Shown in pieces: positions 1-14,246 of a DNA stretch of 14,246 nucleotides; positions within the stretch are counted from its first letter, which is position 1; the number at the start of each line of letters is the position of its first letter. Source of the stretch: a virus (Duplodnaviria; Heunggongvirae; Uroviricota; Caudoviricetes); the IMG/VR virus record IMGVR_UViG_2690316231_000009, positions 1 through 14,246 of that record. One strand, 5' to 3'. Under the pieces are notes generated by a model that saw only the letters and a list, made by a program, of their open reading frames with translations, had not been told where the DNA came from and ran no database searches. Both the position numbers and the translations under genes were made by a program.

Positions 1-431
1 TACTGCCCTTTGCTCAGGTCTGCCTTCGGATGATTCAGCGTACTCATATCCTGCACATCATGCAGGCAGTGGTCGGCCGGAATAATATCGTTATATCTGC
101 AGGCAGCCCCACCCGGCGTAACTGTACTGCGGCGCGCCAGCTGTTTAATGCGCGGATCCGGAGCATCGTATGAATCCGGCAGCGGAAGCCCTTCACCGTA
201 AGCCATGGCATTGGACTGCCCGGCCAGTACGATGACGTAGTACCAATCCGGCTCAGTTGCACCACTGACCACCACATCACCTTCTGCTGTAATCGCCTGC
301 ATCAGGGTATAAGGGGTTATGGCCACCGGACTACCAAACGGCTGCCAGCCCTCTTTCAGTTTGTGTGTCAGCTTTTCCGCAAGGTCTGACGGCGACGCCG
401 CCCTGACAACATCATAATGTTTAAATGTCAT
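1..431 (-). CDS. N-terminal part (about 143 codons) of a NanS-p-like prophage sialate O-acetylesterase (DUF1737-type N-domain followed by SGNH/SASA esterase); gene continues beyond the window start
   Basis: Minus-strand ORF open from ATG at 431-429 to the window edge, so it is absent from the ORF track (no stop in window). GGAGG Shine-Dalgarno (RC of 436-440) 4 nt upstream. Translation begins MTFKHYDVVRAASPSDLAEKLTHKLKEGWQPFGSPVAITPYTLMQAITAEGDVVVSGATEPDWYYVIVLAGQSNAMAYGEGLPLPDSYDAPDPRIK; the AGQSNAMAYGEG stretch matches the GQSN motif of sialate O-acetylesterases. Family assignment is from memory. Confidence 0.6.
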   Translation of the reverse strand, partial: MTFKHYDVVRAASPSDLAEKLTHKLKEGWQPFGSPVAITPYTLMQAITAEGDVVVSGATEPDWYYVIVLAGQSNAMAYGEGLPLPDSYDAPDPRIKQLARRSTVTPGGAACRYNDIIPADHCLHDVQDMSTLNHPKADLSKGQ

Positions 432-473
432 TATTCCTCCCGGCCGGGATAGTGTATTAAATCAGATATGGAG

Positions 474-520
474 TGGGCTGTAGTCCGGAAGCCTGAATGA
501 CACACGGGGACTACAGCCCA
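474..520. repeat. 13-bp perfect inverted repeat (TGGGCTGTAGTCC / GGACTACAGCCCA) with 21-nt spacer, upstream of the esterase gene
   Basis: Arms at 474-486 and 508-520 are exact reverse complements. No flanking T-tract on either strand, so not a canonical intrinsic terminator. Confidence 0.5.
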
Positions 521-616
521 AGAAATGAAAAAAGGCCACGCAGTTGCGCAGCCTGATAAACCCTGGTTAAAATCCACACGATAACAACACAACAATATCA
601 GTATCTCATGCTATTG

Positions 617-641
617 CCCGAACCCATTCGGGCATTTTTTA
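617..641 (+). terminator. Candidate rho-independent terminator, plus strand
   Basis: GCCCGAA (617-623) / TTCGGGC (628-634) 7-bp stem, 4-nt loop, followed by ATTTTTT (635-641). No plus-strand ORF lies upstream, so the terminated transcript is unknown. Confidence 0.45.
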
Positions 642-646
642 CCCAT

Positions 647-673
647 AAAAAATGCCCCTCCGGAGAGGGGCAT
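647..673 (-). terminator. Candidate rho-independent terminator, minus strand, downstream of the TerB-like gene and small hydrophobic ORF
   Basis: ATGCCCCTC (652-660) / GAGGGGCAT (665-673) 9-bp stem with CGGA loop; A6 at 647-652 gives a U6 tract immediately 3' of the hairpin on the minus-strand transcript. Confidence 0.55.
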
Positions 674-838
674 GTTTGCATGCACATTCTTTTTCTTGCA
701 TGGTGCCGGGTGCCTCCCGGTGAATTCAGTATCAGCACCTGAATCCGCGATTATCCCATATACCTGGTTGCTGATCGCCCCTCCGCACAGGGGGATTCAC
801 CATGCAGAAGTGTTTTTAATAAACAGCAAATAAAAAAA

Positions 839-1006
839 TCAAGCATTATGCAGGCTGTTTCTTTTTATCACCGGCCACAGCAATACCACAATGCCGCAGA
901 CCAGCACCCCATCCGCCAGCACCGACATGATTCTGCTGGTGAAATCCACCATCACCACCAGAAACAGCAGGAGTGCAGCCACAGCCAGGCGCAGTTTTAC
1001 CGTCAC
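839..1006 (-). CDS. Possible small hydrophobic (membrane) protein, about 55 aa, translationally coupled to the upstream TerB-like gene
   Basis: Not in the ORF track (GTG start). GTG at 1006-1004 overlaps the TGA stop (1005-1003) of the TerB-like ORF. Translation VTVKLRLAVAALLLFLVVMVDFTSRIMSVLADGVLVCGIVVLLWPVIKRNSLHNA has two hydrophobic stretches. Stop TGA at 841-839. No independent SD; may be spurious. Confidence 0.3.
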   Translation of the reverse strand: MTVKLRLAVAALLLFLVVMVDFTSRIMSVLADGVLVCGIVVLLWPVIKRNSLHNA

Positions 1007-1435
1007 AGGTGATTCTCCAGACGAAGACCCAGAACACCGGCAATCTCTTCCAGCACCTTGCGCTCTTCCGGCTCAATTTCGCCGTCTGCCTCCGCAATGG
1101 CCACCGCCACATCCAGCACATCTTCCGCTTCACGCGTATCGTGTTTCACATCCTCGATCTCACGTAACGCCGCACGACGACCAGTTTTAAAGTTCGTATC
1201 CAGCTGACCGATAATGGTTGCGCTAATCGCATTAATTTCCGAGGTAAACGCAGACAACGCAGGCTGATTACGTAAGACCTGTTCGATCTTCGCTTTCTCG
1301 GAAGCCTCACATTCACCATCTGCACAGGCCACCAGGTATGCGGCGTTAATCACCGCCTGTGCCAGATCGCGTTTTTCAAACTTTTTAATTTCCGTTGCCG
1401 CTCTGCGGGCTTTTTTTACCAAAAATACCAAACAT
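1003..1435 (-). CDS. TerB-like (tellurite-resistance TerB family) protein; reading frame interrupted by an apparent 1-nt frameshift in an A7 homopolymer (1411-1417)
   Basis: The long in-frame ORF (track 1003..1464) can only start at TTG 1464-1462. A well-placed ATG at 1435-1433, preceded by AAGGA 8 nt upstream, is in the adjacent frame and stops after 16 codons (MFGIFGKKSPQSGNGN). Removing one A from the A7 run joins it to the long frame, giving MFGIFGKK-ARRAATEIKKFEKRDLAQAV.... The protein has two ADGE-type motifs (LVACADGECEASEK and AIAEADGEIEPEER) typical of TerB-like domains. Confidence 0.6.
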
Positions 1436-1566
1436 CGTGACGTTCCTTTGGGTGGGTGAGCCAACGCCCGGGAGCGATCTGCCCACAGAGAAAGTCACAC
1501 TGACCACTCCGTAAGCTCCCCCCCGAAAGGCTCTGTGGTTGGTATGCGCCGGGCGTGGCGCAGATA

Positions 1567-1600
1567 CAAAAAAGGCCCGCAAAAGCGAGACGGGAAAATA
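1567..1600 (-). terminator. Weak candidate terminator after the tRNA cluster
   Basis: On the minus strand a short GC-rich hairpin (CCCG...CGGG) is followed by CCTTTTTTG (RC of 1566-1574). Stem is only about 4 bp, so support is weak. Confidence 0.25.
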
Positions 1601-1607
1601 AGTGTAG

Positions 1608-1681
1608 CGCGTTGTACTGGAGTCGAACCAGTGACCGATTGCTTAGAAGGCAATTGCTCTGTCCTGCTGAGCTAACAACGC
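1608..1681 (-). tRNA. tRNA-Arg (anticodon UCU); the 3' CCA is not encoded (genome gives CUA)
   Basis: Manual cloverleaf fold of RC(1608-1681): acceptor GCGTTGT/ACAACGC (7 perfect pairs), D-stem GCTC/GAGC, anticodon stem ATTGC/GCAAT with loop CTTCTAA (anticodon TCT), T-arm ACTGG-TTCGACT-CCAGT, discriminator G. Positions 1605-1607 read TAG, so the 3' tail would be CUA rather than CCA. Confidence 0.8.
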
Positions 1682-1694
1682 AGAATACCGATAA

Positions 1695-1771
1695 TGGACC
1701 ACCACCGGGGACTCGAACCTCGCGCAACCAGCTTCGAAGGCTGACGCTCTATCCCGATGAGCTAATGGCGG
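1695..1771 (-). tRNA. tRNA-Arg (anticodon UCG), with a slightly imperfect cloverleaf
   Basis: RC(1695-1771) = CCGCCATTAGCTCATCGGGATAGAGCGTCAGCCTTCGAAGCTGGTTGCGCGAGGTTCGAGTCCCCGGTGGTGGTCCA. D-stem GCTC/GAGC, anticodon loop CTTCGAA (anticodon TCG), T-loop TTCGAGT, encoded CCA. Acceptor stem has two G-U pairs, T-stem has one A-C mismatch and position 1 is C. Confidence 0.7.
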
Positions 1772-1778
1772 TATGTGA

Positions 1779-1854
1779 TGGTGGCCCTTGCTGGATTTGA
1801 ACCAGCGACCTGGCGATTATGAGTCGCTCGCTCTCACCACTGAGCTAAAGGGCC
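1779..1854 (-). tRNA. tRNA with CAU anticodon, most like tRNA-Ile2 (ileX/ileZ type); part of a phage ileZ-argN-argO-like cluster
   Basis: RC(1779-1854) = GGCCCTTTAGCTCAGTGGTGAGAGCGAGCGACTCATAATCGCCAGGTCGCTGGTTCAAATCCAGCAAGGGCCACCA. Perfect acceptor stem, anticodon loop CTCATAA, T-arm GCTGG-TTCAAAT-CCAGC, encoded CCA. Closely resembles E. coli tRNA-Ile2 as I recall it. Spacers to the neighbouring tRNAs are 7 and 13 nt. Confidence 0.85.
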
Positions 1855-1882
1855 GAGCCAAAAAATAATAATCAGATGAAAA

Positions 1883-2596
1883 TCAATAATCAAGCCCTTG
1901 CCTGGATACATATCTGTCTGGCGGGAAGCCATAATAGCGGTGAAATACAGAAATAAAGTAGGACCTGCTTGAATAACCGCATTTTTCTGCTATAGTCTGT
2001 CCATATCCATGCCGGGAACATAACATATTTACAGCAACACGCATCCGCTCTTCCAGCAACAAGCGACTGAACATGCCCCCTTCATTTTTCAGTTTTGTCT
2101 TTAACAAACTCTCACTCATATGCAACTGTAGAGCAATCGCACCAAGCGTCCAGCTTGCTGATATATCTGTCTGAATTATCGCCCTGACTTTGGCACTTAT
2201 GCTGGATAAACATCCACTTAAAAACAATGACATCCGTTCATCTGTTTCAAACAGAGACAGGCAGGCCATCATAAGAAACATATCCGTGGCCTCTCCGGAA
2301 AATCCCTGGCTGGTAATTAAAGCCGCAGCCAACGCAGGATTGTTGGGTTCCAGCAACAGGTAAAGCGGAATGTCAGTCAGACGAGTCCTCGTCAGCTTAT
2401 GCTGACTTTCCAGATATTGACTTACGACGGATTCGCTTATATCGACAATTTTAACTTTGCCATAATGCATAAGGAAAAGCTCCCTGATGCATTTGGTGGC
2501 CAGAACAACTGAGCCTGGCTTAAGTGACAACGTATCCTTTTCAAGAAAAATATTAATTGGGGAGCAAACCATGATAACTGAACAGACAACAGCCAT
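1883..2596 (-). CDS. AraC/XylS-family transcriptional regulator (prophage moron)
   Basis: 237-aa ORF; the C-terminal about 100 aa (SESLLKTKLKNEGGMFSRLLLEERMRVAVNMLCSRHGYGQTIAEKCGYSSRSYFISVFHRYYGFPP) is a typical AraC-type double HTH. AT-rich relative to flanking phage genes. ATG at 2596 has no clear SD; an in-frame ATG at 2572 is an alternative start. Confidence 0.8.
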   Translation of the reverse strand: MAVVCSVIMVCSPINIFLEKDTLSLKPGSVVLATKCIRELFLMHYGKVKIVDISESVVSQYLESQHKLTRTRLTDIPLYLLLEPNNPALAAALITSQGFSGEATDMFLMMACLSLFETDERMSLFLSGCLSSISAKVRAIIQTDISASWTLGAIALQLHMSESLLKTKLKNEGGMFSRLLLEERMRVAVNMLCSRHGYGQTIAEKCGYSSRSYFISVFHRYYGFPPDRYVSRQGLDY

Positions 2597-2717
2597 TATA
2601 ATTTTACTTTCATTAGCAATTGGTTAGCTCAATTATAGCCCCAAAAGGTAAATTATCATCAACACATAAGCAAAGGACTGACAGGTGTCGCCCCCCCACC
2701 AGCCGCCCATTCACCAC

Positions 2718-2744
2718 AAATAAAAAGCCTTCAGGACTGAAGGC
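2718..2744 (-). terminator. Rho-independent terminator of the small regulator gene
   Basis: GCCTTCA (2727-2733) / TGAAGGC (2738-2744) 7-bp stem with GGAC loop, overlapping the stop codon of the 2731..2928 ORF; followed on the minus strand by TTTTTATTT (RC of 2718-2726). Confidence 0.6.
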
Positions 2745-2928
2745 GTCTGTAACAACCGCACTGATAGTCTGCCAGACCCGCCATAACAAGCTGGGTCAGT
2801 ATTAACTGGCAGCGTTCGCGTGAAAGGTAAGTATTCTGCGCAATCTCCCCGACTGTCGCCGGTTCGGTAACGCTTAATTCATCAAACACAACTCTGGCGG
2901 TTTCTGTCATATCCTGCTGTTTCAGCAT
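2731..2928 (-). CDS. Small winged-helix regulator, PapI/FaeA-like (65 aa)
   Basis: ATG at 2928; own intrinsic terminator at the 3' end. MLKQQDMTETARVVFDELSVTEPATVGEIAQNTYLSRERCQLILTQLVMAGLADYQCGCYRRLQS has the size and helix pattern of PapI/FaeA-type fimbrial regulators. The family assignment is a structural guess from memory. Confidence 0.45.
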   Translation of the reverse strand: MLKQQDMTETARVVFDELSVTEPATVGEIAQNTYLSRERCQLILTQLVMAGLADYQCGCYRRLQS

Positions 2929-3053
2929 GTCTTTTTACCCTTTCCGGTTAACGTGACATACCAATAACTCTTGTCTAAAAAGCCAGCAAGATAAAAAGCC
3001 AGTATTCACGACCACCAGCGTGTTTACTGTACTGCACCAGGTTTACAGGTACA

Positions 3054-3137
3054 AAAAAACCGCTCAGCGGCGGGTTTAAGTTGTGTGGCGAAGTAACCAC
3101 TCTTAACAGCATATTTTATTTTTTACGATTGTAAACG
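3054..3137 (-). promoter_or_regulatory. Candidate promoter followed by a weak hairpin plus U7 terminator (possible Q-dependent late promoter / tR'-like element)
   Basis: Minus strand reads TTTACA (RC of 3132-3137), 16-nt spacer, TATGCT (RC of 3110-3115). About 40 nt downstream, CCGC-TGA-GCGG (RC of 3062-3072) is followed by TTTTTTT (RC of 3054-3060). The stem is only 4 bp, so the terminator call is weak. Confidence 0.3.
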
Positions 3138-3200
3138 GTTGATTATTCATCTCCAATAAAAATAATTGTGTGGGTATGCCCTTAACAATGGATAAGAAAC

Positions 3201-3647
3201 ATGAATAAAATGACTGTACTATTACTTAGCGCAACTATCATTTCAGGTTGTACTTCTTCCGTACCATTGATAAAGAAAACTCAATCAGGAAAACCTGAGG
3301 GGGTTTATCAAAATACGACAAAAGATAAAGTCAAAGATGCCCTTGTGAATTACTGCAATAGTAGAGGGTTGATAATTTACAACGCGGATAACAGCAGTGT
3401 TATATGTGGTAAAGAACTGGAAGGCGGCTCTGCTGTTTTTGGACAAATGTTAATCGGCAATGCCTATTCAACAACCCCGGTATCAAAAGTCAGATTTACT
3501 ATCGCTCAAGTTAATAACGATACAAAAGTGTGGGCCGATATGTGGATGGAAACTCAAATGGCAATGGGGCAAGTACAACAAATGTCTATAACAGACAACG
3601 CAAGCAAAAACACTATCCAACAACGTCTTGATGAATTAAAACCTTAA
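3201..3647 (+). CDS. Lipoprotein of unknown function (148 aa), AT-rich moron convergent with Q
   Basis: N-terminus MNKMTVLLLSATIISGCTSS has a positively charged n-region, hydrophobic core and lipobox ISGC. Markedly lower GC than surrounding phage genes. Opposite strand to the lytic operon. Confidence 0.7.
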   Translation: MNKMTVLLLSATIISGCTSSVPLIKKTQSGKPEGVYQNTTKDKVKDALVNYCNSRGLIIYNADNSSVICGKELEGGSAVFGQMLIGNAYSTTPVSKVRFTIAQVNNDTKVWADMWMETQMAMGQVQQMSITDNASKNTIQQRLDELKP

Positions 3648-3648
3648 A

Positions 3649-3686
3649 TAAATTAAATAAAATGGGGAGAATAAATCGACTCCCCA
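3649..3686 (-). terminator. Rho-independent terminator just downstream of Q, lying between the convergent Q and lipoprotein genes
   Basis: TGGGGAG (3663-3669) / CTCCCCA (3680-3686) 7-bp stem with 10-nt loop; on the minus strand it is followed by TTTTATTTAATTTA (RC of 3649-3662). Confidence 0.5.
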
Positions 3687-3727
3687 CACATTAAACTGAT
3701 TCAATTACCCCCTCAATAAGAGGTCTT

Positions 3728-4093
3728 CTAACGATCCATCTCTAGCTCAATTTCTAACATCATTAACATGCCATCAACTACACCTTCAGCTTTTTGCAAT
3801 AAACGCCCAACCCAGCAATCAGAACGCCCATGTTTACGGGCAAGCGCCATAAAAGTCATACCACCTACATAATAATCCACTAATAAATCGTGCAAATCGC
3901 TGTTGTTCTTTTTCAGGCGAGCCATGCATCCACAAATGATCATCGCGTCATCGTCACAACATTGCGGGCGGGATTTTACTTTTGAAGGGATTAGTCCTTT
4001 AAATCCTGCAGCAATAGACGACCAGGTGACATCCTCGTGATTATTTGCCACCCATGCCCCCCAACGTTCAAGAACCATTTGAATATCACGCAT
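3728..4093 (-). CDS. quuD: Late-gene antiterminator Q, QuuD-like
   Basis: Starting at ATG 4093-4091 (GGAG SD 7 nt upstream) the protein reads [75 protein letters not shown]..., which I recognise as very close to the DLP12 prophage antiterminator QuuD (YbcQ). The track start at 4108 is a TTG extension. Confidence 0.8.
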
Positions 4094-4110
4094 CAACTTT
4101 CTCCACAAAA

Positions 4111-5106
4111 TCAGGCCAGCACGCCAATTGCCAGCGCACGATCGATAAAACGAAATATCAGCTCCAGCTGGGAGCCATACTTCTCTTCAAATGCCACGGT
4201 ATCCGCATGCAGCTCGTCGTGATGCTTTCTGCACAAAGGCAACACAAAAAGGTCATGCGCTTTTGTTCCCATTCCACCCTGACCGTGACCTATCAGGTGG
4301 TGGGGATCATCAGCGGGCTTTCCACAACATGCACACGGCTGTGTCTTAACCCAGCGCGTGTACTTTTCATTAACCCAGCGGCGACGTTTTGGGCGTAACA
4401 TAAAAGACTCCGGCGACTCCGGATCCACTTTCAGCGCCAGCACCTTTTTCGCCTTATCCTGGATGATGCTGGTGGCAGGAACCGAAGGCACAAGGTCACT
4501 TTCCCGGGTAACAGACGGCACAACAGGCTTCGGTAATCTCAGTGCCTTACGGGCTGCACTTTCCGGTAAGGCATCCGCCAGATCATTACGAATCAGCCAC
4601 CAGCACAGTTCCGGCATTGTCACAACGTGACTGTCATCAAAACCGAGATCCCGACGCACAACAGACAACACCCAGCGGGCACAGTTATCCGTTGCCATTG
4701 ATTCCAGCCGTTCCGTGAACTGATCGCGCAGCTGGTTATCGCAGTGCCAGCACAGACGGATTGCACCCGGAGCGTGTCGCATTGTGGTCATGTTCTCGCT
4801 GTGCCAGTCGGAATGAGGCCACTGGCAGCCTTTTTCACGAAGTAACCAGCTTTCAAGACATTCCACGCCACCAGCACGACGGATCACTGCCTCATTGCGG
4901 AACACGGCCCGAACGGCAGGATCATCCGCCAGCGGTTGTGATGCCGCCGGAACGGCACCACTGGCGAAAGATGAATAACGCTCCGGCTCAGGCTCCAGCA
5001 GGACACGCCCCTGCATAAACAGGGGCATCAGCTCTGAACCTGGCCTGAACAATACGATCCCCATACGCGGGGCAATTTCAGGGGTCAGTAGTGCTCTCAC
5101 GGTCAC
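4111..5106 (-). CDS. DUF968-family protein (HNH-like Cys/His motif), lambdoid nin-region type
   Basis: 331-aa ORF; C-terminal [45 protein letters not shown] matches the DUF968 signature. GTG start at 5106 lies 1 nt after the KilA-N stop (coupled); exact start uncertain. Confidence 0.75.
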
Positions 5107-5107
5107 C

Positions 5108-5917
5108 TCAATGAACGGTATCGAGCAGCTTTAACAGCTCAGGGAATCGGGATTCGAAGAAATGCGGCTGCGTCTCGCGCGGATTTGCGGGACTGGTGAT
5201 GTTCTTGCCGAACATGCAGCCTTTCGCTGTCAGCGACCAGAATTTTTTGATGTTGTTAATCGCGGTACGACTGTATCGTTCGCGCTGCTCGACGATCCCC
5301 AGTTTCACCATCTGGTGATATGCCTGATTAGCCGTCAGGCGTATACCATACTGTTTCAGCAGTGCACTCAGTGACAGTGTCGGGCGACTTGAGCCATCGT
5401 GTGCATCAGCAGGAGCATCAATGGCATAGCGCGGTGCCAGATTCGGTAAGCCAACAGCCTCCTGGAGTTTCTGACAGGCACCAAGCACAGATGAGTTAGA
5501 CAGGTTTAACTCCCGACGCATAAAGTCCAGCAGAATCACACCAGCCTGCATCTTGTCAGCAGCCTGTCCGGATAATTTTTCCGGTGCGCTGGTTACCATG
5601 TCGAAAGTACGGATCACCTTAAGATGGAATGACGGGCTTATCCACATTGCATAGGCATACACCAGTTCTTTGCAGACATACGTTCCCCGTTCATTTCCCC
5701 CATGAATCACACTCACCGGGTCAACACCCAAATTCTGGGTGTTGGTCAATTCATGAACAAGTTCAACAGTTTGTTGGCTGGAAAGAAACTTTCCTGGCTC
5801 CTTGGTTCTGGCATTTGCACCAGATGCTACTGCTGCGCGATGTAGATCGTTCAGGCTGTAACGCCCATAAACATCACGACGAACTTCAATACCATCAATG
5901 ACCATCAGATTATTCAT
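5108..5917 (-). CDS. KilA-N domain protein (putative antirepressor-like)
   Basis: Best start is ATG 5917-5915 with AGGAG 9 nt upstream (MNNLMVIDGIEVRRDVYGRYSLNDLHRAA...); the track start at 5950 is an 11-codon extension. The N-terminal about 110 aa (...GGNERGTYVCKELVYAYAMWISPSFHLKVIRTFD) is a KilA-N domain. Confidence 0.75.
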   Translation of the reverse strand: MNNLMVIDGIEVRRDVYGRYSLNDLHRAAVASGANARTKEPGKFLSSQQTVELVHELTNTQNLGVDPVSVIHGGNERGTYVCKELVYAYAMWISPSFHLKVIRTFDMVTSAPEKLSGQAADKMQAGVILLDFMRRELNLSNSSVLGACQKLQEAVGLPNLAPRYAIDAPADAHDGSSRPTLSLSALLKQYGIRLTANQAYHQMVKLGIVEQRERYSRTAINNIKKFWSLTAKGCMFGKNITSPANPRETQPHFFESRFPELLKLLDTVH

Positions 5918-5936
5918 ACTTCGTTTCTCCTCTTGA

Positions 5937-6326
5937 TCAGGCGGCTGCACCCGCCGTTTTCTCGTACTTACTGATAGTGATCTCGACCTTCCCTTTCGGG
6001 ATAACCGGTCCCCACTCCACCAGCATTCTTTTCACCTGACTGTCGTCTTCCCACACACCCGCGTGGGTCAGGGCGTCAAACAGCGCCTTGTTATAGTTGT
6101 CCAGATCGCGGATCCTGTTATCCGGAGGAAACAACACGATCTCCACTGAAGCAGGTGCCGACGTTGGTTTCGGCAGACGACGTAACTGCTCAATGATGGC
6201 GGCACACGCCGCGCTCTGAAATTTTCGCCCCGCCTCGCTTATCAGGCTCTTACCAGCAAATGCCCCTTTGTTGGGGTGTCGCCAGTACGTGTTCACGCTG
6301 GGCGGAAAAGGCAGTATTAGCTTCAT
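5937..6326 (-). CDS. rusA: RusA-family Holliday junction resolvase
   Basis: 129 aa; MKLILPFPPSVNTYWRH...VEIVLFPPDNRIRDLDNYNKALFDALTHAGVWEDDSQV matches RusA hallmarks (PxxxN..YW N-terminus, acidic RDLDN catalytic region). ATGA overlap with the upstream methyltransferase stop. Confidence 0.85.
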   Translation of the reverse strand: MKLILPFPPSVNTYWRHPNKGAFAGKSLISEAGRKFQSAACAAIIEQLRRLPKPTSAPASVEIVLFPPDNRIRDLDNYNKALFDALTHAGVWEDDSQVKRMLVEWGPVIPKGKVEITISKYEKTAGAAA

Positions 6327-6976
6327 GCCACCATCTCCCTGACCAGTTTTTCCGCCTGCTGGCGAACCTGCGCCAGAAAGGCCTCACCACATGCCTCAAG
6401 TTCATCGCGCCCGATGTAGCTGATTGCCGGTCCCTTCCAGGTCTTGTCGAAAACAGCAATAGCACCAGCGAAGAAAGCGCCTGTCGGCACCTGCTTCTCA
6501 TCCTTCGGGATAAACCAGGCAGGCAGTTCAAAACCAATACGCCCGCGAATAAAAGTAATATGGTCCGCATCTTCCGGCCACCACACTTCGCTGGTGGCCG
6601 CTTTGATCAGGAAAACATAGCGCCCGCCCTTATCACGCATGGCACTGGCATGTTTCATGATGTAACGCATGCCGGTGATGTATTGCCCCTCATGCTGACT
6701 GGCGCGGCTGTATGGGGGATTACCAAAGGCAGCACCTTTAAGCTCCGCAAGACGTTCTGACCAGTCATGCGCCAGCGCGTTGTCTTCCGCCGTGTAATAC
6801 GCGGCACATTTGGCGTTATCACCGTCAGTGAACAGATCCAGAACAAACGGACCAAACAAGGTGTTAATTCCCCAGAAAATGTTGTCCGGCGTGCGCCACT
6901 GATCGCCCACTTCCTTCAGTTCATGGGCTGGTTTGTTCCGCAGTTCTACCAGCGCCTGGCAATATTTATTACTCAT
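6323..6976 (-). CDS. Phage N6-adenine DNA methyltransferase (orphan, Dam-like)
   Basis: Start ATG 6976-6974 with GGGGG SD 4 nt upstream (MSNKYCQALVELRNK...); the track start at 7021 is an extension. Contains the amino-MTase motif IV GNPPY (AAFGNPPYSRAS). No adjacent restriction endonuclease gene. Confidence 0.8.
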   Translation of the reverse strand: MSNKYCQALVELRNKPAHELKEVGDQWRTPDNIFWGINTLFGPFVLDLFTDGDNAKCAAYYTAEDNALAHDWSERLAELKGAAFGNPPYSRASQHEGQYITGMRYIMKHASAMRDKGGRYVFLIKAATSEVWWPEDADHITFIRGRIGFELPAWFIPKDEKQVPTGAFFAGAIAVFDKTWKGPAISYIGRDELEACGEAFLAQVRQQAEKLVREMVA

Positions 6977-7070
6977 TAAGCCCCCACGTAAAAAGCATCC
7001 GCAATGTCTCCGGAAGTACACCCCGGATGGGCTTCAATGAATTTCTGAACTTCATTCAAAAGACTCATGA

Positions 7071-8066
7071 TCACCCCCTGAATCCTTCCGGGATCTGGCT
7101 GTAGTCCACGTTGTCGTAACTGGCTTTGAAGTACGGGTCCTCGCGTCTGGCTGCAGATACCGCAGGAACTTCCCAGGATTCTTCGAAATGACGATCCGGA
7201 CCAAAGAACGTCGACGCCTGCTTCACGAACTGGGTACCGGTATTTCCAGAGACACGCACCCAGGCGGCATAGCGTTTCACACCGTCGAGCATGGTTTCGG
7301 GTGTCACACCTTCCCTGATTCGGGCTTTCCAGGCTTTAAAAGCGGCGGATTTTGAATTACCACCAGCACGTTTGGGATATTCCTGCCAGGCCTGTTCAAA
7401 TTCCGGTGAATATTCCTGTCTGGCAGAACGCGCTGGTGCAGACGCGTCAGCGGATGCGCCAATAGTGTTTTTAGTCTCCGTTGTAATCTCTGTAGTAATC
7501 TCTGTAGTAATCTCTGTATTTGTATCAACATTCGGCGTATCCCCTGTTCCGTTATGACGTCGGGGGGTGTTCCGTTTTAACGTAATAGCTGTATCGCTGA
7601 TTGCATTATTGCTGTTACTTTCTGGCGAAACAGAAGAAGGTGTGGTGATGGCCGCAATTGCCTGTGGGTTGATCCCGACAAACAAAATATTGCTGCATTT
7701 CACCCCATCGAGCATTTCCACCGTGCGTAAATCCAGAGTAATAAACCCTGCATCGCGCAGACGCTTCAGCGCATCTGCGGTTTCCCTTTTCCCGAAACCA
7801 AACTGCTCAGCAAACGCCTGGTAGCTTCTTTGCAGTTTGTCGCCCTGAAAACGCTTGCGATATCCCAGCAACGCTCCGGTGTGCTCATCCCTGACCTCTG
7901 TCGGGCGGTACCAGTAAACGATCTCTGAAAGCAGAGCGATAGCCGTCGCATCCGGACGCCCACTGGGTAGTCGAATATATTTCCACCAGGTCGCAGGTGT
8001 AACATTGCCGGAAATATTAATTTGACCAATAGCCATAACTTCCGGTGTGGGGGCGTAACGGCTCAT
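7071..8066 (-). CDS. Putative phage replication initiator / replisome organizer (O-like) with internal tandem repeats
   Basis: 331-aa ORF; ATG 8066 with AAGGAGG SD; ATGA overlap with the upstream ORF. It sits where lambdoid phages place the replication initiator and contains 12-bp tandem repeats encoding TEITTEITTEITTE. Function is inferred from position and the embedded repeats, not from a recognised motif. Confidence 0.5.
   Translation of the reverse strand: MSRYAPTPEVMAIGQINISGNVTPATWWKYIRLPSGRPDATAIALLSEIVYWYRPTEVRDEHTGALLGYRKRFQGDKLQRSYQAFAEQFGFGKRETADALKRLRDAGFITLDLRTVEMLDGVKCSNILFVGINPQAIAAITTPSSVSPESNSNNAISDTAITLKRNTPRRHNGTGDTPNVDTNTEITTEITTEITTETKNTIGASADASAPARSARQEYSPEFEQAWQEYPKRAGGNSKSAAFKAWKARIREGVTPETMLDGVKRYAAWVRVSGNTGTQFVKQASTFFGPDRHFEESWEVPAVSAARREDPYFKASYDNVDYSQIPEGFRG
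7471..7518. repeat. Tandem 12-bp direct repeats (three exact or near-exact copies plus one degenerate), candidate origin iterons inside the replication gene
   Basis: TAATCTCTGTAG at 7483-7494 and 7495-7506, TAATCTCTGTAT at 7507-7518, preceded by the degenerate copy TAGTCTCCGTTG at 7471-7482. In-frame within the 7071..8066 CDS. Confidence 0.75.
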
Positions 8067-8362
8067 ACAACCTCCTTCCGCAGCATGAGAATTGTGTAGC
8101 CACGCGCAGGTTGTAGTCTGGCTTTTGCATCAATAGTAAGCGTTGCAATTTTTCGGATATGAAGATAACCAGCTCTTTCCAGTGCCAGGGTTTCCCTGAA
8201 TATCGCTTGCTTAGAACAACAGCAGAAATCAGCAAGCACCTGATGATCAATAACTCTCTCGCCTTCACCGTCTGAAGAACCCGACATCAAAACACGCAAC
8301 ATAATCAGGCGCTGAATCGGGTTATCGAAAGCACATCCGCACACAAACTGAAAACAGTTCAC
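8063..8362 (-). CDS. Hypothetical protein (99 aa), possibly HTH-containing
   Basis: GTG start at 8362-8360 overlaps the stop of the upstream ORF (GTGA); its stop overlaps the start of the replication gene (ATGA). No family recognised. Confidence 0.45.
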   Translation of the reverse strand: MNCFQFVCGCAFDNPIQRLIMLRVLMSGSSDGEGERVIDHQVLADFCCCSKQAIFRETLALERAGYLHIRKIATLTIDAKARLQPARGYTILMLRKEVV

Positions 8363-8583
8363 GCCACACCTCCCAGACGCTTAAACATTTTTCCGGAGCA
8401 AAAGGCTATAAGCGGCATACTGACGCGGTAATTACGGCCCAGCGGTTCACAAACCACCTTCTGACATTCACGGTCAACCAGGCTAACACGTAGAACATGC
8501 CCAGCAGGCGTGGTGTACCACTGACCCGGACGAGGACAACGGAAAGTATGATTGGTAAACCGTTTGAAAATATTCCGGATCAT
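8359..8583 (-). CDS. Hypothetical protein (74 aa)
   Basis: ATG 8583-8581 overlaps the TGA stop of the Rha ORF (ATGA). No recognisable motif. Confidence 0.4.
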   Translation of the reverse strand: MIRNIFKRFTNHTFRCPRPGQWYTTPAGHVLRVSLVDRECQKVVCEPLGRNYRVSMPLIAFCSGKMFKRLGGVA

Positions 8584-9740
8584 TTGCGCCCCCTTACCTC
8601 TGAAGGGTTCAGCGACAAATTTATGAGACTGGCCAGCGCCGAAGCATCATTAATATAGTCATATAAGCTAACAGCCAGCGGAGATTCGGCTTTTGCCAAC
8701 ATAGGATAAAGCTGCTGCAGCCAGACCTGATGAATTGATGAAATGTAGGAACAGAGAACGCTGGCGTTATGTGCAACGTCGCTCGGTACAGCGGGCTTTG
8801 AAAGCTGTTTCTCCATCTGGTTAAAGGCATTTATGTATGCCTCTTTGAACCGGGCAGCACGTTTACCCGTGAAACCCATAGCAAGAAACGCAAAACCGTC
8901 TCGTGTGATTTGATAGCAAGGGAGCTTGCGTGTACCACCGTTCGGTTGATTTACCGAAATCGATGTCTCCGCAAAATTGCGGGCACAAAACTCTGGGGAA
9001 CAATCCAGAGTGCGGATCTTTTTCAGCACATCGTCGTGACGCTTGGAGAAGAAGTTGGCAACAGCCAAAGAAGTGGTAACGGCCTGGCCGTTGTCAATGG
9101 TGATTTCAGGTTGAGTGAGGGCTGGGATCGTAGCCATGATGGCAGCCTCCGTTGACAGTGAAAAACTTCCACCACCGGAAACGCCAATTTCACTGGTGGT
9201 GAACTGGACGGGGTTGGCGTAACCGGCGTCAACGGAGACCGGCGCACCTTTCGGTGCCCCCGCCCAGCCCACCATAATCTGGATGTGAGCAAATGCGGAC
9301 GATAAAAAAGACGCTGGCGCGTCATACATCGCCGTTGACAATTTCAGGACGCCAATCCCGGCACCCGCTTTATAAGGTGCCTGAGCAGTGTAACGTCCCG
9401 GAATTGCAGAATCAATATGCTGGTGGTCCTTCACACTCAACAAAATCACGCCTGAATTTCCACAAAGGACTAAAGCACTCATGCGGGTAGTCTTTGCGAA
9501 GATAGATAACGCGCTGTGTTTCTGGCTCCCAACGAATAACATGGACATAAAGCCCTCTTCCGTCACGAAACCAGCGGTTAAGTTCCTGCACAACTCGCCC
9601 CCCACAGTCAGGTAAAGTTCTCTGTGGTTACTTACAGCCAGGTGATTTGGTAATCTGCATTCATGCCGTAACAACAGGTGTTCAGCGACGCTGACCACCA
9701 GCTGTTGCGACAAACGGTTATTTGCCGTTAAACTATTCAT
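8580..9740 (-). CDS. Rha-family phage regulatory protein with an about 200-aa N-terminal extension of unknown function; strong internal start at 9137
   Basis: 386-aa uninterrupted ORF. Residues about 220-310 (LAVANFFSKRHDDVLKKIRTLDCSPEFCARNFAETSISVNQPNGGTRKLPCYQITRDGFAFLAMGFTGKRAARFKEAYINAFNQME) form a Phage_pRha domain. ATG 9740 overlaps the CII-like stop (ATGA). An internal ATG at 9137 with GGAGG 8 nt upstream would give a 185-aa stand-alone Rha protein (MATIPALTQPEITIDNGQAV...). Confidence 0.6.
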   Translation of the reverse strand: MNSLTANNRLSQQLVVSVAEHLLLRHECRLPNHLAVSNHRELYLTVGGELCRNLTAGFVTEEGFMSMLFVGSQKHSALSIFAKTTRMSALVLCGNSGVILLSVKDHQHIDSAIPGRYTAQAPYKAGAGIGVLKLSTAMYDAPASFLSSAFAHIQIMVGWAGAPKGAPVSVDAGYANPVQFTTSEIGVSGGGSFSLSTEAAIMATIPALTQPEITIDNGQAVTTSLAVANFFSKRHDDVLKKIRTLDCSPEFCARNFAETSISVNQPNGGTRKLPCYQITRDGFAFLAMGFTGKRAARFKEAYINAFNQMEKQLSKPAVPSDVAHNASVLCSYISSIHQVWLQQLYPMLAKAESPLAVSLYDYINDASALASLINLSLNPSEVRGRK

Positions 9741-10294
9741 GCGTTAGTTTCTCCACAACCAGAAGCAATCGACGCCACGACGCCCGGAGCTGCACACTCG
9801 CGGGCGTTACTATTTTCTGGAGCGCAGAAGATTTTGTAGACCAGTGCTGCATGCTCCTGGAGCTTCGAAATTGAAAGATACAGTTCGTCGTTAATTGCTG
9901 TCTTCTCATGCGGTTCCACTACACCGTCTTCGATTGCTGAACGAATCTGTTTTGAATAACTGCCGATCTGTTCAATGACTTCCAGTAAACGCTGGTTAAT
10001 ATCGGCATTGTCCACATCCTCGACGTCAGGAAGAGACACAAAGACGCCATTTGCAGACTGCGCCACAGCGTCAGCAATGAAGTGAGTGCCACCAGCACGT
10101 TGTAAAATCATTGCCCATCCCAGCGGGAAAATCTGATCGCCATCGGCACGAAGGCGGTTAAATAATGCGTTCTCTGTTACATCCAGCCACTCAGCAGCTT
10201 CAGCGTAACCCTCCGGCAACGCCGCGATAGTTTTTCTGACAGCTTTCACGTACCACTCAGGCTGTTTTTCCACTTTCCAGTGATGATTACCCAC
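9737..10294 (-). CDS. Putative CII-like lysogeny regulator (phage 186 CII / CP76-like), 185 aa
   Basis: GTG start at 10294 with AGGAGG 6 nt upstream; immediately downstream of cro, where lambdoid phages place cII. Assignment rests on position and loose resemblance only. Confidence 0.4.
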   Translation of the reverse strand: MGNHHWKVEKQPEWYVKAVRKTIAALPEGYAEAAEWLDVTENALFNRLRADGDQIFPLGWAMILQRAGGTHFIADAVAQSANGVFVSLPDVEDVDNADINQRLLEVIEQIGSYSKQIRSAIEDGVVEPHEKTAINDELYLSISKLQEHAALVYKIFCAPENSNARECAAPGVVASIASGCGETNA

Positions 10295-10547
10295 GGCTTA
10301 CCTCCTGTTCCTGTGGTTTAAACCCATTCTGGTTTTGGCTAGATTGAAAACGTGCCGGATAAAGAATCTGCATTTCGCTGATTTCACCCTTAAAAAAATT
10401 GGCCAGACGTTCTGCAAGATCGATAGATGGAATTTGTTCCAGTCTTTCAATACGACTCAGCGTCGCTGGATTGACCTGAACGCCAGCAGCAACATGCTGC
10501 AAAGTAAATCCGTGCGCCTTACGCACATTCCGTAATGGTGATTGCAT
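10287..10547 (-). CDS. Cro-like HTH (XRE-family) regulator
   Basis: 86 aa; MQSPLRNVRKAHGFTLQHVAAGVQVNPATLSRIERLEQIPSIDLAERLANFF is a canonical XRE HTH. Divergent from the repressor gene across an operator-rich spacer; GGAGG SD upstream of ATG 10547. Confidence 0.75.
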   Translation of the reverse strand: MQSPLRNVRKAHGFTLQHVAAGVQVNPATLSRIERLEQIPSIDLAERLANFFKGEISEMQILYPARFQSSQNQNGFKPQEQEVSRG

Positions 10548-10644
10548 ATGACCTCCACATATTGCGTGATGAGCATATTATTTCACGCAAATATTTTGCG
10601 CAAGTTGATTTGCTTAACGCGCAATAAAGAAATGTAATAAACGC
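10548..10644. promoter_or_regulatory. Immunity-region divergent promoter/operator spacer (OR-like) with repeated TTGCG...CGCAA palindromic elements
   Basis: TTGCGTGA (10562-10569) / TCACGCAA (10583-10590) and TTGCGC (10596-10601) / GCGCAA (10619-10624) form two 29-bp inverted repeats of identical geometry. TTGCGCAA (10596-10603) is an 8-bp palindrome. TTGCTTAACGCGCAA (10610-10624) resembles the 15-mers found downstream of cI. Confidence 0.6.
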
Positions 10645-11337
10645 ATGAACATAGGAAACCGAGTCAGACAACTTCGCCAGGCGAAGAACATGAAAATCGC
10701 CGATCTCGCTGAAGCAATAGGAGTGGATGCGGCGAATATCTCACGCCTGGAAACAGGTAAGCAGAAACAATTCACTGAACAAGCCCTGAGTAATATTGCC
10801 AGGAGCTTAGGTGTTGATATTGCTGATCTCTTTACCTCAGACGTCAAAAGTAATACTGTATGTAAAAACAGTATTAGTGAGGATGTTGCGCAGGTGAAGG
10901 ATGTATTCCGTATTGAAATGCTGGATGTCAGTGCCAGTGCGGGAAATGGCCTTATCCAGGGCGGTGATGTCATTGATGTGATTCATGCCATTGAATACAG
11001 AACTGATAATGCTGTATCGATGTTTGGCGGACGGCCAGCCAATCACATTAAAGTTATCAACGTTCGTGGGGACAGTATGTGTCCAACCATTGAGCCAGGA
11101 GATCTCATCTTCGTTGATGTCAGTATCAATCAGTTTGATGGAGATGGTATCTATGTATTTGGTTTTGATGATAAAATTTATGTCAAACGACTGCAAATGA
11201 TACCTGACAAACTACTGGTGATTTCTGATAACCAGATTTACCGTGAATGGGGAATTACCAGCGAAAATGAACACCGGTTTATGGTCTTTGGAAAGGTCTT
11301 AATCAGCCAGTCACAAACCCTTAAGCGACACAATTAA
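10645..11337 (+). CDS. CI-type prophage repressor (HTH_XRE N-domain plus S24 LexA-like autopeptidase C-domain)
   Basis: 230 aa; N-terminal HTH (VRQLRQAKNMKIADLAEAIGVDAANISRLETGK); Ala-Gly cleavage site (SASAGNG); catalytic Ser in GDSMCPTI and Lys in YVKRL. No SD precedes the ATG at 10645. Confidence 0.9.
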   Translation: MNIGNRVRQLRQAKNMKIADLAEAIGVDAANISRLETGKQKQFTEQALSNIARSLGVDIADLFTSDVKSNTVCKNSISEDVAQVKDVFRIEMLDVSASAGNGLIQGGDVIDVIHAIEYRTDNAVSMFGGRPANHIKVINVRGDSMCPTIEPGDLIFVDVSINQFDGDGIYVFGFDDKIYVKRLQMIPDKLLVISDNQIYREWGITSENEHRFMVFGKVLISQSQTLKRHN

Positions 11338-11357
11338 CCCTTACCTCCTCATCAATT

Positions 11358-11382
11358 AGCCACCCAAAGGTGGCTTTTCATT
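11358..11382 (+). terminator. Rho-independent terminator downstream of the repressor gene
   Basis: AGCCACC (11358-11364) / GGTGGCT (11369-11375) stem with CAAA loop, followed by TTTTCATT. Confidence 0.6.
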
Positions 11383-11392
11383 ACCCTTTAAA

Positions 11393-11446
11393 TTGCATAT
11401 CTCGCAATAAAAACACTTGCATAATGCGCAACTTCATTTTATCTTT
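11393..11446 (+). promoter_or_regulatory. Candidate OL/pL region: two 15-bp operator-like elements overlapping a promoter-like sequence
   Basis: TTGCATATCTCGCAA (11393-11407) and TTGCATAATGCGCAA (11417-11431) share the TTGC-N7-GCAA layout seen in the cI-cro spacer. TTGCAT (11418-11423) followed 17 nt later by TATCTT (11441-11446) is promoter-like. Confidence 0.35.
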
Positions 11447-11876
11447 CTTTCCAGACAAACAAACAAGGTACTAACAAAATTTGGTTGTAACACGACGTAT
11501 GGCACATGCGTCGTTAGCGGTCTGGGGACGTTAAAGGGGACAATCCACTCCTTGCTCGAGCAAACAAACCAGGTAGCCGGAATGTGCAAGTCAATGATGA
11601 TGCTGATAAGACGCCTAACCAGCGTGGCGGTTCGGTTTGACACCTGGGAAGAGACCAGGGTGCAACGATGAGGGCATTTATGGAACCGCGACAAAGTGTG
11701 GTGCCGTAACTGGCTAAGTGCTCTCAGCGTTGTGGTGAATGCGCAGGCTGATGCGCGAAAGACATTGCAGCTATTGCGGAAAAGAGCTGTTCGGCGGGGC
11801 AATTAAACGCCCGTGAGAGTCTGAAATAACCGCAAGCCGGAGATCAGCACCGGTCACCACAACAGCCACTGCTTTG

Positions 11877-11923
11877 GCGGTACCAGTTTGTACACTTGCT
11901 TCCGGCTGGTACCGCTCTTTTTA
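11877..11923 (+). terminator. Candidate intrinsic terminator/attenuator in the early-left leader; its T-tract resembles a boxA element
   Basis: GCGGTACCAG (11877-11886) / CTGGTACCGC (11906-11915) 10-bp stem with 19-nt loop, followed by TCTTTTTACAAAA. CGCTCTTTTTA (11913-11923) resembles boxA (lambda CGCTCTTA; rrn GCTCTTTAACAA). Confidence 0.35.
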
Positions 11924-12059
11924 CAAAACAGAGAAGAGCATCACCGGCCGACGGGCTCATAACCCAATCCATCCGGGCGGCTGCCACCGCAGGTGTTCTT
12001 CTCTGTTTTGTGGAGAAACCAACCGACCTTGCAGGGTCGATATGATGAGGAGCAGCAAA

Positions 12060-12422
12060 ATGGCTAGCGAACGCAGTACTGATGTGCAGGCATTTATCGG
12101 GGAGCTGGACGGCGGCGTATTTGAAACCAAAATCGGCGCTGTTCTCAGTGAAGTCGCTTCCGGTGTGATGAATACGAAAACCAAAGGTAAGGTCTCGCTC
12201 AACCTGGAAATCGAACCATTTGATGAGAACCGTGTGAAAATCAAACACAAACTCTCATATGTTCGCCCGACTAACCGCGGGAAAATTTCCGAAGAAGACA
12301 CCACCGAAACGCCGATGTATGTCAATCGCGGTGGTCGCCTGACTATTCTGCAGGAAGACCAGGGACAATTACTGACTCTTGCCGGTGAACCTGACGGAAA
12401 ACTCCGCGCAGCAGGTCATTAA
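12060..12422 (+). CDS. Hypothetical early-left protein, YfdP-like (120 aa)
   Basis: ATG 12060 with GAGGAG 7 nt upstream (MASERSTDVQAFIGELDGGVFETKIGAVL...). The track ORF 11874..12422 adds an implausible upstream extension. Resemblance to CPS-53 YfdP is from memory. Confidence 0.5.
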   Translation: MASERSTDVQAFIGELDGGVFETKIGAVLSEVASGVMNTKTKGKVSLNLEIEPFDENRVKIKHKLSYVRPTNRGKISEEDTTETPMYVNRGGRLTILQEDQGQLLTLAGEPDGKLRAAGH

Positions 12423-12487
12423 TATCGTTTTTAATAAACTGATTATTTCTCTCATCACTGAATATTTTTATATAGTGAGGACTTATT

Positions 12488-13312
12488 ATGTCTCAGAACT
12501 TAGACGCAACCGCAATTAATCAAATCCATGCCCTTATTTCTGCTCAGGGTGTTAATGAAATTATCAGTAAGATTGGTGCCGATGCTGTGGCATTGCCTGA
12601 GAATTTCCGCATTCATGATCTGGAAAAATTTAATTTAAATCGTTTCCGTTTCCGTGGTGCGCTTTCCACTGCCAGCATCGATGACTTTACTCGTTATTCT
12701 AAAGATCTTGCAGATGAAGGCACCCGCTGCTTTATCGATGCCGATAATATGCGTGCCGTCAGTGTGCTTAACCTGGGTACTATTGATGAGCCAGGTCACG
12801 CAGATAACACTGCCACTCTCAAACTGAAAAAGACAGCACCGTTCTCTGCTCTGTTGTCTGTTAATGGCGAGCGTCATTCCCAGAAGTCACTGGCAGAATG
12901 GATTGAAGACTGGGCCGACTACCTTGTGGGCTTTGATGCTAATGGTGACGCTATTCAGGCAACAAAAGCGGCTGCGGCTGTCCGTAAAATCACGATTGAA
13001 GCAAACCAGACCGCTGATTTTGAAGATAATGACTTCAGCGGCAAACGCTCCCTGATGGAGTCTGTCGAAGCGAAAACCAAAGATATTATGCCAGTGGCAT
13101 TTGAATTTAAATGCGTTCCGTTTGAAGGTCTGAAAGAACGTCCATTTAAATTACGCCTCAGCATTATCACTGGCGATCGTCCTGTACTGGTTCTGCGCAT
13201 TATTCAGCTGGAGGCGGTGCAGGAAGAAATGGCTAACGAATTTCGTGATCTGCTTGTTGAGAAATTCAAAGACAGCAAAGTAGAAACCTTTATTGGTACT
13301 TTCACCGCCTGA
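12488..13312 (+). CDS. DUF2303-family protein, YfdQ-like (274 aa)
   Basis: ATG 12488 with GTGAGG 7 nt upstream. Sequence [40 protein letters not shown]...[11 protein letters not shown] matches my recollection of E. coli CPS-53 YfdQ in length and sequence. Confidence 0.65.
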
Positions 13313-13324
13313 TTTCATTACTGC

Positions 13325-13346
13325 AAATGCCCCTGCGGGGGCATTT
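13325..13346 (+). terminator. Hairpin between the YfdQ-like and YfdR-like genes (weak terminator or attenuator)
   Basis: AAATGCCCC (13325-13333) / GGGGCATTT (13338-13346) 9-bp stem with TGCG loop; the downstream T-tract is short. Confidence 0.3.
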
Positions 13347-13439
13347 ATGGAAACGTAATTGACTCAATAATCGCCGGATGGTGAGGGCTTCCTTTTACCA
13401 GAATTCAGCGTGGTGCAGCACATATACGCGGAGAACAAA

Positions 13440-13964
13440 ATGTCATTTATTAAAACTTTTTCCGGGAAGCATTTTTATTATGACAGGATAAATAAAGACG
13501 ACATCGTGATTAACGATATCGCGGTTTCCCTTTCAAATATCTGTCGCTTTGCCGGTCATCTTTCACACTTCTACAGTGTCGCCCAACATGCGGTGCTTTG
13601 CAGCCAGCTGGTGCCGCAGGAATTTGCTTTTGAAGCGTTAATGCATGATGCAACAGAAGCGTATTGCCAGGACATCCCCACGCCGCTGAAACGTCTTCTT
13701 CCTGACTATAAACGGATGGAAGAAAAAATAGACGCCGTAATCCGTGAGAAATACGGGTTACCCACGGTTATGAGCACGCCTGTGAAATATGCCGATCTCA
13801 TCATGCTGGCAACCGAACGCCGCGATCTCGGGCTTGATGATGGCTCTTTCTGGCCTGTACTGGAAGGTATCCCGGCAACAGAGATGTTCAAAGTTATTCC
13901 ACTGTCGCCAGGCCATGCCTATGGGATGTTTATGGAACGCTTTAAAGAGTTAACTGAGTCGTAA
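13440..13964 (+). CDS. HD-domain phosphohydrolase, YfdR-like (5'-deoxynucleotidase family), 174 aa
   Basis: ATG 13440 with GGAG 6 nt upstream (MSFIKTFSGKHFYYDRINKDDIVINDIAVSLSNICRFAGHLSHFYSVAQHAVL...LMHDATEAY...). The H...HD metal-binding motifs are present. The track start at 13410 is an extension. Confidence 0.7.
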   Translation: MSFIKTFSGKHFYYDRINKDDIVINDIAVSLSNICRFAGHLSHFYSVAQHAVLCSQLVPQEFAFEALMHDATEAYCQDIPTPLKRLLPDYKRMEEKIDAVIREKYGLPTVMSTPVKYADLIMLATERRDLGLDDGSFWPVLEGIPATEMFKVIPLSPGHAYGMFMERFKELTES

Positions 13965-14072
13965 AAATCAGCACGTACGAATTCAAACTCTGCCATAAAA
14001 GAACATATAAGTAATTTATTAACATATAGATATAGGTTATATTACAAATTGAAAAATTATTGGAGAGCAACA

Positions 14073-14114
14073 ATGAATCAAAATCCATTCTCATTCTATG
14101 ACTTTCTTGGATAT
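14073..14114 (+). pseudogene. 5' remnant (14 codons) of a gene truncated by the IS2 insertion
   Basis: ATG 14073 with GGAGAG 5 nt upstream; reads MNQNPFSFYDFLGY and then runs directly into the IS2 terminal inverted repeat, whose first three bases (TAG, 14115-14117) supply the stop. Confidence 0.4.
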
Positions 14115-14246
14115 TAGACTGGCCCCCTGAATCTCCAGACAACCAATATCACTTATTTAAGTGATAGTCTTAATACTAGTTTTTAGACTAGTCATTGGAG
14201 AACAGATGATTGATGTCTTAGGGCCGGAGAAACGCAGACGGCGTAC
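14115..14246 (+). mobile_element. IS2 left end (terminal inverted repeat and 5' region), extending beyond the window
   Basis: 14115 onward reads TAGACTGGCCCCCTGAATCTCCAGACAACCAATATCACTT...AGTTTTTAGACTAGTCATTGGAGAACAGATGATTGATGTCTTAGGGCCGGAGAAACGCAGACGGCGTAC, near-identical to the canonical IS2 left end and start of orfA as I recall it. Confidence 0.85.
14206..14246 (+). CDS. insC: IS2 transposase OrfA (InsC), first 13 codons; continues beyond the window
   Basis: ATG 14206 with GGAGAA SD; translation MIDVLGPEKRRRR matches the N-terminus of IS2 InsC. Confidence 0.85.
   Translation, partial: MIDVLGPEKRRRR

Follow-up and report, generated by a model that had tools for sequence, protein, structure and literature searches.

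The name tci recalls the tellurite, colicin and phage phenotypes of the ter operons of plasmids. TerB associates with TerC, which is an integral membrane protein of the terZABCDE operons, and the TerB-like proteins DjlA and those of the DUF533 type bear membrane segments of their own and are tethered in cis. The locus studied here resembles terZABCDE, DjlA and DUF533/YebE in that a TerB-fold protein occurs together with a membrane component, which is predicted in our case. Unlike TerC, this component is a peptide of 55 aa, without similarity to TerC. Genes for TerC, TerD, TerA and TerZ were not found in the window, that is, the whole stretch of 14,246 nucleotides analysed in this study (positions 1 to 14,246 of the IMG/VR virus record IMGVR_UViG_2690316231_000009).

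The closest described gene set is tciABC of phage P1. Its annotation was given "by homology", and the label is twenty years old. The P1 genes tciA, tciB and tciC were non-essential by CRISPRi (PMC10695390), and the tci operon was lost in about half of one P1 subgroup (PMC9603915). The two loci are alike in gene order: first comes a TerB-family gene and then one for a DUF3927 protein of about 54 aa, and stop and start overlap (TGATG in P1, GTGA in the window). Both adjoin phage tRNA genes and are alike as non-essential cargo. TciB of P1 is 50% identical to that of the window, and TciA is 40% identical. P1 has tciC, whereas the window lacks it and STnc100 follows tciB instead. In P1 the tci genes belong to the C1-controlled ban region, whereas those of the window are late-region genes behind Q and follow a conserved leader, which is missing from P1. 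A tblastn search with P1 TciC gave only chance-level matches outside P1, and tciC was absent from every other locus examined. A 31-codon frame at 751-846 (minus strand), which overlaps the tciB stop, was considered as tciC and rejected: it shows no similarity to P1 TciC and lies inside STnc100.

The stx2AB slot of 933W-type phages is another system for comparison. Its upstream flank, the tRNA cluster and its terminator, is the same as that of the window, and so is its downstream flank of STnc100, an AgvB/AsxR-type sRNA and a NanS-like esterase. A copy of STnc100 is reported 75 nt downstream of the stx2 operon (PMC12370729). The cargo is unrelated: the window has 733 bp with leader, tciA and tciB, whereas 933W has 1369 bp with stx2AB. 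On the best reading, the small frame at 839-1006 is very probably tciB, the second gene of a mobile leader-tciA-tciB cassette, which a lambdoid E. coli prophage carries in the stx slot between the tRNA cluster and STnc100.

Identity and coding status of tciB

A sequence-only reading of the window had described a 55-codon frame whose GTG start overlaps the stop of a TerB-like gene, and the frame is present as described. The features of the gene pair are as follows.

839..1006, minus strand: tciB (DUF3927), a coding sequence for 55 aa that runs from a GTG to the TGA at 841-839
1003..1006, minus strand: GTGA, in which the tciA (TerB) stop TGA at 1005-1003 and the tciB start GTG at 1006-1004 have TG in common
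1015..1018, minus strand: Shine-Dalgarno GGAG of tciB, 8 nt 5' of the GTG, inside Leu-Glu codons of tciA
1003..1435, minus strand: tciA (TerB family), body in frame from the TTG at 1431 (RefSeq start)
1411..1417, minus strand: A7 homopolymer at tciA codons 7-9; in-frame relatives have A6 or AAAAAGAAA
1435-1433, minus strand: canonical tciA ATG, one base out of frame in this copy
1443..1448, minus strand: Shine-Dalgarno AAGGAA of the canonical tciA start, 7 nt 5' of the ATG

The predicted peptide has 55 residues, MTVKLRLAVAALLLFLVVMVDFTSRIMSVLADGVLVCGIVVLLWPVIKRNSLHNA. Its residues 3-51 matched profile positions 2-50 of 53 of PF13064 (DUF3927) with 62.3 bits (E=4e-17; cut-off 25 bits), and PHROG 1470, "TciB-like", matched it over the full length (positions 1-54 of 54, E=4e-30). 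Compared with these two families, TciB has the same length and the invariant Asp-Phe motif, the match is full-length and above threshold, and there is no structural difference. A word-indexed search returned 224 protein clusters, all of which carry PF13064. When phage genomes were searched with tblastn, genes annotated as tciB were matched in P1, P7 and SJ46. Among lambdoid phages the matches were in 434, 2B8 and Fostie, and the N4-like podoviruses that were matched include Pollock and FSL SP-058/076. The prophage of E. coli strain E2 (NZ_CP104509.1) differs from the window by 4 substitutions over the first 14.1 kb, and the same ORF is present there as WP_000216636.1 of RefSeq, a "DUF3927 family protein". 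The frame at 839-1006 is a genuine gene, tciB, and a member of DUF3927 on every sequence criterion tested. The earlier description of the ORF as unlisted is true of the ORF list used for that reading, but RefSeq, Pfam, PHROGs and the P1 annotation all have it. The gene, its family and its pairing with TerB were already known, since they stand in public annotation (in the P1 genome under the name tciB), and the finding is correct but ordinary. A literature search found no test of DUF3927 function and no ribosome-profiling or proteomic record of the family, and the Qin prophage of E. coli K-12, checked for a named DUF3927 homologue with expression data, has none annotated.

The conservation of the frame was examined in 104 loci from species-representative genomes and IMG/VR, and selection was measured on a 45-codon core of 28 distinct homologous sequences. 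The tciB frame was without a stop in 28/28 sequences, and the median pairwise dN/dS was 0.22. Four of the five other frames were broken by stops in 10 to 28 of the 28 sequences. The remaining one, the antisense mirror frame, had a stop in 1/28 sequences and a dN/dS of 0.31, and its openness is what a constrained sense frame usually brings about on the opposite strand. K4, D21, F22, D32, P45 and K48 were invariant among E. coli, P1, 434, Pollock and Fostie (alignment A1). The junction with the GGAG was also kept in relatives when the loci were compared. By these sequence comparisons, tciB was shown to be a conserved coding sequence under purifying selection. The conservation across homologues and the absence of interrupting stops thus bear out the frame that the sequence-only reading had put forward.

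A chance ORF in the 3' UTR of the TerB mRNA would also be short: 55 codons are unremarkable by length, ORFs of about this size are frequent in the ORF list, and the mirror frame on the antisense strand is mostly open as well. Against this stand the family matches in Pfam and PHROGs (E=4e-17 and 4e-30), the low dN/dS with zero stops in 28 distinct sequences at about 50% amino-acid divergence, and a start position and overlap type that are kept across genera. Because these conservation data contradict it, we give a chance ORF practically no credence.

Two length variants were noted beside the gene. A change in the length of a T-run 3' of the tciB stop stretches some annotated DUF3927 proteins to 84 aa (e.g. 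P0001), and in an IMG/VR locus (L088) the GTGA junction, at about 2498, has lost 1 nt, which joins the TerB and TciB frames. Both are probably homopolymer/indel variants or assembly errors.

Pairing of tciA with tciB

The partner gene belongs to the TerB family. PF05099 matched the tciA product with 55.7 bits (cut-off 24.4), PHROG 632 also matched, and residues 13-136 aligned with TerB of PDB 2JXU (E=1.5e-7), a soluble helical domain. The matches to DUF533 and DjlA were weak. In PADLOC the tciA product gave only a weak match, to the candidate system PDC-S48 (E=0.002).

TerB lies directly upstream of DUF3927 in 98/104 loci, with an overlap of 4 nt or 1 nt or with direct abutment. The 4-nt GTGA overlap is found in 86 of the 104 loci, and the 1-nt overlaps TAATG or TGATG occur in Pseudescherichia, Franconibacter, Pantoea, Rosenbergiella and Buttiauxella. 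In P1, TGATG joins tciA (TerB family) to tciB and also tciB to tciC. In the N4-like phage Pollock the TerB gene abuts tciB (TAAATG), and the lambdoid phage Fostie has a 4-nt overlap. tciB accompanies both of two TerB subtypes, one about 40% and the other about 90% identical to the TerB of the window. Seven of the most divergent DUF3927 members from an exhaustive profile search were looked up, one of which had too little flanking sequence. In these divergent metagenomic members PF05099 TerB was found immediately upstream in 6/6, where the two genes overlap by 8, 4 or 1 nt or lie 5 nt apart. Their contexts vary: the pairs are found after a cro-like gene, by a phage RNA polymerase, or beside AIPR/SMC-like genes. 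The data show that the tciA-tciB unit is a conserved entity and moves as a unit between unrelated phage types. The pair is widespread in several such types, and in E. coli it is carried by many prophages of pathogenic strains in the Shiga-toxin slot. The two-gene cargo module that had been suspected from the sequence of the window is therefore well founded: besides the pairing counts, the pair replaces stx2AB when compared with 933W.

Three metagenome and genome contigs (L227-L229) carry a divergent tciA-tciB pair without an obvious phage late region around it. Their neighbours are SMC/AAA_23 and metallophosphatase genes, an AIPR abortive-infection-type protein, or H-NS, which gives them a defence-island-like appearance.

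A fused TerB-DUF3927 protein, which would speak for a physical complex, was sought by a profile search of 1.84 billion representatives, and none of the 115 matches was a genuine fusion. Nearly all of these matches are 50-65 aa long, and the three long ones (176, 137 and 119 aa) were rejected as fusions, being chimeric or frameshifted gene calls. Judged from the sequence, the stop/start overlap argues for translational coupling of tciA and tciB. It is the overlap that carries this argument, since the RNA fold at the junction was no more structured than shuffled controls (z = -0.12). Ribosomes that end tciA would restart at the GTG, aided by the GGAG 8 nt upstream, and both proteins would be made together.

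In the window, the TerB-like partner proposed by the sequence-only reading is confirmed by the PF05099 and 2JXU matches, but the canonical start of this copy is frameshifted. All distant TciA homologues have the ATG in frame and begin with Met-Phe-Gly-Ile-Phe-(Gly)-Lys-Lys or similar, and the AAGGAA is conserved in all lambdoid-type relatives. In the window the ATG is followed by GGT and the A7 run, which ends the canonical ATG frame after 16 codons, so an intact canonical frame is not found here. RefSeq uses the TTG 4 nt downstream of the ATG. Among the sampled loci, the run is A7 in 28 and A6 in 12. Phase variation at this run was considered and rejected as the simplest reading, because the A7 alleles have linked substitutions in common and look like one clade. 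Slippage on such runs is known in general, and by analogy the frame of the A7 alleles may be restored by a +1 slip of tRNA-Lys or by the loss of one A in transcription. Because of the frameshift in tciA, the synthesis of TciA, and with it the coupled synthesis of TciB, is probably reduced in this prophage. For annotation, the small frame deserves a gene call as tciB/DUF3927, and the adjoining TerB gene should be marked as a frameshift allele in this copy.

About 12 related prophages have one shared deletion, in which the region at about 2935-3015 (window numbering) is joined to about codon 17 of tciA. What is lost extends from a small ORF and the AraC-like regulator through tRNAs and leader into the 5' end of tciA, and tciB is spared. 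It was seen at loci L076, L080, L048, L031, L096, L067, L035, L050 and L065.

Loci in which tciB outlasts tciA raise the question of whether the pairing is functional. TciB may be a stand-alone small membrane effector, for example in envelope permeability, lysis timing or superinfection, for which TerB is dispensable. The adjacency of TerB would then reflect co-transcription and co-transfer without physical partnership. TerB-free tciB is known from phages 434 and 2B8, where the gene follows an unrelated membrane protein, and from a few prophages. Of the sampled loci, L016 is without TerB, and L013 retains only its C-terminal half. In about 12 E. coli loci TerB is 5'-truncated and tciB is intact, in the window tciB is intact behind an out-of-frame canonical tciA start, and tciB has a GGAG of its own. 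However, TerB stands upstream in 98/104 loci and in 6/6 divergent members, and such a spread over unrelated phage types is difficult to account for unless the two genes are functionally linked. Moreover, the truncated-TerB loci have one common deletion joint and the A7 alleles are one clade, so both may represent recent decay and not selection on tciB alone. We consider a stand-alone effector unlikely.

The preferred reading is that TciA, a soluble protein of TerB fold, would have TciB as its partner or anchor in the membrane and would be tethered by it in trans. This role is proposed because the TerB-like proteins DjlA and DUF533 have their membrane segments in cis.

Predicted membrane topology of TciB

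The TciB peptide is very hydrophobic (GRAVY = +1.43). It has two apolar stretches, at residues of about 5-20 and 26-47, in agreement with the two hydrophobic segments noticed earlier from the sequence, and Asp-Phe-Thr-Ser-Arg lies between them. Lys/Arg residues are found at both ends. The hallmarks of DUF3927 are also present, namely the Asp-Phe-(Thr/Ser) turn between the stretches and an Asp-Gly in the second stretch. Crude sums on the Hessa scale were -4.1 kcal/mol for residues 7-20 and +1.0 for residues 26-44, the second sum being raised by the conserved Asp32. The hydrophobicity supports a membrane location of TciB, as far as the sequence can tell.

A short acidic turn and basic residues on either end lead us to propose that TciB would lie in the inner membrane as a helical hairpin. 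Both Lys/Arg-bearing ends would be cytoplasmic, and the conserved Asp-Phe-Thr-Ser turn would face the periplasm. An AlphaFold2 model from a shallow alignment of 12 sequences gave one continuous helix over residues 3-53 (pLDDT 89) and no hairpin. Because the alignment is so shallow, this predicted single helix neither backs nor rules out the hairpin. A sequence search of the PDB with TciB returned no relative.

Cargo slot, leader and neighbouring RNAs

The window is part of a lambdoid prophage. Its minus-strand order is Q, an AraC regulator, three tRNAs, a terminator, the leader, tciA, tciB and STnc100; beyond STnc100 follow AgvB on the other strand and then the start of a NanS-like esterase. 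The features around the gene pair are as follows.

1883-2596, minus strand: YdeO/GadX-like AraC-family regulator, 237 aa, between Q and the tRNAs
1607-1854, minus strand: three tRNAs, the cluster upstream of the cassette
1576..1589, minus strand: terminator-like hairpin after the tRNA cluster, upstream of the cassette
824..1556, minus strand: leader-tciA-tciB cargo cassette, the segment without 933W homology
1436..1556, minus strand: untranslated leader of the cassette, about 120 nt, from alignment and consensus fold; covariance model R1 covers 1433-1575 with 152 bits
641-831, minus strand: sRNA STnc100 (RF02076), 143 bits (gathering score 47), beginning 8 nt after the tciB stop
673..652, minus strand: intrinsic terminator, the 3' hairpin of STnc100, followed by a T-run, 165 nt downstream of tciB
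579-640, plus strand: anti-GcvB sRNA AgvB (RF02702), 96.5 bits, full-length and near-consensus
1-431: start of the NanS-like esterase, last in the minus-strand reading order

Homology to 933W in this region is confined to 324-823 and 1557-1858, and 933W has stx2AB between these two segments. Because the homology breaks at 824-1556, where 933W has stx2AB, the cassette occupies the stx slot. The hairpin at 1576..1589 has its counterpart in the terminator that the 933W annotation places upstream of stx2. A promoter-like site was sought on the minus strand between this post-tRNA terminator (1589..1576) and tciA, and none was found. As the cassette lies behind a terminator and has no clear promoter, we infer that late transcription antiterminated by Q probably accounts for most of its expression.

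The leader is kept in E. coli prophages, Fostie, Pseudescherichia, Franconibacter, Enterobacter and Pantoea. It is better conserved than the coding sequences, across genera and across both TerB subtypes, even between TerB proteins of only about 40% identity. The predicted helices are a GCGCC/GGCGC hairpin, CCACAGAG/CUCUGUGG and GGUGAGCC/GGCUCACC. Two of the predicted helices cross, which would mean a pseudoknot or alternative folds, and a CC-UUU segment is predicted to be able to pair with AAAGG of the tciA ribosome site. In the leader alignment 95% of the cells are paired, and only 4 are compensatory, each in a single sequence; covariation is this low because the sequences barely vary. In a motif scan of IMG/VR, TerB and tciB were found downstream in 66/68 leader-bearing loci with enough sequence. 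The covariance model matched in lambdoid-type cassettes only, and an Rfam search gave no match for the leader. The leader may be new, and we offer it as a lead and not as a result.

From these data, a wider reading can be put forward, which we hold only tentatively and think more doubtful than not. The functional unit might be a three-part cassette of a structured leader hiding the ribosome-binding site of tciA, a protein with the TerB fold, and a membrane anchor peptide of 55 aa. The leader would then be an undescribed cis-regulatory RNA, a switch responding to a ligand, temperature or an sRNA, and it would gate a phage-borne membrane-stress module in the Shiga toxin slot. If this is true, TciB would be the first example of a micro-protein that tethers a TerB domain to the membrane in trans. 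If the anchor role of the peptide and the signal of the leader were shown, the label "by homology" would become a mechanism.

Downstream of the pair, the minus-strand terminator reported by the sequence-only reading does exist as the hairpin at 673..652; however, it belongs to STnc100, which lies between the terminator and the ORF. The small size of TciB, its strong hydrophobicity, its phage origin and the presence of sRNA genes within 200 nt would fit a type I toxin-like, membrane-damaging peptide under the control of STnc100 and AgvB. Yet no Rfam RNA is antisense to tciB; STnc100 lies downstream on the same strand and AgvB beyond it. STnc100 is not tied to tciB, because it holds the same position after stx2B in phages without tciB. 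The DUF3927 family is defined by its coupling to TerB, without an antitoxin RNA, and TciB matched no toxin family in Pfam, NCBIfam or PADLOC. None of the defence-system models of PADLOC matched TciB either. A type I toxin is therefore highly improbable.

Some minor observations concern the neighbouring genes and RNAs. The AraC regulator matched the NCBIfam models YdeO (E=3.5e-31) and GadX (E=1e-24), both below the equivalog cut-offs, and it resembles the prophage-encoded acid-resistance regulators of pathogenic E. coli. The tRNA at 1779-1854 (minus strand) was called Met (anticodon CAT) by ARAGORN, and the equivalent gene is tRNA-Ile (ileZ) in RefSeq and in the 933W annotation. For Ile2 tRNAs with the CAT anticodon, the call between Met and Ile is usually ambiguous. 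Since 933W homology begins only at 823, any promoter upstream of there differs between the cargo types, which raises the possibility that STnc100 arises from the cargo mRNA, either by read-through or by processing. AgvB has its own terminator and is convergent with STnc100. After the terminator of STnc100, the minus strand has a second terminator-like hairpin (554..533), antisense to AgvB and beyond it. The minus strand at 530-640 gave only weak Rfam matches, to GcvB and OmrA-B (E about 0.1-0.9), and this segment may hold a further prophage sRNA, possibly one like PasA/PasC (bioRxiv 10.64898/2026.05.13.724894).

Follow-up and report, generated by a model that had tools for sequence, protein, structure and literature searches.

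An inherited frameshift allele of tciA, a TerB-family gene of lambdoid Escherichia coli prophages, as a probable case of ordinary gene decay

Organization of the late region

The window, that is the whole stretch of 14,246 nucleotides analysed here (IMG/VR record IMGVR_UViG_2690316231_000009, positions 1 to 14,246), carries all of its relevant genes on the minus strand. Read in this direction, the Q antiterminator gene is followed by phage tRNAs, a TerB-family gene (tciA), a DUF3927 gene (tciB) and the N-terminus of a nanS-p-like gene. The Q gene (3728-4108, minus; PF06530, 2.1e-51) anchors the late operon on its upstream side. It is separated here from the tRNAs by an AraC-like regulator and two small genes. 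The regulator, an AraC-family HTH protein of 237 aa (1883-2596, minus), matches PF00165/PF12833 and PHROG 1450, a family of unknown function, and presumably resembles the prophage-encoded EHEC regulators of the Psr/PatE type. A 148-aa ORF (3201-3647, plus; PHROG 3152, E 3e-104), for which the Pfam and PADLOC searches gave no match, lies between Q and the late genes; since it is found on the opposite strand, the pR' late transcript would pass antisense through it.

The phage tRNA triplet (1607-1854, minus) is located upstream of tciA and consists of tRNA(CAU), tRNA-Arg(UCG) and tRNA-Arg(UCU). The tRNA at 1779-1854 (minus) is called tRNA-Met (CAU) by ARAGORN and tRNA-Ile by PGAP on an identical gene; it is presumably of the lysidine-modified Ile2 type, as is trnI of P1. 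Between the last tRNA and tciA, a terminator-like hairpin followed by a T-run (1576-1589, minus) can be recognized by consensus match only. The body of tciA (1003-1431, minus) is followed by the tciB homologue (839-1006, minus), which encodes a hydrophobic DUF3927 protein of 55 aa (PF13064, 4.3e-17; PHROG 1470, 4e-30) and whose GTG start overlaps the tciA stop (GTGA). The nanS-p-like esterase is represented by its N-terminal part, containing the DUF1737 domain (431-1, minus), and continues beyond the end of the window. This gene order, after Q and the tRNAs and before the nanS-p-like gene, is the one that had been described from the sequence alone, and it suggests that tciA would be expressed from the Q-dependent late transcript (pR'). 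No tciC was found after tciB in the window: the sole small ORF (751-846) is only 17-23% identical to TciC, with Met1 as the only conserved column, and this stretch matches the sRNA STnc100.

The same flanks are found in the Stx phages, with the tRNA triplet upstream and nanS-p, holin and endolysin downstream. An Stx2a phage has its stx2AB genes flanked by the same triplet of tRNAs and by nanS-p, so that the original prediction was correct in placing the gene in the slot equivalent to stx. The window differs by its cargo, tciAB instead of the toxin genes, and by the AraC-like regulator and the two small genes between Q and the tRNAs. Escherichia phage JLK-2012 has the order Q, tRNAs, tciA, tciB, yjhS, S, R and Rz. 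Two sRNA genes, AgvB (579-640, plus; Rfam 96.5 bits), the anti-GcvB sRNA of EHEC prophages, and STnc100 (641-831, minus; Rfam 143 bits), stand back to back between tciB and nanS-p, each with a terminator-like hairpin; together with tciAB, they occupy the slot held by stxAB in Stx phages. In the early region, a C4 antisense RNA (9192-9279, minus; 81 bits) lies beside isrK (9304-9380, minus; 62 bits), within a gene annotated as a Rha-family regulator; this pair constitutes a P1/P7-type antisense immunity element in a lambdoid prophage. PADLOC gave no defence-system match beyond one sub-threshold hit (E 0.002).

A TerB-family moron and its relatives

The long ORF containing the tciA body (153 aa) matches the Pfam TerB family PF05099 over residues 36-148 with 55.7 bits (cut-off 24.4; E 7.5e-15), and PHROG 632 over 141 of 143 positions (E 5.6e-66). 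The latter family is classed as moron by PHROGs, as is PHROG 1470, to which tciB belongs. The family profile can be aligned with the TerB structure 2JXU of the PDB over 123 residues (E 7e-11), and the TerB-like identity proposed from the sequence alone is upheld by these three matches. Both acidic DGxxxxxE motifs are intact in the window (ADGECEASE and ADGEIEPEE), and D39, G40, E46, D117, G118 and E124 are invariant in an alignment of seven proteins. An AlphaFold model built from an alignment of 30 sequences (pTM 0.79) is predicted to be all-helical, and its nearest PDB entries in Foldseek are 2h5n (prob 1.00, TM 0.52-0.58) and 2ou3 (prob 0.80). Both entries are proteins with a TerB-like fold, in line with what had been suggested, but the structure-match E-values are weak (0.03-0.8). 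This model replaced one computed from the single sequence, which reached a pTM of 0.40 and whose Foldseek matches were meaningless.

Once the reading frame is repaired, the full-length protein is 41% identical to TciA of P1, 52% to TerB of P7 and 66-71% to proteins of Erwinia jumbo phages. Further relatives are found in phages of Klebsiella, Salmonella, Pseudomonas and Vibrio, and 131 phage records match in a tblastn search. The DUF3927 protein is 50% identical to TciB of P1. The two genes form the tciA-tciB module, an accessory (moron) element, here in a lambdoid prophage of E. coli. The likeness to P1 and P7 extends to a full-length alignment of TciA that includes the MxGxxxKK N-terminus and both DG...E motifs, and to the tRNA genes that adjoin the module in both; as in P1, tciB directly follows tciA with an overlapping or abutting start. 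The window differs from P1 by the lack of tciC, by the position of the module in a lambdoid late operon, between tRNAs and nanS-p rather than beside ban, and by the frameshift of tciA at codons 7-9. With the TerB of the tellurite-resistance cluster terZABCDE (Klebsiella TerB, PDB 2JXU), the window protein shares the Pfam TerB domain and the profile match given above; it differs by the absence of other ter genes nearby and by its partner, which is the 55-aa hydrophobic protein and not TerC. The adjacency of tciA-tciB to tRNA genes is observed in unrelated phages (P1, P7, Erwinia phage pEa_SNUABM_6, JLK-2012 and the window), and the tRNA species concerned differ (Ile2, Thr, Asn, Gly, Trp, Cys, Arg).

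By its sequence, TciA is predicted to be a cytoplasmic TerB-domain protein and TciB a small hydrophobic protein. By analogy, one may speculate that they would form a membrane-associated stress-buffering pair made late in infection. The tci names in P1 and other phage records were given by homology only. A CRISPRi screen scored tciA, tciB and tciC of P1 as non-essential (PMC10695390). Concerning the function of TciA or the present frameshift, the literature search returned only homology-based names, this P1 CRISPRi score and transcript changes in an hfq mutant. The view that a TerB-like protein would be unusual as late-operon cargo did not hold: tciA-tciB is known from P1/P7, is widespread in P1-like, lambdoid and jumbo phages, and has its start region matched in about 650 of the 5,426 complete E. 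coli genomes. Phage and E. coli records already annotate this known gene family, together with its partner and its location, and the allele survey reported here is a minor novelty.

The start of tciA and the distribution of its alleles

The ATG at 1435-1433 (minus) is the sole ATG preceded by a Shine-Dalgarno sequence (AAGGA, 1448-1444, minus), which lies 8 nt from this ATG and 12 nt from the TTG at 1431. It opens an ORF of just 16 codons, MFGIFGKKSPQSGNGN (1435-1385, minus), closed by a TAA at 1387-1385. The long minus-strand ORF (1003-1464), which counts 153 codons from a TTG, is in the +1 frame with respect to this ATG (1435-1005 = 430; 430 mod 3 = 1). The clash announced in the original prediction, between the only ATG with a ribosome-binding site and the TerB-like body, can thus be read directly from the sequence, and its assignment to a single extra A in the A7 homopolymer at 1411-1417 (minus; T7 on the plus strand) also stands: removal of one base between the ATG and the body fuses them into a protein of 143 aa. 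As it is, a complete ORF starting from the conserved ATG with MFGxFxKK is absent from the window and those codons form a separate 16-aa peptide. In identical DNA from a lambdoid prophage of avian E. coli strains (e.g. E2), PGAP instead places the start at the TTG at 1431, names the 142-aa product a "tellurite resistance TerB family protein" and flags no frameshift.

The homologues indicate where the ancestral gene began. In seven proteins (the repaired window product, lambdoid alleles and the proteins of an Erwinia jumbo phage, P7, P1 and LMessi), M1, G3 and K7 are invariant. When 29 homologues are considered, 27 have the conserved hydrophobic-G-hydrophobic-KK N-terminus in frame, with G3 nearly invariant; the two exceptions are P0054, which has a divergent start (MLNIF), and P0098, itself a frameshift-derived call. 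P1, P7, Erwinia phages and other homologues share the MFGxFxKK-type N-terminus, and the tblastn alignments to most phage homologues start at residue 1. The AAGGA sequence is kept in all tabulated alleles, and the in-frame E. coli alleles share the same Shine-Dalgarno sequence and the same ATG. The conservation of the ATG, the Shine-Dalgarno sequence and the N-terminal codons in in-frame homologues argues that the frame clash is not due to chance. The homologues start at the ATG, and not in the long frame with an N-terminal extension; the apparent "extension" of 33 codons, which reaches the TTG at 1464, is an untranslated leader in another frame.

At the position of the run, the in-frame alleles have either A6 or AAAAAGAAAA. 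An in-frame sister allele, GGTAAAAAAGCCCGCAGAGCGGCAACG, found at four loci and in eight complete genomes, is the window leader with A6 in place of A7. Given that the homologues start at the ATG with a conserved N-terminus, A7 reads as a +1A insertion into an ancestral A6, at codons 7-9; the alignment thereby answers the question, raised with the original prediction, of which of the two runs is ancestral.

To estimate allele frequencies, 5,426 complete genomes of E. coli were searched for exact matches to the start region (72-74 nt). The A7 leader (an exact 73-mer) is the commonest allele of this set, with 554 genomes, as compared with 386 for the AAAAAGAAAA leader, 104 for a second A6 haplotype, 8 for the same haplotype with A6 and none for the same haplotype with A8, counts that are inflated by the clonal sampling of EHEC lineages and whose ancestry is blurred by recombination. 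A7 is present in EDL933 and in 13 metagenome contigs, 4 of which are identical to the window over 433 nt. Several body haplotypes are associated with it. Among the complete genomes, 46 records are of the window type and at least 149 of a type with a premature TAG, these two figures being bounds only, derived from the identity bands in searches with 130-mers. The majority of O157:H7 genomes have a third haplotype, whose body is intact. The A7 allele is old and widely inherited; descent, together with recombination among lambdoid prophages, would account for its spread. The O157:H7 genome NZ_AP018488.1 contains both a copy with A7 and TAG and an in-frame copy in another prophage, an instance of redundancy.

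Decay of the A7 allele and competing explanations

Further lesions were scored by exact-pattern scans of IMG/VR, which retrieved 46 A7 loci and 105 in-frame loci. A GAG to TAG change at the conserved Glu of the first DGxxxxxE motif is present in 31 of the A7 loci versus 4 of the in-frame loci (Fisher p 1e-16, at the level of loci that are not independent; a haplotype-level version, based on approximate counts, is not relied on). The same TAG is found in 7 of the 12 informative A7 loci of the metagenomes. The impression given by IMG/VR that most A7 alleles are doubly broken fails in the complete genomes, where the A7 haplotype met most often is that of O157:H7 and its body is intact. The pN/pS ratio is 0.03 for the in-frame alleles (pS 0.27) and 0.30 for all A7 alleles, with values of 0.17 for those without TAG and 1.03 for those with TAG, which shows that constraint on the A7 alleles is relaxed. 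Variants private to A7 comprise 5 non-synonymous and 1 synonymous changes, including a D to E change in the second DG motif, versus 14 and 60 for those private to the in-frame alleles (p 0.0025); when only the rare in-frame variants are taken for comparison (11:14), the contrast is not significant (p 0.17). Other independent lesions were encountered in tciA, namely a G deletion in TTTGG, internal stops and frameshifts, and two protein calls (P0011 and P0098) are derived from frameshifts. The window copy shows the first lesion (A7) only, with an intact body, and tciB is intact in nearly all A7 loci. A recurrent Trp to stop change in tciB (...VVLL*PVIK) was observed in several IMG/VR loci whose tciA has another lesion (the G deletion or TAG), from which it appears that both genes of the module decay in some prophages.

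These observations are probably best explained by an inherited loss-of-function, or strongly hypomorphic, allele of tciA, a known and dispensable accessory gene, that results from ordinary gene decay, with no programmed switch. The +1A insertion at codons 7-9 would have been inherited and, as its consequence, ribosomes loaded at the conserved Shine-Dalgarno sequence and ATG would make only the 16-residue peptide. The TerB body would be reachable only from the poorly placed TTG at 1431, with its 12-nt spacer and overlapping ATG, or by rare slippage, so that the allele would be null or a strong hypomorph; we infer that translation from this TTG is low. A7 would be neutral, or nearly so, in prophages and would have spread by descent and recombination, and the window copy would represent the first step of decay, with its body still intact. 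Loss of function in the copies with an intact body (the window and the A7 allele of O157:H7) is deduced from their sister alleles. Recent inactivation had been one of the readings proposed for this frameshift: inactivation or attenuation is indeed the most likely outcome, while "recent" does not apply to an old allele, widely inherited on several body haplotypes. The situation is reminiscent of the homopolymer-indel pseudogenes of defective prophages, with a one-base insertion in a short 5' A-run, then nonsense and neutral-looking substitutions in part of the lineage; it differs from them by the unusual frequency of the A7 tciA allele and by the intact body of many copies, including that of the window.

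The main rival to this decay is a functional hypomorph, in which the A7 allele would be translated from the TTG at 1431 or from a GTG at 1353 and maintained as the source of a working TerB protein in smaller amounts. The TTG is the start chosen by PGAP, the full Pfam TerB domain lies downstream of it, and the TTG-start product departs from the ancestral protein in no more than the first 5-6 residues (MVFLV versus MFGIFG, both hydrophobic), which leaves room for a residual function. The intact body of the window and of the common O157:H7 haplotype, the pN/pS of 0.17 for A7 alleles without TAG and the preservation of tciB in nearly all A7 loci point in the same direction. A well-spaced ATG that overlaps a TTG should, however, capture the ribosomes, and the TTG at 1431 is 12 nt away from the Shine-Dalgarno sequence. 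In addition, the conserved N-terminal motif is lost, more than half of the A7 alleles in two collections (IMG/VR and metagenomes) have a premature TAG, and the changes private to A7 are in a ratio of 5 non-synonymous to 1 synonymous. Taken together, this makes a maintained hypomorph unlikely. Less likely still is that the breakage of tciA is selected rather than neutral, TciA being costly to lysogens or sensed by a host defence. In favour of such selection, a gene of 430 bp on which purifying selection is otherwise very strong (pN/pS of 0.03 for the in-frame alleles) is repeatedly hit by at least three independent lesions (A6 to A7, the TTTGG G deletion and Glu to TAG), the broken leader is the commonest one in complete E. 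coli genomes, and tciB stays intact. If the breakage were selected, prophages would gain by silencing or attenuating TciA, for example by moving initiation to a weak overlapping TTG.

The remaining readings, transcriptional slippage apart, had been listed in the original prediction, and none of them fits the data well. Homopolymers are mutational hot spots, and both A6 and A7 forms of an otherwise identical 73-nt leader exist, as expected if the run were a slippage-prone contingency site where A6/A7 flips switch TciA on and off. Against such phase variation, the genomes divide into 554 with A7, 8 with A6 and none with A8, and IMG/VR contains no A6/A7 pair that agrees at all other positions across about 1 kb. 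Even the in-frame locus of IMG/VR that comes closest to an A7 locus departs from it at 5 of 1,067 flanking sites and has another leader, a pattern that speaks for patches of recombination and not for slippage of the run. Seven As are moreover short for a contingency tract, one allele with an interrupted run (AAAGAAA) is still shifted, and TAG accumulates on A7 alleles. A switch of this kind is highly improbable. Equally improbable is the restoration of full-length TciA by programmed +1 frameshifting or transcriptional slippage on AAA AAA A. It is true that the ATG frame needs exactly a +1 shift inside a run of lysine codons, on which tRNA-Lys can re-pair, and that the frame would also be recovered in an mRNA with one A fewer or two more. 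A two-frame layout is nevertheless not a conserved trait, since the diverse homologues, with the exception of a few calls derived from frameshifts, are read in a single frame from the ATG; the codon in the A site is AGC, which is not a stop codon and is not a rare one; no stimulator resembling a Shine-Dalgarno sequence is found just upstream; and the 76 nt past the run fold no better than shuffled sequences (z -0.54). The allele with the broken run, still shifted, also speaks against recoding, nonsense mutations are tolerated downstream, and purifying selection on the downstream frame of the shifted alleles is not supported (TAG in 31/46 and 7/12 loci; pN/pS 0.30 versus 0.03). The genes known to use transcriptional slippage have roughly nine As, and seven falls below this number. 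A -1 frameshift on A_AAA_AAG was considered and rejected: since the body occupies the +1 and not the -1 frame, the logic of the classic -1 heptamer is inapplicable. Finally, indels in homopolymers are typical errors of some sequencing platforms, and a sequencing or assembly error had been envisaged. Many laboratories, working with various platforms, have nevertheless obtained the same 73-mer (554 complete genomes), which also recurs in IMG/VR and in independent metagenome assemblies, and particular SNPs in the flanks, as well as a second lesion, are associated with A7; a sequencing error is therefore excluded.

The frame clash is thus a real inherited allele, and it would be a mistake to take it for recoding or phase variation. 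Its relevance is small beyond annotation hygiene. By choosing the TTG start, annotation pipelines hide the lesion behind a 142-aa "TerB family protein", and as a result surveys of pangenomes or morons count as intact many copies that are probably dead. The natural A6, A7 and TAG alleles provide ready near-isogenic material for the study of tciA-tciB function. In public protein sets, hundreds of truncated or alternative-start "TerB family" entries originate from frameshifted and nonsense alleles; the clusters P0045 (847 members), P0077 (462) and P0043 (284) contain MVFLV starts and fragments that begin just past the TAG, and such entries indicate that broken alleles inflate the apparent diversity of the protein.

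Follow-up and report, generated by a model that had tools for sequence, protein, structure and literature searches.

The three tRNA genes in the 14,246-nt stretch of viral DNA analysed here (the window) are very probably the ileZ–argN–argO cassette of lambdoid phages of the 933W type, carried by a defective, toxin-less E. coli prophage that is integrated at dusA. The cassette is already known and has long been annotated in Stx phages, and the peculiarities of the window copy are ordinary point mutations. One of these changes the expected CCA end of argO to CUA, while others weaken the stems of argN. The cassette and its neighbours are arranged as follows.

3728..4093, minus strand: late antiterminator Q (Pfam Phage_antitermQ, 1.8e-51), 1.9 kb upstream of the tRNAs
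1883..2596, minus strand: AraC-family HTH gene, upstream of the cassette (Pfam HTH_AraC, 2.5e-13; HTH_18, 5.6e-10)
1865..1893, minus strand: sigma-70 promoter-like site, TTGATT–17-nt spacer–TATTAT (consensus scan, 9/12 matches)
1854..1779, minus strand: ileZ, tRNA-Ile2-type, anticodon CAU (ARAGORN; Rfam, 72.5 bits), CCA encoded
1771..1695, minus strand: argN, tRNA-Arg(UCG) (ARAGORN; Rfam, 43.0 bits), CCA encoded
1681..1605, minus strand: argO, tRNA-Arg(UCU), with its body at 1681..1608 (Rfam, 68.1 bits), discriminator G73, and CUA at 1607..1605
1566..1589, minus strand: intrinsic-terminator-like hairpin CTCGC–TTTT–GCGGG followed by a T run (scan)
1003–1431, minus strand: TerB-family gene, downstream cargo (Pfam TerB, 5e-15)
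839–1006, minus strand: DUF3927 gene, downstream cargo (Pfam DUF3927, 4.3e-17)

All three tRNA genes are detected by two independent methods, ARAGORN and the Rfam model RF00005 (E-values from 1.4e-14 to 1.8e-6), and all three exceed the RF00005 gathering score of 29 bits. PGAP annotates an identical copy of the cluster as tRNA-Ile, tRNA-Arg and tRNA-Arg, with no pseudogene flags, and stops the equivalent of argO at the discriminator, which makes it 74 nt long. The initial annotation described three tightly spaced tRNAs, with spacers of 7 and 13 nt, between an AraC-like and a TerB-like gene. ARAGORN, Rfam and a reading of the strand agree with this spacing (ileZ–argN, 1778..1772; argN–argO, 1694..1682, both on the minus strand), and the Pfam matches to HTH_AraC and TerB agree with the location; the minus-strand orientation of the cluster was absent from that description. 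A plus-strand ORF that overlaps the tRNAs (1555–1800) was set aside as a mechanical ORF.

Ten nucleotides separate the promoter-like site from ileZ, and the site reaches into the 3′ end of the AraC-family gene; the terminator-like hairpin begins 15 nt past argO. Promoter-like site, three tRNAs and putative terminator are arranged as a compact transcription unit within the late region, downstream of Q. The TerB and DUF3927 genes lie downstream of this unit and, in the annotated copy, are followed by holin and lysozyme genes. At window position 1588, the present prophage lineage carries a G-to-T change (GGCTCGC to GTCTCGC on the minus strand), and the outer pairs of the terminator stem are lost. 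These pairs are kept in 933W, Stx2a_WGPS6 and the PPompW prophages described below.

In the 933W record (NC_000924), Q, pR′ and tR′ are followed downstream by a putative tRNA promoter, pT, then ileZ, argN, argO, a terminator and stx2AB. The window aligns end to end with this tRNA unit, and the anticodons, the gene order and the orientation relative to Q are all the same. Its promoter-like site aligns with the feature labelled ‘pT; putative tRNA promoter’, its hairpin and T run align with the ‘possible rho-independent terminator upstream of the stx genes’, and its ileZ is 100% identical to that of 933W. In Stx2a_WGPS6 (AP012539), where the genes are named ileZ, argN and argO, both ileZ and argN are 100% identical to their window counterparts and argO differs at only two positions, A59C and C75U. 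The likeness to the ileZ–argN–argO cluster between Q and stx, which had been proposed from the sequence, is thus borne out by these alignments and by the shared promoter-like site and terminator. The gene names and the promoter and terminator labels derive from GenBank records plus a passing mention of a tRNA promoter, a tRNA-Ile and two tRNA-Arg genes between q and stx2 (PMC2858043). A search of the accessible literature on ileZ/argN/argO and on the function of these tRNAs found nothing useful.

In 933W, stx2AB occupies the slot that is held by TerB and DUF3927 in the window. Q and the tRNAs of the window are separated by the AraC-family gene and by two small ORFs, unlike in 933W. The ileZ–argN spacer is 9 nt long in 933W and 7 nt long in the window. 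Downstream of the TerB/DUF3927 cargo, the window contains STnc100 (641–831, minus strand, 143 bits), adjoined by a full-length copy of the anti-GcvB sRNA AgvB (579–640, plus strand, 96.5 bits). In 933W, it is STnc100 and AsxR that follow stx2B at the equivalent place. STnc100 is paired with AgvB at other loci too.

E. coli chromosomes of poultry and human origin match the window at 100%. The annotated copy, NZ_CP148445, places it in a lambdoid prophage at dusA with truncated tail genes and the type III effector gene nleG7. Because its tail genes are truncated, the prophage is probably defective, and selection on the cassette may consequently have lapsed. Its integration has left an incomplete dusA at the distal end; dusA, nleG7 and the tail genes were read at L129 20384–25261 and L003 22764–22868. 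Elsewhere in the window, the C4 antisense RNA (9192–9279, minus strand, 81.4 bits) and isrK (9304–9380, minus strand, 62.2 bits) both lie inside the coordinates of a Rha-family regulator ORF (8580–9740), an arrangement that resembles a P1/P7-type c4–ant immunity module placed within a lambdoid early region.

That argO encodes CUA where CCA is expected was noted initially and is correct: the three bases at 1607..1605 directly follow G73, while ileZ and argN both encode CCA. Two substitutions in argO are derived, C75U (plus-strand position 1606) and A59C (1622). A scan of IMG/VR for argO 3′ ends, with no constraint on position 59 or on the central base of CCA, gave, together with the window, two phage records and the annotated copy of the window, a set of 124 argO copies. 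Since 116 of these are A59/CCA, the CUA end is a derived C75U transition and not a general property of argO. Five copies, including the window and its annotated copy, carry C59/CUA, two carry C59/CCA and are otherwise decayed, and a single A59/CUA copy has an independent origin. CUA is a minority argO allele present in about 5% of IMG/VR copies; about 95% of those sampled encode CCA.

The exact C59/CUA allele nevertheless gives the best match in as many as 241 of the 2,299 argO-carrying E. coli records (complete genomes), among them O145, O111 and O103 strains, and it is also found in O157 PPompW phage records. Its body is that of the majority allele except for C17A, A59C and C75U. Because the allele persists on different prophage backbones and in up to 241 genome records, it is tolerated. 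Its recurrence in these complete genome records also led us to reject a sequencing error as the source of CUA. A phasing artefact was rejected as well. The initial annotation had allowed that CUA might fall within the mature sequence of a differently phased tRNA, but alignment with CCA-encoding homologues reveals no such shift, and the position is homologous to CCA in 933W, Stx2a_WGPS6 and phiSTEC1575. The gene carries A20, C35, U36 and G73, and so has the full identity set of E. coli tRNA-Arg (A20, C35, U/G36 and A/G73; PMC9976931). In the argO of 933W (L127 3296–3372), the UCU anticodon is followed by G37 and not by A37 (CTTCTGAGC). G37 is also found in a few IMG/VR copies of argO; the window copy has the usual A37.

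Every tRNA gene of E. coli has an encoded CCA, so the CCA-adding enzyme, which restores the ends, normally serves only in repair; RNase T trims A and U readily and stalls at 3′ C residues (PMC5824355). Since C75U leaves argO with a CUA 3′ end, its transcript would have to be trimmed and rebuilt. In the maturation pathway that we propose, RNase P would cut the 5′ ends of the tRNAs and so free the short 7- and 13-nt trailers, and exonucleases would shorten ileZ and argN to the CCA that each encodes. In the case of argO, the 3′ trailer, A76 and U75 would be removed by RNase T, RNase PH or RNase BN; alternatively, RNase BN could cut directly after the discriminator, as it does for CCA-less T4 tRNAs. 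The CCA-adding enzyme would then rebuild the 3′ end. Such a trim-and-rebuild route is plausible: it is available in E. coli and is needed by no host tRNA gene. A possible dependence on the CCA-adding enzyme had originally been assigned to argN, but this was misplaced, as argN encodes CCA and argO is the gene without it. The CUA allele would therefore be a natural and fairly widespread case in which a tRNA gene resident in E. coli should depend on the CCA-adding enzyme to mature. It could also be dead and persist because it is redundant with host argU and with other prophage copies.

The window ileZ matches K-12 ileX at 68 of 76 positions (89%) and is far from metT/metU. It has the sequence features of a tRNA-Ile2, including C4–G69 and C5–G68, which are E. 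coli TilS determinants (PMC1635315; PMC11947777), and an isoleucine identity through lysidine is the best reading of its sequence. The window copy is the majority allele (98 of 113 copies). Its A27·C43 pair (1828/1812), not mentioned in the initial annotation, is flagged as non-canonical in the Rfam alignment. K-12 ileX has G27·U43 and C6–G67 where the window ileZ has A27·C43 and U6–A67. As A27·C43 sits in the majority ileZ allele, a wobble-shaped non-Watson–Crick pair at 27–43 seems to be conserved in ileZ and not accidental.

[quoted passage not shown] It also added a third G·U pair and an unusual discriminator.

1769/1701, minus strand: G3·U70 pair of argN
1765/1705, minus strand: U7·G66 pair of argN
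1744/1728, minus strand: U27·G43, the third G·U pair of argN, newly noted
1720/1708, minus strand: A51·C63 mismatch of the argN T-stem
1698, minus strand: U73 discriminator of argN, newly noted

C1 had been counted among the defects of argN, but C1–G72 is present in 35 of the 37 argN alleles and also in K-12 proM. It is ancestral, and we rejected it as a sign of decay. U73 is found in every argN allele, where E. coli Arg identity prefers A or G (PMC9976931); A20, C35 and G36 are retained. Compared with the nearest intact allele, the window argN carries four transitions, all of which are located in stems. Its Rfam score of 43.0 bits is 11–15 bits below those of intact alleles (53.6–58 bits, 933W included) and equals the score of alleles with A6·A67, A52·C62 and A58G. 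Several argN alleles, including the ‘Lys’ form of PPompW, fall below the Rfam threshold. When scored on a fixed cloverleaf structure, the window argN has an energy of −23.3 kcal/mol vs −28.3 kcal/mol for the argN of 933W. In minimum-free-energy folding, neither ileZ nor argN forms a cloverleaf as unmodified RNA, and the z-scores are weak.

With one mismatch, three G·U pairs and a cloverleaf that is 5 kcal/mol weaker, the window argN still stands above the Rfam threshold, and its universal positions, A20, C35 and the anticodon loop are all intact. It is a weakened but still recognisable copy. The proposal that argN may be decaying holds for the gene family as a whole, as described below. For the window allele, decay is only suggested by the weakened stems and the low score, set against intact universal positions, and the chance that this allele is non-functional is roughly one in three.

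Constraint on argN was assessed across 93 IMG/VR clusters of standard architecture, in which nucleotide diversity is 0.003 in ileZ, 0.010 in argO outside the search pattern, 0.10 in argN (slightly inflated by two out-of-register calls) and 0.17 in the 13-nt spacer between argN and argO (spacer 2). There are about 40 argN alleles. Among the 37 in-register alleles, no compensatory double changes were found and pairing is no better than in shuffles, although the divergence of these alleles is too shallow for covariation to prove or disprove structure. At least two non-wobble stem mismatches occur in 35 of 102 argN copies, and changes at universally conserved positions are found in 39 of 93, mostly A58G (36 of 93), with U54 and G19 also changed in some. 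In eleven clusters (about 10%), argN survives only as a relic that has indels or in which the anticodon arm has been replaced. Anticodons altered to TTT, TCT and GCG also occur in the middle slot. Taken together, these data indicate that argN is under relaxed constraint across the phage family and evolves like spacer DNA. Annotation pipelines should allow for a middle gene that is a pseudogene in a sizeable share of prophages. In several clusters (L030, L071, L102 and L123), the anticodon arm of argN has been swapped for an unrelated segment of ~35 nt (…GAGCAGACGACACGATAACAGGGTTGTTGGTGCGGGG…) while both acceptor halves are kept, and this segment-swapped form is a recurrent rearranged relic.

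A close relative of the window cassette is found in the O157:H7 PPompW prophages (LC567822 and relatives). The 3′ half of their middle tRNA, with A51·C63 and G3·U70, is identical to that of the window, as are the argN–argO spacer and the C59/CUA allele of argO. The trailer and terminator differ from those of the window at a single base. The haplotype common to the window and PPompW therefore extends from the 3′ half of the middle tRNA through the spacer, argO and the trailer to the terminator. Unlike the window argN, the PPompW middle gene has a different anticodon arm with a UUU anticodon (called Lys) and a one-base deletion in the D-arm, and it gives no Rfam call. In PPompW_132418 (LC567822; L128 3678–3753), the anticodon stem differs from that of the window in a compensating manner (G30–C40 is replaced by A30–U40, and U27·G43 by U27–A43), and C7–G66 takes the place of U7·G66. 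An IS element follows the PPompW cassette.

The cassette probably serves to supplement the host tRNA pool. After lysidine formation by TilS, ileZ would support the scarce host readers of AUA, argO would support the scarce readers of AGA/AGG, and argN would add a UCG reader of CGA/CGG, which is absent from E. coli. Codon usage in prophage gene sets was compared, per 1000 codons, with that of 17 neighbouring host genes, a small baseline of 5,470 codons. ATA amounts to 4.5–22 in the prophage sets vs 2.2 in the host genes, and AGA plus AGG to 8.4–28 vs 1.4. CGA, by comparison, amounts to 3.9–7.3 vs 4.0, is enriched only in the smallest set, and makes up 0.07–0.11 of Arg codons vs 0.07 in the host. 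Enrichment of AUA and AGA/AGG but not of CGA fits the contrast between the near-invariant ileZ and argO and the weakly constrained, eroding argN, as far as this small host sample goes. CGG is enriched about fourfold in the prophage structural genes, and demand for its reading could still favour argN.

Both Arg genes might instead be dead relics, with argO-CUA not aminoacylatable and argN a pseudogene, which persist in a decaying prophage whose host has argU, ICG and CCG readers and sometimes other cassettes. This would agree with the defective state of the prophage, with a terminator stem that is also weakened in the window lineage, with the erosion or loss of argN in many related clusters, and with the two lesions themselves, a CUA end found in about one argO copy in twenty and an argN that has one mismatch and three G·U pairs and scores 11–15 bits below intact alleles. 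However, the CUA allele occurs intact in as many as 241 complete genome records, on several different prophage backbones, its tRNA body is the majority one apart from three substitutions, and E. coli has the enzymes to repair its end. The window argN, for its part, keeps the universal positions, A20, C35 and the anticodon loop, exceeds the Rfam threshold and has no PGAP pseudogene flag. We thus consider it unlikely that both genes are dead.

Phage tRNAs may also act as replacements that escape nucleases. Applied to this cassette, escape from tRNA-cleaving toxins or defence nucleases (e.g. those targeting tRNA-Arg) would be its chief role, and the speed of argN evolution would reflect diversifying escape. 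The hypervariability of argN beside near-invariant neighbours and the anticodon changes in the middle slot might be taken this way. We nonetheless regard such a role as very improbable, given that the variation strikes universal structural positions (A58, U54 and G19), breaks stem pairs without compensation and extends to indel-ridden relics, while argN varies least in the anticodon loop, which nucleases usually target. The ATA and AGA/AGG enrichment of prophage genes, moreover, fits supplementation. More far-fetched still is a changed or dual identity of the window argN, in which AlaRS would charge it through G3·U70 and U73, and CGA/CGG would be read partly as alanine. G3·U70 is the chief determinant of alanine identity and, when moved into other tRNAs, makes them accept alanine (PMC9976931); it is rare among argN alleles (2 of 37), and U73 is off-consensus for ArgRS. 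Yet of the five bacterial alanine determinants the window argN has just one (A73, G2–C71, G4–C69 and G20 are absent), it retains A20 and C35, the strong ArgRS determinants, and a single C-to-T transition under relaxed constraint gives a G·U pair by chance. Alanine mischarging is possible but unlikely to matter. Equally far-fetched is the broader picture of a middle slot released from its original job and drifting to new identities, with the window allele partly Ala-charged and causing low-level Arg-to-Ala reading at CGA/CGG, and its PPompW relative already moved to UUU.

The preferred reading, a 933W-type supplementation cassette with a weakened argN and a tolerated argO-CUA, can also be set against the tRNAs of other systems. 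K-12 argU, the host tRNA-Arg(UCU), has the anticodon loop, A20 and G73 in common with the window argO, but its stems differ throughout, and the window gene is the one without an encoded CCA. A parallel to argO-CUA is provided by CCA-less phage tRNA genes, such as some of those of T4, whose products are matured by RNase BN and the CCA-adding enzyme. There too, the 3′ end is built after transcription in E. coli. Unlike in those phages, the loss of CCA in argO is a recent single-base mutation and not a trait of the family.

Follow-up and report, generated by a model that had tools for sequence, protein, structure and literature searches.

The pR'-qut-tR' region of phage lambda (6S RNA) combines a constitutive promoter with an early terminator and with a Q site that is placed within the promoter. 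Its Q protein belongs to the family PF03589, the leader comprises 194 nt, and the promoter adjoins the Q gene. Phage 21 encodes a Q of the unrelated family PF06530 and its pR' begins 7 nt after the Q gene. The pR', QBE, SDPE, and terminator of this phage have been described (Guo 1991; Yin 2019; OL657228.1). The site of Q21 is a direct repeat (ATTGAGCA, AATGAGCA) at -27 to -12, between the -35 and the -10 hexamer, and the leader terminator is annotated at +3 to +50 (OL657228.1). Within the same Q family, the start of the pR' of Sp5, a Sakai Stx2a prophage of the 933W type in which this promoter is the late promoter driving stx, has been mapped by dRNA-seq (Sy et al. 2020, PMC7547250). The 3' end of the Sp5 transcript is found 258 nt from the start, and RNase E cuts between GU and AUU at +173. 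This 258-nt pR'-tR' transcript is the precursor of StxS, and its 3' 74 nt constitute the regulatory RNA (PMC7547250). In the cryptic DLP12 prophage of E. coli K-12 the order of the elements is quuD, nmpC, promoter, and essD. According to PMC7918800, which refers to Rueggeberg et al. 2013 for this point, the DLP12 lysis cassette is controlled by a Q-type antiterminator.

Here, these systems are compared with a prophage that is known here from its sequence, namely from a window of 14,246 nucleotides, by which we mean the whole stretch of DNA analysed. Judged by this comparison, the segment from 3135 to 3053 on the minus strand very probably represents the late promoter pR' of a lambdoid prophage, together with its leader and first terminator, and would be the target of Q. 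The segment is not homologous to the pR' of lambda, but the logic would be the same. The surrounding region is the late-regulatory region of an Stx-phage-type lambdoid prophage that does not contain stx.

The Q gene and the promoter segment

The Q antiterminator of the window consists of 121 aa (3728-4093, minus strand; PF06530, E = 1.8e-51) and belongs to the 933W/QuuD subtype of the Q21 family. It is 79% identical to the Q of Sp5 and 85% identical to QuuD of DLP12. The candidate pR' therefore has a cognate Q of the same subtype upstream on the same strand. The match to the Q21 structure 6P18 is distant (E = 7.5e-9). Q21 is 41 aa longer and contains a loop inside the DNA-binding motif, and the match of the window's Q stops just before this loop. 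The window and phage 21 have in common the Q family, a Q site inside the promoter (a candidate site in the window), and a leader terminator ending at about +50. The alignment with the pR' of phage 21, which the preliminary description had suggested as a check, does not reveal significant sequence similarity, and the direct repeat of the Q21 site is not present in the window. It is the layout alone that is shared.

The same description had proposed a promoter of the type TTTACA-N16-TATGCT, followed by a short hairpin and U7, on the minus strand, and these elements are found exactly where it had put them. The -35 hexamer TTTACA can be read directly at 3135-3130, and the -10 hexamer TATGCT follows at 3113-3108 after a spacer of 16 nt. 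The promoter is of the sigma-70 type with workable spacing and matches the consensus at 9 of 12 positions in a pattern scan. By itself, such a match is at chance level, the scan reporting 19 promoter-like sites in the window compared with 17.0 +/- 3.9 in shuffled sequences. The corresponding numbers for terminator-like sites are 35 and 15.2 +/- 4.5, and the candidate hairpin with its U7 is unremarkable if judged on consensus alone. The feature is taken as real because of homology, conservation, and uniqueness, and not because of its consensus score. The 21-nt leader core TAAGAGTGGTTACTTCGCCAC (3105-3085) and the palindrome TTTAC-N4-GTAAA (3135-3122) are each present as a single copy in the window, with expected numbers of 0 and 0.01, respectively. 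The promoter segment has matches in 381 phage records.

From the -35 hexamer to the U run (about +50), 67 of 84 aligned positions (80%) are identical to the pR' of Sp5. At the end of its Q gene, Sp5 reads TTTACG-N16-TATCAT-GATAAGAGTGGTTACATTGCCAC, followed further on by the hairpin and U7. In the current Sakai record we assigned the mapped Sp5 start to position 1846 of the retrieved locus (L004:1846), an A seven nucleotides after the -10 hexamer, because the start, the +258 end, and the +173 cut all fit this one position: the 3' end fits the T run ending at L004:2103, and the RNase E site GTATT fits L004:2017-2021. Transferred by homology from this position, transcription in the window is predicted to start at A3101, the second-to-last A of TAAGAG, and to give a leader of about 49 nt. 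The -10 hexamer would thus be located at -12 to -7, the -35 hexamer at -34 to -29, and the U run would end at +49. With the pR' of Sp5, Sp15, and 933W, the source of the StxS RNA, the window shares the homologous Q, the -35 with its palindrome, the -10, the start region, the leader hairpin, and the hairpin with U7. The promoter segment is also 83.5% identical to the DLP12 site upstream of essD, so that homology to known pR' regions, on which the earlier proposal had been made dependent, exists with both Sp5 and DLP12.

The DLP12 promoter reads TTTACGTACGTAAA...TATGCT...TAAGAGTGGTTAC and is located 2.86 kb past quuD and about 170 nt before essD. The published sigma-E start of DLP12 was considered as the pR' start and was rejected. 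Deduced from the primers of the -121/+650 fragment (PMC7918800 supplement), it falls at about L126:4374, which is about 355 nt upstream of the pR'-type position L126:4730. The essD operon of DLP12 seems to have two promoters.

The leader is highly conserved from -4 to +17. It is predicted by folding to begin with a hairpin, GUGGU-UACUUC-GCCAC, at +2 to +17 (3085-3100, minus strand), whose conservation arises partly by construction because the search pattern included it. The early transcribed region did not yield a convincing sigma-dependent pause element, the best candidate being TACTTC (+8 to +13), which is a poor match and does not have the final T of the TACATT of Sp5. A search of Rfam did not return any RNA family over 3050-3140. 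A reading frame of 45 aa on the minus strand (2975-3112), whose counterpart in phage PhiR40_1 (L125:4089-4202) is annotated as hypothetical protein, starts within the -10 hexamer and thus upstream of the predicted start, and crosses the leader and the terminator. It is probably a spurious call and an annotation artefact.

The hairpin and U7 of the proximal terminator are located at 3053-3071 (minus strand), with the 3' end of the RNA expected at about +47 to +49. The stem GCCGC/GCGGU (3071-3067 and 3063-3059) consists of five pairs including one G-U, and is followed by seven T (3059-3053). Folding yields about -5 kcal/mol, which is weak, and the stem represents a weak variant, GCGG-U7 versus GCGGG-U6/7. 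Among relatives, each leader was folded separately, since indels between divergent leaders preclude formal covariation counting. A hairpin and a U run ending at +47 to +61 are present in 59 of 60 distinct leaders, and the stems are different in six lineages. Based on these leaders and on the annotated terminator of phage 21, a terminated leader of about 49 nt is a reasonable prediction. Alternatively, the promoter could be real and homologous to pR' while the hairpin with U7 is not the operative tR' but a minor or leaky stop, a pause, or an RNA-stability element, which we regard as possible but rather unlikely. The transcript produced without Q would then mostly continue through the first gene after the leader, which encodes a winged-helix-like protein of 65 aa (2731-2928, minus strand; PHROG 331, a homologue of phiP27 L23), to the next strong terminator. 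In the scan, this terminator is found at 2717-2744 on the minus strand, with a 7-pair stem GCCUUCA/UGAAGGC and U5 (2744-2727). Such a reading would be in agreement with the stem of just 4-5 pairs and with the situation in Sp5, where the homologous and stronger hairpin with U7 occupies about +25 to +49 but RNA made in vivo without Q has its 3' end at +258 (PMC7547250). The retention of a hairpin and U run in nearly all leaders, with stems that changed, and the terminator of phage 21 that ends at +50 speak against it. In addition, by our own reasoning, an RNA as short as about 50 nt can easily escape standard RNA-seq or a probe directed against the 3' part of StxS. Given the weak stem and the read-through of the homologous Sp5 hairpin in vivo, probably only part of the transcripts end at +49, and the hairpin with U7 is probably a first, leaky terminator rather than the only tR'. 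From the earlier proposal of this hairpin as tR', the terminator at +49 itself is retained, but not its role as the sole one.

The approximately 150-nt segment in which Sp5 encodes the functional 74-nt StxS RNA and the terminator at +258 is not present in the window. Of the terminator GCCAGCC...GGCTGGC-U6, only the 3' half GCTGGCTTTTT remains. The window was considered as a source of StxS, which was rejected because the functional 3' part is absent.

Pairing of -35 palindromes with Q subtypes

The -35 hexamer of the window is overlapped by the palindrome TTTACAATCGTAAA (3122-3135, minus strand; -34 to -21, centre at about -27.5), which is the candidate Q-binding element. It was compared in three samples of relatives. 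Sample (a) comprises 120 viral contigs selected by the leader core. In all of the approximately 108 loci with Q-containing upstream DNA, a PF06530-type Q is found upstream on the same strand at a distance of 5-3013 nt, and the promoter adjoins Q only where Q is of the 144-aa 933W type or of one of a few further types. Sample (b) comprises 80 loci that were picked by the Q protein irrespective of the promoter, all with a Q at least 84% identical to that of the window. Each of the 64 loci with at least 3.3 kb of downstream DNA contains TTTAC-N4-GTAAA once, on the same strand and 486-3217 nt beyond Q, and in every locus a -10 hexamer follows at a spacing of 16 nt. In total, only 67 such palindromes are present in the 702 kb of this sample. 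Sample (c) comprises ten loci selected by the leader core with one genome per species, from Kosakonia, Trabulsiella, Citrobacter, Phytobacter, Tatumella, and Shigella and from two metagenome-bin contigs labelled Chitinophagaceae and Erysipelotrichaceae, and shows the same pattern as the other two.

All Q subtypes share the sequence between the -10 and about +50, whereas the -35 region differs. The -10 hexamer reads TAnnnT in almost all promoter classes, the exceptions being CAGTAT in one Q cluster and two single loci. Six classes of palindromes were distinguished (TTTACRATCGTAAA, GCGTACGC, GCGGTCCGC, TGTTATAACA, TGGAATTCCA, and TGTAATTACA), which are perfect or near-perfect, have their centres at -27.5 or -28, and precede an A tract. 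The palindrome TTTAC(G/A)(A/T)(T/A)CGTAAA pairs with the Qs of 933W, DLP12 (QuuD), and the window. The Q proteins are near-invariant at residues 1-55 and differ class by class at residues ~76-100. Pfam marks a weak helix-turn-helix at these residues in the Q of phiP27, and the first helix of the Q21 DNA-binding motif aligns to them. Each palindrome class pairs with its own version of this region, and the classes of palindrome and Q agree in every locus examined (about 108, 64, and 8 Q-bearing loci of the 120, 80, and 10 retrieved). In Kosakonia oryziphila (L209), a new Q subtype with the recognition region TLRVMATKLGISHNHVSVRLQ is found together with a new palindrome, TGTAATTACA, 23 nt after Q.

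The agreement between palindrome and Q could partly reflect shared ancestry of the adjoining DNA. Three observations point to function rather than mere linkage. The DNA directly upstream of the palindrome varies among the loci and comprises at least 30 unrelated inserts, the palindrome stays with Q where the leader or the insert differs, as in 22 loci with a different leader, and phage Ayreon, a negative control with a lambda-type Q (PF03589), shares the terminator and the downstream DNA only but not the promoter. The 22 loci (within L136-L165, e.g. L136:7256-7390) encode Qs that are 92-94% identical to that of the window and have the same palindrome and a TATGAT -10, followed by the unrelated leader ACCCAGAGTGTCAGTTTGTATAAAAACTCTG..., in which TATAAA at about +13 to +18 strongly resembles a -10 hexamer. 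Their gap between Q and promoter contains a convergent gene whose translation looks like a putative Blc-type lipocalin lipoprotein.

Taken from these comparisons, the palindrome is a strong candidate for the Q-binding element and represents the best-supported inference on the site of Q, for which we consider the chances somewhat better than even. A palindromic Q site would be without structural precedent, since Q21 binds a direct repeat, and it would occupy -34 to -21 instead of the -27 to -12 of the Q21 site. Within the collection of papers searched, we did not find any report on a Q-binding element of 933W-type Qs. With about equal weight for and against, the comparative data may be extended to the reading that Qs of the 933W/QuuD branch recognise a subtype-specific palindrome at about -27.5, that Q and its promoter form a split module, and that the gap between them is a preferred landing site for cargo. 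Recognition of subtype-specific palindromes would imply a symmetric Q dimer, unlike the tandem arrangement of Q21 on its direct repeat.

The promoter might also be an ordinary constitutive one that serves the 65-aa gene and its neighbours while Q acts at another site. The 592 nt that separate it from Q and that include a terminator and a convergent gene, as well as the missing clear sigma-dependent pause element, would fit such a promoter. This is improbable given that the palindrome at the -35 changes together with the Q subtype over about 180 loci, with unrelated inserts and even with a different leader, that no other conserved element is found from Q to the lysis genes in PhiR40_1, and that the homologous Sp5 promoter is the late promoter driving stx (PMC7547250). 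Slightly less probable still is an inactive relic in a defective prophage, i.e. a homologue of pR' that is no longer used, which might be suspected from one central mismatch of the palindrome compared with Sp5 (A for G) and from the loss of one G from the terminator stem. The same variants are, however, present in 185 complete E. coli genomes and in the deposited complete phage genomes PhiR40_1 and PhiR55_1, and the form TTTACAATCGTAAA is the commonest partner of those Qs that are more than 90% identical to the Q of the window.

The insert between Q and the promoter

In Sp5 the -35 hexamer overlaps the last codons of the 144-aa Q. In the window, Q ends at residue 121 and 590 nt of cargo (3138-3727) take the place of the 72 nt in which Sp5 encodes its 23-aa Q tail, placing the -35 hexamer 592 nt past the Q stop codon. 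The homology to Sp5 breaks off at this stop codon and restarts at the G before TTTACA (GTTTAC), from which we conclude that the lipoprotein cassette lies between Q and its target promoter. The terminator and the convergent lipoprotein gene that the preliminary description had reported after Q are both confirmed. According to scan and folding, the intrinsic terminator (GGGGAGU...UUCUCCCC, then AUUUUAUUU) is located at 3655-3685 on the minus strand, i.e. the strand of Q, at the left edge of the insert. Its hairpin spans 3685-3666 and is followed by a T-rich tail. It is unidirectional because the opposite strand does not have a T run after the hairpin. The convergent gene (3201-3647, plus strand) encodes a predicted lipoprotein of 148 aa with the lipobox ISGC and the signal MNKMTVLLLSATIISG ending before the C. 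The protein is a member of PHROG 3152 (E = 3e-104), a family that carries no assigned function, and searches of Pfam, NCBIfam, and PADLOC did not return a match. A candidate promoter of this gene, TTGATT-N16-AATAAT (3139-3166, plus strand), is based on consensus only (9/12) and is placed back to back with pR'. The alignment with Sp5 hinted at a remnant of the Q 3' end at 3140-3200, which was rejected as a chance match since 25 to 122 of 500 shuffles match the local scores.

Of 5426 complete E. coli genomes, 185 contain the identical insert. So does phage PhiR40_1, whose complete genome shares the order of Q, lipoprotein gene, and promoter at 97.6% identity. The layout is also the same as in DLP12, where nmpC, another convergent gene for an envelope protein, is located between quuD and the promoter. 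The cargo is a porin gene and IS5 in DLP12 but a small lipoprotein gene in the window. The cassette is thus a member of the known 933W/QuuD-type late cassettes and deviates from the classical arrangement, in which the promoter is found within about 100 nt of the Q stop, in this distance only. The suggestion that the lipoprotein gene separates Q from its target promoter is supported by the 80% identity to the mapped pR' of Sp5 and by the matching Q subtype. While the displacement is real, it is not unusual as the earlier description had implied: all 64 of the 64 relatives in sample (b), DLP12, and phiP27 are alike in this respect, and a promoter displaced from Q is the normal layout for the Q subtype of the window.

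The least probable of the alternatives is a pR' at the classical position, within the 42 nt that separate the Q stop from the terminator at 3685-3666, which would then be tR' and give a transcript of about 35 nt. In its favour, this position adjoins Q, a good terminator follows, and a weak match TTGAGG-N17-TAATGT (7/12) can be read after the Q stop. However, this match does not reach the threshold of the scan and is missing from its output, its start would fall at the foot of the hairpin without space for a pause or a loading site, and the segment 3727-3686 is part of the insert, shows no homology to Sp5, DLP12, and other relatives, and does not contain a palindrome of the Q-matched class.

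In the relatives (L005-L124), the gap between Q and pR' contains at least 30 unrelated classes of cargo, and in about 25 of 30 the orientation of the largest gene is convergent to that of Q. Ten gap proteins were sampled, and five of them match PADLOC models of defence or candidate defence systems, namely PDC-S20 (KAP NTPase type), NsnA, PDC-M53A, HEC-04, and PDC-M68A.

The late region and its presumed control

Upstream of Q, a DUF968 gene is found on the minus strand (5106-4111). Further away, in the early part of the prophage, a C4 antisense RNA (9192-9279) and isrK (9304-9380) adjoin each other on the minus strand, with a weak match to the c4 target beyond them (region 9192-9393). This region resembles the antisense-controlled antirepressor/immunity regions of the P1 or Gifsy type. 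Downstream of the candidate pR', the 65-aa gene is followed on the minus strand by a gene for an AraC-family regulator (1883-2596), three tRNA genes (1854-1607), and a TerB-family gene. The regulator is most similar to YdeO and GadX, well below the cut-offs of these families. It is located between pR' and the tRNA trio, a position that is occupied by a DNA methylase gene in other phages. In the late region, upstream of an esterase-like gene, Rfam identifies the small RNA STnc100 (641-831, minus strand, 143 bits) and directly beside it AgvB, an anti-GcvB sponge RNA (579-640, plus strand, 96.5 bits). The identical E. coli locus L003 extends further than the window and carries, in this extension and on the same strand, a DUF6645 gene, a holin, and a lysozyme. 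Like the window, the Sp5-type Stx phages have tRNA genes and cargo downstream of the promoter, and then the lysis genes. In PhiR40_1 a small gene, a methylase gene, and S-R-Rz are found within about 1.7 kb downstream of the promoter. In DLP12 the holin gene follows the promoter directly, without tRNA or regulator genes.

By homology to the mapped Sp5 start, the sigma-70 RNA polymerase would start at about A3101. Without Q, some transcripts would be expected to stop at the hairpin with U7 (about +49) and others later, for example at the 2744-2727 terminator. After induction, Q would bind TTTACAATCGTAAA over the -35 and load onto the polymerase near the promoter. The Q-modified, terminator-resistant polymerase would then read through the regulator gene, the tRNA genes, and the cargo into the lysis and structural genes. 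The steps of loading and antitermination are deduced from the comparative data and the known mechanism of Q21. As Q is a diffusible protein, its distance of 590 nt from the promoter is no bar to such a regulation. The position of the cassette upstream of pR' keeps it outside the late transcript.

For annotators, the assignment of pR' provides the most probable start of late transcription at this locus. Papers on Stx prophages often report that a pR'/qut site could not be found with Qs other than that of 933W (e.g. PMC9729726, PMC6266700). A possible rule for locating it would be to search up to about 3 kb downstream of Q for a -35 palindrome of the Q-matched class, and to check further that a TAnnnT -10 follows and that the leader TAAGAGTGGTTAC is present, which is the case in most but not all relatives. 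Such a rule could predict the pairing of Qs and promoters among co-resident prophages, which is of relevance to the expression of toxin. The gap between Q and pR' appears suitable for finding cargo and defence genes of prophages. The displacement is ordinary for this Q subtype, and follow-up may be merited by the match between palindrome and Q classes and by the gap as a site of cargo. If Q and its promoter indeed form a split module, function and not adjacency would keep them together, and the gap would host cargo expressed in the lysogen, such as envelope proteins and anti-phage defence genes.

What the first reader, a model, noticed from the sequence alone, without database searches (positions are those of the whole stretch)
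3201..3647. AT-rich lipoprotein moron transcribed against the lytic operon
The gene encodes a 148-aa protein with a clean lipoprotein signal peptide and lipobox (ISGC), has much lower GC than its neighbours, and is convergent with Q. Prophage lipoproteins in such positions are often superinfection-exclusion or receptor-blocking factors (Cor of phi80/N15, Llp of T5) or serum-resistance factors (Bor). I do not recognise this sequence as any of those families, so it is a candidate lysogenic-conversion or defence function.
Basis: partly seen in the sequence, partly recalled or inferred. Interest (0 to 1): 0.5.

Follow-up and report, generated by a model that had tools for sequence, protein, structure and literature searches.

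The report
Prophage moron encoding uncharacterised envelope lipoprotein
A real, AT-rich accessory gene of an E. coli lambda-like prophage encodes a small outer-membrane-anchored lipoprotein from an unnamed family carried mostly by phages; it probably changes the cell envelope, perhaps to keep other phages out, but its function is untested.

Summary
Window 3201-3647 (+) encodes a 148-aa protein with a canonical lipoprotein signal peptide (lipobox ISGC, Cys17). Its GC is 37.8% against 48.5% for the window. It converges on the Q antiterminator gene (3728-4093, -).

The gene is under strong purifying selection. It lies in an E. coli lambdoid prophage, occurs in 185 of 5,426 complete E. coli genomes, and is present in the phage PhiR40_1.

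It is not a member of Bor, Cor or Llp: only the signal peptides align. It matches no Pfam, NCBIfam or PADLOC model and belongs to PHROG 3152 (function unknown). A profile search finds about 820 clusters.

Close relatives sit as promoter/terminator-flanked insertions in tail-tip operons, a nin region and a P1-like element. That is typical moron behaviour.

One correction: comparative alignment places the Q-allele-specific late promoter pR' at about 3108-3135 (-). The gene therefore lies between Q and pR', not inside the late transcript.

The predicted fold is a KA1/BamC-like alpha/beta domain with a probable disulfide. Function is inferred only. An envelope-level phage-exclusion role is the leading guess (about 0.35), weakened because the lipoprotein does not co-vary with the carrier phages' receptor-binding domains.

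The parts
3201..3647 (+). Lipoprotein CDS, 148 aa (mature 132 aa, about 14.5 kDa, pI about 8.5). PHROG 3152; RefSeq WP_001038609.1.
3201..3251 (+). Signal peptide plus lipobox ISGC. The Cys17 codon is 3249-3251. The +2 residue is Thr (no Asp), so outer-membrane sorting is expected under the E. coli +2 rule.
   Evidence: sequence; Cys17 invariant; a lipobox is present in 125 of 148 family representatives. The +2 rule is established knowledge, not tested here.
3139..3166 (+). Candidate sigma-70 promoter of the lipoprotein gene: TTGATT, 16 nt spacer, AATAAT. It lies back to back with the inferred pR'.
   Evidence: 9 of 12 consensus match. Consensus match only; not shown to be active.
3663..3686 (.). 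GC-rich hairpin (GGGGAG..CTCCCC) between the convergent lipoprotein and Q genes. It has a U-rich tail on the minus strand, where it would stop read-through from Q, and an A-rich run on the plus-strand side.
   Evidence: This intergenic stretch is found only together with the lipoprotein gene.
3728..4093 (-). Antiterminator Q, Q21 family (PF06530). Its C-terminal two thirds belong to the same replaced module as the lipoprotein gene.
3108..3135 (-). Inferred late promoter pR': -35 TTTACA at 3135-3130 and -10 TATGCT at 3113-3108. It is specific to this Q allele type.
   Evidence: The core GTTTAC..CGTAAAAA..TATGMT is shared with Lambda_ev087 and Chlobot (same Q allele type). It is absent from 1720a-02 (different Q allele), which shares only the leader that follows.
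3053..3071 (-). Intrinsic terminator (GCCGCTGAGCGGT + T7) about 45 nt downstream of the inferred pR' start; candidate tR'.
   Evidence: conserved in 1720a-02, Chlobot, PhiR40_1 and UTI89

Best explanation
This is a moron, an independently transcribed accessory gene of a lambdoid E. coli prophage. It is inserted between the Q antiterminator gene and Q's cognate late promoter pR'.

Proposed pathway:
1. The gene is transcribed from its own sigma-70-type promoter (3139-3166), which lies back to back with pR'.
2. The product is exported by Sec, lipidated at Cys17, cleaved by signal peptidase II and sorted by Lol to the outer membrane (Thr at +2).
3. It presents, on a very short tether, a compact alpha/beta domain (beta-alpha-beta-beta-alpha-beta-beta-beta-alpha; conserved Cys52 and Cys69, a probable disulfide) to the periplasm.
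4. There it binds an envelope component through two conserved segments, GNAYSTTP and KVWADMWxETQMxxGQ.

The most likely consequence is interference with infection by other phages at the envelope stage, meaning adsorption, penetration or DNA entry. This would be receptor-independent, or at least not tied to the carrier phage's own receptor.

Shown here: the gene, signal peptide, selection, module structure, distribution, and non-membership of the known families. Inferred: promoter activity, expression in the lysogen, outer-membrane and periplasmic location, the disulfide, the binding partner, and the exclusion phenotype.
For: Anatomy:
- Searches give the ORF, lipobox, low GC, promoter-like site and hairpin.
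- Module structure: against the Stx phage 1720a-02, window 3109-4044 is replaced as one block.
- All 185 E. coli genomes that carry the gene also carry the same Q 3' end and intergenic stretch.
- The pR' core lies on the far side of the cargo in three phages with this Q allele type.

Moron behaviour of relatives, which sit at different positions in different phages:
- Between tail genes K and I: Salmonella, Morganella, Jejubacter.
- Between tape measure and M: Citrobacter, Haemophilus, Photorhabdus.
- In a nin region: Phytobacter.
- In a P1-like element: Enterobacter.
- A promoter-like site and/or a strong terminator flanks the gene in Citrobacter and Morganella.

Periplasmic action:
- 125 of 148 family representatives have a lipobox. 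Others have type-I signal peptides with PDZ fusions.
- The two cysteines are nearly invariant.

Exclusion analogy:
- Experimentally tested exclusion lipoproteins lie in structural or tail gene clusters (mEpimmI Lpp, PMC11893012).
- T5 llp lies next to the receptor-binding gene oad, and phi80 cor lies after J.
- Distant single-domain members are also on phages or mobile elements.
Against: - There is no experimental or expression evidence for this gene, and no paper cites its accessions.
- The gene matches no PADLOC model convincingly.
- Lipoproteins 63-72% identical sit in phages whose J C-terminal receptor-binding domains are unrelated, and in non-lambda tail types. The classical mechanism of masking the phage's own receptor is therefore unlikely.
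- Some family members, PDZ fusions, are ordinary chromosomal genes. The domain may therefore have a general periplasmic role unrelated to phages.
Confidence: 0.35

Rival explanations
1. Host-fitness or virulence conversion factor. Like lambda Bor or plasmid Iss/TraT, the lipoprotein would alter the outer membrane to raise resistance to serum, bile, antimicrobial peptides or other envelope stress, so benefiting the lysogen rather than blocking phages.
For: - It has the same gene class and moron anatomy as bor: a small outer-membrane lipoprotein, opposite orientation, in the late region.
- It is present in extra-intestinal, avian and O157 isolates, including UTI89 and APEC strains.
- It does not co-vary with phage receptor-binding domains.
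Against: - There is no homology to Bor beyond the signal peptide.
- Carriage is low and not pathotype-restricted: 185 of 5,426 genomes from many sources.
- Relatives occur in phages of insect symbionts, Halomonas and Sphingosinicella, where serum resistance is irrelevant.
Confidence: 0.2
2. Periplasmic inhibitor or immunity protein. The domain would bind and neutralise an incoming cell-wall-degrading or envelope-targeting protein. Candidate targets are a phage tail-tip peptidoglycan hydrolase (by analogy with T4 Spackle), a bacteriocin, or a type VI amidase effector.
For: - It is a small disulfide-bonded periplasmic alpha/beta lipoprotein, as many immunity proteins are.
- In four phages the gene is adjacent to the NlpC/P60-type tail gene K or a small NlpC/P60-like gene.
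- A conserved target would explain the lack of co-variation with receptor-binding domains.
Against: - No cognate toxin or effector gene lies next to it in any context seen.
- There is no sequence or fold match to known lysozyme or amidase inhibitors.
- Adjacency to K may only reflect a common insertion hot spot.
Confidence: 0.15
3. Lytic-cycle accessory rather than a lysogen function. The protein would be made during phage growth to mask envelope sites, so that progeny are not lost on debris (as proposed for T5 Llp), or to tune lysis.
For: - Most relatives are co-oriented inside late tail operons.
- Weak PHROG hits to Rz-like spanins were seen.
Against: - The spanin hits cover only the signal peptide, and the prophage has its own Rz-type lysis gene.
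- In E. coli the gene is oriented against Q and the late genes and lies upstream of pR', so it is not part of the late transcript.
- Terminators directly after the gene in Citrobacter and Morganella indicate a separate transcription unit.
Confidence: 0.1

Closest known systems
Cor (phi80, N15, T1) and Llp (T5) superinfection-exclusion lipoproteins
   Same: - They are phage-encoded lipoproteins with a short tether.
- They are carried as accessory genes.
- Relatives of the present gene sit in tail or host-recognition clusters, as cor and llp do.
   Different: - The mature domain is twice the size: 132 aa against about 60.
- Profile-profile alignment matches only the signal peptide.
- There is no co-variation with the receptor-binding domain, whereas Cor and Llp go with FhuA-using phages.
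- In E. coli the gene lies next to Q, not next to J.
Bor of phage lambda (and Iss)
   Same: It is a small outer-membrane lipoprotein moron in the late region of a lambdoid phage, oriented against the late genes and presumed to be prophage-expressed.
   Different: - There is no homology beyond the signal peptide.
- The position differs: between Q and pR' rather than after Rz.
- The size differs.
Cargo slot downstream of Q21/QuuD-type Q genes (nmpC of DLP12 and lc of PA-2, from memory; Blc lipocalin in Lambda_ev087; 385-aa protein in Chlobot)
   Same: A convergent envelope-protein gene directly follows Q and precedes the late promoter or leader.
   Different: The cargo proteins are unrelated to each other. 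Here the cargo is a single small lipoprotein whose promoter abuts pR'.
Helix-grip / KA1 / TBP-like lipoprotein domains (BamC domains, Francisella Flpp3 DUF3568, DUF4468)
   Different: - Sequence identity is 6-10%.
- Foldseek E-values are only 5e-3 or worse, with TM about 0.4-0.55.
- There is no sequence-profile match.
- The similarity is of fold class, not evidence of shared function.

Membership tests
Bacterial lipoprotein (Lgt/LspA substrate) | N-terminal signal peptide with a positive n-region, a hydrophobic h-region and lipobox [LVI][ASTVI][GAS]C with Cys at positions 15-35 | tested here: met
   MNKMTVLLLSATIISGC; Cys17 invariant in 64 relatives; lipobox present in 125 of 148 representatives. 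Actual lipidation was not tested.
Moron (independent accessory transcription unit in a phage genome) | Absent from otherwise related phages, deviant base composition, own promoter and terminator | tested here: met
   Absent from 1720a-02 and most phages with related Q genes. GC is 37.8% against 48.5%. A promoter-like site and a hairpin are present. Relatives in other phages are flanked by a promoter-like site and/or a terminator. Promoter activity was not tested.
Bor / Iss (Pfam Lambda_Bor) | Homology of the mature domain to lambda Bor | tested here: not met
   hhalign of the family profile against lambda Bor aligns residues 1-37 only, i.e. the signal peptide. There is no Pfam hit.
Cor (phi80/N15/T1) | Homology of the mature domain to Cor | tested here: not met
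   hhalign aligns residues 1-20 only.
Cor (phi80/N15/T1) | Blocks FhuA-dependent phages when expressed | not testable with these tools
   Needs a plating assay.
Llp (T5) | Homology of the mature domain to Llp | tested here: not met
   hhalign aligns residues 1-22 only.
Known anti-phage defence systems (PADLOC) | Match to a PADLOC model | tested here: not met
   Only a weak partial hit to PbeC (E 0.014, 11.9 bits).
PHROG 3152 | Full-length match to the family profile | tested here: met
   E 3e-104 over 1-148 of 148; the family has no known function.
Rz1-type o-spanin | Short proline-rich lipoprotein embedded in or next to Rz in the lysis cassette | tested here: not met
   PHROG hits (E about 0.02-0.035) cover only the signal peptide. 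The gene is not in the lysis cassette, which has its own lysis protein.

The most novel reading that the evidence does not exclude
The gene would represent a large, unnamed family of periplasm-facing lipoproteins (about 820 clusters at 50% identity, no Pfam model) borne by phages and mobile elements. These would protect cells by a receptor-independent mechanism. Examples would be acting from the periplasmic face of the outer membrane on conserved machinery (a BamC-like fold and one BamD/YfiO-type TPR fusion hint at BAM) or on the incoming tail tip. The result would be a new class of envelope-level exclusion shared by sipho- and myovirus prophages across Proteobacteria.
Probability: 0.12. Interest if true: 0.7.

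Novelty: new member of a known kind. Interest (0 to 1): 0.4.

Why it matters
If the protein excludes phages, it would add a widespread family to the short list of envelope-level exclusion lipoproteins. Its lack of linkage to a particular receptor-binding protein would point to a mechanism different from Cor and Llp. That is relevant to predicting phage host range and to phage therapy against E. coli, since the gene is present in UPEC, APEC and some O157 strains.

The anatomy also documents a recurrent design in phages with Q21-type antiterminators: cargo is lodged between Q and its allele-specific late promoter. This matters for annotating late promoters and for understanding how conversion genes escape late-operon control. 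As things stand it is a well-supported but functionally uncharacterised moron.

Tried and rejected
- Pfam, NCBIfam and PADLOC scans of the protein, and a Pfam scan of 64 diverse relatives, gave nothing beyond the lipid-attachment site.
- PDB sequence-profile searches gave only signal-peptide-level noise.
- Foldseek against BFVD viral structures found nothing at E <= 1e-3.
- The AFDB library was unavailable.
- Literature searches for the accessions and the PHROG id found nothing. The only paper naming PhiR40_1 uses it as a test phage for an unrelated defence system.
- The UniRef name 'VirB7' on the Xenorhabdus relative was judged a lipobox-driven mislabel.
- Co-variation between the lipoprotein and J C-terminal domains was tested and not found.
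- The promoter-like site at 3182-3211 (+) was rejected because its -10 lies inside the coding sequence.
- A spanin role was rejected.
- A related-loci run with the broad alignment failed for lack of conserved stretches. The narrower run returned 13 loci.
- No source gives any relative a functional name.

Full report
**What the window is**

The window is 100% identical to a lambdoid prophage in the chromosome of E. coli strain E2 and several other poultry and bovine isolates. It is 98% identical over the region of interest to the phages PhiR40_1 and PhiR55_1.

On the minus strand the gene order is:
- the early-right operon (Rha, methylase, RusA, KilA-N, DUF968, Q);
- a 65-aa gene (PHROG 331);
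- an AraC-family regulator;
- three tRNAs, TerB and further late-region cargo.

**Checking the observation**

- The ORF at 3201-3647 (+) translates to 148 aa starting MNKMTVLLLSATIISGC.
- The N-terminus has Lys3, an uncharged hydrophobic core, and I-S-G-C with Cys at position 17. That is a textbook lipobox.
- Cys17 is the only invariant column in an alignment of 64 relatives that go down to about 28% identity.
- 125 of 148 family representatives carry a lipobox.
- Thr at +2 (no Asp) predicts Lol-dependent sorting to the outer membrane. This rests on the established +2 rule and was not tested.
- Gene GC is 37.8% (GC3 33%). The window is 48.5%, Q 44%, DUF968 56% and the neighbouring 65-aa gene 50.5%.
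- Q (PF06530, E 2e-51; a distant relative of the Q21 protein of PDB 6p18, E 7.5e-9) is at 3728-4093 (-). The genes therefore converge.
- The ORF is a real gene. Against relatives from Salmonella, Jejubacter, Citrobacter, Enterobacter and Phytobacter, dN is 0.09-0.56 while synonymous sites are saturated or nearly so. The closest pair gives dN/dS of about 0.07.

**Module structure and the position of the late promoter**

Compared with the Stx phage 1720a-02, the window is collinear up to 3108 and again from 4045. The block between is replaced: the C-terminal two thirds of Q, an 80-bp spacer, the lipoprotein gene and about 90 bp upstream of it. The two Q proteins are 50% identical.

In 5,426 complete E. 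coli genomes, 185 carry the lipoprotein gene, nearly all at 99% identity or more. The same number, 185, carry the Q 3' end plus spacer. Other Q alleles match only inside the coding region.

Where the shared sequence resumes, all compared phages have GTTAAGAGTGGTTACTTCGCCACAC followed by a strong intrinsic terminator (window 3071-3053, minus). Immediately upstream of that leader the window has TTTACA, 16 nt, then TATGCT (3135-3108, minus).

This promoter core (GTTTAC..CGTAAAAA..TATGMT) behaves as follows:
- It is conserved in Lambda_ev087 and Chlobot, whose Q genes have the same C-terminal allele type (81-86% DNA identity). It is conserved there even though the flanks differ.
- In both phages it lies on the far side of the cargo that follows Q.
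- 1720a-02, with the other Q allele, has a different sequence at that place.

Co-inheritance of a promoter core with the Q allele is what one expects of the Q-binding element and pR'. I therefore infer, with roughly 0.7 confidence, that pR' is at 3108-3135 (-) and that 3053-3071 is tR'. The lipoprotein gene would then lie between Q and pR'. It is antisense only to read-through from the early operon, which meets the hairpin at 3663-3686 with its U-rich minus-strand tail.

The gene's own best promoter candidate is TTGATT, 16 nt, AATAAT at 3139-3166 (+), back to back with pR'. A higher-scoring site at 3182-3211 was rejected because its -10 lies inside the ORF.

**It is a moron**

The slot after Q holds different convergent cargo in related phages: a Blc-type lipocalin in Lambda_ev087 and a 385-aa protein in Chlobot. 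From memory, nmpC in DLP12 and lc in PA-2 occupy the same slot.

Relatives of the lipoprotein at 50-72% identity occur elsewhere in other phages:
- between tail genes K and I in Salmonella, Morganella and Jejubacter;
- between the tape-measure gene and M in Citrobacter, Haemophilus and Photorhabdus;
- after the distal tail genes in a Proteus phage;
- in a nin region in Phytobacter;
- in a P1-like element in Enterobacter.

The Citrobacter copy has a promoter-like site and a strong terminator. The Morganella copy has a strong terminator right after the stop codon, inside the tail operon.

**The protein family**

There is no Pfam, NCBIfam or convincing PADLOC match. The protein is a full-length member of PHROG 3152, function unknown.

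A profile search of 1.84 billion representatives finds 823 clusters at E <= 1e-3, 52 of them at E <= 1e-30. None of 64 diverse members hits a Pfam domain other than the lipid-attachment site. No source gives any relative a functional name.

Context of the family members:
- Distant single-domain members are again in phage or mobile-element contexts: Halomonas next to a probable terminase gene (judged by eye from the ORF translation, not scanned), a Sphingosinicella locus with what looks like a tape-measure gene (same caveat), and an integrative mobilisable element.
- A PDZ-SHOCT fusion lies near a small terminase gene.
- Some members lack the lipobox, have ordinary signal peptides and carry C-terminal PDZ, TPR (YfiO-like) or SHOCT domains.
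- One PDZ fusion lies among housekeeping genes.

The domain is therefore extracytoplasmic and most likely works in the periplasm.

**Structure**

AlphaFold2 on a 21-sequence alignment gives mean pLDDT 85 and pTM 0.75, with the topology beta-alpha-beta-beta-alpha-beta-beta-beta-alpha. Confidence dips at the highly conserved GNAYSTTP loop (residues 86-93).

Cys52 and Cys69 are nearly invariant, which suggests a disulfide.

Fold matches:
- Foldseek ranks the BamC N-domain first, but only at E 5e-3.
- Nothing significant appears among viral models.

This defines a fold class, not a function.

Profile-profile comparison of the family with lambda Bor, phi80 Cor and T5 Llp aligns only the signal peptides: residues 1-37, 1-20 and 1-22. 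The gene is not a member of any of them.

**Function**

In favour of an exclusion role:
- the gene class;
- the tail-tip and host-recognition location of most relatives, as for cor, llp and the experimentally tested mEpimmI Lpp proteins (PMC11893012);
- the predominance of phage and mobile-element carriers.

Against the classical version of that role:
- The J proteins of five carrier phages have unrelated C-terminal receptor-binding regions, while their lipoproteins are 63-72% identical to the E. coli one.
- The family also occurs in non-lambda tails and in a P1-like element.

If it excludes phages, it probably does so through a conserved envelope target rather than the carrier's own receptor.

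The rival explanations cannot be excluded with the tools available: a Bor-like host-fitness factor, a periplasmic inhibitor of wall-degrading proteins, or a lytic-cycle accessory. I put exclusion at about 0.35, a fitness or virulence factor at 0.2, an inhibitor or immunity protein at 0.15, a lytic accessory at 0.1, and the remainder on something else.

**Verdict**

The moron interpretation is well supported and refined by the position between Q and pR'. The defence function remains a reasonable but untested hypothesis.

This is a new, uncharacterised member of a known kind of element. Interest is moderate (0.4). It would rise if a receptor-independent exclusion mechanism were demonstrated.

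Noticed in passing
window 579-640 (+) and 641-831 (-): Rfam gathering-score matches to the anti-GcvB sRNA AgvB (96.5 bits) and to STnc100 (143 bits). They lie in the late-region cargo between the DUF6645 and DUF3927 genes.
   Followed up: no
window 9192-9279 (-) and 9304-9380 (-): Rfam matches to C4 antisense RNA (81 bits) and IsrK (62 bits), overlapping the Rha-family ORF 8580-9740. This suggests a P1/P7-type C4 or IsrK-like RNA switch in the early region.
   Followed up: no
window 3108-3135 (-), with L009 about 555-590 and L010 about 800-840: A promoter core GTTTAC..CGTAAAAA..TATGMT is conserved among phages sharing this Q allele type. It differs in 1720a-02, which shares only the transcribed leader and terminator. 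This looks like the allele-specific pR'/Q-binding element, with cargo lodged between Q and pR' in all three phages.
   Followed up: partly
window 1883-2596 (-): A prophage AraC-family regulator most similar to YdeO and GadX (NCBIfam E 3.5e-31, far below the equivalog cut-offs; PHROG 1450). It could rewire host acid-resistance or virulence regulation.
   Followed up: no
window 1607-1854 (-): Three phage-borne tRNA genes: Arg-tct, Arg-tcg, and a CAT-anticodon tRNA that ARAGORN calls Met and PGAP calls Ile.
   Followed up: no
L006 8461-8478 and L016 6492-6509: In the Citrobacter and Morganella prophages a strong intrinsic terminator follows the lipoprotein homologue inside the tail operon. Late transcription would need antitermination to pass it.
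   Followed up: partly
proteins P0100, P0105, P0117, P0142, P0187, P0106, P0051, P0054: Longer family members fuse the domain to PDZ, PDZ+SHOCT, YfiO/TPR, or an unannotated Cys-rich C-terminal module (KGPGFETY..C..NGD..CEFGNCR). P0100 lies in a housekeeping chromosomal context.
   Followed up: partly
L030 2105-2638 (phi80 morF): phi80 carries an annotated moron (morF) between tail genes I and J. This is the same tail-tip insertion zone where relatives of the lipoprotein are found in other phages. It is not homologous to the lipoprotein by tblastn.
   Followed up: no

Follow-up and report, generated by a model that had tools for sequence, protein, structure and literature searches.

The question that this locus raises is whether a 12-bp tandem repeat lying inside a phage replication gene is a working part of a replication origin or a repeat of the protein linker that it encodes. 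The window, by which we mean the whole 14,246-nucleotide stretch of DNA that was analysed, carries on its minus strand a replication initiator gene encoding 331 amino acids (7071..8066), recognised from its ORF and translation and from its assignment to PHROG 270, 'replication initiation protein' (E 2e-77). A sequence-only reading of this DNA had described the gene as O-like and had suggested that the 12-bp repeats within it are origin iterons, as in lambda, or alternatively a slippage-prone repeat in a linker. The product also weakly matches 'replication initiation O-like' PHROGs, and its C-terminal part matches DnaD-like helicase loader and primosomal PHROGs. A Pfam scan of the 331-aa initiator returned nothing above threshold (best HTH_36, E 0.017, with 15 bits where the cut-off is 25) and did not place it in the lambda O family (Phage_rep_O); the RepA_N domain (PF06970) was absent, and an NCBIfam search gave no family. 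The O-like description is thus apt for the role of the gene, given its PHROG assignment to replication initiation, and for its layout, but not for its family.

The N-terminal domain (aa 1-135; 7662..8066, minus strand) is a winged helix with a beta-hairpin insertion and is putatively origin-binding; a PDB sequence search with it gave weak GntR/FadR winged-helix matches only (E 0.007), and the same search with the C-terminal module gave no match. That module (7071..7465, minus strand) shares 84-94% DNA identity with many lambdoid, Stx, SfV and cdtI phages, and the phages that share it have other N-domains. The initiator is a winged-helix N-terminal domain joined, through a linker that carries the putative origin, to an exchangeable C-terminal module. 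Over the gene region the window is 100% identical to an E. coli chromosome and is therefore a prophage. The gene belongs to an early-right operon on the minus strand, in which cro-proximal ORFs are followed by a Rha/Ash regulator (8580-9740), two small ORFs and the initiator; downstream come, in order, a Dam methylase, RusA, a KilA-N protein and a DUF968/HNH protein.

The repeats are real and lie, as had been noted, in frame in the part of the initiator gene that encodes the linker. In gene sense they form an array of the 12-mer ACAGAGATTACT on the minus strand (7470..7519), recognised as a tandem repeat and by its nucleotide-level conservation, with good copies at 7506-7517, 7494-7505 and 7482-7493 and a degenerate copy, ACGGAGACTAAA, at 7470-7481. 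In the plus-strand register the same array reads as exact copies of TAATCTCTGTAG at 7484-7495 and 7496-7507, a copy with one mismatch at 7508-7519 (TAATCTCTGTAT) and a degenerate copy at 7472-7483 (TAGTCTCCGTTG). Tandem Repeats Finder reports it at 7475-7518 with period 12, 3.7 copies, 93% matches and a score of 74. The repeat is not a product of chance, since the exact self-match at lag 12 runs for 24 nt from 7483, whereas 300 Markov-1 simulations of the window, examined at every lag between 4 and 30, gave no run above 15 nt. The array encodes TEITTEITTEITTE, in the context ...DTNTEITTEITTEITTETKNT..., and together with the palindromes described below it occupies nucleotides 483-597 of the 996-nt gene, between the N-domain and the C-terminal module. 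It is moderately AT-rich only (GC 0.33 at 7460-7519, the flanks having about 0.5-0.6), its coding strand is A-rich and purine-rich (63% purine), and no other 36-bp stretch of the gene is as unstable as a duplex (rank 1 of 960); within the 14-kb window it falls in the top 1.5-2.3% for duplex instability and is not the least stable stretch. An AT-rich tract of the kind expected beside an origin is accordingly present, 3' of the last candidate iteron, and the array itself forms it.

The conservation of the array is that of a DNA element. Among 430 homologues found with the N-terminal 198 residues (Salmonella, Citrobacter, Yersinia, Serratia, Proteus, Morganella, Arsenophonus, Marinomonas and others), the motif (T/N)(Y/N)TEITTEITTE closes the linker in nearly all of the best 120, and in these it is kept whichever of at least four unrelated C-terminal modules follows; outside the motif the linker shows no conservation. 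To guard against ascertainment bias, genomic loci were gathered by alignment of the N-domain only (aa 1-135), which gave 361 relatives in the reference-genome collection. In the 80 that were examined (N-domains 42-71% identical) the motif was present at 64 loci, from Enterobacterales, Marinomonas, Acinetobacter, Bacillota, Cyanobacteria, Chloroflexota, Armatimonadota and Atribacterota; Rickettsiales loci, outside this count, carry diverged variants only (ACAAAGACTACT). The coding DNA common to the motif-bearing loci is ACR WAT ACA GAG AWT ACT ACA GAG AWT ACT. Codons were then counted in 58 motif-bearing homologues found through the N-domain only, comparing the array with the rest of the same genes and bearing in mind that homologues are not independent samples. 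Glu is written as GAG in 98/103 cases (95%) in the array and in 595/1517 (39%) elsewhere (Fisher 8e-32), Ile as ATT in 71/78 against 570/1396 (Fisher 2e-19), and Lys as AAG in 22/27 against 475/1409 (Fisher 6e-07); ACA is the first codon of the unit in 128/141 (91%). As a control from the same genes, the 36 N-domain columns that are at least 85% conserved have their synonymous codons scrambled, the commonest codon holding a mean share of 0.46, and a Glu column conserved in 69/80 sequences is split between GAA (57%) and GAG (43%). When ACAGAGAWTAC was searched for with up to one mismatch, the 80 loci gave 131 gene-sense matches, nearly all 480-700 nt into the gene, and 13 matches elsewhere on both strands, a 54-fold enrichment; the orientation was gene sense in 131 cases and reverse strand in 3. 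Seventeen of the matches lie in a different reading frame, which in most cases gives YRDY or NRDY in place of TEIT. Because synonymous bases are fixed and the same DNA is kept when it is read in another frame, selection acts on the nucleotide sequence, and on these codon and frame comparisons the repeat is under DNA-level and not protein-level selection.

Immediately 5' of the array (gene sense) lies a second set of repeats. Iterons are specific to their cognate initiator, are typically about 17-22 bp long and have a spacing of about 22 bp. In the window there are three imperfect palindromes on the minus strand, all 15-mers, with spacings of 23 and 22 bp, of which two are clearly related and the third is degenerate. 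Candidate iteron 1, TACGTTAAAACGGAA in gene sense (7570..7584), is a direct repeat 23 bp from the next copy; candidate iteron 2, GACGTCATAACGGAA (7547..7561), was recognised as a direct repeat of the first and by comparison with homologues; and candidate iteron 3, TACGCCGAATGTTGA (7525..7539), the weakest of the three, was recognised from its position and a partial match to the Serratia/Yersinia iteron. The third starts 22 bp before the first 12-mer core, and the array begins 8 bp past this last palindrome. Candidate iterons 1, 2 and 3 are read in frames 2, 1 and 2 (encoding LKRNT versus HNGT), so the repeat is one at the DNA level; the zone that holds them folds no better than shuffles. With sequences anchored on the first 12-mer, each lineage was found to have its own repeats immediately 5' of the array, usually palindromic, with 22-23 bp spacing and C-rich spacers. 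The repeat is TACGTTGAAACGTAA in Serratia, Yersinia and Xenorhabdus (3-4 copies), the counterpart of candidate iteron 1, TACAAAAYTTTGTA in Coprococcus (five copies), CATGTAATCAATTACATG in Syntrophomonas and TGGCGCYACAGCGCCA in a Chloroflexota genome, and relatives carry 3-5 clearer palindrome copies than the three of the window. An ungapped comparison of identity on this anchor is partly circular for the first 12-mer and was not relied on. Within the winged-helix N-domain, which is otherwise conserved, the variation falls in the predicted recognition helix (aa 93-105), and the array is invariant. Similarity of the iteron zone follows identity of the recognition helix, with the rest of the domain controlled, at a partial r of 0.26 that was reached in 0/500 permutations, a covariation that is modest and confounded by phylogeny. 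As the palindromes vary with lineage and the recognition helix is the variable part of the N-domain, they behave like iterons, and those at 7525-7584 are likely to be the initiator-specific iterons of this origin.

The array itself follows neither the iteron specificity nor the C-terminal module, as far as comparison of these genes can tell. Two exact tandem units were found at no fewer than 120 loci in viral contigs; 112 of the 120 listed have an ORF of at least 230 aa in which the array begins 380-800 nt from the start and always lies in sense orientation. The N-domains of those 112 ORFs form six clusters at BLAST 1e-8, two of which are single sequences, and each N-domain class has its own 4-5 repeats, about 22-23 bp apart, just 5' of the array. 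The clusters join by single linkage only at BLAST E 1e-3; a conserved surface shared by these classes could then read duplex 12-mers, a point that counts against the explanation preferred below. The array is constant across at least five N-domain classes and across many C-terminal modules (at least four). The Stx2a phage LC567818 has a near-identical C-terminal module; its 23-bp repeats are its own, of the GGTTTCCC type, and after them come the 12-mers known from the window, here read as TENTTEITSENTTE. Profile comparison of the N-domain family of the window with the N-domain of this phage (L001) gave a probability of 6.6%, a level at which homology is not demonstrable. A third E. coli initiator type, of the HTH_36 family, has the C-terminal module of the window with other repeats and no 12-mers. 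This absence beside a shared module indicates that the array goes with the broad winged-helix initiator superfamily. One member of the family, L057, looks intact and seems to have no array.

The arrangement recalls the origins of lambda and P22. The tract that comes after the four annotated iterons of lambda is GACACAAAAGACACTATTACAAAAGAAAAAAGAAAAGATTATT, coding for DTKDTITKEKRKD; within the rep_origin annotated in P22, iterons of the GGTAAAAC type precede ACAAAAGACAATATACAAAAGACAATAAATACAAATAC, which codes for NTKDNIQKTINTNT. The A-rich tract of lambda is its unwinding region, and O binds its single strand (PMC7466680). As in these two phages, the origin in the window would lie within the DNA for the linker between the DNA-binding N-domain of the initiator and an exchangeable C-domain, and an A-rich tract of short repeats that melts easily lies 3' (in gene sense) of palindrome-containing iterons, in the window candidate iterons, that are about two helical turns apart. 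The tract in each case encodes a peptide rich in T/K/D/E/I, DTKDTITKEKRKD in lambda, NTKDNIQKTINTNT in P22 and DTNTEITTEITTE here. There are also differences. P22 gp18 falls in Phage_rep_O (E 7e-38, 129 bits, same scan), whereas the initiator of the window does not; unlike the tracts of lambda and P22, that of the window is an ordered array of 12-mers that is conserved in nucleotide sequence across phyla and is not merely AT-rich; there are three candidate iterons only, one of them degenerate; and within the window no P-like or DnaC-like loader gene follows the initiator, the next gene being that for the Dam methylase. Lambda carries TCAGAGAATTC at the right edge of its AT-rich tract. We do not claim this as a sequence homologue of the 12-mer, as an 11-mer with two mismatches is expected by our estimate about 20 times in a 48-kb genome; the likeness is one of layout.

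We propose that the 12-mers are probably a cis-acting part of a lambda-like two-part origin within the linker-coding DNA of the initiator gene, in which the palindromes would be the iterons and the array the common half, at which the DNA is opened and the helicase loaded. The three lineage-specific 15-mers (7525-7584) would be read by the winged-helix N-domain, and the three good copies and one degenerate copy of ACAGAGATTACT that begin eight bp further on (7470-7519) would form the half that all these origins have in common. Initiator oligomers assembled on the iterons may force the 12-mer array open; one strand of the array may then be held, sequence-specifically, by a conserved surface of the initiator; and a helicase recruited by the C-terminal module would be loaded at the opened array. 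We infer in this scheme that the palindromes bind the initiator and that opening starts in the array. What the sequences show directly is the repeat and its frame-independent conservation, a constant place and direction 3' of variable iterons, no dependence on either the N-domain class or the C-terminal module, and low duplex stability. Letter-perfect conservation goes beyond what a pure unwinding element would need, and a sequence-specific reader is therefore implied; candidates are the block of the initiator formed by its invariant helix 1 and beta-hairpin, or a universally conserved protein of the replisome. The earlier suggestion that the repeats are origin iterons would on this reading survive in part: they would be a portion of the origin, a cis-acting DNA element set in the linker-coding region beside repeated palindromes as in lambda and P22, and would not be the initiator-specific iterons.

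Another explanation is that the 12-mers are themselves the iterons, duplex sites for the N-domain of the initiator, and that the palindromes are auxiliary or regulatory. The array is inherited together with the initiator superfamily and hardly ever occurs outside its genes, its units are direct repeats numbering from 1 to 6, and the 3.7 copies of the window exceed the three repeats usually asked of iterons. Moreover, a conserved helix (..LLxQIxYW) with a beta-hairpin after it is common to all array-bearing N-domain classes, which join at BLAST 1e-3, and such a conserved surface could read a conserved site. However, the array stays constant while the recognition helix and the adjacent palindromes vary by lineage, so that there is no co-variation with the DNA-binding domain. 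Its units, 12 bp apart, are packed far more closely than the palindromes (22-23 bp) or the iterons of lambda and P22, the position of the array matches the AT-rich tract of lambda and not the lambda iterons, and some family members have only one good copy. We consider it unlikely that the 12-mers serve as iterons: they are unchanged across at least five N-domain classes and across phyla, and it is the adjacent 15-bp palindromes that vary with lineage and in reading frame.

The array might alternatively be a conserved recombination joint that allows N- and C-terminal modules to be exchanged by homologous recombination. In E. coli genomes, homology to the C-terminal module of the window does end at one or other edge of the array, either right after it (7380-7518 shared, in phages with other N-domains) or right before it (7380-7464/66), and the C-terminal modules found behind this one array are many and different. 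Any conserved patch can, however, be expected to yield breakpoints as a by-product, and those seen here are most simply explained as a by-product of the conservation of the array. Conservation of synonymous positions across phyla calls for direct purifying selection, and selection for evolvability is weak; a joint would also leave unexplained the tandem 12-nt order, the fixed distance and orientation to the iterons and the low duplex stability. We therefore regard a recombination joint as a very unlikely function.

Frame-independent conservation of nucleotides would be equally compatible with an element that acts in the initiator mRNA, as the target of a regulator or in translational control, and not as DNA, and all but three of the ACAGAGAWTAC matches are on the sense strand. 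An Rfam scan of 6900-8700 gave no match at E up to 1, however, and folding of the array as a single strand gave a minimum free energy of 0 for both strands; hairpin and RNA-structure explanations were dropped on these two grounds. A scan of 7000-8700 for promoters and terminators gave counts equal to those of shuffles. With the element adjoining repeated palindromes in the known layout of a phage origin, a role in the mRNA is highly improbable.

The copy number of the array varies, as comparison across related prophages brings out. Near-identical E. coli and Shigella prophages have 3, 2 or 1 exact units: the window has 3, those of SCU-125, THO-003 and FDAARGOS_943 have 2, and database proteins at 97% identity have 1 unit only (P0009-P0015). 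In the three E. coli prophages with 2 units exactly one 12-bp unit is missing, and the surrounding 340 bp are otherwise almost base-for-base identical. Across array-bearing homologues the number ranges from 1 to 6, some having a single good copy. It is nevertheless scarcely credible that the array is only a slippage-prone in-frame repeat giving a flexible Thr/Glu/Ile linker, selected at most at the protein level, for although its 12-nt period equals four codons and exactly one unit separates near-identical prophages, its synonymous positions are fixed (GAG 95%, ACA 91%) against scrambled codons at conserved residues elsewhere, 17 cases give YRDY/NRDY from the same DNA, and the remaining linker is without any conservation. 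What had been suspected of the linker thus holds for its variable copy number and fails for its sequence, which is constrained.

Other replicons help to place the element. As with the 13-mers of oriC and of RK2 oriV, tandem units of 12-13 nt lie directly beside duplex sites (here candidate sites) for the initiator, and the exact sequence matters beyond AT content. In RK2, one strand of the 13-mers in the unwinding element is bound sequence-specifically by the initiator TrfA, a winged-helix Rep protein (PMC4081077). The sequences of the oriC and RK2 13-mers are unrelated to the 12-mer, though, and the array of the window lies within a coding region with no DnaA boxes nearby (none within 7400-7700, and a window-wide count equal to chance). 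Iteron-type plasmids and phages likewise have short direct repeats in the origin and a winged-helix initiator, but the 12-mers, unlike iterons, are unchanged across initiator classes and abut one another, and the neighbouring palindromes fit the definition better. RepA_N plasmid replicons (the pSK41 family) differ in that the initiator here is without the RepA_N domain. Full-text and concept searches of the literature returned no paper that prints or describes the element, only background on lambda, RK2 and RepA_N, in a corpus that covers the older lambdoid-origin literature thinly, so that a prior description is possible; one candidate, PMC11142715, proved to be unrelated.

A wider proposal can be put forward tentatively, as something possible rather than probable. 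Arrays of ACAGAGAWTACW may be a universal, sequence-specific element for origin opening and helicase loading in a very large superfamily of winged-helix initiators, from phages and prophages of different bacterial phyla; the conserved helix 1 and beta-hairpin surface, or a universally conserved component of the replisome, would recognise the array in single-stranded form, with the iterons serving only for addressing. If this were true, the ACAGAGAWTACW array would be the mobile-element counterpart of the 13-mers of oriC or of the DnaA-trios. Should our reading of the locus be right, the breakpoints of module exchange that lie at the array in these initiator genes would be explained, and the way in which winged-helix initiators that lack an ATPase open DNA would become directly testable. 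The addressing part of the origin, the variable iterons, would be separable from a common mechanical part that is conserved across phyla. There would also be a practical handle for origin plasmids or for phage resistance based on origin decoys, and a single short DNA word would mark the origin of thousands of phages and prophages, otherwise unannotated, from Gram-negative and Gram-positive hosts alike.

The AT-rich origin halves of lambda (L087, 39119-39175) and P22 (L208, 4925-4965) each carry a short repeat of their own, ACAAAAGAC(A), at a spacing of about 14-15 bp, and the lambda tract also contains TCAGAGAATTC, which differs from the 11-mer ACAGAGAWTAC at two positions. The layout of these origins is the same as that of the window, but homology at the level of sequence is not statistically supportable. 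A variant of the 12-mer array (7470-7519 in the window), ACAAAGACTACT, encoding the peptide TKTT, recurs in the unrelated lineages L029, L065 and L077 (Gammaproteobacteria MAG, Rickettsiales), and within any one of these loci every unit of the array was altered alike. This uniformity suggests that the units undergo concerted evolution, or that they co-evolve with the factor that reads them. A possible natural exception to carriage of the array is L057, from an uncultured Bacillaceae MAG, in which an N-domain homologue of 334 amino acids appears to be intact; neither recognizable iterons nor a 12-mer array was found in this gene, which starts at 1501. Among the database homologues of the N-terminal part of the initiator, several (P0002, P0020, P0023, P0024 and P0039) are translated through the iterons and the array in the wrong frame, with peptides such as ...RDYYRDYNGD and ...LIQIQRLLQRLQRRLKTLL..., which suggests frameshifts or assembly errors near the repeats, or prophage copies in decay.

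An ORF of 99 amino acids (8063-8362, minus strand) runs into the 5' end of the initiator gene, is kept upstream of it in loci L002 and L003, and matches phrog_4617, a PHROG annotated 'replication initiation protein' (E 4e-29), over only the N-terminal 93 of its 223 positions; it may be a remnant of, or an accessory to, the replication module. At the other end of the gene, the last c. 35 codons (7071-7175) co-vary with the next gene (downstream, 6323-7021) across the window and L001-L006. In the window and in L002 the initiator ends in ...EVPAVSAARREDPYFKASYDNVDYSQIP(E/A)GFRG, the next gene encodes Dam or PerC, and no helicase loader follows. In L003, the Stx2a phage L001 and E. coli MDP9-27 (L006) the ending is ...QQPAA(H/P)GGGR..., and the next gene encodes a DnaC-like ATP-binding protein or a helicase. 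The C-terminal tail may serve the loader as a docking peptide.

In the immunity region, a period-9 tandem repeat, TGATGTCAT (10965-10994; 3.3 copies, 76% match), lies inside or adjoining a 230-amino-acid ORF (10645-11337) and may be operator-like.

The HTH_36-type initiator of L006 (898-1809, minus strand) has the same C-terminal module as the window. Its linker DNA contains repeats of CC(C/G)TCAGAWTCTG, encoding DPSDSEPSKSEPSES..., and after these, in place of the 12-mer array, are two AAAACATGAACC units 24 bp apart; this arrangement appears to be an independent design of iterons followed by short repeats. When window 7380-7720 was used as the query against E. coli genomes, homology to the widely shared C-terminal module broke exactly at one or the other edge of the 12-mer array, with matches covering query positions 1-139 (window 7380-7518), or 1-85/87. 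The 12-mer array therefore marks a junction of module exchange in lambdoid initiator genes.

Follow-up and report, generated by a model that had tools for sequence, protein, structure and literature searches.

A 386-codon frame annotated as a Rha family protein is probably a composite of a Rha-type regulator and a C4/IsrK-type RNA control region

The window, a stretch of 14,246 nt of viral DNA, carries an open frame of 386 codons that is annotated as a single regulatory protein (Table 1). An earlier, sequence-only reading of this DNA had described a Rha domain in the C-terminal half of the frame, a start coupled to the preceding gene and a strong internal start, and everything it stated about the sequence of the frame stands once the strand is corrected to minus (9740..8580). 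The Phage_pRha domain (PF09669) lies at residues 222-311 (97.3 bits against a cut-off of 29.9, E 8e-28) and TIGR02681 also matches (90.7 bits against 45.95); the ATG at 9740-9738 overlaps the TGA (9739-9737) of the ymfL/CII-like gene; and the internal ATG is codon 202 (9137-9135), with a GGAGG at 9150-9146 and a spacing of 8 nt (CTGCCATC). At least 80% of the length of the segment 8300-10300 is present in 509 of 5426 complete E. coli genomes. The genes called for the frame's family across databases range in length from 181 to 386 aa, and Rha versions of 185 aa and 181 aa are both called.

Table 1. Features along the 386-codon frame, in the order of transcription (positions are those of the window)
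Feature	Position	Strand	Basis or details
Conserved ymfM-type translation start	9738..9756	minus	GTGGAGAAACTAACGC + ATG (MNSLT...); ATG overlaps the ymfL stop (ATGA)
Composite open frame, 386 codons	8580..9740	minus	RefSeq 'Rha family phage regulatory protein', WP_001087333.1 (PGAP)
DUF4222 gene, 59 aa, GTG start, +2 frame relative to the long ORF	9412..9591	minus	PF13973, phrog_1343
Putative IsrK/C4 promoter	9387..9415	minus	-35 TTGATT 9415-9410, 17-nt spacer, -10 TACACT 9392-9387, +1 G 9380; positional conservation
IsrK sRNA, Rfam RF01394	9304..9380	minus	62.2 bits vs gathering score 50
Decoy/target copies in IsrK	a1 9356-9349; b1 9340-9332	minus	a1 ATTGGCGT; b1 TGTCAACGG
C4 antisense RNA, Rfam RF01695, clan CL00128	9192..9279	minus	81.4 bits vs gathering 45, E 5e-15, full length 1-87
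C4 loop b' and single-stranded a'	b' 9237-9228; a' 9220-9214	minus	b' CTCCGTTGAC; a' ACGCCAA
C4 target region on the mRNA	9138..9191	minus	a2 ATTGGCGT 9188-9181; b2 TGTCAACGGAG 9157-9147
Rha-type regulatory protein, probable antirepressor, 185 aa	8580..9137; Rha domain 9077-8808	minus	Pfam + TIGR02681

The frame opens at a ymfM-type start whose context, gtggagaaactaacgcATGAAyAGTTTAAC, is kept in seven loci, in two of which about 60 nt separate it from the end of the upstream gene. The YmfM protein of e14 is 33% identical to residues 1-89 of the long frame. Similarity over the full length of YmfM (112 aa; phrog_1170) was not found, the match being confined to the MNSLT start and residues 48-98, with residues 14-47 unrelated and no stop in the long frame at the equivalent position. 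Part of this region belongs to a DUF4222 gene in another frame. Its ORF matches the Pfam model at 51.1 bits (cut-off 27) and phrog_1343 over its full length (E 2e-36), differences by codon position (4/3/14, 6/2/23 and 9/5/26) are in excess at third positions, and PGAP calls the gene, as WP_001379286.1, in a 95%-identical prophage. Codons 51-109 of the long frame evolve as the out-of-frame partner of this gene, and its TGA stop falls within the -35 hexamer of the putative IsrK promoter.

Coding-like codon usage had been ascribed to all of the upstream 200 codons. This holds over 9413-9138, where the log-odds of the long frame is +0.31 per codon, and does not hold over codons 1-50, where it is close to zero; over 9590-9414 the +2 frame outscores the long frame (+0.23 versus +0.09 per codon). 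The log-odds of the cassette do not speak against the long frame, and composition alone therefore cannot decide its coding status.

Downstream of the DUF4222 gene the frame runs across two RNA genes. The first, IsrK, ends in a terminator-like site, a hairpin (9323-9310) followed by T6. The dedicated c4-a1b1 Rfam model stays below its gathering score here (22.5 versus 46.7), and the same a1/b1 sites are covered by the IsrK model, which is above its own. The hexamers in front of IsrK, TTGATT-17-TACACT, match the consensus at 8 of 12 positions, below the calling level of the promoter scan; promoter-like hexamers occupy the same position in 15 of 15 loci, the P1-like immI region included, and it is on this positional conservation, the scan having made no call, that we keep the promoter as putative. 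In Gifsy-1, the PisrK promoter has been defined experimentally (PMC4825925).

The second RNA gene, C4, has a conserved three-helix structure of 27 pairs, in which 100% of 378 cells are paired and 13 pairs are changed on both sides, a degree of pairing and compensation reached by none of 500 shuffles (slid controls were 33-50% paired). The CCACCA motif at its 3' end is conserved. Its b' loop is complementary to b2 over 10 nt and its a' segment to a2 over 7 nt, and b2 overlaps the Shine-Dalgarno GGAGG of ATG 9137. In all 15 loci compared, which include the P1-like immI region and Gifsy-1, both complementarities (6-10 nt for b'/b2, mostly 7 nt for a'/a2) are kept despite sequence changes, and the differing sequences suggest RNAs of many specificities. 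All 14 related phage loci that were retrieved carry a pair of IsrK and C4, as do P4 and Gifsy-1. Free-standing cassettes occur in VT2-Sakai, Stx2a_F765, a Klebsiella phage and TL-2011b, where no annotation covers the intergenic DNA that holds them and the gene that follows is another of the antirepressor type; they have stops in the 'Ash' frame.

The internal ATG had been proposed to yield a conventional 185-aa Rha protein, and we find it to be a genuine conserved start, at which selection at the amino-acid level begins exactly. From this ATG onward the entropy by codon position is periodic (0.60/0.46/1.01), whereas upstream it is flat, at.70/.72/.66 over IsrK,.63/.61/.68 over C4 and.81/.82/.88 over a2-b2; the 46 distinct sequences behind these values, like those of the stop-depletion tests described below, are mutually related, so that there are fewer independent observations than the counts suggest. 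In Stx2a_F765 a Rha homologue with 54% identity is annotated from the homologous ATG and has stops upstream. In SfV-type prophages, the N-terminal 201 codons recur in front of another product, a 77-aa Icd-like protein. AlphaFold2, run on a shallow alignment of 20 sequences, gave a pLDDT of 22-31 for residues 1-211 versus 54-87 for the Rha domain. Going by its PHROG and Pfam names, and by analogy, the 185-aa protein is probably an antirepressor.

We hold with good confidence that the 386-codon frame is a composite, in which a Rha-type regulator read from ATG 9137 is preceded by a 603-nt C4/IsrK control region. The locus adds one more member to the antirepressor modules already known to be under C4/IsrK control, and its annotation as an Ash-Rha fusion protein is wrong; its upstream 201 codons hold what is, by sequence, a C4/IsrK-type antisense-RNA switch that would act on translation from ATG 9137.

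The isrK-orf45-anrP module of Gifsy-1 in Salmonella (Hershko-Shalev et al. 2016, PMC4825925) shares with our locus the order of promoter, IsrK with its terminator, and C4, and then a Shine-Dalgarno embedded in the C4-complementary b2 site and an antirepressor-type gene. IsrK and C4 score above gathering in both loci, the Rfam C4 match in Gifsy-1 being the ~80-nt processed RNA STnc1160/orf45', and both have an AUG within the 5' portion of C4, which, counted from the 5' end of IsrK, is at +106 here (9275) and at +107 in Gifsy-1 (PMC4825925). In Gifsy-1, translation of the antirepressor depends on that of orf45 from the AUG at +107, and the stop of orf45 overlaps the antirepressor start as AUGA (PMC4825925). 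Here, in contrast, the 46 codons from the AUG lead in frame and without a stop to ATG 9137, and no stop interrupts the frame as far back as the ymfM-type start, 201 codons upstream. The Gifsy-1 module is also free-standing, beside antQ, whereas the present one lies within the early operon, behind ymfL, and the regulated protein is of the ORF6N type there and of the Rha type here. The earlier suggestion that an upstream gene lost its stop and so became joined in frame comes near the mark for these last 46 codons, which are an in-frame homologue of orf45, and has to be given up for a single upstream gene spanning all 200.

In phages P1 and P7, the immI operon, said to have been described by Citron & Schuster in 1990 and Riedel et al. 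in 1993, reportedly consists of the c4 antisense RNA, icd and ant1/ant2; in P1 it is under the control of C1. A summary of this operon is available (PMC8198154). Our locus shares with P1 immI the a1-b1, C4 and a2-b2 elements on one strand, with b2 lying over the Shine-Dalgarno, and in the P1-like RCS47 the context of Shine-Dalgarno and ATG, AGGAGGCTGCCATyATGGCTAC, is near-identical, the regulated ORF likewise starting MAT[IV]P.... However, what begins in this context in the P1-like phage is a 73-codon icd-like ORF, followed by ant, while here the ATG opens the Rha gene directly, and a TAG inside b2 of the P1-like copy closes the frame through C4 that is open here. The immunity region of phage P4 (CI RNA, seqA/seqC) is built from the same RNA families, the C4 model matching CI and the IsrK model matching the seqA region. 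We know of no case in which P4 CI occludes the Shine-Dalgarno of an antirepressor. CI works by terminating transcription of the replication operon prematurely, as summarised in the literature (PMC4825925, PMC10111431).

With P1 immI and Gifsy-1 isrK-orf45-anrP in mind, one may picture how the locus would operate. The 603-nt control region is inserted in the early rightward operon behind ymfL, its order being the ymfM-type start, the DUF4222 gene, the putative promoter, IsrK (a1, b1 and terminator), C4, and a2/b2 with b2 over the GGAGG. In this picture C4, which RNase P processes in P1 and P7, would probably be excised from read-through transcripts, and its b' loop and a' segment would pair with b2 and a2, resulting in occlusion of the ribosome-binding site and an antirepressor that stays silent in the lysogen. 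IsrK, and other RNA bearing a1/b1, would compete for C4 and thus relieve the block. Ribosomes could start at AUG 9275 on transcripts reading through from the promoter, and at ATG 9740 on transcripts of the early operon; their passage would open the RNA structure and continue into the Rha frame, with N-terminally extended forms as a by-product.

Such a role for ribosome passage bears on the openness of the frame. Within 9740..9138 the long frame contains no stop, versus 12 and 10 in the other two frames, and its openness is therefore not due to chance. A scan of genome contigs with the N-terminal 201 aa yielded 6 loci and no more, which is not enough for statistics, and an exact-motif scan of IMG/VR took its place. 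Over positions -138 to -1, 80 of 85 distinct cassettes are stop-free in the ATG frame, versus 9 and 32 in the other frames. All of the 47 colinear cassettes are stop-free in the ATG frame, where 44% would be expected under a column-independent null, and the stops per cassette number 0.00 against an expected 0.79, the other two frames matching the null. The +1 frame over DUF4222 is likewise open in every lineage, for which the probability under synonymous recoding is 1-14% per lineage. As the cassette frame is stop-free yet not conserved as protein, it is probably the transit of ribosomes through the cassette, of the kind shown for orf45 of Gifsy-1, that is selected. One may tentatively suppose that the stop-free, protein-neutral frame owes its selection to ribosomes from ATG 9740 or AUG 9275, which would melt IsrK/C4 and so bypass antisense control of the antirepressor in lytic growth. 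If so, Pfam Phage_ASH would be a translated RNA cassette rather than a protein family, and the 'YmfM' of e14 would be a transit frame over a real DUF4222 gene.

It is conceivable, although we regard it as unlikely, that the long frame is purely an artefact of annotation, with nothing before ATG 9137 translated in frame and the openness maintained by RNA constraint and shared ancestry. The flat variability across codon positions would fit such an explanation, and so would the relatedness of the sequences, the strong conservation of RNA or promoter sequence in several sub-regions, where stops were not free to appear, and the P1-like and F765-type cassettes, which by analogy work with stops 6-8 codons before the ATG. 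However, the depletion of stops is specific to one frame, the +1 frame over DUF4222 is open everywhere against its expectation, the ymfM-type start context is conserved, and translation of orf45 has been shown experimentally in Gifsy-1 (PMC4825925). As a simple verdict, that of a spurious ORF that is never translated is weakened by the stop-depletion tests.

More doubtful again, in our view, is the production of two or more functional isoforms in the manner of P1 Ant1/Ant2, with a form from ATG 9275 (231 aa) or 9740 (386 aa) beside the 185-aa protein, each having a role of its own. The starts are in frame with no stops, the internal Shine-Dalgarno is strong, the orf45-type AUG (9275-9273) is invariant in 14 C4 sequences, and an orf45-anrP fusion was noted in S. 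dysenteriae by Hershko-Shalev et al. (PMC4825925). Yet the closing stem of C4 includes this invariant AUG, the extension lacks conservation at the amino-acid level, and the same extension precedes unrelated products, either Rha or the 77-aa Icd-like protein. N-terminally extended isoforms of Rha are possible, and a translated product of the cassette may exist and have a function, considering the coding-like usage and a frame that has no stop in any of the lambdoid 'embedded' copies.

A known N-terminal domain within a common, conserved family, which had been named as something that would refute the earlier reading, can formally be pointed to: Phage_ASH (PF10554) matches residues 117-212 at 76 bits (cut-off 26), and PHROG 821 covers residues 61-386. 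This 'domain', however, consists of translated RNA genes. The Phage_ASH match coincides with IsrK, C4 and a2/b2, and the same model also gives 29.9 bits for the translation of the P1-like c4 gene and 59.7 bits for the obsolete 'cI protein' ORF of P4, where the match falls exactly on the CI RNA; this ORF is the core of the Pfam family. The repeats of the 'protein', GIGVL/EIGVS and LSTAM/LSTEA, are the a1/a2 and b1/b2 repeats of the RNA. In the Phage_ASH frame, the excess at third positions that marks purifying selection on amino acids is absent, both entropy and pairwise differences being flat.

In the literature Rha and Ash are treated as domains, Ash being of unknown function in the regulators of Stx phages (PMC8951638). 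SfV Orf37, ST64B Sb41 and the Rha/Ash proteins of Stx 'Eru' phages (PMC8951638) belong to the same ORF family, with 58-92% identity over the N-terminal 201 codons. These 'Rha/Ash' and 'ash family' proteins have been described with an Ash domain, but our evidence indicates that the Ash part is an RNA cassette read as protein. The domain-fusion reading of the present frame falls with it, for the upstream 200 codons cover DUF4222 in another frame followed by a putative promoter, IsrK, terminator, C4 and a2/b2, and contain no protein domain. A genuine two-domain protein of 386 aa, in which an Ash (and YmfM-like) N-terminus with its own function is fused to Rha, is very improbable even with the Pfam and PHROG matches, the domain treatment in the literature, a long ORF that is open in SfV, ST64B, mEp460, Stx phages and Citrobacter and a coding-like cassette (+0.31), since codons 121-201 lack codon periodicity, codons 51-109 are the out-of-frame partner of DUF4222, the Ash model matches the P1-like c4 and P4 CI RNA genes, the repeats are RNA repeats, the free-standing cassettes have stops in the frame, the pLDDT of the N-terminal region is low and the gene lengths in databases vary.

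Several hundred sequence clusters of prophage genes from E. coli, Shigella and Salmonella are labelled 'Rha family phage regulatory protein', 'ash family protein' or even 'peptidase'. Reading the present stretch as a C4/IsrK immunity-RNA switch corrects where the antirepressor starts and how large it is, and points to a second, RNA-based layer of immunity in common lambdoid prophages, including Stx phages. It also exposes the unannotated DUF4222 gene, and bears on which of the overlapping frames underlies the division-inhibition phenotype of e14 YmfM/SfiC. As the element is of a known kind, the finding is of use chiefly for re-annotation and because it makes the question of a 'translated RNA gene' testable. 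In strain JNEC-KY203, PGAP calls a DUF4222 gene and a 300-aa Rha protein in place of the long frame; a stop or frameshift behind this call was considered and rejected, as the alignment shows the long frame intact, and the difference is therefore a choice of annotation.

The 386-codon ORF described in the sequence-only reading is present, its ATG (9740-9738) overlapping the TGA of the preceding CII-like gene, and the Pfam Phage_pRha domain lies in its C-terminal half (aa 222-311, 97.3 bits). The internal ATG at 9137 is codon 202, and 8 nt separate it from an upstream GGAGG (9150-9146); this start had been correctly flagged, and the feature is real and non-trivial. The reading of the upstream half (aa 1-201) as an N-terminal domain was wrong: an RNA cassette and a DUF4222 gene in another frame lie there. 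An identical 386-aa protein is annotated in RefSeq, and at least 80% of window 8300-10300 is present in 509 of 5426 complete E. coli genomes. With its CI-like repressor, and with the minus-strand order cro-like gene, ymfL, long ORF, small ORFs and O-like gene, the window represents the immunity/replication region of a lambdoid prophage. Stop/start overlaps (10294/10287, 9740/9737, 8583/8580, 8362/8359, 8066/8063) join all genes from the cro-like to the O-like one, including those at 8063-8583 and 7071-8066 on the minus strand, and it is the long frame that carries this translational coupling over the RNA cassette without a break. In one strain, otherwise 100% identical (NZ_CP148461.1), the match is split in two pieces, and the annotation under it lists an IS481-family transposase and, as a separate gene, a 'Rha family transcriptional regulator', which suggests an IS insertion in or beside the Rha gene.

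An Rfam scan of the window placed IsrK and C4 antisense RNA on the ORF's strand, within its upstream half. The cassette is laid out in full as in the immI operon of phage P1, with targets a1 and b1, a terminator-like hairpin, C4 with its pairing segments a' and b', and second targets a2 and b2 before ATG 9137. The GGAGG lies within b2, and the "strong internal start" is thus targeted by an antisense RNA whose gene lies 55 nt upstream. Promoter-like hexamers precede the IsrK 5' end at an equal distance in every locus compared; we call this promoter putative, as its consensus match is 8/12, under the promoter-scan threshold. The full read-through RNA (9380..9120) has a folding energy well under that of shuffled controls (z = -5.4), and in the dot-bracket of its minimum-free-energy fold the b' region appears paired in cis with the b2/SD region.

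Features of the window (positions and strand)
Feature	Position	Strand	Remarks
CI-like repressor	10645-11337	+	immunity region
Phage_CP76/ymfL CII-like gene	10294..9737	-	directly upstream of long ORF
Long ORF	9740..8580	-	386 codons
DUF4222 ORF	9591..9412	-	59 codons, +2 frame; GTG start after GGGGGG; PF13973, 51.1 bits
Putative IsrK promoter	9415-9410, 9392-9387	-	TTGATT, 17-nt spacer, TACACT, then 6 nt to G9380
IsrK (RF01394)	9380..9304	-	Rfam, 62.2 bits (gathering score 50)
a1 ATTGGCGT	9356-9349	-	inside IsrK
b1 TGTCAACGG	9340-9332	-	inside IsrK
Terminator-like hairpin + T6	9323-9304	-	sequence reading; also found by terminator scan
C4 antisense RNA (RF01695)	9279..9192	-	Rfam, 81.4 bits (gathering score 45)
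b' CTCCGTTGAC	9237-9228	-	loop of second C4 hairpin
a' ACGCCAA	9220-9214	-	single-stranded segment of C4
a2 ATTGGCGT	9188-9181	-	downstream of C4
b2 TGTCAACGGAG	9157-9147	-	downstream of C4; contains GGAGG
AgvB (anti-GcvB sRNA)	579-640	+	Rfam, 96.5 bits
STnc100	641-831	-	Rfam, 143 bits
Three tandem tRNA genes	1608-1854	-	Rfam tRNA, 72.5, 68.1 and 43 bits

The IsrK and C4 pair scores above gathering in all 14 related phage loci compared (SfV, ST64B, mEp460, several Stx phages, VT2-Sakai, P1-like, Klebsiella and Actinobacillus phages and an E. coli prophage), and likewise in P4 and Gifsy-1. When the 14 C4 sequences are aligned, all 378 cells (100%) of the Rfam structure are paired and 13 of 27 pairs carry changes on both sides, a level reached by none of 500 shuffles; slid controls were paired only to 33-50%. 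The intermolecular b'/b2 pairs covary across loci, reading CTCCGTTGAC / GTCAACGGAG in the window, ..CCTTGATC / GATCAAGG.. in SfV, TCTATGTTGA / TCAACATAGA in ST64B, TCTTTGGTGA / TCACCAAAGA in mEp460, CCTTTGAC / GTCAAAGG in the P1-like phage RCS47 and CCTTGATTG / CAATCAAGG in the Stx2a phage F765. The a'/a1/a2 sites change in step too (ACGCCAA, TTTCCAC, GTCTCAA, GTGAGAA, CTGCGA and others).

In work on Stx phages, the Ash part of Rha proteins is still taken for a protein domain whose function is unknown (PMC8951638). The Pfam Phage_ASH match of the long ORF (aa 117-212) coincides exactly with IsrK, C4 and a2/b2, and the peptide repeats GIGVL/EIGVS and LSTAM/LSTEA come from in-frame translation of the a1/a2 and b1/b2 RNA repeats. 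At a cut-off of 26 bits, Phage_ASH matches window codons 156-201 (50.6 bits), the translated c4 gene of the P1-like phage (29.9 bits) and the old P4 ORF 'cI gene product (AA 1-137)' (59.7 bits), the last precisely over the Rfam C4 match that is the CI RNA. That P4 CI and P1 c4 are repressors that act as RNAs is well established (see the summaries in PMC4825925 and PMC8198154). The P4 RefSeq record still labels CDS 8168-8584 (minus strand) 'cI gene product (AA 1-137) / transcriptional repressor', with the C4 match at 8507..8420, directly under the Phage_ASH match.

Pairwise differences, by codon position of the window frame, are flat over IsrK, C4 and a2/b2; in the Rha part they favour the third position (13/10/33, 24/21/54, 30/24/56). 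A larger set, 120 IMG/VR loci collected by the exact motif AGGCTGCCATYATGGCTAC, provided 46 distinct Rha-type sequences, in which mean column entropy at codon positions 1/2/3 is 0.70/0.72/0.66 for IsrK, 0.63/0.61/0.68 for C4, 0.81/0.82/0.88 for a2-b2 and 0.60/0.46/1.01 for the first 60 Rha codons. Flat over the cassette and periodic in the Rha codons, it places the start of amino-acid-level selection at ATG 9137. Consistently, the F765 Rha homologue (54% identity) has its annotated start at the homologous ATG and stop codons shortly before it; the SD-ATG context AGGAGGCTGCCATTATGGCTAC (MATVP...) also opens a 73-codon icd-like ORF in the P1-like phage; the abundant SfV-type 'ash family protein' shares the N-terminal 201 codons and then continues into a quite different 77-aa Icd-like product; and gene callers give the Rha gene 181, 185, 249, 280-300, 318-324 or 386 aa. 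AlphaFold2, with a shallow alignment, gave pLDDT 22-31 for aa 1-211 versus 54-87 for the Rha domain. Several IMG/VR loci (L053, L055, L061, L066, L080, L089, L092 and others) carry the SD-ATG junction before 64-65-aa Icd-like ORFs, with 122-160 open codons upstream, apparently the 'ash + icd-like' arrangement in its P4-type satellite form.

The open frame upstream of ATG 9137 is nonetheless probably not meaningless, to judge from its stop codons. Among 85 distinct IMG/VR cassettes, the ATG-phase frame is stop-free in 80 over the 138 nt between the C4-internal AUG and the start (other frames, 9 and 32) and in 76 over the IsrK part (13 and 51), and all 47 colinear cassettes are stop-free versus 44% expected (0.00 versus 0.79 stops) under a null that preserves the base frequencies of each column, numbers that are suggestive but give no formal probabilities because the sequences are related. 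The other two frames of the colinear cassettes agree with this null. A stop is present in free-standing cassettes (P1-like, F765, VT2-Sakai, Klebsiella, TL-2011b, Actinobacillus), as a rule within b2 or a few codons ahead of the SD. Such a lack of stops, with no constraint on the amino acids, fits experiments on Gifsy-1 of Salmonella, in which orf45, whose AUG lies within the C4-like RNA at +107, is translated, is conserved in nucleotide and not in amino-acid sequence, and must be translated for synthesis of the antirepressor AnrP; an orf45-anrP fusion in S. dysenteriae was remarked by the same authors (PMC4825925). We confirmed IsrK, C4 and an SD-containing b2 ahead of anrP, whose product is an ORF6N protein. 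The equivalent AUG in the window lies at 9275 (+106) and opens 46 codons in frame into ATG 9137.

Over the first 110 codons, differences from ST64B (9/26/15) and Stx1_14744 (37/51/33) cluster at second codon positions of the long frame, indicating another reading frame. This is the DUF4222 ORF, which matches phrog_1343 over its full length; its protein is 85-90% identical in those two phages, which conserve the long frame far less well, and its frame has a clear third-position excess (4/3/14), such changes falling on position 2 of the long/ymfM frame. Its TGA falls inside the -35 hexamer of the putative IsrK promoter. The long frame over DUF4222 is open in every lineage examined, and under synonymous recoding it is open only 1-14% of the time, which likewise speaks against a meaningless open frame and, the sequences being related, is again suggestive. 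PGAP annotates DUF4222 (WP_001379286.1) in a 95%-identical prophage, where the Rha gene is shortened to 300 aa despite an intact long frame. Set beside E2, this strain, E. coli JNEC-KY203, shows PGAP annotating near-identical DNA in two ways with the long frame intact in both: as one 386-aa Rha protein, or as DUF4222 plus a 300-aa Rha overlapping its 3' end, with codons 1-50 unannotated.

The very start of the long frame looks functional: its context gtggagaaactaacgcATGAAyAGTTTAAC (MNSL...), kept in seven loci, is that of e14 YmfM, which aligns to aa 1-89. In e14 of E. coli K-12 (4823-5181), an intact DUF4222 gene with its own SD (AAGGAG) and TTG start overlaps, in another frame, ymfM (112 aa), which is annotated as a cell-division inhibitor gene; the overlap is also seen in SfII, mEp390 and a Klebsiella phage. 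Between e14 and the Klebsiella phage, the DUF4222 frame bears the coding signature (6/2/23, 47/54 identical aa versus 2/23/5 and 26/52 for ymfM); the ymfM frame is nonetheless stop-free in all lineages. The ymfM study cloned the entire ORF without frame-specific mutants, so either product may be the one that inhibits division.

The locus adds one more case to the known antirepressor modules under C4/IsrK control. In this instance the module sits within a lambdoid early operon, and annotation pipelines take it for a single Ash-Rha protein; by its family names, Rha is the putative antirepressor. By homology with P1 immI and Gifsy-1, one may propose that in the lysogen the cassette's own putative promoter makes IsrK and, through read-through and processing, C4, which would pair with a2/b2 and block the ribosome-binding site of the Rha-type antirepressor. 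RNA bearing a1/b1, either IsrK or abundant early-operon transcripts, would titrate C4, and ribosomes from the AUG in C4 or the ymfM-type start would translate across the structured region, open it and reach the Rha frame, possibly yielding 231-aa or 386-aa forms besides the 185-aa protein. These findings correct a widespread annotation and a Pfam family concept, reveal a hidden DUF4222 gene, and make testable the idea that letting ribosomes pass through RNA genes can be the sole reason for a reading frame to stay open.

The window holds other RNA genes. AgvB, identical to the consensus, and STnc100, both well above gathering score, adjoin each other on opposite strands, close to the late region of the prophage. 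Tandem tRNA genes, of which there are three here, often follow Q in lambdoid and Stx-type prophages.

Follow-up and report, generated by a model that had tools for sequence, protein, structure and literature searches.

A modular structured RNA cassette between the putative early-left promoter and yfdP of an N-less virus, probably a source of phage small RNAs

Positions 11383–12059 of the window (the whole 14,246-nucleotide stretch of IMG/VR record IMGVR_UViG_2690316231_000009 that was analysed) are best read as an early-left operator and promoter region (oL/pL), followed by a modular non-coding RNA cassette and then by a structured 5′ leader of yfdP. The cassette RNA is read on the + strand. 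Judged from comparative sequence analysis, the cassette probably yields processed, trans-acting phage small RNAs (sRNAs) of the STnc100 superfamily, and its terminator would also limit the expression of yfdPQR.

Locus layout and lack of coding signal

The original prediction placed this stretch after the cI terminator and ahead of the first early-left gene, with no credible ORF in it, and we agree with both statements. The first gene is yfdP, as called by PGAP in a 99.9% identical genome (L002), in which nothing is annotated between the repressor gene and yfdP. The ORFs in the gap (84 aa on the + strand; 122 and 134 aa on the − strand) showed no codon periodicity of substitution over 33 homologues (entropy 0.63/0.68/0.68). 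In addition, the length differences among the gap homologues are non-multiples of three, and in the P1 copy every one of the six frames is interrupted by stops. A protein-coding gene on either strand, including the annotated mEp460_036/037 and P1 plp/upl, was therefore ruled out, and the ORF calls overlying A and B in P1 and mEp460 are probably spurious. The absence of an N gene was likewise borne out, as no Arg-rich N-like ORF was found within or adjoining the gap. The + strand of 11383–12059 folds far better than its shuffles (z = −4.8). The features of the locus are as follows.

11358–11375, + strand: intrinsic terminator of the cI-like repressor gene (10645–11337), 7-bp stem with 5 G-C pairs, then TTTTC (terminator scan)
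11393–11445, + strand: oL/pL, operator-like 15-mers and putative promoter
11393–11407 and 11417–11431, + strand: operator-like 15-mers TTGCATATCTCGCAA and TTGCATAATGCGCAA, respectively (TTGC-N7-GCAA motif)
11417–11445, + strand: putative pL proposed from sequence, −35 TTGCAT (11417–11422), 17-nt spacer, −10 TATCTT (11440–11445)
11486–11665, + strand: domain A, conserved structured RNA of ~180 nt (covariation; covariance model R1)
11493–11500/11506–11513, + strand: A helix H1, loop GGCAC (full stem 8–9 bp)
11521–11524/11579–11582, + strand: A helix H2, enclosing a variable arm with the palindrome at 11552–11563
11612–11615/11623–11626, + strand: A helix H4, loop CUAACCA
11643–11647/11655–11659, + strand: A helix H5, loop GAAGAGA
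11663–11678/11717–11732, + strand: linker helix, 5′ strand CAACGATGAGGGCATT with AGTGCTCTCAGCGTTG, 16 bp, covarying
11679–11716, + strand: variable hairpin capping the linker helix
11730–11862, + strand: domain B, tRNA-shaped scaffold (minimum-energy fold and homologue comparison)
11730–11737/11855–11862, + strand: B closing stem, TTGTGGTG with CACCACAA, then AA
11741–11745/11752–11756, + strand: B hairpin P2, loop GGCTGA
11757–11835, + strand: B hypervariable insert
11836–11840/11850–11854, + strand: B hairpin P3, loop AGATCAGCA, abutting the closing stem
11876–11923, + strand: intrinsic terminator of the RNA cassette, 13-bp stem (11876–11888/11904–11916), then CUUUUUAC
11918–12016, + strand: long hairpin of the yfdP leader, 25-bp stem (11918–11942/11992–12016)
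12024–12063, + strand: small hairpin (12024–12039), Shine-Dalgarno GAGGAG (12049–12054) and yfdP ATG (12061) (sequence; PGAP in L002)

The two operator-like 15-mers noticed earlier are present. The TTGC-N7-GCAA motif that they share occurs four times in the window (0.43 expected), including once between cI and cro (10610–10624). The putative pL was not listed by a consensus promoter scan; two related phages (L137 and L161) carry TTGCGT/TTGCGC-N17-TATCTT a few nucleotides upstream of domain A. With other immunity types, the boundary of homology is at about 11473. Between the cassette terminator and yfdP, the consensus scan gave no promoter.

Domain A, the linker helix and the terminator

Examination of the leader for covariation across relatives, proposed with the original prediction, bore out a conserved RNA structure. 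In an alignment of 33 copies of A under 90% identical, 97% of the cells were paired, compared with 25–45% when the alignment was slid, and 11 pairs, falling in five helices, had compensatory changes (0/500 shuffles). Covariance model R1 of A scored 145.8 bits in the window (E = 1e-47), and A had no Rfam match at E ≤ 10. RNAalifold favoured a long-range pairing between the H1 loop region and AUGUGC; the local H1 hairpin was retained because H1 covaries. A pseudoknot between GCAC of the H1 loop and GUGC at 11594–11597 (4 bp, invariant) is possible. The single-stranded junctions and loops of A are invariant across unrelated phages. At least 107 distinct copies occur in IMG/VR, and the exact core was found at 24 loci among species-representative genomes, 22 of them in Enterobacterales and the other two in metagenome bins labelled Oscillospiraceae and Bacillota.

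These results give another meaning to two features that had been read as parts of a terminator or attenuator. The ACGACG/CGTCGT hairpin exists, with 11492–11497 pairing with 11509–11514 (about 2 nt off the earlier 11494–11516), and the 12-bp palindrome TTGCTCGAGCAA lies exactly at 11552–11563. The hairpin is helix H1 of the conserved 180-nt domain and the palindrome sits in its variable arm, and the view of them as an ad hoc attenuator was abandoned.

The linker helix that follows stops at the first base of the payload. Its 14–16 bp are formed in 22/22 distinct homologous pairs, which represent six co-varying sequence types, and cognate strands have a mean pairing energy of −19.7 kcal/mol, compared with −15.7 kcal/mol for non-cognate strands.

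The terminator of the cassette was missed by a simple scan because its loop is longer than 8 nt. Its hairpin (−21.2 kcal/mol, z = −3.9) has a G+C-rich stem, a U-run and compensatory change, from which Rho-independent termination is predicted. Homologous hairpins of the form GGCGG-N6...N6-CCGCC plus U-run include at least six fully compensatory inner variants, and they stand downstream of B, tRNA-Arg and STnc100-type payloads. The proposal of a terminator upstream of the early-left genes is thus supported, as a prediction, by the hairpin with CUUUUUAC, its folding energy and the compensatory variants in homologues. In contrast, its proposed role as a stand-alone attenuator was rejected, since it belongs to an RNA cassette as its conserved 3′ terminator and also ends tRNA-Arg and STnc100-type units elsewhere. 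The accompanying boxA claim was half right: CGCTCTTTTTACAA at 11913–11926 does resemble boxA in the window (compared with a lambda-type, CGCTCTTA-like consensus), but the likeness is not conserved in homologues. Because CGCTCTTTTTACAA is the U-tract of the terminator, which reads CGCCCTTTTTACA in most homologues, we do not regard it as a conserved boxA.

The 5′ strand of the long yfdP-leader stem takes in the terminator U-run. This hairpin (−49.2 kcal/mol, z = −6.6, 0/200 shuffles) accompanies yfdP in SfV, in CPS-53-like prophages and in many E. coli prophages (query 538–723), and it is a possible RNase III substrate. The small hairpin at 12024–12039 folds no better than shuffles (z = −0.56).

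The arrangement of promoter, A and terminator also bears on the original suggestion of an RNA-based mechanism like the HK022 put sites, by which nascent A would bind RNA polymerase in cis and read through 11876–11923 and later terminators, replacing N/nutL. Like put, A is an RNA-only element just downstream of pL in an N-less lambdoid phage, and put acts alone from exactly such a position (PMC9378689). A is promoter-proximal here and within a few nucleotides of the pL-type promoter in L137 and L161; the order of A, terminator and genes recurs in the same orientation, for example in phiV10; and no N-like ORF is present. That the loops and junctions of A stay invariant in unrelated phages which infect one host family further suggests binding to a conserved host machine. 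However, put consists of ~70 nt and two stems, with one site in each early operon (PMC9378689), whereas A has ~180 nt, at least five helices and one copy in the 14.2-kb window, which takes in the pR side; a covariance-model search gave no second copy in the pR operon or near the STnc100 of the window. The model of A also had no match at putL or putR of the HK022 record, nor did it uphold a likeness of H1 to stem I of putL (ACGGCG...CGUCG) seen by eye. Furthermore, A is also found midway through the ban operon of P1, directly after trnI (tRNA-Ile), and beside tRNAs in virulent phages, and SfV keeps the same terminator and yfdP leader without A. We consider put-like antitermination unlikely, although the place of A, close to the promoter and ahead of a terminator and genes, leaves some room for it.

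Domain B and the exchangeable slot

The architecture of B was reproduced by the minimum-energy fold of 11728–11866. At least 134 copies of B occur in IMG/VR, in which the same scaffold carries at least 56 distinct inserts of 12–162 nt; the inserts are long and structured, not short single-stranded seeds. P3 was 86.7% paired and had six compensatory cells, and P2 has the variants GCACA/TGTGC and GGCGG/CCGCC. Six bases of the P2 loop (GCUGAU) are complementary to six of the P3 loop (AUCAGC), and this match is conserved without covariation, which could not appear because the P2 (5′) loop was fixed by the search pattern. Among the B matches listed, tRNA genes within 1.5 kb were co-oriented with B in 70/70 cases, and a hairpin with a U-run follows 30/56 distinct copies.

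The same A, linker, trailer and terminator carry tRNA-Arg(UCU), B or other payloads. The slot of B is filled by a real tRNA-Arg in epsilon15-like phages such as phiV10, the first bases of which (GTGG) align with GTGGTG of B, and by an STnc100-type sRNA in SfV and at locus L215. B itself is not a cryptic tRNA by the detectors used: neither ARAGORN (default and relaxed) nor the Rfam tRNA model called a tRNA in it, and ARAGORN at ps70 with introns made only nonsense calls. Its 3′ end reads CACCACA-ACAG in the window. A conserved CCA end was sought and rejected, with N-CCA in 4/56 and CCA directly in 6/56 distinct copies among the matches listed.

Given this exchange, B could be made and processed like a tRNA and act as a decoy whose variable modules titrate RNA-binding proteins of the host or defence nucleases that target RNA; an arms race would be reflected in the hypervariable insert. 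B stands in for tRNA-Arg in a cassette that is otherwise the same, and its layout is tRNA-like, with a closing stem, a 2-nt spacer, a hairpin, a variable domain and a hairpin abutting the 3′ strand. One of the unrelated inserts mimics a helix of small-subunit rRNA over 47 nt (Rfam SSU clan, E = 1.5e-7), tRNA-like sequences are embedded in other B copies, and the loop complementarity of P2 and P3 could mimic the tRNA elbow. Nevertheless, we think a decoy of this kind improbable, given the failure of the tRNA detectors even at relaxed thresholds, the rarity of CCA ends and the lack of covariation in the loop pairing.

Parts of the gap are present in 2662/5426 complete E. coli genomes and in P1, epsilon15-like, T1-like, Vi01-like and lambdoid phages. 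Domain A and the scaffold of B are absent from Rfam and unannotated: Rfam models found nothing in the gap at the gathering threshold or at E ≤ 10 and only tRNAs in 20 related loci. A full-text literature search with the conserved strings in DNA and RNA spelling returned no paper, and keyword searches for phage tRNA-like or structured RNAs returned nothing matching. In front of ban of P1, A stands without B; SfV-type payloads and N leaders hold B without A, and B is found in P1 after trnN-trnT. Since each domain occurs without the other, A and B need not act together.

Homology along the strongly mosaic gap changes sharply at query positions ~136, 392 and 538, and the modules of A, B and terminator with yfdP leader occur separately. 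Such a pattern would also fit blocks that serve as recombination linkers for mosaic exchange, or a plain Rho-resistant leader, with no dedicated RNA product in either case. We regard this as highly improbable. Compensatory changes in the five A helices, the linker, P3 and the terminator are unexpected for recombination sites, the strict orientation relative to tRNAs and operons (70/70 among the B matches listed) argues in the same direction, and the conservation of loop and junction sequences across very different phages exceeds the needs of Rho-proofing.

The cassette model and known systems

We favour the sRNA cassette as the explanation of the locus. Transcription would start at the putative pL, at about 11452, and proceed through A (180 nt), the 16-bp linker helix, B with its hypervariable insert and the intrinsic terminator, where most transcripts would end. 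The RNA would then be processed into one or two stable trans-acting RNAs. The long helices and the linker/payload junction are candidate processing sites, the latter because sister cassettes carry the 5′ end of a tRNA there. On the pattern of STnc100/PasD, specificity would lie in the variable insert, and the scaffold and terminator would give stability and possibly Hfq binding. Because most transcripts would end at the cassette terminator, it would be a brake on yfdP-yfdQ-yfdR, which would be reached only by read-through. Several points weigh against this model: A has no known relative, A and B occur apart, the long structured inserts suit display or decoy functions just as much as base-pairing, and an efficient terminator would leave yfdPQR expression unexplained.

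A broader reading, which we put forward tentatively and hold to be doubtful, is that of an exchangeable RNA expression cassette shared by unrelated enterobacterial phages and delivering decoy or guide RNAs that diversify and are aimed at host factors or defences. It would consist of A, as an undescribed 180-nt leader domain, a helix and a slot for either a real tRNA or a tRNA-shaped scaffold. The scaffold would display arbitrary RNA modules, including rRNA and tRNA mimics, as a natural counterpart of the engineered tRNA scaffold, and A might be a new RNA class with a conserved host machine as its partner, for example RNase P, RNA polymerase or the ribosome. About half of the complete E. coli genomes and many phage types carry parts of the stretch, yet A and the scaffold of B are unannotated; the cassette accounts for long, ORF-free 'leaders'. 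A, B and the variable inserts are a concrete, testable RNA set for phage–host RNA biology, relevant to early-operon control in N-less lambdoid phages and to possible anti-defence decoys.

GOLLD and ROOL RNAs often adjoin tRNA genes, sometimes with embedded tRNAs. Like the cassette, they are large, ornate, covarying phage or prophage RNAs without an assigned role. The cassette differs in its Enterobacterales hosts, much smaller size, modularity and exchangeable payload, and the GOLLD and ROOL Rfam models had no match in the window or in the 20 related loci. Phage tRNA genes (the phiV10/epsilon15-like tRNA-Arg, P1 trnI/trnT) share with B the slot, leader, trailer and strand, whereas B has neither canonical D and T loops nor an anticodon arm or a conserved CCA.

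The lambda N-leader hairpin (nutL to N) occupies the same position in the pL leader as the cassette. We take it to be an RNase III processing site; its cleavage by RNase III was reportedly described by Kameyama in 1991 and by Wilson in 2002. The earlier analogy with the N/nutL position of lambda proved apt, as B copies lie inside the N leader of N-bearing lambdoid phages, within the same outer stem as the lambda hairpin (GCTTTGGGGTGTG...CACACCACCAAAGC). After these copies come the same SD region and an N-family ORF. The interior of lambda's own hairpin lacks the B core. In contrast to lambda, the window has no N gene, its outer helix is a different one (the linker), and no nutL boxB was noted.

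STnc100 is an sRNA without demonstrated function (PMC12370729), and STnc100 and PasD are described as sRNAs of prophages, each with its own seed region and set of targets (bioRxiv 10.64898/2026.05.13.724894). B resembles STnc100 (Rfam RF02076) and PasD in its 8-bp closing stem ending in ...UGGUG, AAU spacer, 5-bp hairpin with a 6-nt loop, variable middle and 5-bp CCGG-type hairpin abutting the 3′ strand CACCA..., followed by a spacer and an intrinsic terminator. The fold of 11728–11866 plus terminator has the topology of the Rfam consensus structure. Against this kinship and the sRNA model, the Rfam STnc100 model had no match in 11200–12300 even at E ≤ 10 (gathering threshold 47 bits). Because the model misses B, the kinship rests on topology, motifs and intermediates. 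A bona fide STnc100 is present in the window at 641–831 on the − strand (143 bits), elsewhere in the prophage and downstream of a tRNA cluster, whereas B lies in the early-left leader, differs in its P2 and P3 sequences and has a hypervariable insert. At L215, the payload and terminator right after the A domain were recognised as STnc100 by Rfam (45.8 bits, E = 1e-8), and in SfV an STnc100-like payload precedes the same terminator and yfdP leader, in the slot of B. With the cassette recognised, STnc100/PasD-type sRNAs, phage tRNA genes and the lambda N-leader hairpin would become variants of one modular design.

Non-coding status of the repressor-yfdP gap

The window comes from an E. coli prophage of the lambdoid SfV/mEp460/cdtI-like type. 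The gap under study, about 11383-12059, lies between two of its genes.

Genes flanking the gap
10645-11337, plus strand, cI-like repressor, S24-type, with a terminator at 11358-11375
12061-12422, plus strand, yfdP, the next annotated gene after the repressor on the same strand, then yfdQ and yfdR

The original prediction held that this interval contains no credible ORF and no N-like gene, and both points were borne out. The PGAP annotation of a 99.9% identical RefSeq genome leaves the 723 bp from repressor to yfdP empty, homologues of the gap ORFs differ in length by amounts that are not multiples of three, and in the P1 copy every one of the six frames is interrupted by stops. We ruled out the mechanical ORFs of the gap as genes, as 33 homologues showed no three-base substitution periodicity (0.63/0.68/0.68 bits). 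No Arg-rich N-like ORF was present in the gap. Older phage records carry 'hypothetical proteins' on the opposite strand of the gap. In mEp460, the GenBank CDSs mEp460_037 and mEp460_036 (L001 4097-4465(-) and 4507-4650(-)) run antisense to A/B and to the terminator/leader, respectively; judged by their lack of a coding signature, they are probably annotation artefacts.

The plus strand of the gap folded much better than its shuffles (z = -4.8). An Rfam 15 search of the gap gave no match even at E <= 10, and ARAGORN called no tRNA in it. The anticipated operator-like 15-mers were found as TTGC-N7-GCAA at 11393-11407 and 11417-11431, with a further copy between cI and cro (4 matches vs 0.43 expected). 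BLAST matched parts of the gap to 2662 of 5426 complete E. coli genomes and to Klebsiella, Salmonella, Shigella, Enterobacter, Erwinia, Cronobacter, Edwardsiella and Citrobacter phages. The homology boundaries are sharp (about 11473, 11729 and 11875), and the pieces recur where widely differing phages have no annotated gene: in P1 they directly follow tRNA-Ile and precede ban, in phiV10 (epsilon15-like) they stand immediately ahead of tRNA-Arg, in T1-like IME207, Vi01-like Klebsiella phages and one Erwinia phage they are close to tRNAs, and in an Edwardsiella phage they lie downstream of a lexA-like repressor.

Domain A and the RNA cassette

Scanning IMG/VR with the core GGTAGCCGGAATGTGCAAG of domain A, a structured RNA of about 180 nt at 11486-11665, recovered at least 120 further loci and at least 107 distinct copies. 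We aligned 33 representatives less than 90% identical and derived the structure by hand. It comprises H1, H2 around a variable arm, H3, H4, H5 and a possible 4-bp pseudoknot, and 97% of cells were paired vs 25-45% with the partners slid. Covariation analysis, which the original prediction had put forward as a check, gave compensatory changes in eleven pairs, with values reached by 0/500 shuffles. Loops and junctions are nearly invariant (GGCAC, UAGCGGUC, GGUAGCCGGAAUGUGCAAG, YUCACCA, GGCGRUWCGGUGUGAC and GAAGAGA). The predicted ACGACG/CGTCGT hairpin (11492-11514) and perfect palindrome (11552-11563) both exist; the first is H1 of A, and the second falls in the variable arm of H2.

The exact A core was found at 24 loci of species-representative genomes, all Enterobacterales except two metagenome bins. 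These bins, labelled Oscillospiraceae and Bacillota (L236 and L248, genome_contigs), were probably contaminated during binning with a contig from an enterobacterial phage. The 7-nt H4 loop reads UUCACCA in most copies; it is perfectly complementary to the UGGUGAA with which B/STnc100-type payloads have their 5' end, and it repeats the CACCA of their 3' strand. The H4 loop of the window, CUAACCA, matches only partially (helix 11612-11626 vs payload 11732-11739). An A-payload contact or mimicry is possible from these sequences.

Downstream of many A copies the order is fixed: A, linker 5' strand, variable hairpin, linker 3' strand, payload, trailer hairpin, terminator.

Recurrent elements of the cassette
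Directly after A, linker 5' strand, CAACGAUGAGAGCAUU or variants
Just before the payload, linker 3' strand, AGUGCUCUCAGCGUUG or variants
After the trailer hairpin, terminator, GGCGG...CCGCC-CUUUUUACA

The linker helix has 14-16 bp in 22/22 distinct pairs, which fall into six co-varying sequence types, and cognate strands pair at -19.7 kcal/mol vs -15.7 for non-cognate ones. In L103, the hairpin capping this helix contains a tRNA-like sequence (GGTTCGATTCC T-arm motifs, about 3700-3780). The terminator shows at least six fully compensatory inner variants; in the window, it is a 13-bp hairpin (11876-11916) followed by CUUUUUAC (-21.2 kcal/mol, z = -3.9). Given the shared order and terminators, the hairpin plus U-run of the original prediction is real, not as a lone leader feature but as the conserved terminator of an RNA unit. 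The plus strand carries covarying, conserved RNA structures.

The original prediction had also raised an antiterminator of the put type; here A would be that element, acting in cis. This is improbable: position and gene order are compatible with it, but A has no similarity to put, occurs mid-operon and in virulent phages, and is a single copy, and SfV has the same terminator without A. A covariance model trained on the 33-copy alignment matched the window at exactly one place (145.8 bits, E = 1e-47) and the searched P1 stretch at one (L010, 136.8 bits), with no match in HK022 putL/putR, the lambda N leader or the SfV leader.

Domain B and payload exchange

The payload is B (11730-11862) in the window and many other loci, and other B-like variants elsewhere. 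In epsilon15-like phages it is a real tRNA-Arg(UCU) starting at the start position of B. Payloads are exchanged as modules, a real tRNA included.

An IMG/VR scan with the conserved 5' core of B gave at least 120 loci. All listed copies share one scaffold: closing stem TTGTGGTG/CACCACAA, AA, P2 (GCGCA-GGCTGA-TGCGC; variants GCACA/TGTGC and GGCGG/CCGCC), insert, and P3 (GCCGG-AGATCAGCA-CCGGC) abutting the closing-stem 3' strand. Covariation in P3 is modest (GTCGG/CCGAC, GTTGG/CCAAC, GCAGG/CCTGC, GCTGG/CCAGC), with six compensatory cells (0/500 shuffles), and the P2 and P3 loops retain six-base complementarity (GCUGAU/AUCAGC). The inserts are wholly unlike between copies (at least 56 distinct, 12-162 nt). 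All tRNA genes within 1.5 kb of listed B copies lie on the B strand (70/70), which establishes the plus strand of the window as the functional one. That the conserved blocks are a DNA-level recombination linker is very improbable, as both the covariation and the strict orientation contradict it.

One insert type imitates a helix of small-subunit rRNA over 47 nt (AUCAGCUAGAUGGUGGGGUAAUGGCUCACCAUGGCGACGACGGG; L100 1953-1999(-), same in L103, L079 and L089), with an Rfam SSU clan match (E = 1.5e-7); the insert of L128 contains tRNA-like sequences (GGTTCGATTCC T-arm motifs). B as a tRNA mimic or decoy would suit its slot and layout, its hypervariability and these rRNA- and tRNA-like inserts; we nevertheless consider it unlikely, since no tRNA detector calls B and it has no conserved CCA.

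The P1 copy of B (L010 about 3306-3420; AF234172 about 69805-69920) has the same orientation as Pban, trnN and trnT. The CDSs annotated as plp and upl overlap it in antisense and may therefore be spurious. In order, the leader of the P1 ban operon contains a dicF-like region, two tRNAs, B, tciABC, trnI and A, with ban next.

Proposed transcription model and relation to known RNAs

The yfdP leader contains a 25-bp stem within 11918-12060 that starts in the terminator U-run (-49.2 kcal/mol, z = -6.6); after it come a small hairpin, GAGGAG and the ATG of yfdP. SfV and many prophages carry this block together with yfdP. The motif GGGCNCATAACCCAATCCA, at 11953-11972 inside the long hairpin, forms the variable hairpin that separates the two linker strands in other phages (L033, L061), which suggests that small sub-modules are reused. 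A scan between terminator and yfdP found no promoter-like site. We propose that a putative pL (-35 11417-11422, -10 11440-11445) drives A-linker-B; in L137 and L161, comparable TTGCGY-N17-TATCTT promoters lie directly next to A. The majority of transcripts would end at 11923, and processing at the linker/payload junction and in long helices would free stable RNAs acting in trans, with the insert as specificity element. Read-through would feed yfdPQR.

Where the closing stem of a B copy is extended (GCTTTGGGGTGTGGTG...CACCACACCACCAAAGC), an SD and small Arg-rich ORFs come next. The ORF of L040, MNAQERRRESRSAKQAEWKAANPLLVG, has 19 identities across lambda N residues 1-27; L027 matches the N C-terminus (E = 5e-7) and L068 the N-terminus. 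In the lambda record, the large hairpin that separates nutL from N is bordered by this outer stem and SD region. RNase III acts on the lambda N leader at this hairpin. The original prediction was therefore right to compare this position with lambda N/nutL: a homologous element stands in the N leader of N-bearing relatives. Unlike the lambda-type leader, this lineage has no N, and B is followed by the terminator and yfdP.

The window also contains a bona fide STnc100, downstream of a tRNA cluster.

RNA genes at the same end of the window
579-640, plus strand, AgvB (anti-GcvB sponge)
641-831, minus strand, full-length STnc100, co-oriented with and downstream of the tRNAs, without an A domain upstream
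1607-1854, minus strand, tRNAs Met-CAT, Arg-TCG and Arg-TCT

Rfam further places a C4 antisense RNA at 9192-9279(-) (81 bits) and isrK at 9304-9380(-) (62 bits), both inside a 386-aa ORF (8580-9740(-)) that PGAP calls a Rha-family regulator in the near-identical RefSeq genome; either the annotated start lies too far upstream or RNA genes and CDS overlap.

STnc100 and PasD are reported to be prophage sRNAs with distinct seeds and targets (bioRxiv 10.64898/2026.05.13.724894), and the function of STnc100 is still hypothetical (PMC12370729). The L215 payload plus terminator matched Rfam STnc100 at 45.8 bits (E = 1e-8; gathering threshold 47). In SfV, which is without A, an STnc100-like payload is followed directly by the terminator hairpin and the 25-bp hairpin found in the window, and by a yfdP homologue. 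We count this kinship and the conserved terminator among our observations. B has the topology of STnc100 and shares the UGGUGAAU and CCGG...CACCA motifs, but lies beneath Rfam detection (no match at E <= 10); by these features, the two RNAs are structural siblings. Neither Rfam 15 nor the searched literature, of partial coverage, contained A, the linker or the cassette design in which a single slot takes a tRNA or a tRNA-shaped scaffold, and B itself is a variant within the STnc100/PasD kind.

Follow-up and report, generated by a model that had tools for sequence, protein, structure and literature searches.

The closest described relatives of the locus analysed here are the yfdP-yfdQ-yfdR-yfdS-yfdT genes of CPS-53 (KpLE1) in Escherichia coli K-12, in which a hairpin-bounded yfdPQ unit is followed by yfdR, and where experimental work handles yfdPQ as an operon (PMC9181523). 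Purified K-12 YfdR binds domain I of the replication initiator DnaA in a Phe46-dependent manner and moderately inhibits the binding of DnaA by either DiaA or DnaB. In vivo, initiation at oriC is inhibited when yfdQRS or yfdQRT is present in multicopy, extracts oversupplied with YfdQRST inhibit initiation in vitro, and this inhibition requires both yfdQ and yfdR, and not yfdP (Noguchi & Katayama 2016, PMC4776307). The DnaA binding of K-12 YfdR is the best experimental lead for the genes described below and was missing from the original prediction. A second set of relatives is formed by functional lambdoid phages of the mEp460 group, in which a repressor, a long leader, yfdP, yfdQ and yfdR stand in this order. 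For the leader itself, a point of comparison is offered by the put RNAs of HK022, cis-acting antiterminators of an N-less lambdoid phage; put RNAs are ~70 nt long, consist of two adjacent stems and occur in two copies, with putL just downstream of PL and putR about 270 nt from PR (PMC9378689).

The module and its early-left setting

In the window, by which we mean the whole 14,246-nucleotide stretch of DNA that was analysed, the genes and the elements surrounding them are arranged as follows.

10645-11337, + strand: cI-like repressor with HTH and S24 peptidase domains (Pfam Peptidase_S24, E=6e-19, and HTH families)
11358-11375, + strand: terminator-like hairpin after the repressor gene (consensus scan; 7-bp stem with 5 G-C pairs, then a T run)
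11393-11407 and 11417-11431, unstranded: two operator-like palindromes, TTGC-N7-GCAA (regex search)
11918-12041, + strand: structured leader RNA of ~125 nt (covariation and covariance model)
12060-12422, + strand: yfdP, 120 aa, with GAGGAG 5 nt before the ATG
12488-13312, + strand: yfdQ, 274 aa, DUF2303, with GTGAGGA upstream
13321-13350, + strand: hairpin just past the yfdQ stop codon (G+C-rich core of 9 bp and a short AUUUAU tail; RNAfold -16.5 kcal/mol)
13440-13964, + strand: yfdR, 174 aa, HD-domain phosphohydrolase, with GGAGAA upstream
14073-14114, + strand: start of the next gene in the operon, interrupted after 14 codons by an insertion sequence (alignment with strain E2)
14115-14246, + strand: left end of an IS2 element (IS3 family), which continues beyond the window

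The three open reading frames lie exactly where the original prediction had placed them, each preceded by a Shine-Dalgarno-like sequence as it had proposed; an alternative GTG start at 13410 is also open for yfdR. Its family assignments (YfdP, DUF2303 and YfdR) were borne out by Pfam and PHROG profiles and by comparison with K-12 MG1655, whose YfdP, YfdQ and YfdR share 99.2%, 98.9% and 94.3% protein identity, respectively, with the products encoded here. The matches to PHROG 204, 210 and 318 have E-values of 1e-49, 2e-120 and 3e-107. In a strain with 100% identical DNA along the stretch, RefSeq carries the three genes with coordinates unchanged, and more than a thousand complete E. coli genomes carry copies of the module. 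These are K-12 genes that were previously annotated and partly studied, and nothing in the genes themselves is new. To call YfdP and the DUF2303 protein uncharacterised was nearly right, yet yfdQ has genetic phenotypes in K-12 and the structure of a homologue has been deposited (PDB 9o7m).

The early-left placement was also confirmed, since the genes follow the cI-like repressor that defines the direction of the operon, share its orientation and lie behind its terminator and the operator-like sites, as in a lambdoid pL operon. In other loci, too, yfdPQ is most often preceded by an S24/HTH repressor, which lies on the same strand in 18 of 36 diverse loci. The palindromes at 11393-11431 probably constitute the oL/pL region, and a third TTGC-N7-GCAA site, found by the same regex search, lies at 10610 between cro and cI. 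The consensus scan listed no promoter in the oL/pL region, and because it picked up no promoter hexamers the transcription start site is only inferred.

Unlike CPS-53, the window retains its immunity region intact, as well as the structured leader ahead of yfdP; in CPS-53 the yfdO/yfdP spacer is rearranged and contains SrsR boxes (TCAGATTTTGC), none of which was found in the leader of the window when up to 2 mismatches were allowed. An IS2-disrupted membrane-protein gene stands here instead of yfdS and yfdT, which are likewise absent from the intact relative L001 and present in mEp460. The mEp460-group phages are about 97% identical over the leader and the three genes; unlike the window, they then carry yfdS, ea22, DUF551, an exonuclease, xis and int. 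For the leader, nucleotide identity to the mEp460, cdtI, SfV, ST64B and Stx2c phages is 88-99%.

The yfdP-yfdQ pair

YfdQ matches DUF2303 (PF10065) over residues 7-272 of 274 (E=1.2e-92; 310 bits against a cut-off of 26.6), and the DUF2303 profile matches 1818 clusters at 50% identity. YfdP is assigned to its family (PF27127/PHROG 204) by the PHROG 204 match together with its position directly upstream of the DUF2303 gene; PF27127 is present in all YfdP homologues among the matches listed, and the conserved segment of the protein is EEDTTETPMYVNRGG. Among phage protein families that lack a known function, DUF2303 and YfdP (PHROG 210 and 204, with about 1800 clusters at 50% identity) are some of the largest. 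In the conserved C-terminus of YfdP we considered a beta-clamp-binding motif (QxxL[FL]), which is carried by the Enterobacterales and Marinobacter/Hahella homologues and lost in those of Vibrio, Photobacterium and Kistimonas, and was rejected as unsupported.

The two genes adjoin in 83 of 83 loci, with YfdQ identity down to 41% and with Vibrio, Pseudomonas and Xylella phages included. yfdR, by comparison, adjoins yfdPQ in 52 of 81 loci and is absent from 23. yfdP-yfdQ is an obligate pair and yfdR an optional add-on, and YfdPQ must therefore have a function independent of YfdR. In nearly all of 25 diverse loci, with yfdR behind it or not, the hairpin directly after yfdQ recurs at the corresponding position with compensatory changes, and it delimits the yfdPQ cassette on the 3' side. 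Because the two genes form an obligate pair that is bounded by defined RNA elements and can be separated from yfdR, experimenters have a definite unit to clone and test. Elsewhere yfdPQ has as neighbours genes for SSB, RecT, YqaJ or another exonuclease, and an Rv2179c-like 3'-5' exonuclease. The deposited homologue ('YfdQ Protein', PDB 9o7m), on which we found no publication, has 36 chains in a single entry and matches the family profile at E=3e-83 and YfdQ of the window at E=6e-45. An AF2 model of YfdQ (pLDDT 78.5) gave no full-length fold match.

A covarying leader RNA upstream of yfdP

The leader folds as a three-way junction with a long closing stem, followed by a hairpin close to yfdP.

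11918-11942 with 11992-12016, + strand: P1, the 23-bp closing stem
11944-11950 with 11970-11976, + strand: P2
11953-11955 with 11963-11965, + strand: P3
11977-11980 with 11987-11990, + strand: P4
12025-12030 with 12035-12041, + strand: P5 hairpin, whose 3' end lies 8 nt before the yfdP Shine-Dalgarno sequence

Across genera the leader retains 80-93% nucleotide identity where YfdQ retains just 57-69% at the protein level. In our leader alignment (A6), 95.2% of cells are paired and both sides have changed in 17 of 43 pairs, a figure reached by none of 500 shuffles and compared with 4-7 in slid controls; the structure was assigned to the + strand because many G.U pairs are conserved. A covariance model matched further loci upstream of yfdP, also in P1-like phages. 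The leader is not tied to yfdPQ: it also precedes rdgC or yfdR cassettes, and in 30 of 104 viral contigs with the leader the first gene is other than yfdPQ, with phage-encoded rdgC, in part of these, occupying the same slot directly behind the same RNA.

Several known explanations for this conservation were rejected. It does not reflect an N-terminal coding extension of yfdP, as in 26 of 34 loci the yfdP frame does not stay open through the motif, and the changes in stems are compensatory. Nor is it a known Rfam family: no match in 11376-12070 to Rfam 15 covariance models was better than E=1.4 (14.6 bits). An RfaH ops-like site at 11876 is an imperfect match that, judged by eye in A6, is not kept in other loci. 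The likeness to HK022 put lies in a structured RNA within an early-operon leader and, as in HK022, in the absence of any N-like gene from the interval that separates the operators from the first gene (in 11376-12059 no ORF has a family match, and RefSeq annotates no gene there). In contrast to put, however, the leader has the three-way junction with its 23-bp closing stem, is present as a single copy and is separated from the operators by about 470-500 nt, and in the HK022 early region the covariance model gave no match; it is therefore not HK022 put RNA.

These results suggest, with somewhat less than even confidence on our part, a joint reading in which the leader at 11918-12041 would represent an undescribed class of cis-acting regulatory RNA, and YfdP-YfdQ an unrecognised large oligomeric DNA-metabolism machine. 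The leader would head the early-left operon of N-less lambdoid phages, occur in the ban-operon leader of P1-like phages as well, and gate a first cassette that can be exchanged (yfdPQ, rdgC or yfdR). It might act by put-like processive antitermination, for which the leader may be competent despite an architecture unlike that of put, or as a switch that involves RNase III or translation. As a possible new phage regulatory RNA, the covarying leader is well defined and cheap to pursue, and it deserves follow-up; it may explain how N-less lambdoid phages control or extend early-left transcription.

YfdR, host replication and competing explanations

The third gene does encode an HD-domain phosphohydrolase of the YfdR type, as had been predicted. 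The protein contains the H...HD...D motif of metal-dependent HD phosphohydrolases; H50, H69, D70, E73 and D78, which include the catalytic and metal residues, are kept in at least 97% of 60 distinct homologues, and the Pfam YfbR-like threshold is passed narrowly (27.4 bits against a cut-off of 25.9). Relative to K-12 YfdR (b2361), the 94.3% identity extends over 175 aligned positions and only the last ~10 residues differ. Where the window departs from the mEp460-group phages, the recombination junction falls in the last codons of yfdR. By sequence, YfdR of the window is an orthologue of the DnaA-binding K-12 protein.

The explanation that we consider slightly more probable than not combines these elements: the region is the promoter-proximal portion of a repressor-controlled early-left operon, headed by the leader, in an SfV/mEp460/ST64B-type lambdoid E. 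coli prophage. Upon repressor cleavage, transcription from the operator region would run through the leader and lead to expression of YfdP, YfdQ and YfdR. Given its orthology and 94% identity, YfdR most likely acts as K-12 YfdR does, binding DnaA domain I around Phe46 and competing with DiaA and DnaB, which would dampen initiation at the host oriC; it may also keep a weak dNMP phosphatase site, held intact by selection. YfdP and YfdQ most likely form a complex that acts on DNA replication or recombination, and would not be enzymes of a known class. The neighbours of yfdPQ in DNA metabolism, the use of rdgC as positional alternative behind the same leader, and the 36-chain entry of the YfdQ homologue, which points to an assembly, are consistent with this explanation.

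Several points speak against it. The K-12 phenotype needed yfdS or yfdT besides yfdQR, and this prophage has neither; the phenotype was seen on overexpression only, no replication phenotype followed from deletion of yfdQRST, the authors concede that the overexpression phenotype may be an artefact, and pull-downs showed no strong binding of YfdQ to YfdR or DnaA (PMC4776307). The C-terminal tail of YfdR differs from that of K-12, yfdPQ loci exist in which yfdR is missing, and no structure-based clue to the activity of YfdP or YfdQ was obtained.

It is unlikely, in our assessment, that YfdR is mainly a 5'-deoxynucleotidase that reshapes dNMP/dNTP pools at induction or superinfection, with YfdP and YfdQ as unrelated passengers. 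Purifying selection on the HD metal and catalytic residues is strong, the family bears the name 5'-deoxynucleotidase or dNMP phosphatase in RefSeq and PHROG, and the conserved H...HD...E...D core aligns with both YfbR (PDB 2paq) and Atu1052 (PDB 2gz4). However, YfdR is no YfbR equivalog, falling far below the cut-off of NCBIfam NF003009 (22.2 bits against 122), and its match to 2paq is at E=0.31. Its nearest solved relative is Atu1052 (E=1e-11), closer than YfbR, yet itself a hypothetical protein; among the three, DnaA binding is reported for YfdR only. The 5'-deoxynucleotidase label rests on K-12 work, and there YfdR was reported to have a much lower affinity for nucleotides than YfbR and its function was called 'elusive' (PMC4776307), while an engineered strain gave an unchanged CMP yield after deletion of yfdR (PMC10870394). 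YfdR may prefer a substrate other than the canonical dNMPs. Of the predicted 5'-deoxynucleotidase, then, the HD core stands and the specific activity is in doubt.

We regard as improbable a second alternative, that YfdP-YfdQ provides an unrecognised homologous-recombination or DNA-end function, for example as an annealing or DNA-coating oligomer. In mEp460 and ST64B the early-left operon has no annotated known recombinase, yfdPQ sits among recombination genes in other phages, rdgC can take its position, and 36 YfdQ chains (chain C being an example) occur in 9o7m. Yet P13374/ArgO145-type Stx phages, a Vibrio phage and Xylella phage Usme carry yfdPQ in addition to complete Rec modules, and for this reason the authors of PMC12315714 judged a recombinase role unlikely. 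Fold comparison brought up no resemblance to Rad52, RecT, Erf or RdgC, and homology of YfdQ to RdgC was rejected at an hhalign probability of 0.14%.

An anti-defence or superinfection-exclusion cassette, common among early-left accessory genes and raised as a possible role in the original prediction, fits the operon position and a next gene that in intact relatives encodes a 288-aa membrane protein with faint SieB resemblance (E=0.0013, below the Pfam threshold), but is very improbable, as nothing we found supports it: the SieB-like gene is separate and here destroyed by IS2, yfdPQ occurs in virulent-looking Xanthomonas/Xylella podophages and sits in DNA-metabolism blocks, and none of the three proteins matched PADLOC, a library of defence and not anti-defence proteins. 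The IS2 element is itself multi-copy, and its transposase is annotated in thousands of E. coli records.

Gene content and operon setting

ORF calls, family matches and RefSeq annotation place the window within an E. coli lambdoid prophage. Its minus-strand genes encode a Q antiterminator, RusA, a DNA methylase, a Rha/antirepressor and CII-like and cro-like proteins. The plus-strand features considered here, together with the operator-like sites, are as follows.

10610, third TTGC-N7-GCAA palindrome, between cro and cI
10645-11337 (+), HTH+S24 cI-like repressor
11358-11375, terminator-like hairpin after the repressor gene (consensus scan)
11393 and 11417, two TTGC-N7-GCAA palindromes downstream of that hairpin
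11918-12041 (+), structured leader RNA, conserved, immediately before yfdP
12060-12422 (+), yfdP, 120 aa
12488-13312 (+), yfdQ, 274 aa
13321-13350 (+), hairpin immediately behind the stop codon of yfdQ, with compensatory changes
13440-13964 (+), yfdR, 174 aa
14073-14246 (+), membrane-protein gene remnant cut after 14 codons, and IS2 (from ~14115)

The three ORFs of the original prediction have exact coordinates and follow the repressor in the same orientation, and the good ribosome-binding sites claimed for them correspond to Shine-Dalgarno sequences 5-7 nt before each ATG. RefSeq names the same three genes yfdP, yfdQ and yfdR in a strain with 100% identical DNA, and their products are 99.2% (YfdP), 98.9% (YfdQ) and 94.3% (YfdR) identical to those of K-12 MG1655. 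Of 5426 complete E. coli genomes, 1122 carry at least 80% of the stretch. It also occurs at ~97% identity in functional phages (mEp460, cdtI and Stx2c phages), and SfV has the final ~185 nt of the leader in common (96% identity). The yfdP-yfdQ-yfdR module is real and correctly annotated, yet it is an already known and widespread gene set that, as first stated, adds little; the leader RNA is the part deserving attention. The useful additions are the obligate pairing of yfdP and yfdQ, the RNA boundaries, a deposited structure of a YfdQ homologue and the previously undescribed leader RNA.

Placement of the genes in the early-left operon is supported by the terminator-like hairpin behind the repressor gene and by the three palindromes, which match the expected oL/oR arrangement and therefore assign yfdP, yfdQ and yfdR to that operon. 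Because the consensus scan found no promoter hexamers near the operator-like sites, we only infer their presence. The ~630 nt between the operators and yfdP hold no convincing gene: RefSeq annotates none there, the two ORFs tested match no Pfam family, and no N-like protein was found. In close relatives, yfdR is followed by a gene for a 288-aa membrane protein, which in its intact form bears a faint, sub-threshold resemblance to SieB, and beyond it lies a PrtN-type excisionase-like gene. In a related strain, IS1414 has inserted in the region where the window carries IS2.

The yfdP-yfdQ pair and the optional yfdR

Linkage was assessed at 84 loci, from four phages and 80 GTDB species genomes, in which YfdQ identity ranges between 41% and 99%. 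All 83 loci with upstream DNA have a YfdP homologue immediately before yfdQ. Stx2a-type phages such as P13374 (L085:3591-3937) have the YfdP homologue divided between two short annotated ORFs, one covering the N-terminal helix and the other the conserved C-terminal portion; these match the half-length PHROGs 33467 and 17027. Of 81 loci, 52 have a YfdR-like gene no more than 200 nt beyond the pair, six have it farther off (~2 kb downstream in a Pseudomonas phage) and 23 lack it, including all non-Enterobacterales genome loci and a Vibrio phage. The commonest same-strand upstream neighbour is an S24/HTH repressor (18 of 36 diverse loci), and other recurrent neighbours are an Rv2179c-like 3'-5' exonuclease, SSB, YqaJ exonuclease, integrase and PrtN; in Xylella phage Usme the pair adjoins a recombinase, an exonuclease and SSB. 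Taken together, these counts make yfdPQ an obligate two-gene unit, usually the first early-left cassette and set among DNA-metabolism genes, with yfdR as an optional but common extra. A 2025 survey found yfdP, yfdQ and yfdR to be common in lambdoid early-left operons; since some of these operons have a Rec module and others lack one, its authors doubt a recombinase role (PMC12315714).

The hairpin behind the yfdQ stop codon is kept in nearly all yfdPQ loci compared, whether yfdR is present or absent. The short U tract leaves two readings, a weak terminator or an element that stabilises the 3' end, and the hairpin agrees with the view of yfdPQ as a transcription unit in K-12, where SrsR binds the yfdO/yfdP spacer and yfdPQ is treated as an operon (PMC9181523). 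That spacer is K-12-specific, and the window leader contains no SrsR boxes. Many loci have a second small hairpin, CGCC-N4-GGCG, ~55 nt beyond the first.

The DUF2303 assignment of YfdQ holds over its full length (E=1.2e-92). The profile matches 1818 clusters at 50% identity, nearly all of them single-domain proteins of ~270 aa. YfdP belongs to PHROG 204 and has no family match in the Pfam copy searched, although PF27127, a more recent family, is found in its homologues. When PDB sequences were searched by profile, a single entry matched, 9o7m ('YfdQ Protein', 274 aa, 36 identical chains, E=3e-83), ~40% identical to the window YfdQ (12488-13312) and 98.8% identical to a Xanthomonas phage protein of MET23-P3. 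The presence of 36 copies in one entry suggests a large homo-oligomer or filament. The source is a Xanthomonas/Xylella-type phage; the entry stands in the PDB sequence file and is absent from fold libraries, and a literature search found no paper mentioning it.

YfdR is an HD-domain protein, as originally predicted: it passes the Pfam YfbR-like threshold narrowly, falls far below the cut-off of the NCBIfam YfbR equivalog model, and has Atu1052 (PDB 2gz4, E=1e-11) as its closest solved relative, with YfbR at only E=0.31. Residues H50, H69, D70, E73 and D78 align to the HD...E...D core of YfbR and are at least 97% conserved among 60 distinct homologues collected, which shows that an active site is being maintained.

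All experimental knowledge of yfdP, yfdQ and yfdR comes from literature on the K-12 orthologues. There, yfdQRST was isolated as a multicopy suppressor of hda-185 (Noguchi & Katayama 2016, PMC4776307); suppression requires both yfdQ and yfdR plus either yfdS or yfdT, with yfdP dispensable, the yfd genes inhibit initiation at oriC in vivo and in vitro, and purified YfdR binds DnaA in a Phe46-dependent manner (PMC4776307). By orthology, the best-supported role of the module would be to interfere with the start of host replication, YfdR acting through its binding to DnaA, with the important caveat that the window lacks both yfdS and yfdT, of which the K-12 effect requires one. The nucleotide-pool, exclusion and anti-defence roles first proposed are less favoured by the existing evidence than this interference.

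A structured leader RNA upstream of yfdP

The final ~170 nt before yfdP retain 80-93% nucleotide identity across genera in which the YfdQ protein is only 57-69% identical. Aligned with MAFFT, 27 sequences yield a fold that is closed by a 23-bp stem and encloses two hairpins, of which one has a conserved loop (CUCAUAACCCAAUCC) and the other varies in length; another hairpin immediately precedes the Shine-Dalgarno sequence of yfdP. None of the helices sequesters that Shine-Dalgarno sequence. Once a stem had been placed by eye in addition, 95.2% of cells are paired and both partners have changed in 17 of 43 pairs, a value reached by none of 500 shuffles and falling to only 4-7 when the structure is slid by 1-3 columns. 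Many conserved G.U pairs assign the fold to the plus strand, the sense strand of yfdP. An Rfam 15 scan of the leader gave no match. A coding extension of yfdP is ruled out, the frame being closed in 26 of 34 loci.

A covariance model placed the element before yfdP in additional genera and recovered its core in the ban-operon leader of the P1-like phages RCS47 (L168:3131-3209, 34 bits) and P7 (L169:1102-1267, 27 bits). Scanning viral contigs for the conserved loop gave at least 120 loci. Among the 104 listed with enough downstream DNA, yfdP lies 40-140 nt downstream in 74, and the other 30 have a different first gene, mostly rdgC (PF04381, E=1e-115) or yfdR. These alternative first genes show that the leader is not specific to yfdP and instead serves early operons as a modular head.

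The lambda N leader carries an RNase III processing site, and on that model the element is a candidate for such a site; a stability or translation element is another candidate. It might also act in processive antitermination, by analogy with put, the cis-acting antiterminator RNAs of the N-less phage HK022, although its architecture differs from that of put (PMC9378689) and the covariance model found no match in the HK022 early region.

Other non-coding elements

Its matches show the ~630-nt leader to be a mosaic of shared non-coding blocks. Parts at 11479-11735 and 11716-11864 (+) have counterparts of 77-96% identity in unannotated DNA elsewhere: one match sits between tRNA-Ile and ban in P7 (similarly in P1 and SJ46), another adjoins tRNA-Thr in RCS47, overlapping an antisense 'plp' annotation, and a third is in phiV10. 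A block of ~40-50 nt at 11714-11765 (+; GTGCTCTCAGCGTTGTGGTGAATGCGCAGGCTGATGCGCG), containing a small hairpin GCGCA-GGCUGA-UGCGC, recurs at 89-97% identity in unannotated regions of widely differing phages, among them Klebsiella phages of 46-49 kb and ~158-160 kb, Escherichia phages of ~73 kb, HK620, HK629 and Cronobacter ES2.

Elsewhere in the window, a C4 antisense RNA (9192-9279, minus strand, 81 bits) and an isrK RNA (9304-9380, minus strand, 62 bits) score above Rfam thresholds. Both lie within a 386-aa ORF that carries a Rha family regulator annotation (8580-9740, minus strand), in its Pfam 'Ash'-matching part; the N-terminal half of this ORF may encode no protein and instead be an RNA immunity region of the c4/isrK type. 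In the late-region leader, an AgvB anti-GcvB sRNA (579-640, plus strand, 96 bits) adjoins STnc100 (641-831, minus strand, 143 bits). Three tRNA genes (1003-1854, minus strand), Arg-tct, Arg-tcg and one with a CAT anticodon (Met by ARAGORN, Ile by RefSeq), adjoin a TerB-family gene and a DUF3927 gene, and the tRNA-plus-TerB combination is common to the window and the P7 ban operon.

Follow-up and report, generated by a model that had tools for sequence, protein, structure and literature searches.

Insertions of IS2 into genes and prophages have been textbook material since the 1970s and are classically polar. Cases described earlier include a hot target in phage P1, hemB, and gal (Sengstag et al., 1983; Lewis et al., 1994; both as cited in PMC3299598), and IS2 is reported to prefer intrinsically curved, AT-rich DNA. 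The left inverted repeat (IRL) of the element is 42 bp long, and the extra G/C pair at its position 9 is essential for the function of IRL as a recipient and for accurate formation of the circle junction (PMC3299598; PMC3219604). The OrfA operator covers IS2 residues 39–48 and the TGAT of the promoter P_IRL covers residues 48–51 (PMC3299598). An outward-reading –35 element lies at the opposite end, in the right inverted repeat (IRR; PMC3219604; PMC9330008), where it can pair with a –10 element of the target as a fusion promoter, in the cases cited for ampC (Jaurin and Normark, 1983), acrEF, and neoR (as summarized in the review PMC9330008). On the protein side, the closest described system is Csx27, a four-helix membrane protein of type VI-B1 CRISPR loci whose wider family occurs in other contexts as well (Makarova et al., 2019, as cited in PMC7642515).

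The stretch of DNA analyzed here (the window, 14,246 bp) is the complete draft contig CYFT01000084.1 of assembly GCA_001285945.1, with the reverse complement identical over the 12,596 bases compared. Very probably, IS2 entered a 288-codon gene in the early-left region of a prophage, behind codon 14 and in the direction of the gene, duplicated the target GATAT, and knocked the gene out in a recent, strain-specific event. Coordinates below are on the + strand of the window unless marked otherwise. A Shine–Dalgarno core, GGAG, can be read directly at 14062–14065, 7 nt before the ATG at 14073–14075, in keeping with the strong ribosome-binding site that the first-pass annotation had seen ahead of this open reading frame. 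The junction reads ...TTGGAGAGCAACA, then ATG AAT CAA AAT CCA TTC TCA TTC TAT GAC TTT CTT GGA TAT, then TAG ACT GGC CCC CTG AAT CTC C.... The 14 codons of this stub (MNQNPFSFYDFLGY; 14073–14114) are the first 42 nt of the intact gene at empty sites, and the GATAT at 14110–14114, which is single at the empty site, is taken as the left copy of the 5-bp duplication. The sequence that follows, TAGACTGGCCCCCTGAATCTCC..., is the left end of IS2, and its nt 1–3 supply, on translation, the TAG stop (14115–14117) that closes the stub. The first-pass annotation had begun the IS2 left terminal repeat at 14115, directly after 14 codons, and these coordinates are all correct to the base. When the flank was compared by BLAST with 5,426 complete E. 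coli genomes, all matches ended at window 14115 and none crossed the junction. The homology break therefore lies exactly at the tip of IS2, an agreement far beyond chance. Sequence searches found no copy of the left-junction 43-mer in genome_contigs, metagenome_contigs, or viral_contigs, nor of the predicted right junction in viral_contigs, and neither junction is present among the 5,426 complete E. coli genomes.

From 14115 the sequence continues as IS2 (IS3 family) up to the contig end, as the earlier reading had supposed, covering IS2 nt 1–132 (14115–14246) in the orientation of the interrupted gene. These bases agree with the curated IS2A of K-12 MG1655 (381260–382590) at 130/132 positions, in register from the first base, and with copies annotated 'IS3-like element IS2 family transposase' at 132/132 (E=6e-62) in many genomes. 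By sequence comparison, IRL occupies 14115–14156 (TAGACTGGCCCCC...) with a run of five Cs that includes the extra G/C pair at position 9 (PMC3299598; PMC3219604), and it matches the IRL of K-12 IS2A except at residue 42. The sole differences from IS2A are A to T changes at 14156 and 14157 (residues 42 and 43; A42T/A43T). Residues 39–48, the OrfA repressor-binding region as positioned in PMC3299598, lie at 14153–14162 (TTATTTAAGT versus TTAAATAAGT), and A42T/A43T converts the core of the proposed operator from TAAATAA to TATTTAA. This operator variant occurs exactly in several hundred E. coli records, among them the copies in the LEE and in the E2 prophage discussed below. The weak extended –10 promoter P_IRL begins at 14162–14170 with TGAT (IS2 residues 48–51; position from PMC3299598), followed by TAGTCT as the putative hexamer. 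IS2 orfA (insC) has its own GGAG at 14197–14200 and its ATG at 14206, which is IS2 nt 92 (offset +91 as in IS2A); its first 13 codons (MIDVLGPEKRRRR) plus 2 nt (14206–14246) have the offset and sequence of insC1 in K-12 IS2A. The subterminal operator, the TGAT of P_IRL, and the orfA start are thus all at canonical IS2 offsets. The 41-bp IRR, the full 1331-bp length, and the DDE transposase made by a –1 frameshift between orfA and orfB belong to the part of the element beyond the window, which stops at IS2 nt 132; the right repeat and the orfA/orfB features are present in related copies (L016, L029, L014, and L015).

IS2 is abundant in this lineage, with ~13 left ends in the closest complete genome that has an empty site. 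The contig stops in IS2 because short-read assembly breaks at a multicopy repeat, and the stop 132 nt into the element is a repeat-induced break of this kind. We consider it very unlikely that the window instead records an IS2-associated deletion or a solo left-end fragment, with the rest of the gene and the downstream DNA lost. Only 132 nt of IS2 are visible and a partner contig with the gene remainder was not retrieved from the source assembly, there being no protein-level marker on that side, and both points would suit such a loss. However, where a multicopy repeat is intact, short-read contigs normally end about one k-mer length inside it, and a matching right junction with GATAT is present in the same lineage (see below). 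Less credible still is an assembly artefact in which IS2 bases were mis-appended to a gene that is intact in the strain: the window does stop at the end of a draft contig, but the break falls exactly at IS2 nt 1, and in a second, independent assembly the reciprocal junction sits exactly at the final IS2 base and repeats those 5 bp, a transposition footprint that a random chimera would not give. The other end of the window lies within a DUF1737/DUF6645 gene that is found in another prophage context too, and both window ends look like repeat-induced assembly breaks. As a separate observation, many draft contigs of E. coli and Shigella flexneri (P0002-P0010; L025-L028; L032) begin or end no more than ~50 nt from the start codon of the interrupted gene (~14025–14105). 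This clustering could reflect a loss of coverage where the DNA is very AT-rich, or additional insertions.

Up to the insertion (1–14114), the window differs by 4 SNPs (~100% identity) from a dusA-integrated lambdoid prophage in the chromosome of the poultry E. coli strain E2. About a dozen other complete genomes, poultry strains among them, are equally close, and all have an empty site, as do 10/10 contexts returned by a search based on YfdR. The empty-site sequence CTTGGATATTTAATACC contains one GATAT, and the reading frame runs on as ...GGA TAT TTA ATA CCA GGT.... There, the ATG corresponding to 14073 opens an intact 867-bp, 288-codon gene (WP_001075213.1) that is intact in >200 complete genomes; the stub is thus the start of a longer gene in empty-site relatives, and the continuation beyond the element that the first-pass annotation had called for is found in a related assembly (see below), directly behind an IS2 right end and a GATAT. 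The gene has 30% GC versus 48.5% in the rest of the window. All on the + strand, the gene order is an XRE/S24 (cI-type) repressor (10645–11337), yfdP (12060–12422; Pfam YfdP), yfdQ (12488–13312; Pfam DUF2303), the 5'-deoxynucleotidase gene yfdR (13440–13964; Pfam YfbR-like), which is the last intact gene upstream of the insertion, the 288-codon gene, and a PrtN/excisionase gene, with a cro-like HTH gene divergent. Coordinates of the three yfd genes were carried over from the annotation of E2, which is 100% identical here. The PrtN-family gene starts 40 nt downstream of the 288-codon gene and matches PHROG 1300 'excisionase', and past it lie a convergent Panacea-domain module, a dusA 5' fragment, yjbLM, zur, dinF, and lexA. 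In E2 (L014), the Panacea-domain module adjoins the dusA 5' fragment at the attachment site. On the basis of the gene order and the flanking dusA fragment, the prophage is a dusA-integrated lambdoid prophage and the interrupted gene lies in its early-left arm. The interruption of an early-left gene by IS2 was thus correctly called: the stub is the start of a gene on the cI-repressor strand between yfdR and the PrtN-type excisionase gene.

Two further features of the prophage portion of the window were observed. An AraC-type HTH gene (1883–2596, – strand) carries A201T relative to E2 (SNP at 1996). Its product is the one window protein that differs from E2, and this A201T protein also occurs, as an exact match, in a different lambdoid prophage context with a ParDE module (L018, L021-L023). 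Also on the – strand, a prophage tRNA cluster (1607–1854) was called by ARAGORN as Arg(tct), Arg(tcg), and Met(cat); the RefSeq annotation of E2 gives the tRNA with the CAT anticodon as tRNA-Ile.

The insertion is private to the strain and recent, as its flank is only 4 SNPs away from empty-site genomes and a search of 5,426 complete genomes gave neither junction. The first-pass annotation had taken it to mark the prophage as at least partly decayed on this side. IS2 at 14115 does add one lesion, but the insertion is recent, is private to the strain, hits an accessory gene, and has a 14.1-kb flank with just those 4 SNPs; it is not itself evidence for long-term decay of this side of the prophage. 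The E2 prophage (L014, 182000–231000) already bears lesions unrelated to the window IS2, namely a second IS2, a truncated minor tail gene L, and several partial genes. This second IS2 has a GAAGC duplication, is flanked by YlcI-like and DUF3950 gene fragments close to the terminase genes, and lies ~19 kb from the insertion site, oriented like the window IS2; the window IS2 end (with five Cs) differs from this second copy. Some relatives have an extra 1.3-kb IS in the prophage, which in E2 is IS2. The E2 prophage also carries the virulence-related cargo genes nleG7 and sodC, and the truncated tail gene L adjoins sodC.

A homology search with the intact protein led to HAH9805840.1 (P0047), a protein of 288 aa that is identical over only 95%. 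It begins MITGVWKYRGKSRY, followed by LIPGG..., and is translated from a GTG in the right end of IS2. The only contig in the collection that encodes it is DABDDA010000030.1 of GCA_012745995.1 (L016), which reads IS2 IRR ...GGGGCAAATCCA, GATAT, TTAATACC, and whose chromosomal side is 99.95–99.99% identical to the window lineage. Annotated as 'hypothetical protein' (L016:10001–10867), this reading frame consists of 13 IS2 right-end codons, starting with GTG, fused in frame to codons 14–288, with the length of 288 aa restored by coincidence. The product is without residues 3–13 of the family-invariant motif, and judged by its makeup is an IS2–gene chimera rather than a true protein variant. GATAT abuts IRL in the window and IRR in L016 and is single at empty sites; these flanks therefore point to a 5-bp target duplication, as expected of IS2. 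Control IS2 copies have 5-bp duplications of ATTAC (K-12), TAAGG (SCPM-O-B-12142), and GAAGC (E2). We infer that the left and right junctions stem from one insertion event; the left comes from GCA_001285945.1 and the right from GCA_012745995.1, two assemblies of one lineage that are not demonstrably one molecule. The first-pass annotation had proposed that extending the sequence would give the IS2 right end and the 5-bp duplication. IRR and GATAT were indeed found in the related assembly, but the source contig itself gives no further sequence. In searches for the partner contig, the D4 variant of the junction reading frame was absent from a collection of 15 billion proteins, the form starting at Met25 (P0121) led only to unrelated lesions, and the P0087 contigs read through an empty site.

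The contig with the right junction also has an unexpected left side. L016:7415–10867 has the order ler, TAAGG, IS2, GATAT, and remainder of the prophage gene, with unlike flanks on one IS2, and the element is preceded on its left not by yfdR but by the LEE type III secretion island, at its ler end. The complete genome of SCPM-O-B-12142 contains the same ler-TAAGG-IS2 junction with a proper TAAGG duplication, followed by espG. This LEE copy is on the opposite strand relative to the window-type insertion and ~437 kb from the prophage site, which is empty in that genome. The IS2 in L016 (8708–10037) is base-for-base the LEE copy of SCPM-O-B-12142 (L029:4910–6239), at 1330 bp; this length results from a run of four rather than five Cs at IRL position 9, and the window end has five. 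As a side observation, the LEE IS2 between ler and espG is without the extra G/C pair, and this copy may be transposition-impaired.

The LEE-joined IS2 in L016 points to a later inversion between two IS2 copies or to an assembler join. In the first case, IS2 inserted into the prophage gene and then recombined with the inverted LEE copy between ler and espG, giving an inversion of ~0.43 Mb, a segment that on the K-12 map would presumably include oriC and dnaA. A two-step reading of this kind, in which the window and L016 are reciprocal products, is the simplest one, and we hold it tentatively, as a possibility of some weight. It fits the unlike TAAGG and GATAT flanks of the L016 element, its identity to the LEE copy of SCPM-O-B-12142, and the inverted orientation of that copy ~437 kb away. 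The five Cs at the left end in the window and the four in L016 are as expected of two reciprocal products, and the occurrence of each junction only once in very large collections agrees with a single clone. By contrast, L016 is a draft contig that crosses a 1.3-kb multicopy repeat, where the assembler could have made the join, GCA_001285945.1 and GCA_012745995.1 may come from different strains, and the window carries no information past IS2 nt 132. Were the inversion real, the source strain would have the window IS2 followed by espG and the gene remainder joined to the ler-side IS2. The present arrangement in the source strain may thus not be a simple contiguous insertion, and the window alone fits a contiguous or an inverted one.

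In the proposed course of the insertion, IS2, an IS3-family element that moves by copy-out/paste-in, entered an accessory gene of a dusA-integrated lambdoid prophage, the host being E. coli of a LEE lineage, and the 5-bp target GATAT was duplicated. The TAG of IS2 ends the frame and leaves a 14-residue stub. The reading frame closes inside the invariant N-terminal motif, the most conserved part of the protein, and the interrupted gene is probably null, with possible polarity on the downstream PrtN-type excisionase gene. In the intervals from yfdR to the gene and from there to the PrtN gene, a consensus scan flagged no promoter- or terminator-like site, and it found a strong terminator hairpin 3' of the PrtN gene. 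Because of this, the PrtN-type excisionase gene is probably co-transcribed with the 288-codon gene. The 1.3 kb of IS2 would now part it from upstream promoters, and a polar effect is possible. The first-pass annotation had also suggested that IS2 may place outward-reading promoter elements near neighboring genes. Such a –35 element exists, but it is in IRR, outside the window, and IRR would point toward the PrtN gene and what remains of the interrupted gene, not toward anything within the window. At the IRR-GATAT junction of L016, the consensus scan flagged no fusion promoter; the best candidate found there by eye has ~4/6 + 4/6 matches with a 16-nt spacer.

The interrupted protein matches PHROG 12528 (unknown function) end to end (288/288, E=5e-161). 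It has four hydrophobic segments (residues 10–40, 58–78, 207–238, and 240–267), and an AlphaFold (AF2) model is all-helical with long helices (pLDDT 70, pTM 0.71). Residues 3–19 are invariant in 16 homologues, with the N-terminal motif QNPFS.YDFLGYLIPGG. The PADLOC Csx27 profile PDLC01605 matches 16/16 family members with a best E=5.6e-8, in a comparison that is without a curated cut-off and to which the compositional bias of membrane proteins may contribute. Foldseek searches of PDB and BFVD gave no significant structural match. SieB (PF14163) was considered and rejected, as the score reaches 18.8 bits where the cut-off is 26 bits, and only 1/16 family members match. On these profile and topology predictions, the product resembles Csx27 as a putative four-helix membrane protein, and does not resemble SieB. 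No cas genes were found within 10 kb in 10+ contexts, where the neighbors are prophage genes and the dusA attachment site, and neither cas13b nor a CRISPR array lies nearby.

Other lesions of the same gene were seen in other strains. These are the end of an ISKpn26 (IS5-family) element at nt 116/117, a foreign IS-like end (...GGGGATCTCTCAG) at ~nt 47, a TCA to TAA nonsense change at codon 7, unrelated sequence joined at nt 13, and single-base indels, of which a part could be sequencing errors in homopolymers (loci L017:1–125, L033:1–30, L031:2264–2336, L034, L009:10634–11502, and L035:1–50). The same gene has been repeatedly and independently inactivated in other strains. An exclusion or defense role of the interrupted protein is no more than a lead. 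We regard as doubtful a broader reading in which the gene is a Csx27-family, AT-rich moron in the early-left arm of dusA-type lambdoid prophages whose product acts in superinfection exclusion or abortive infection, or is otherwise costly to the lysogen, and is recurrently knocked out on that account, and in which, separately, IS2 mediated a ~0.43-Mb inversion between the LEE and the prophage. If a defense or exclusion role of the Csx27-like protein were true, recurrent inactivation would be selected, and if the inversion between the LEE and the dusA prophage were true, an attaching-effacing lineage of E. coli would contain a structural variant. The event itself is ordinary and of an already known kind, a strain-private example at the end of a draft contig. 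Its value for annotation is that the 14-codon reading frame is a pseudogene stub, HAH9805840.1 a chimera, and the contig break repeat-induced.

As a comparison with known systems, the window copy is like K-12 IS2A, which splits yaiX, in its orfA start, in the 5-bp target duplication, and in an insertion into coding sequence that makes a pseudogene. Unlike IS2A, it sits in a prophage accessory gene and carries A42T/A43T, with nt 1–132 visible. It is also like the classical insertions in P1, hemB, and gal with respect to insertional inactivation, possible polarity, and an AT-rich target, here of 30% GC. By contrast, it differs from the IS2 fusion promoters of ampC, acrEF, and neoR in that the end bearing the –35 element is outside the window and the junction scan flags nothing. 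The interrupted protein is like Csx27, the accessory protein of type VI-B1 CRISPR-Cas13b systems, in its profile match and four predicted membrane helices, but differs in its prophage early-left setting and in its length, 288 aa versus 206 profile positions, the central part holding a large soluble insert. With SieB of lambda and P22 it has in common that it is a small membrane protein and that its gene lies in the early-left region of lambdoid phages.
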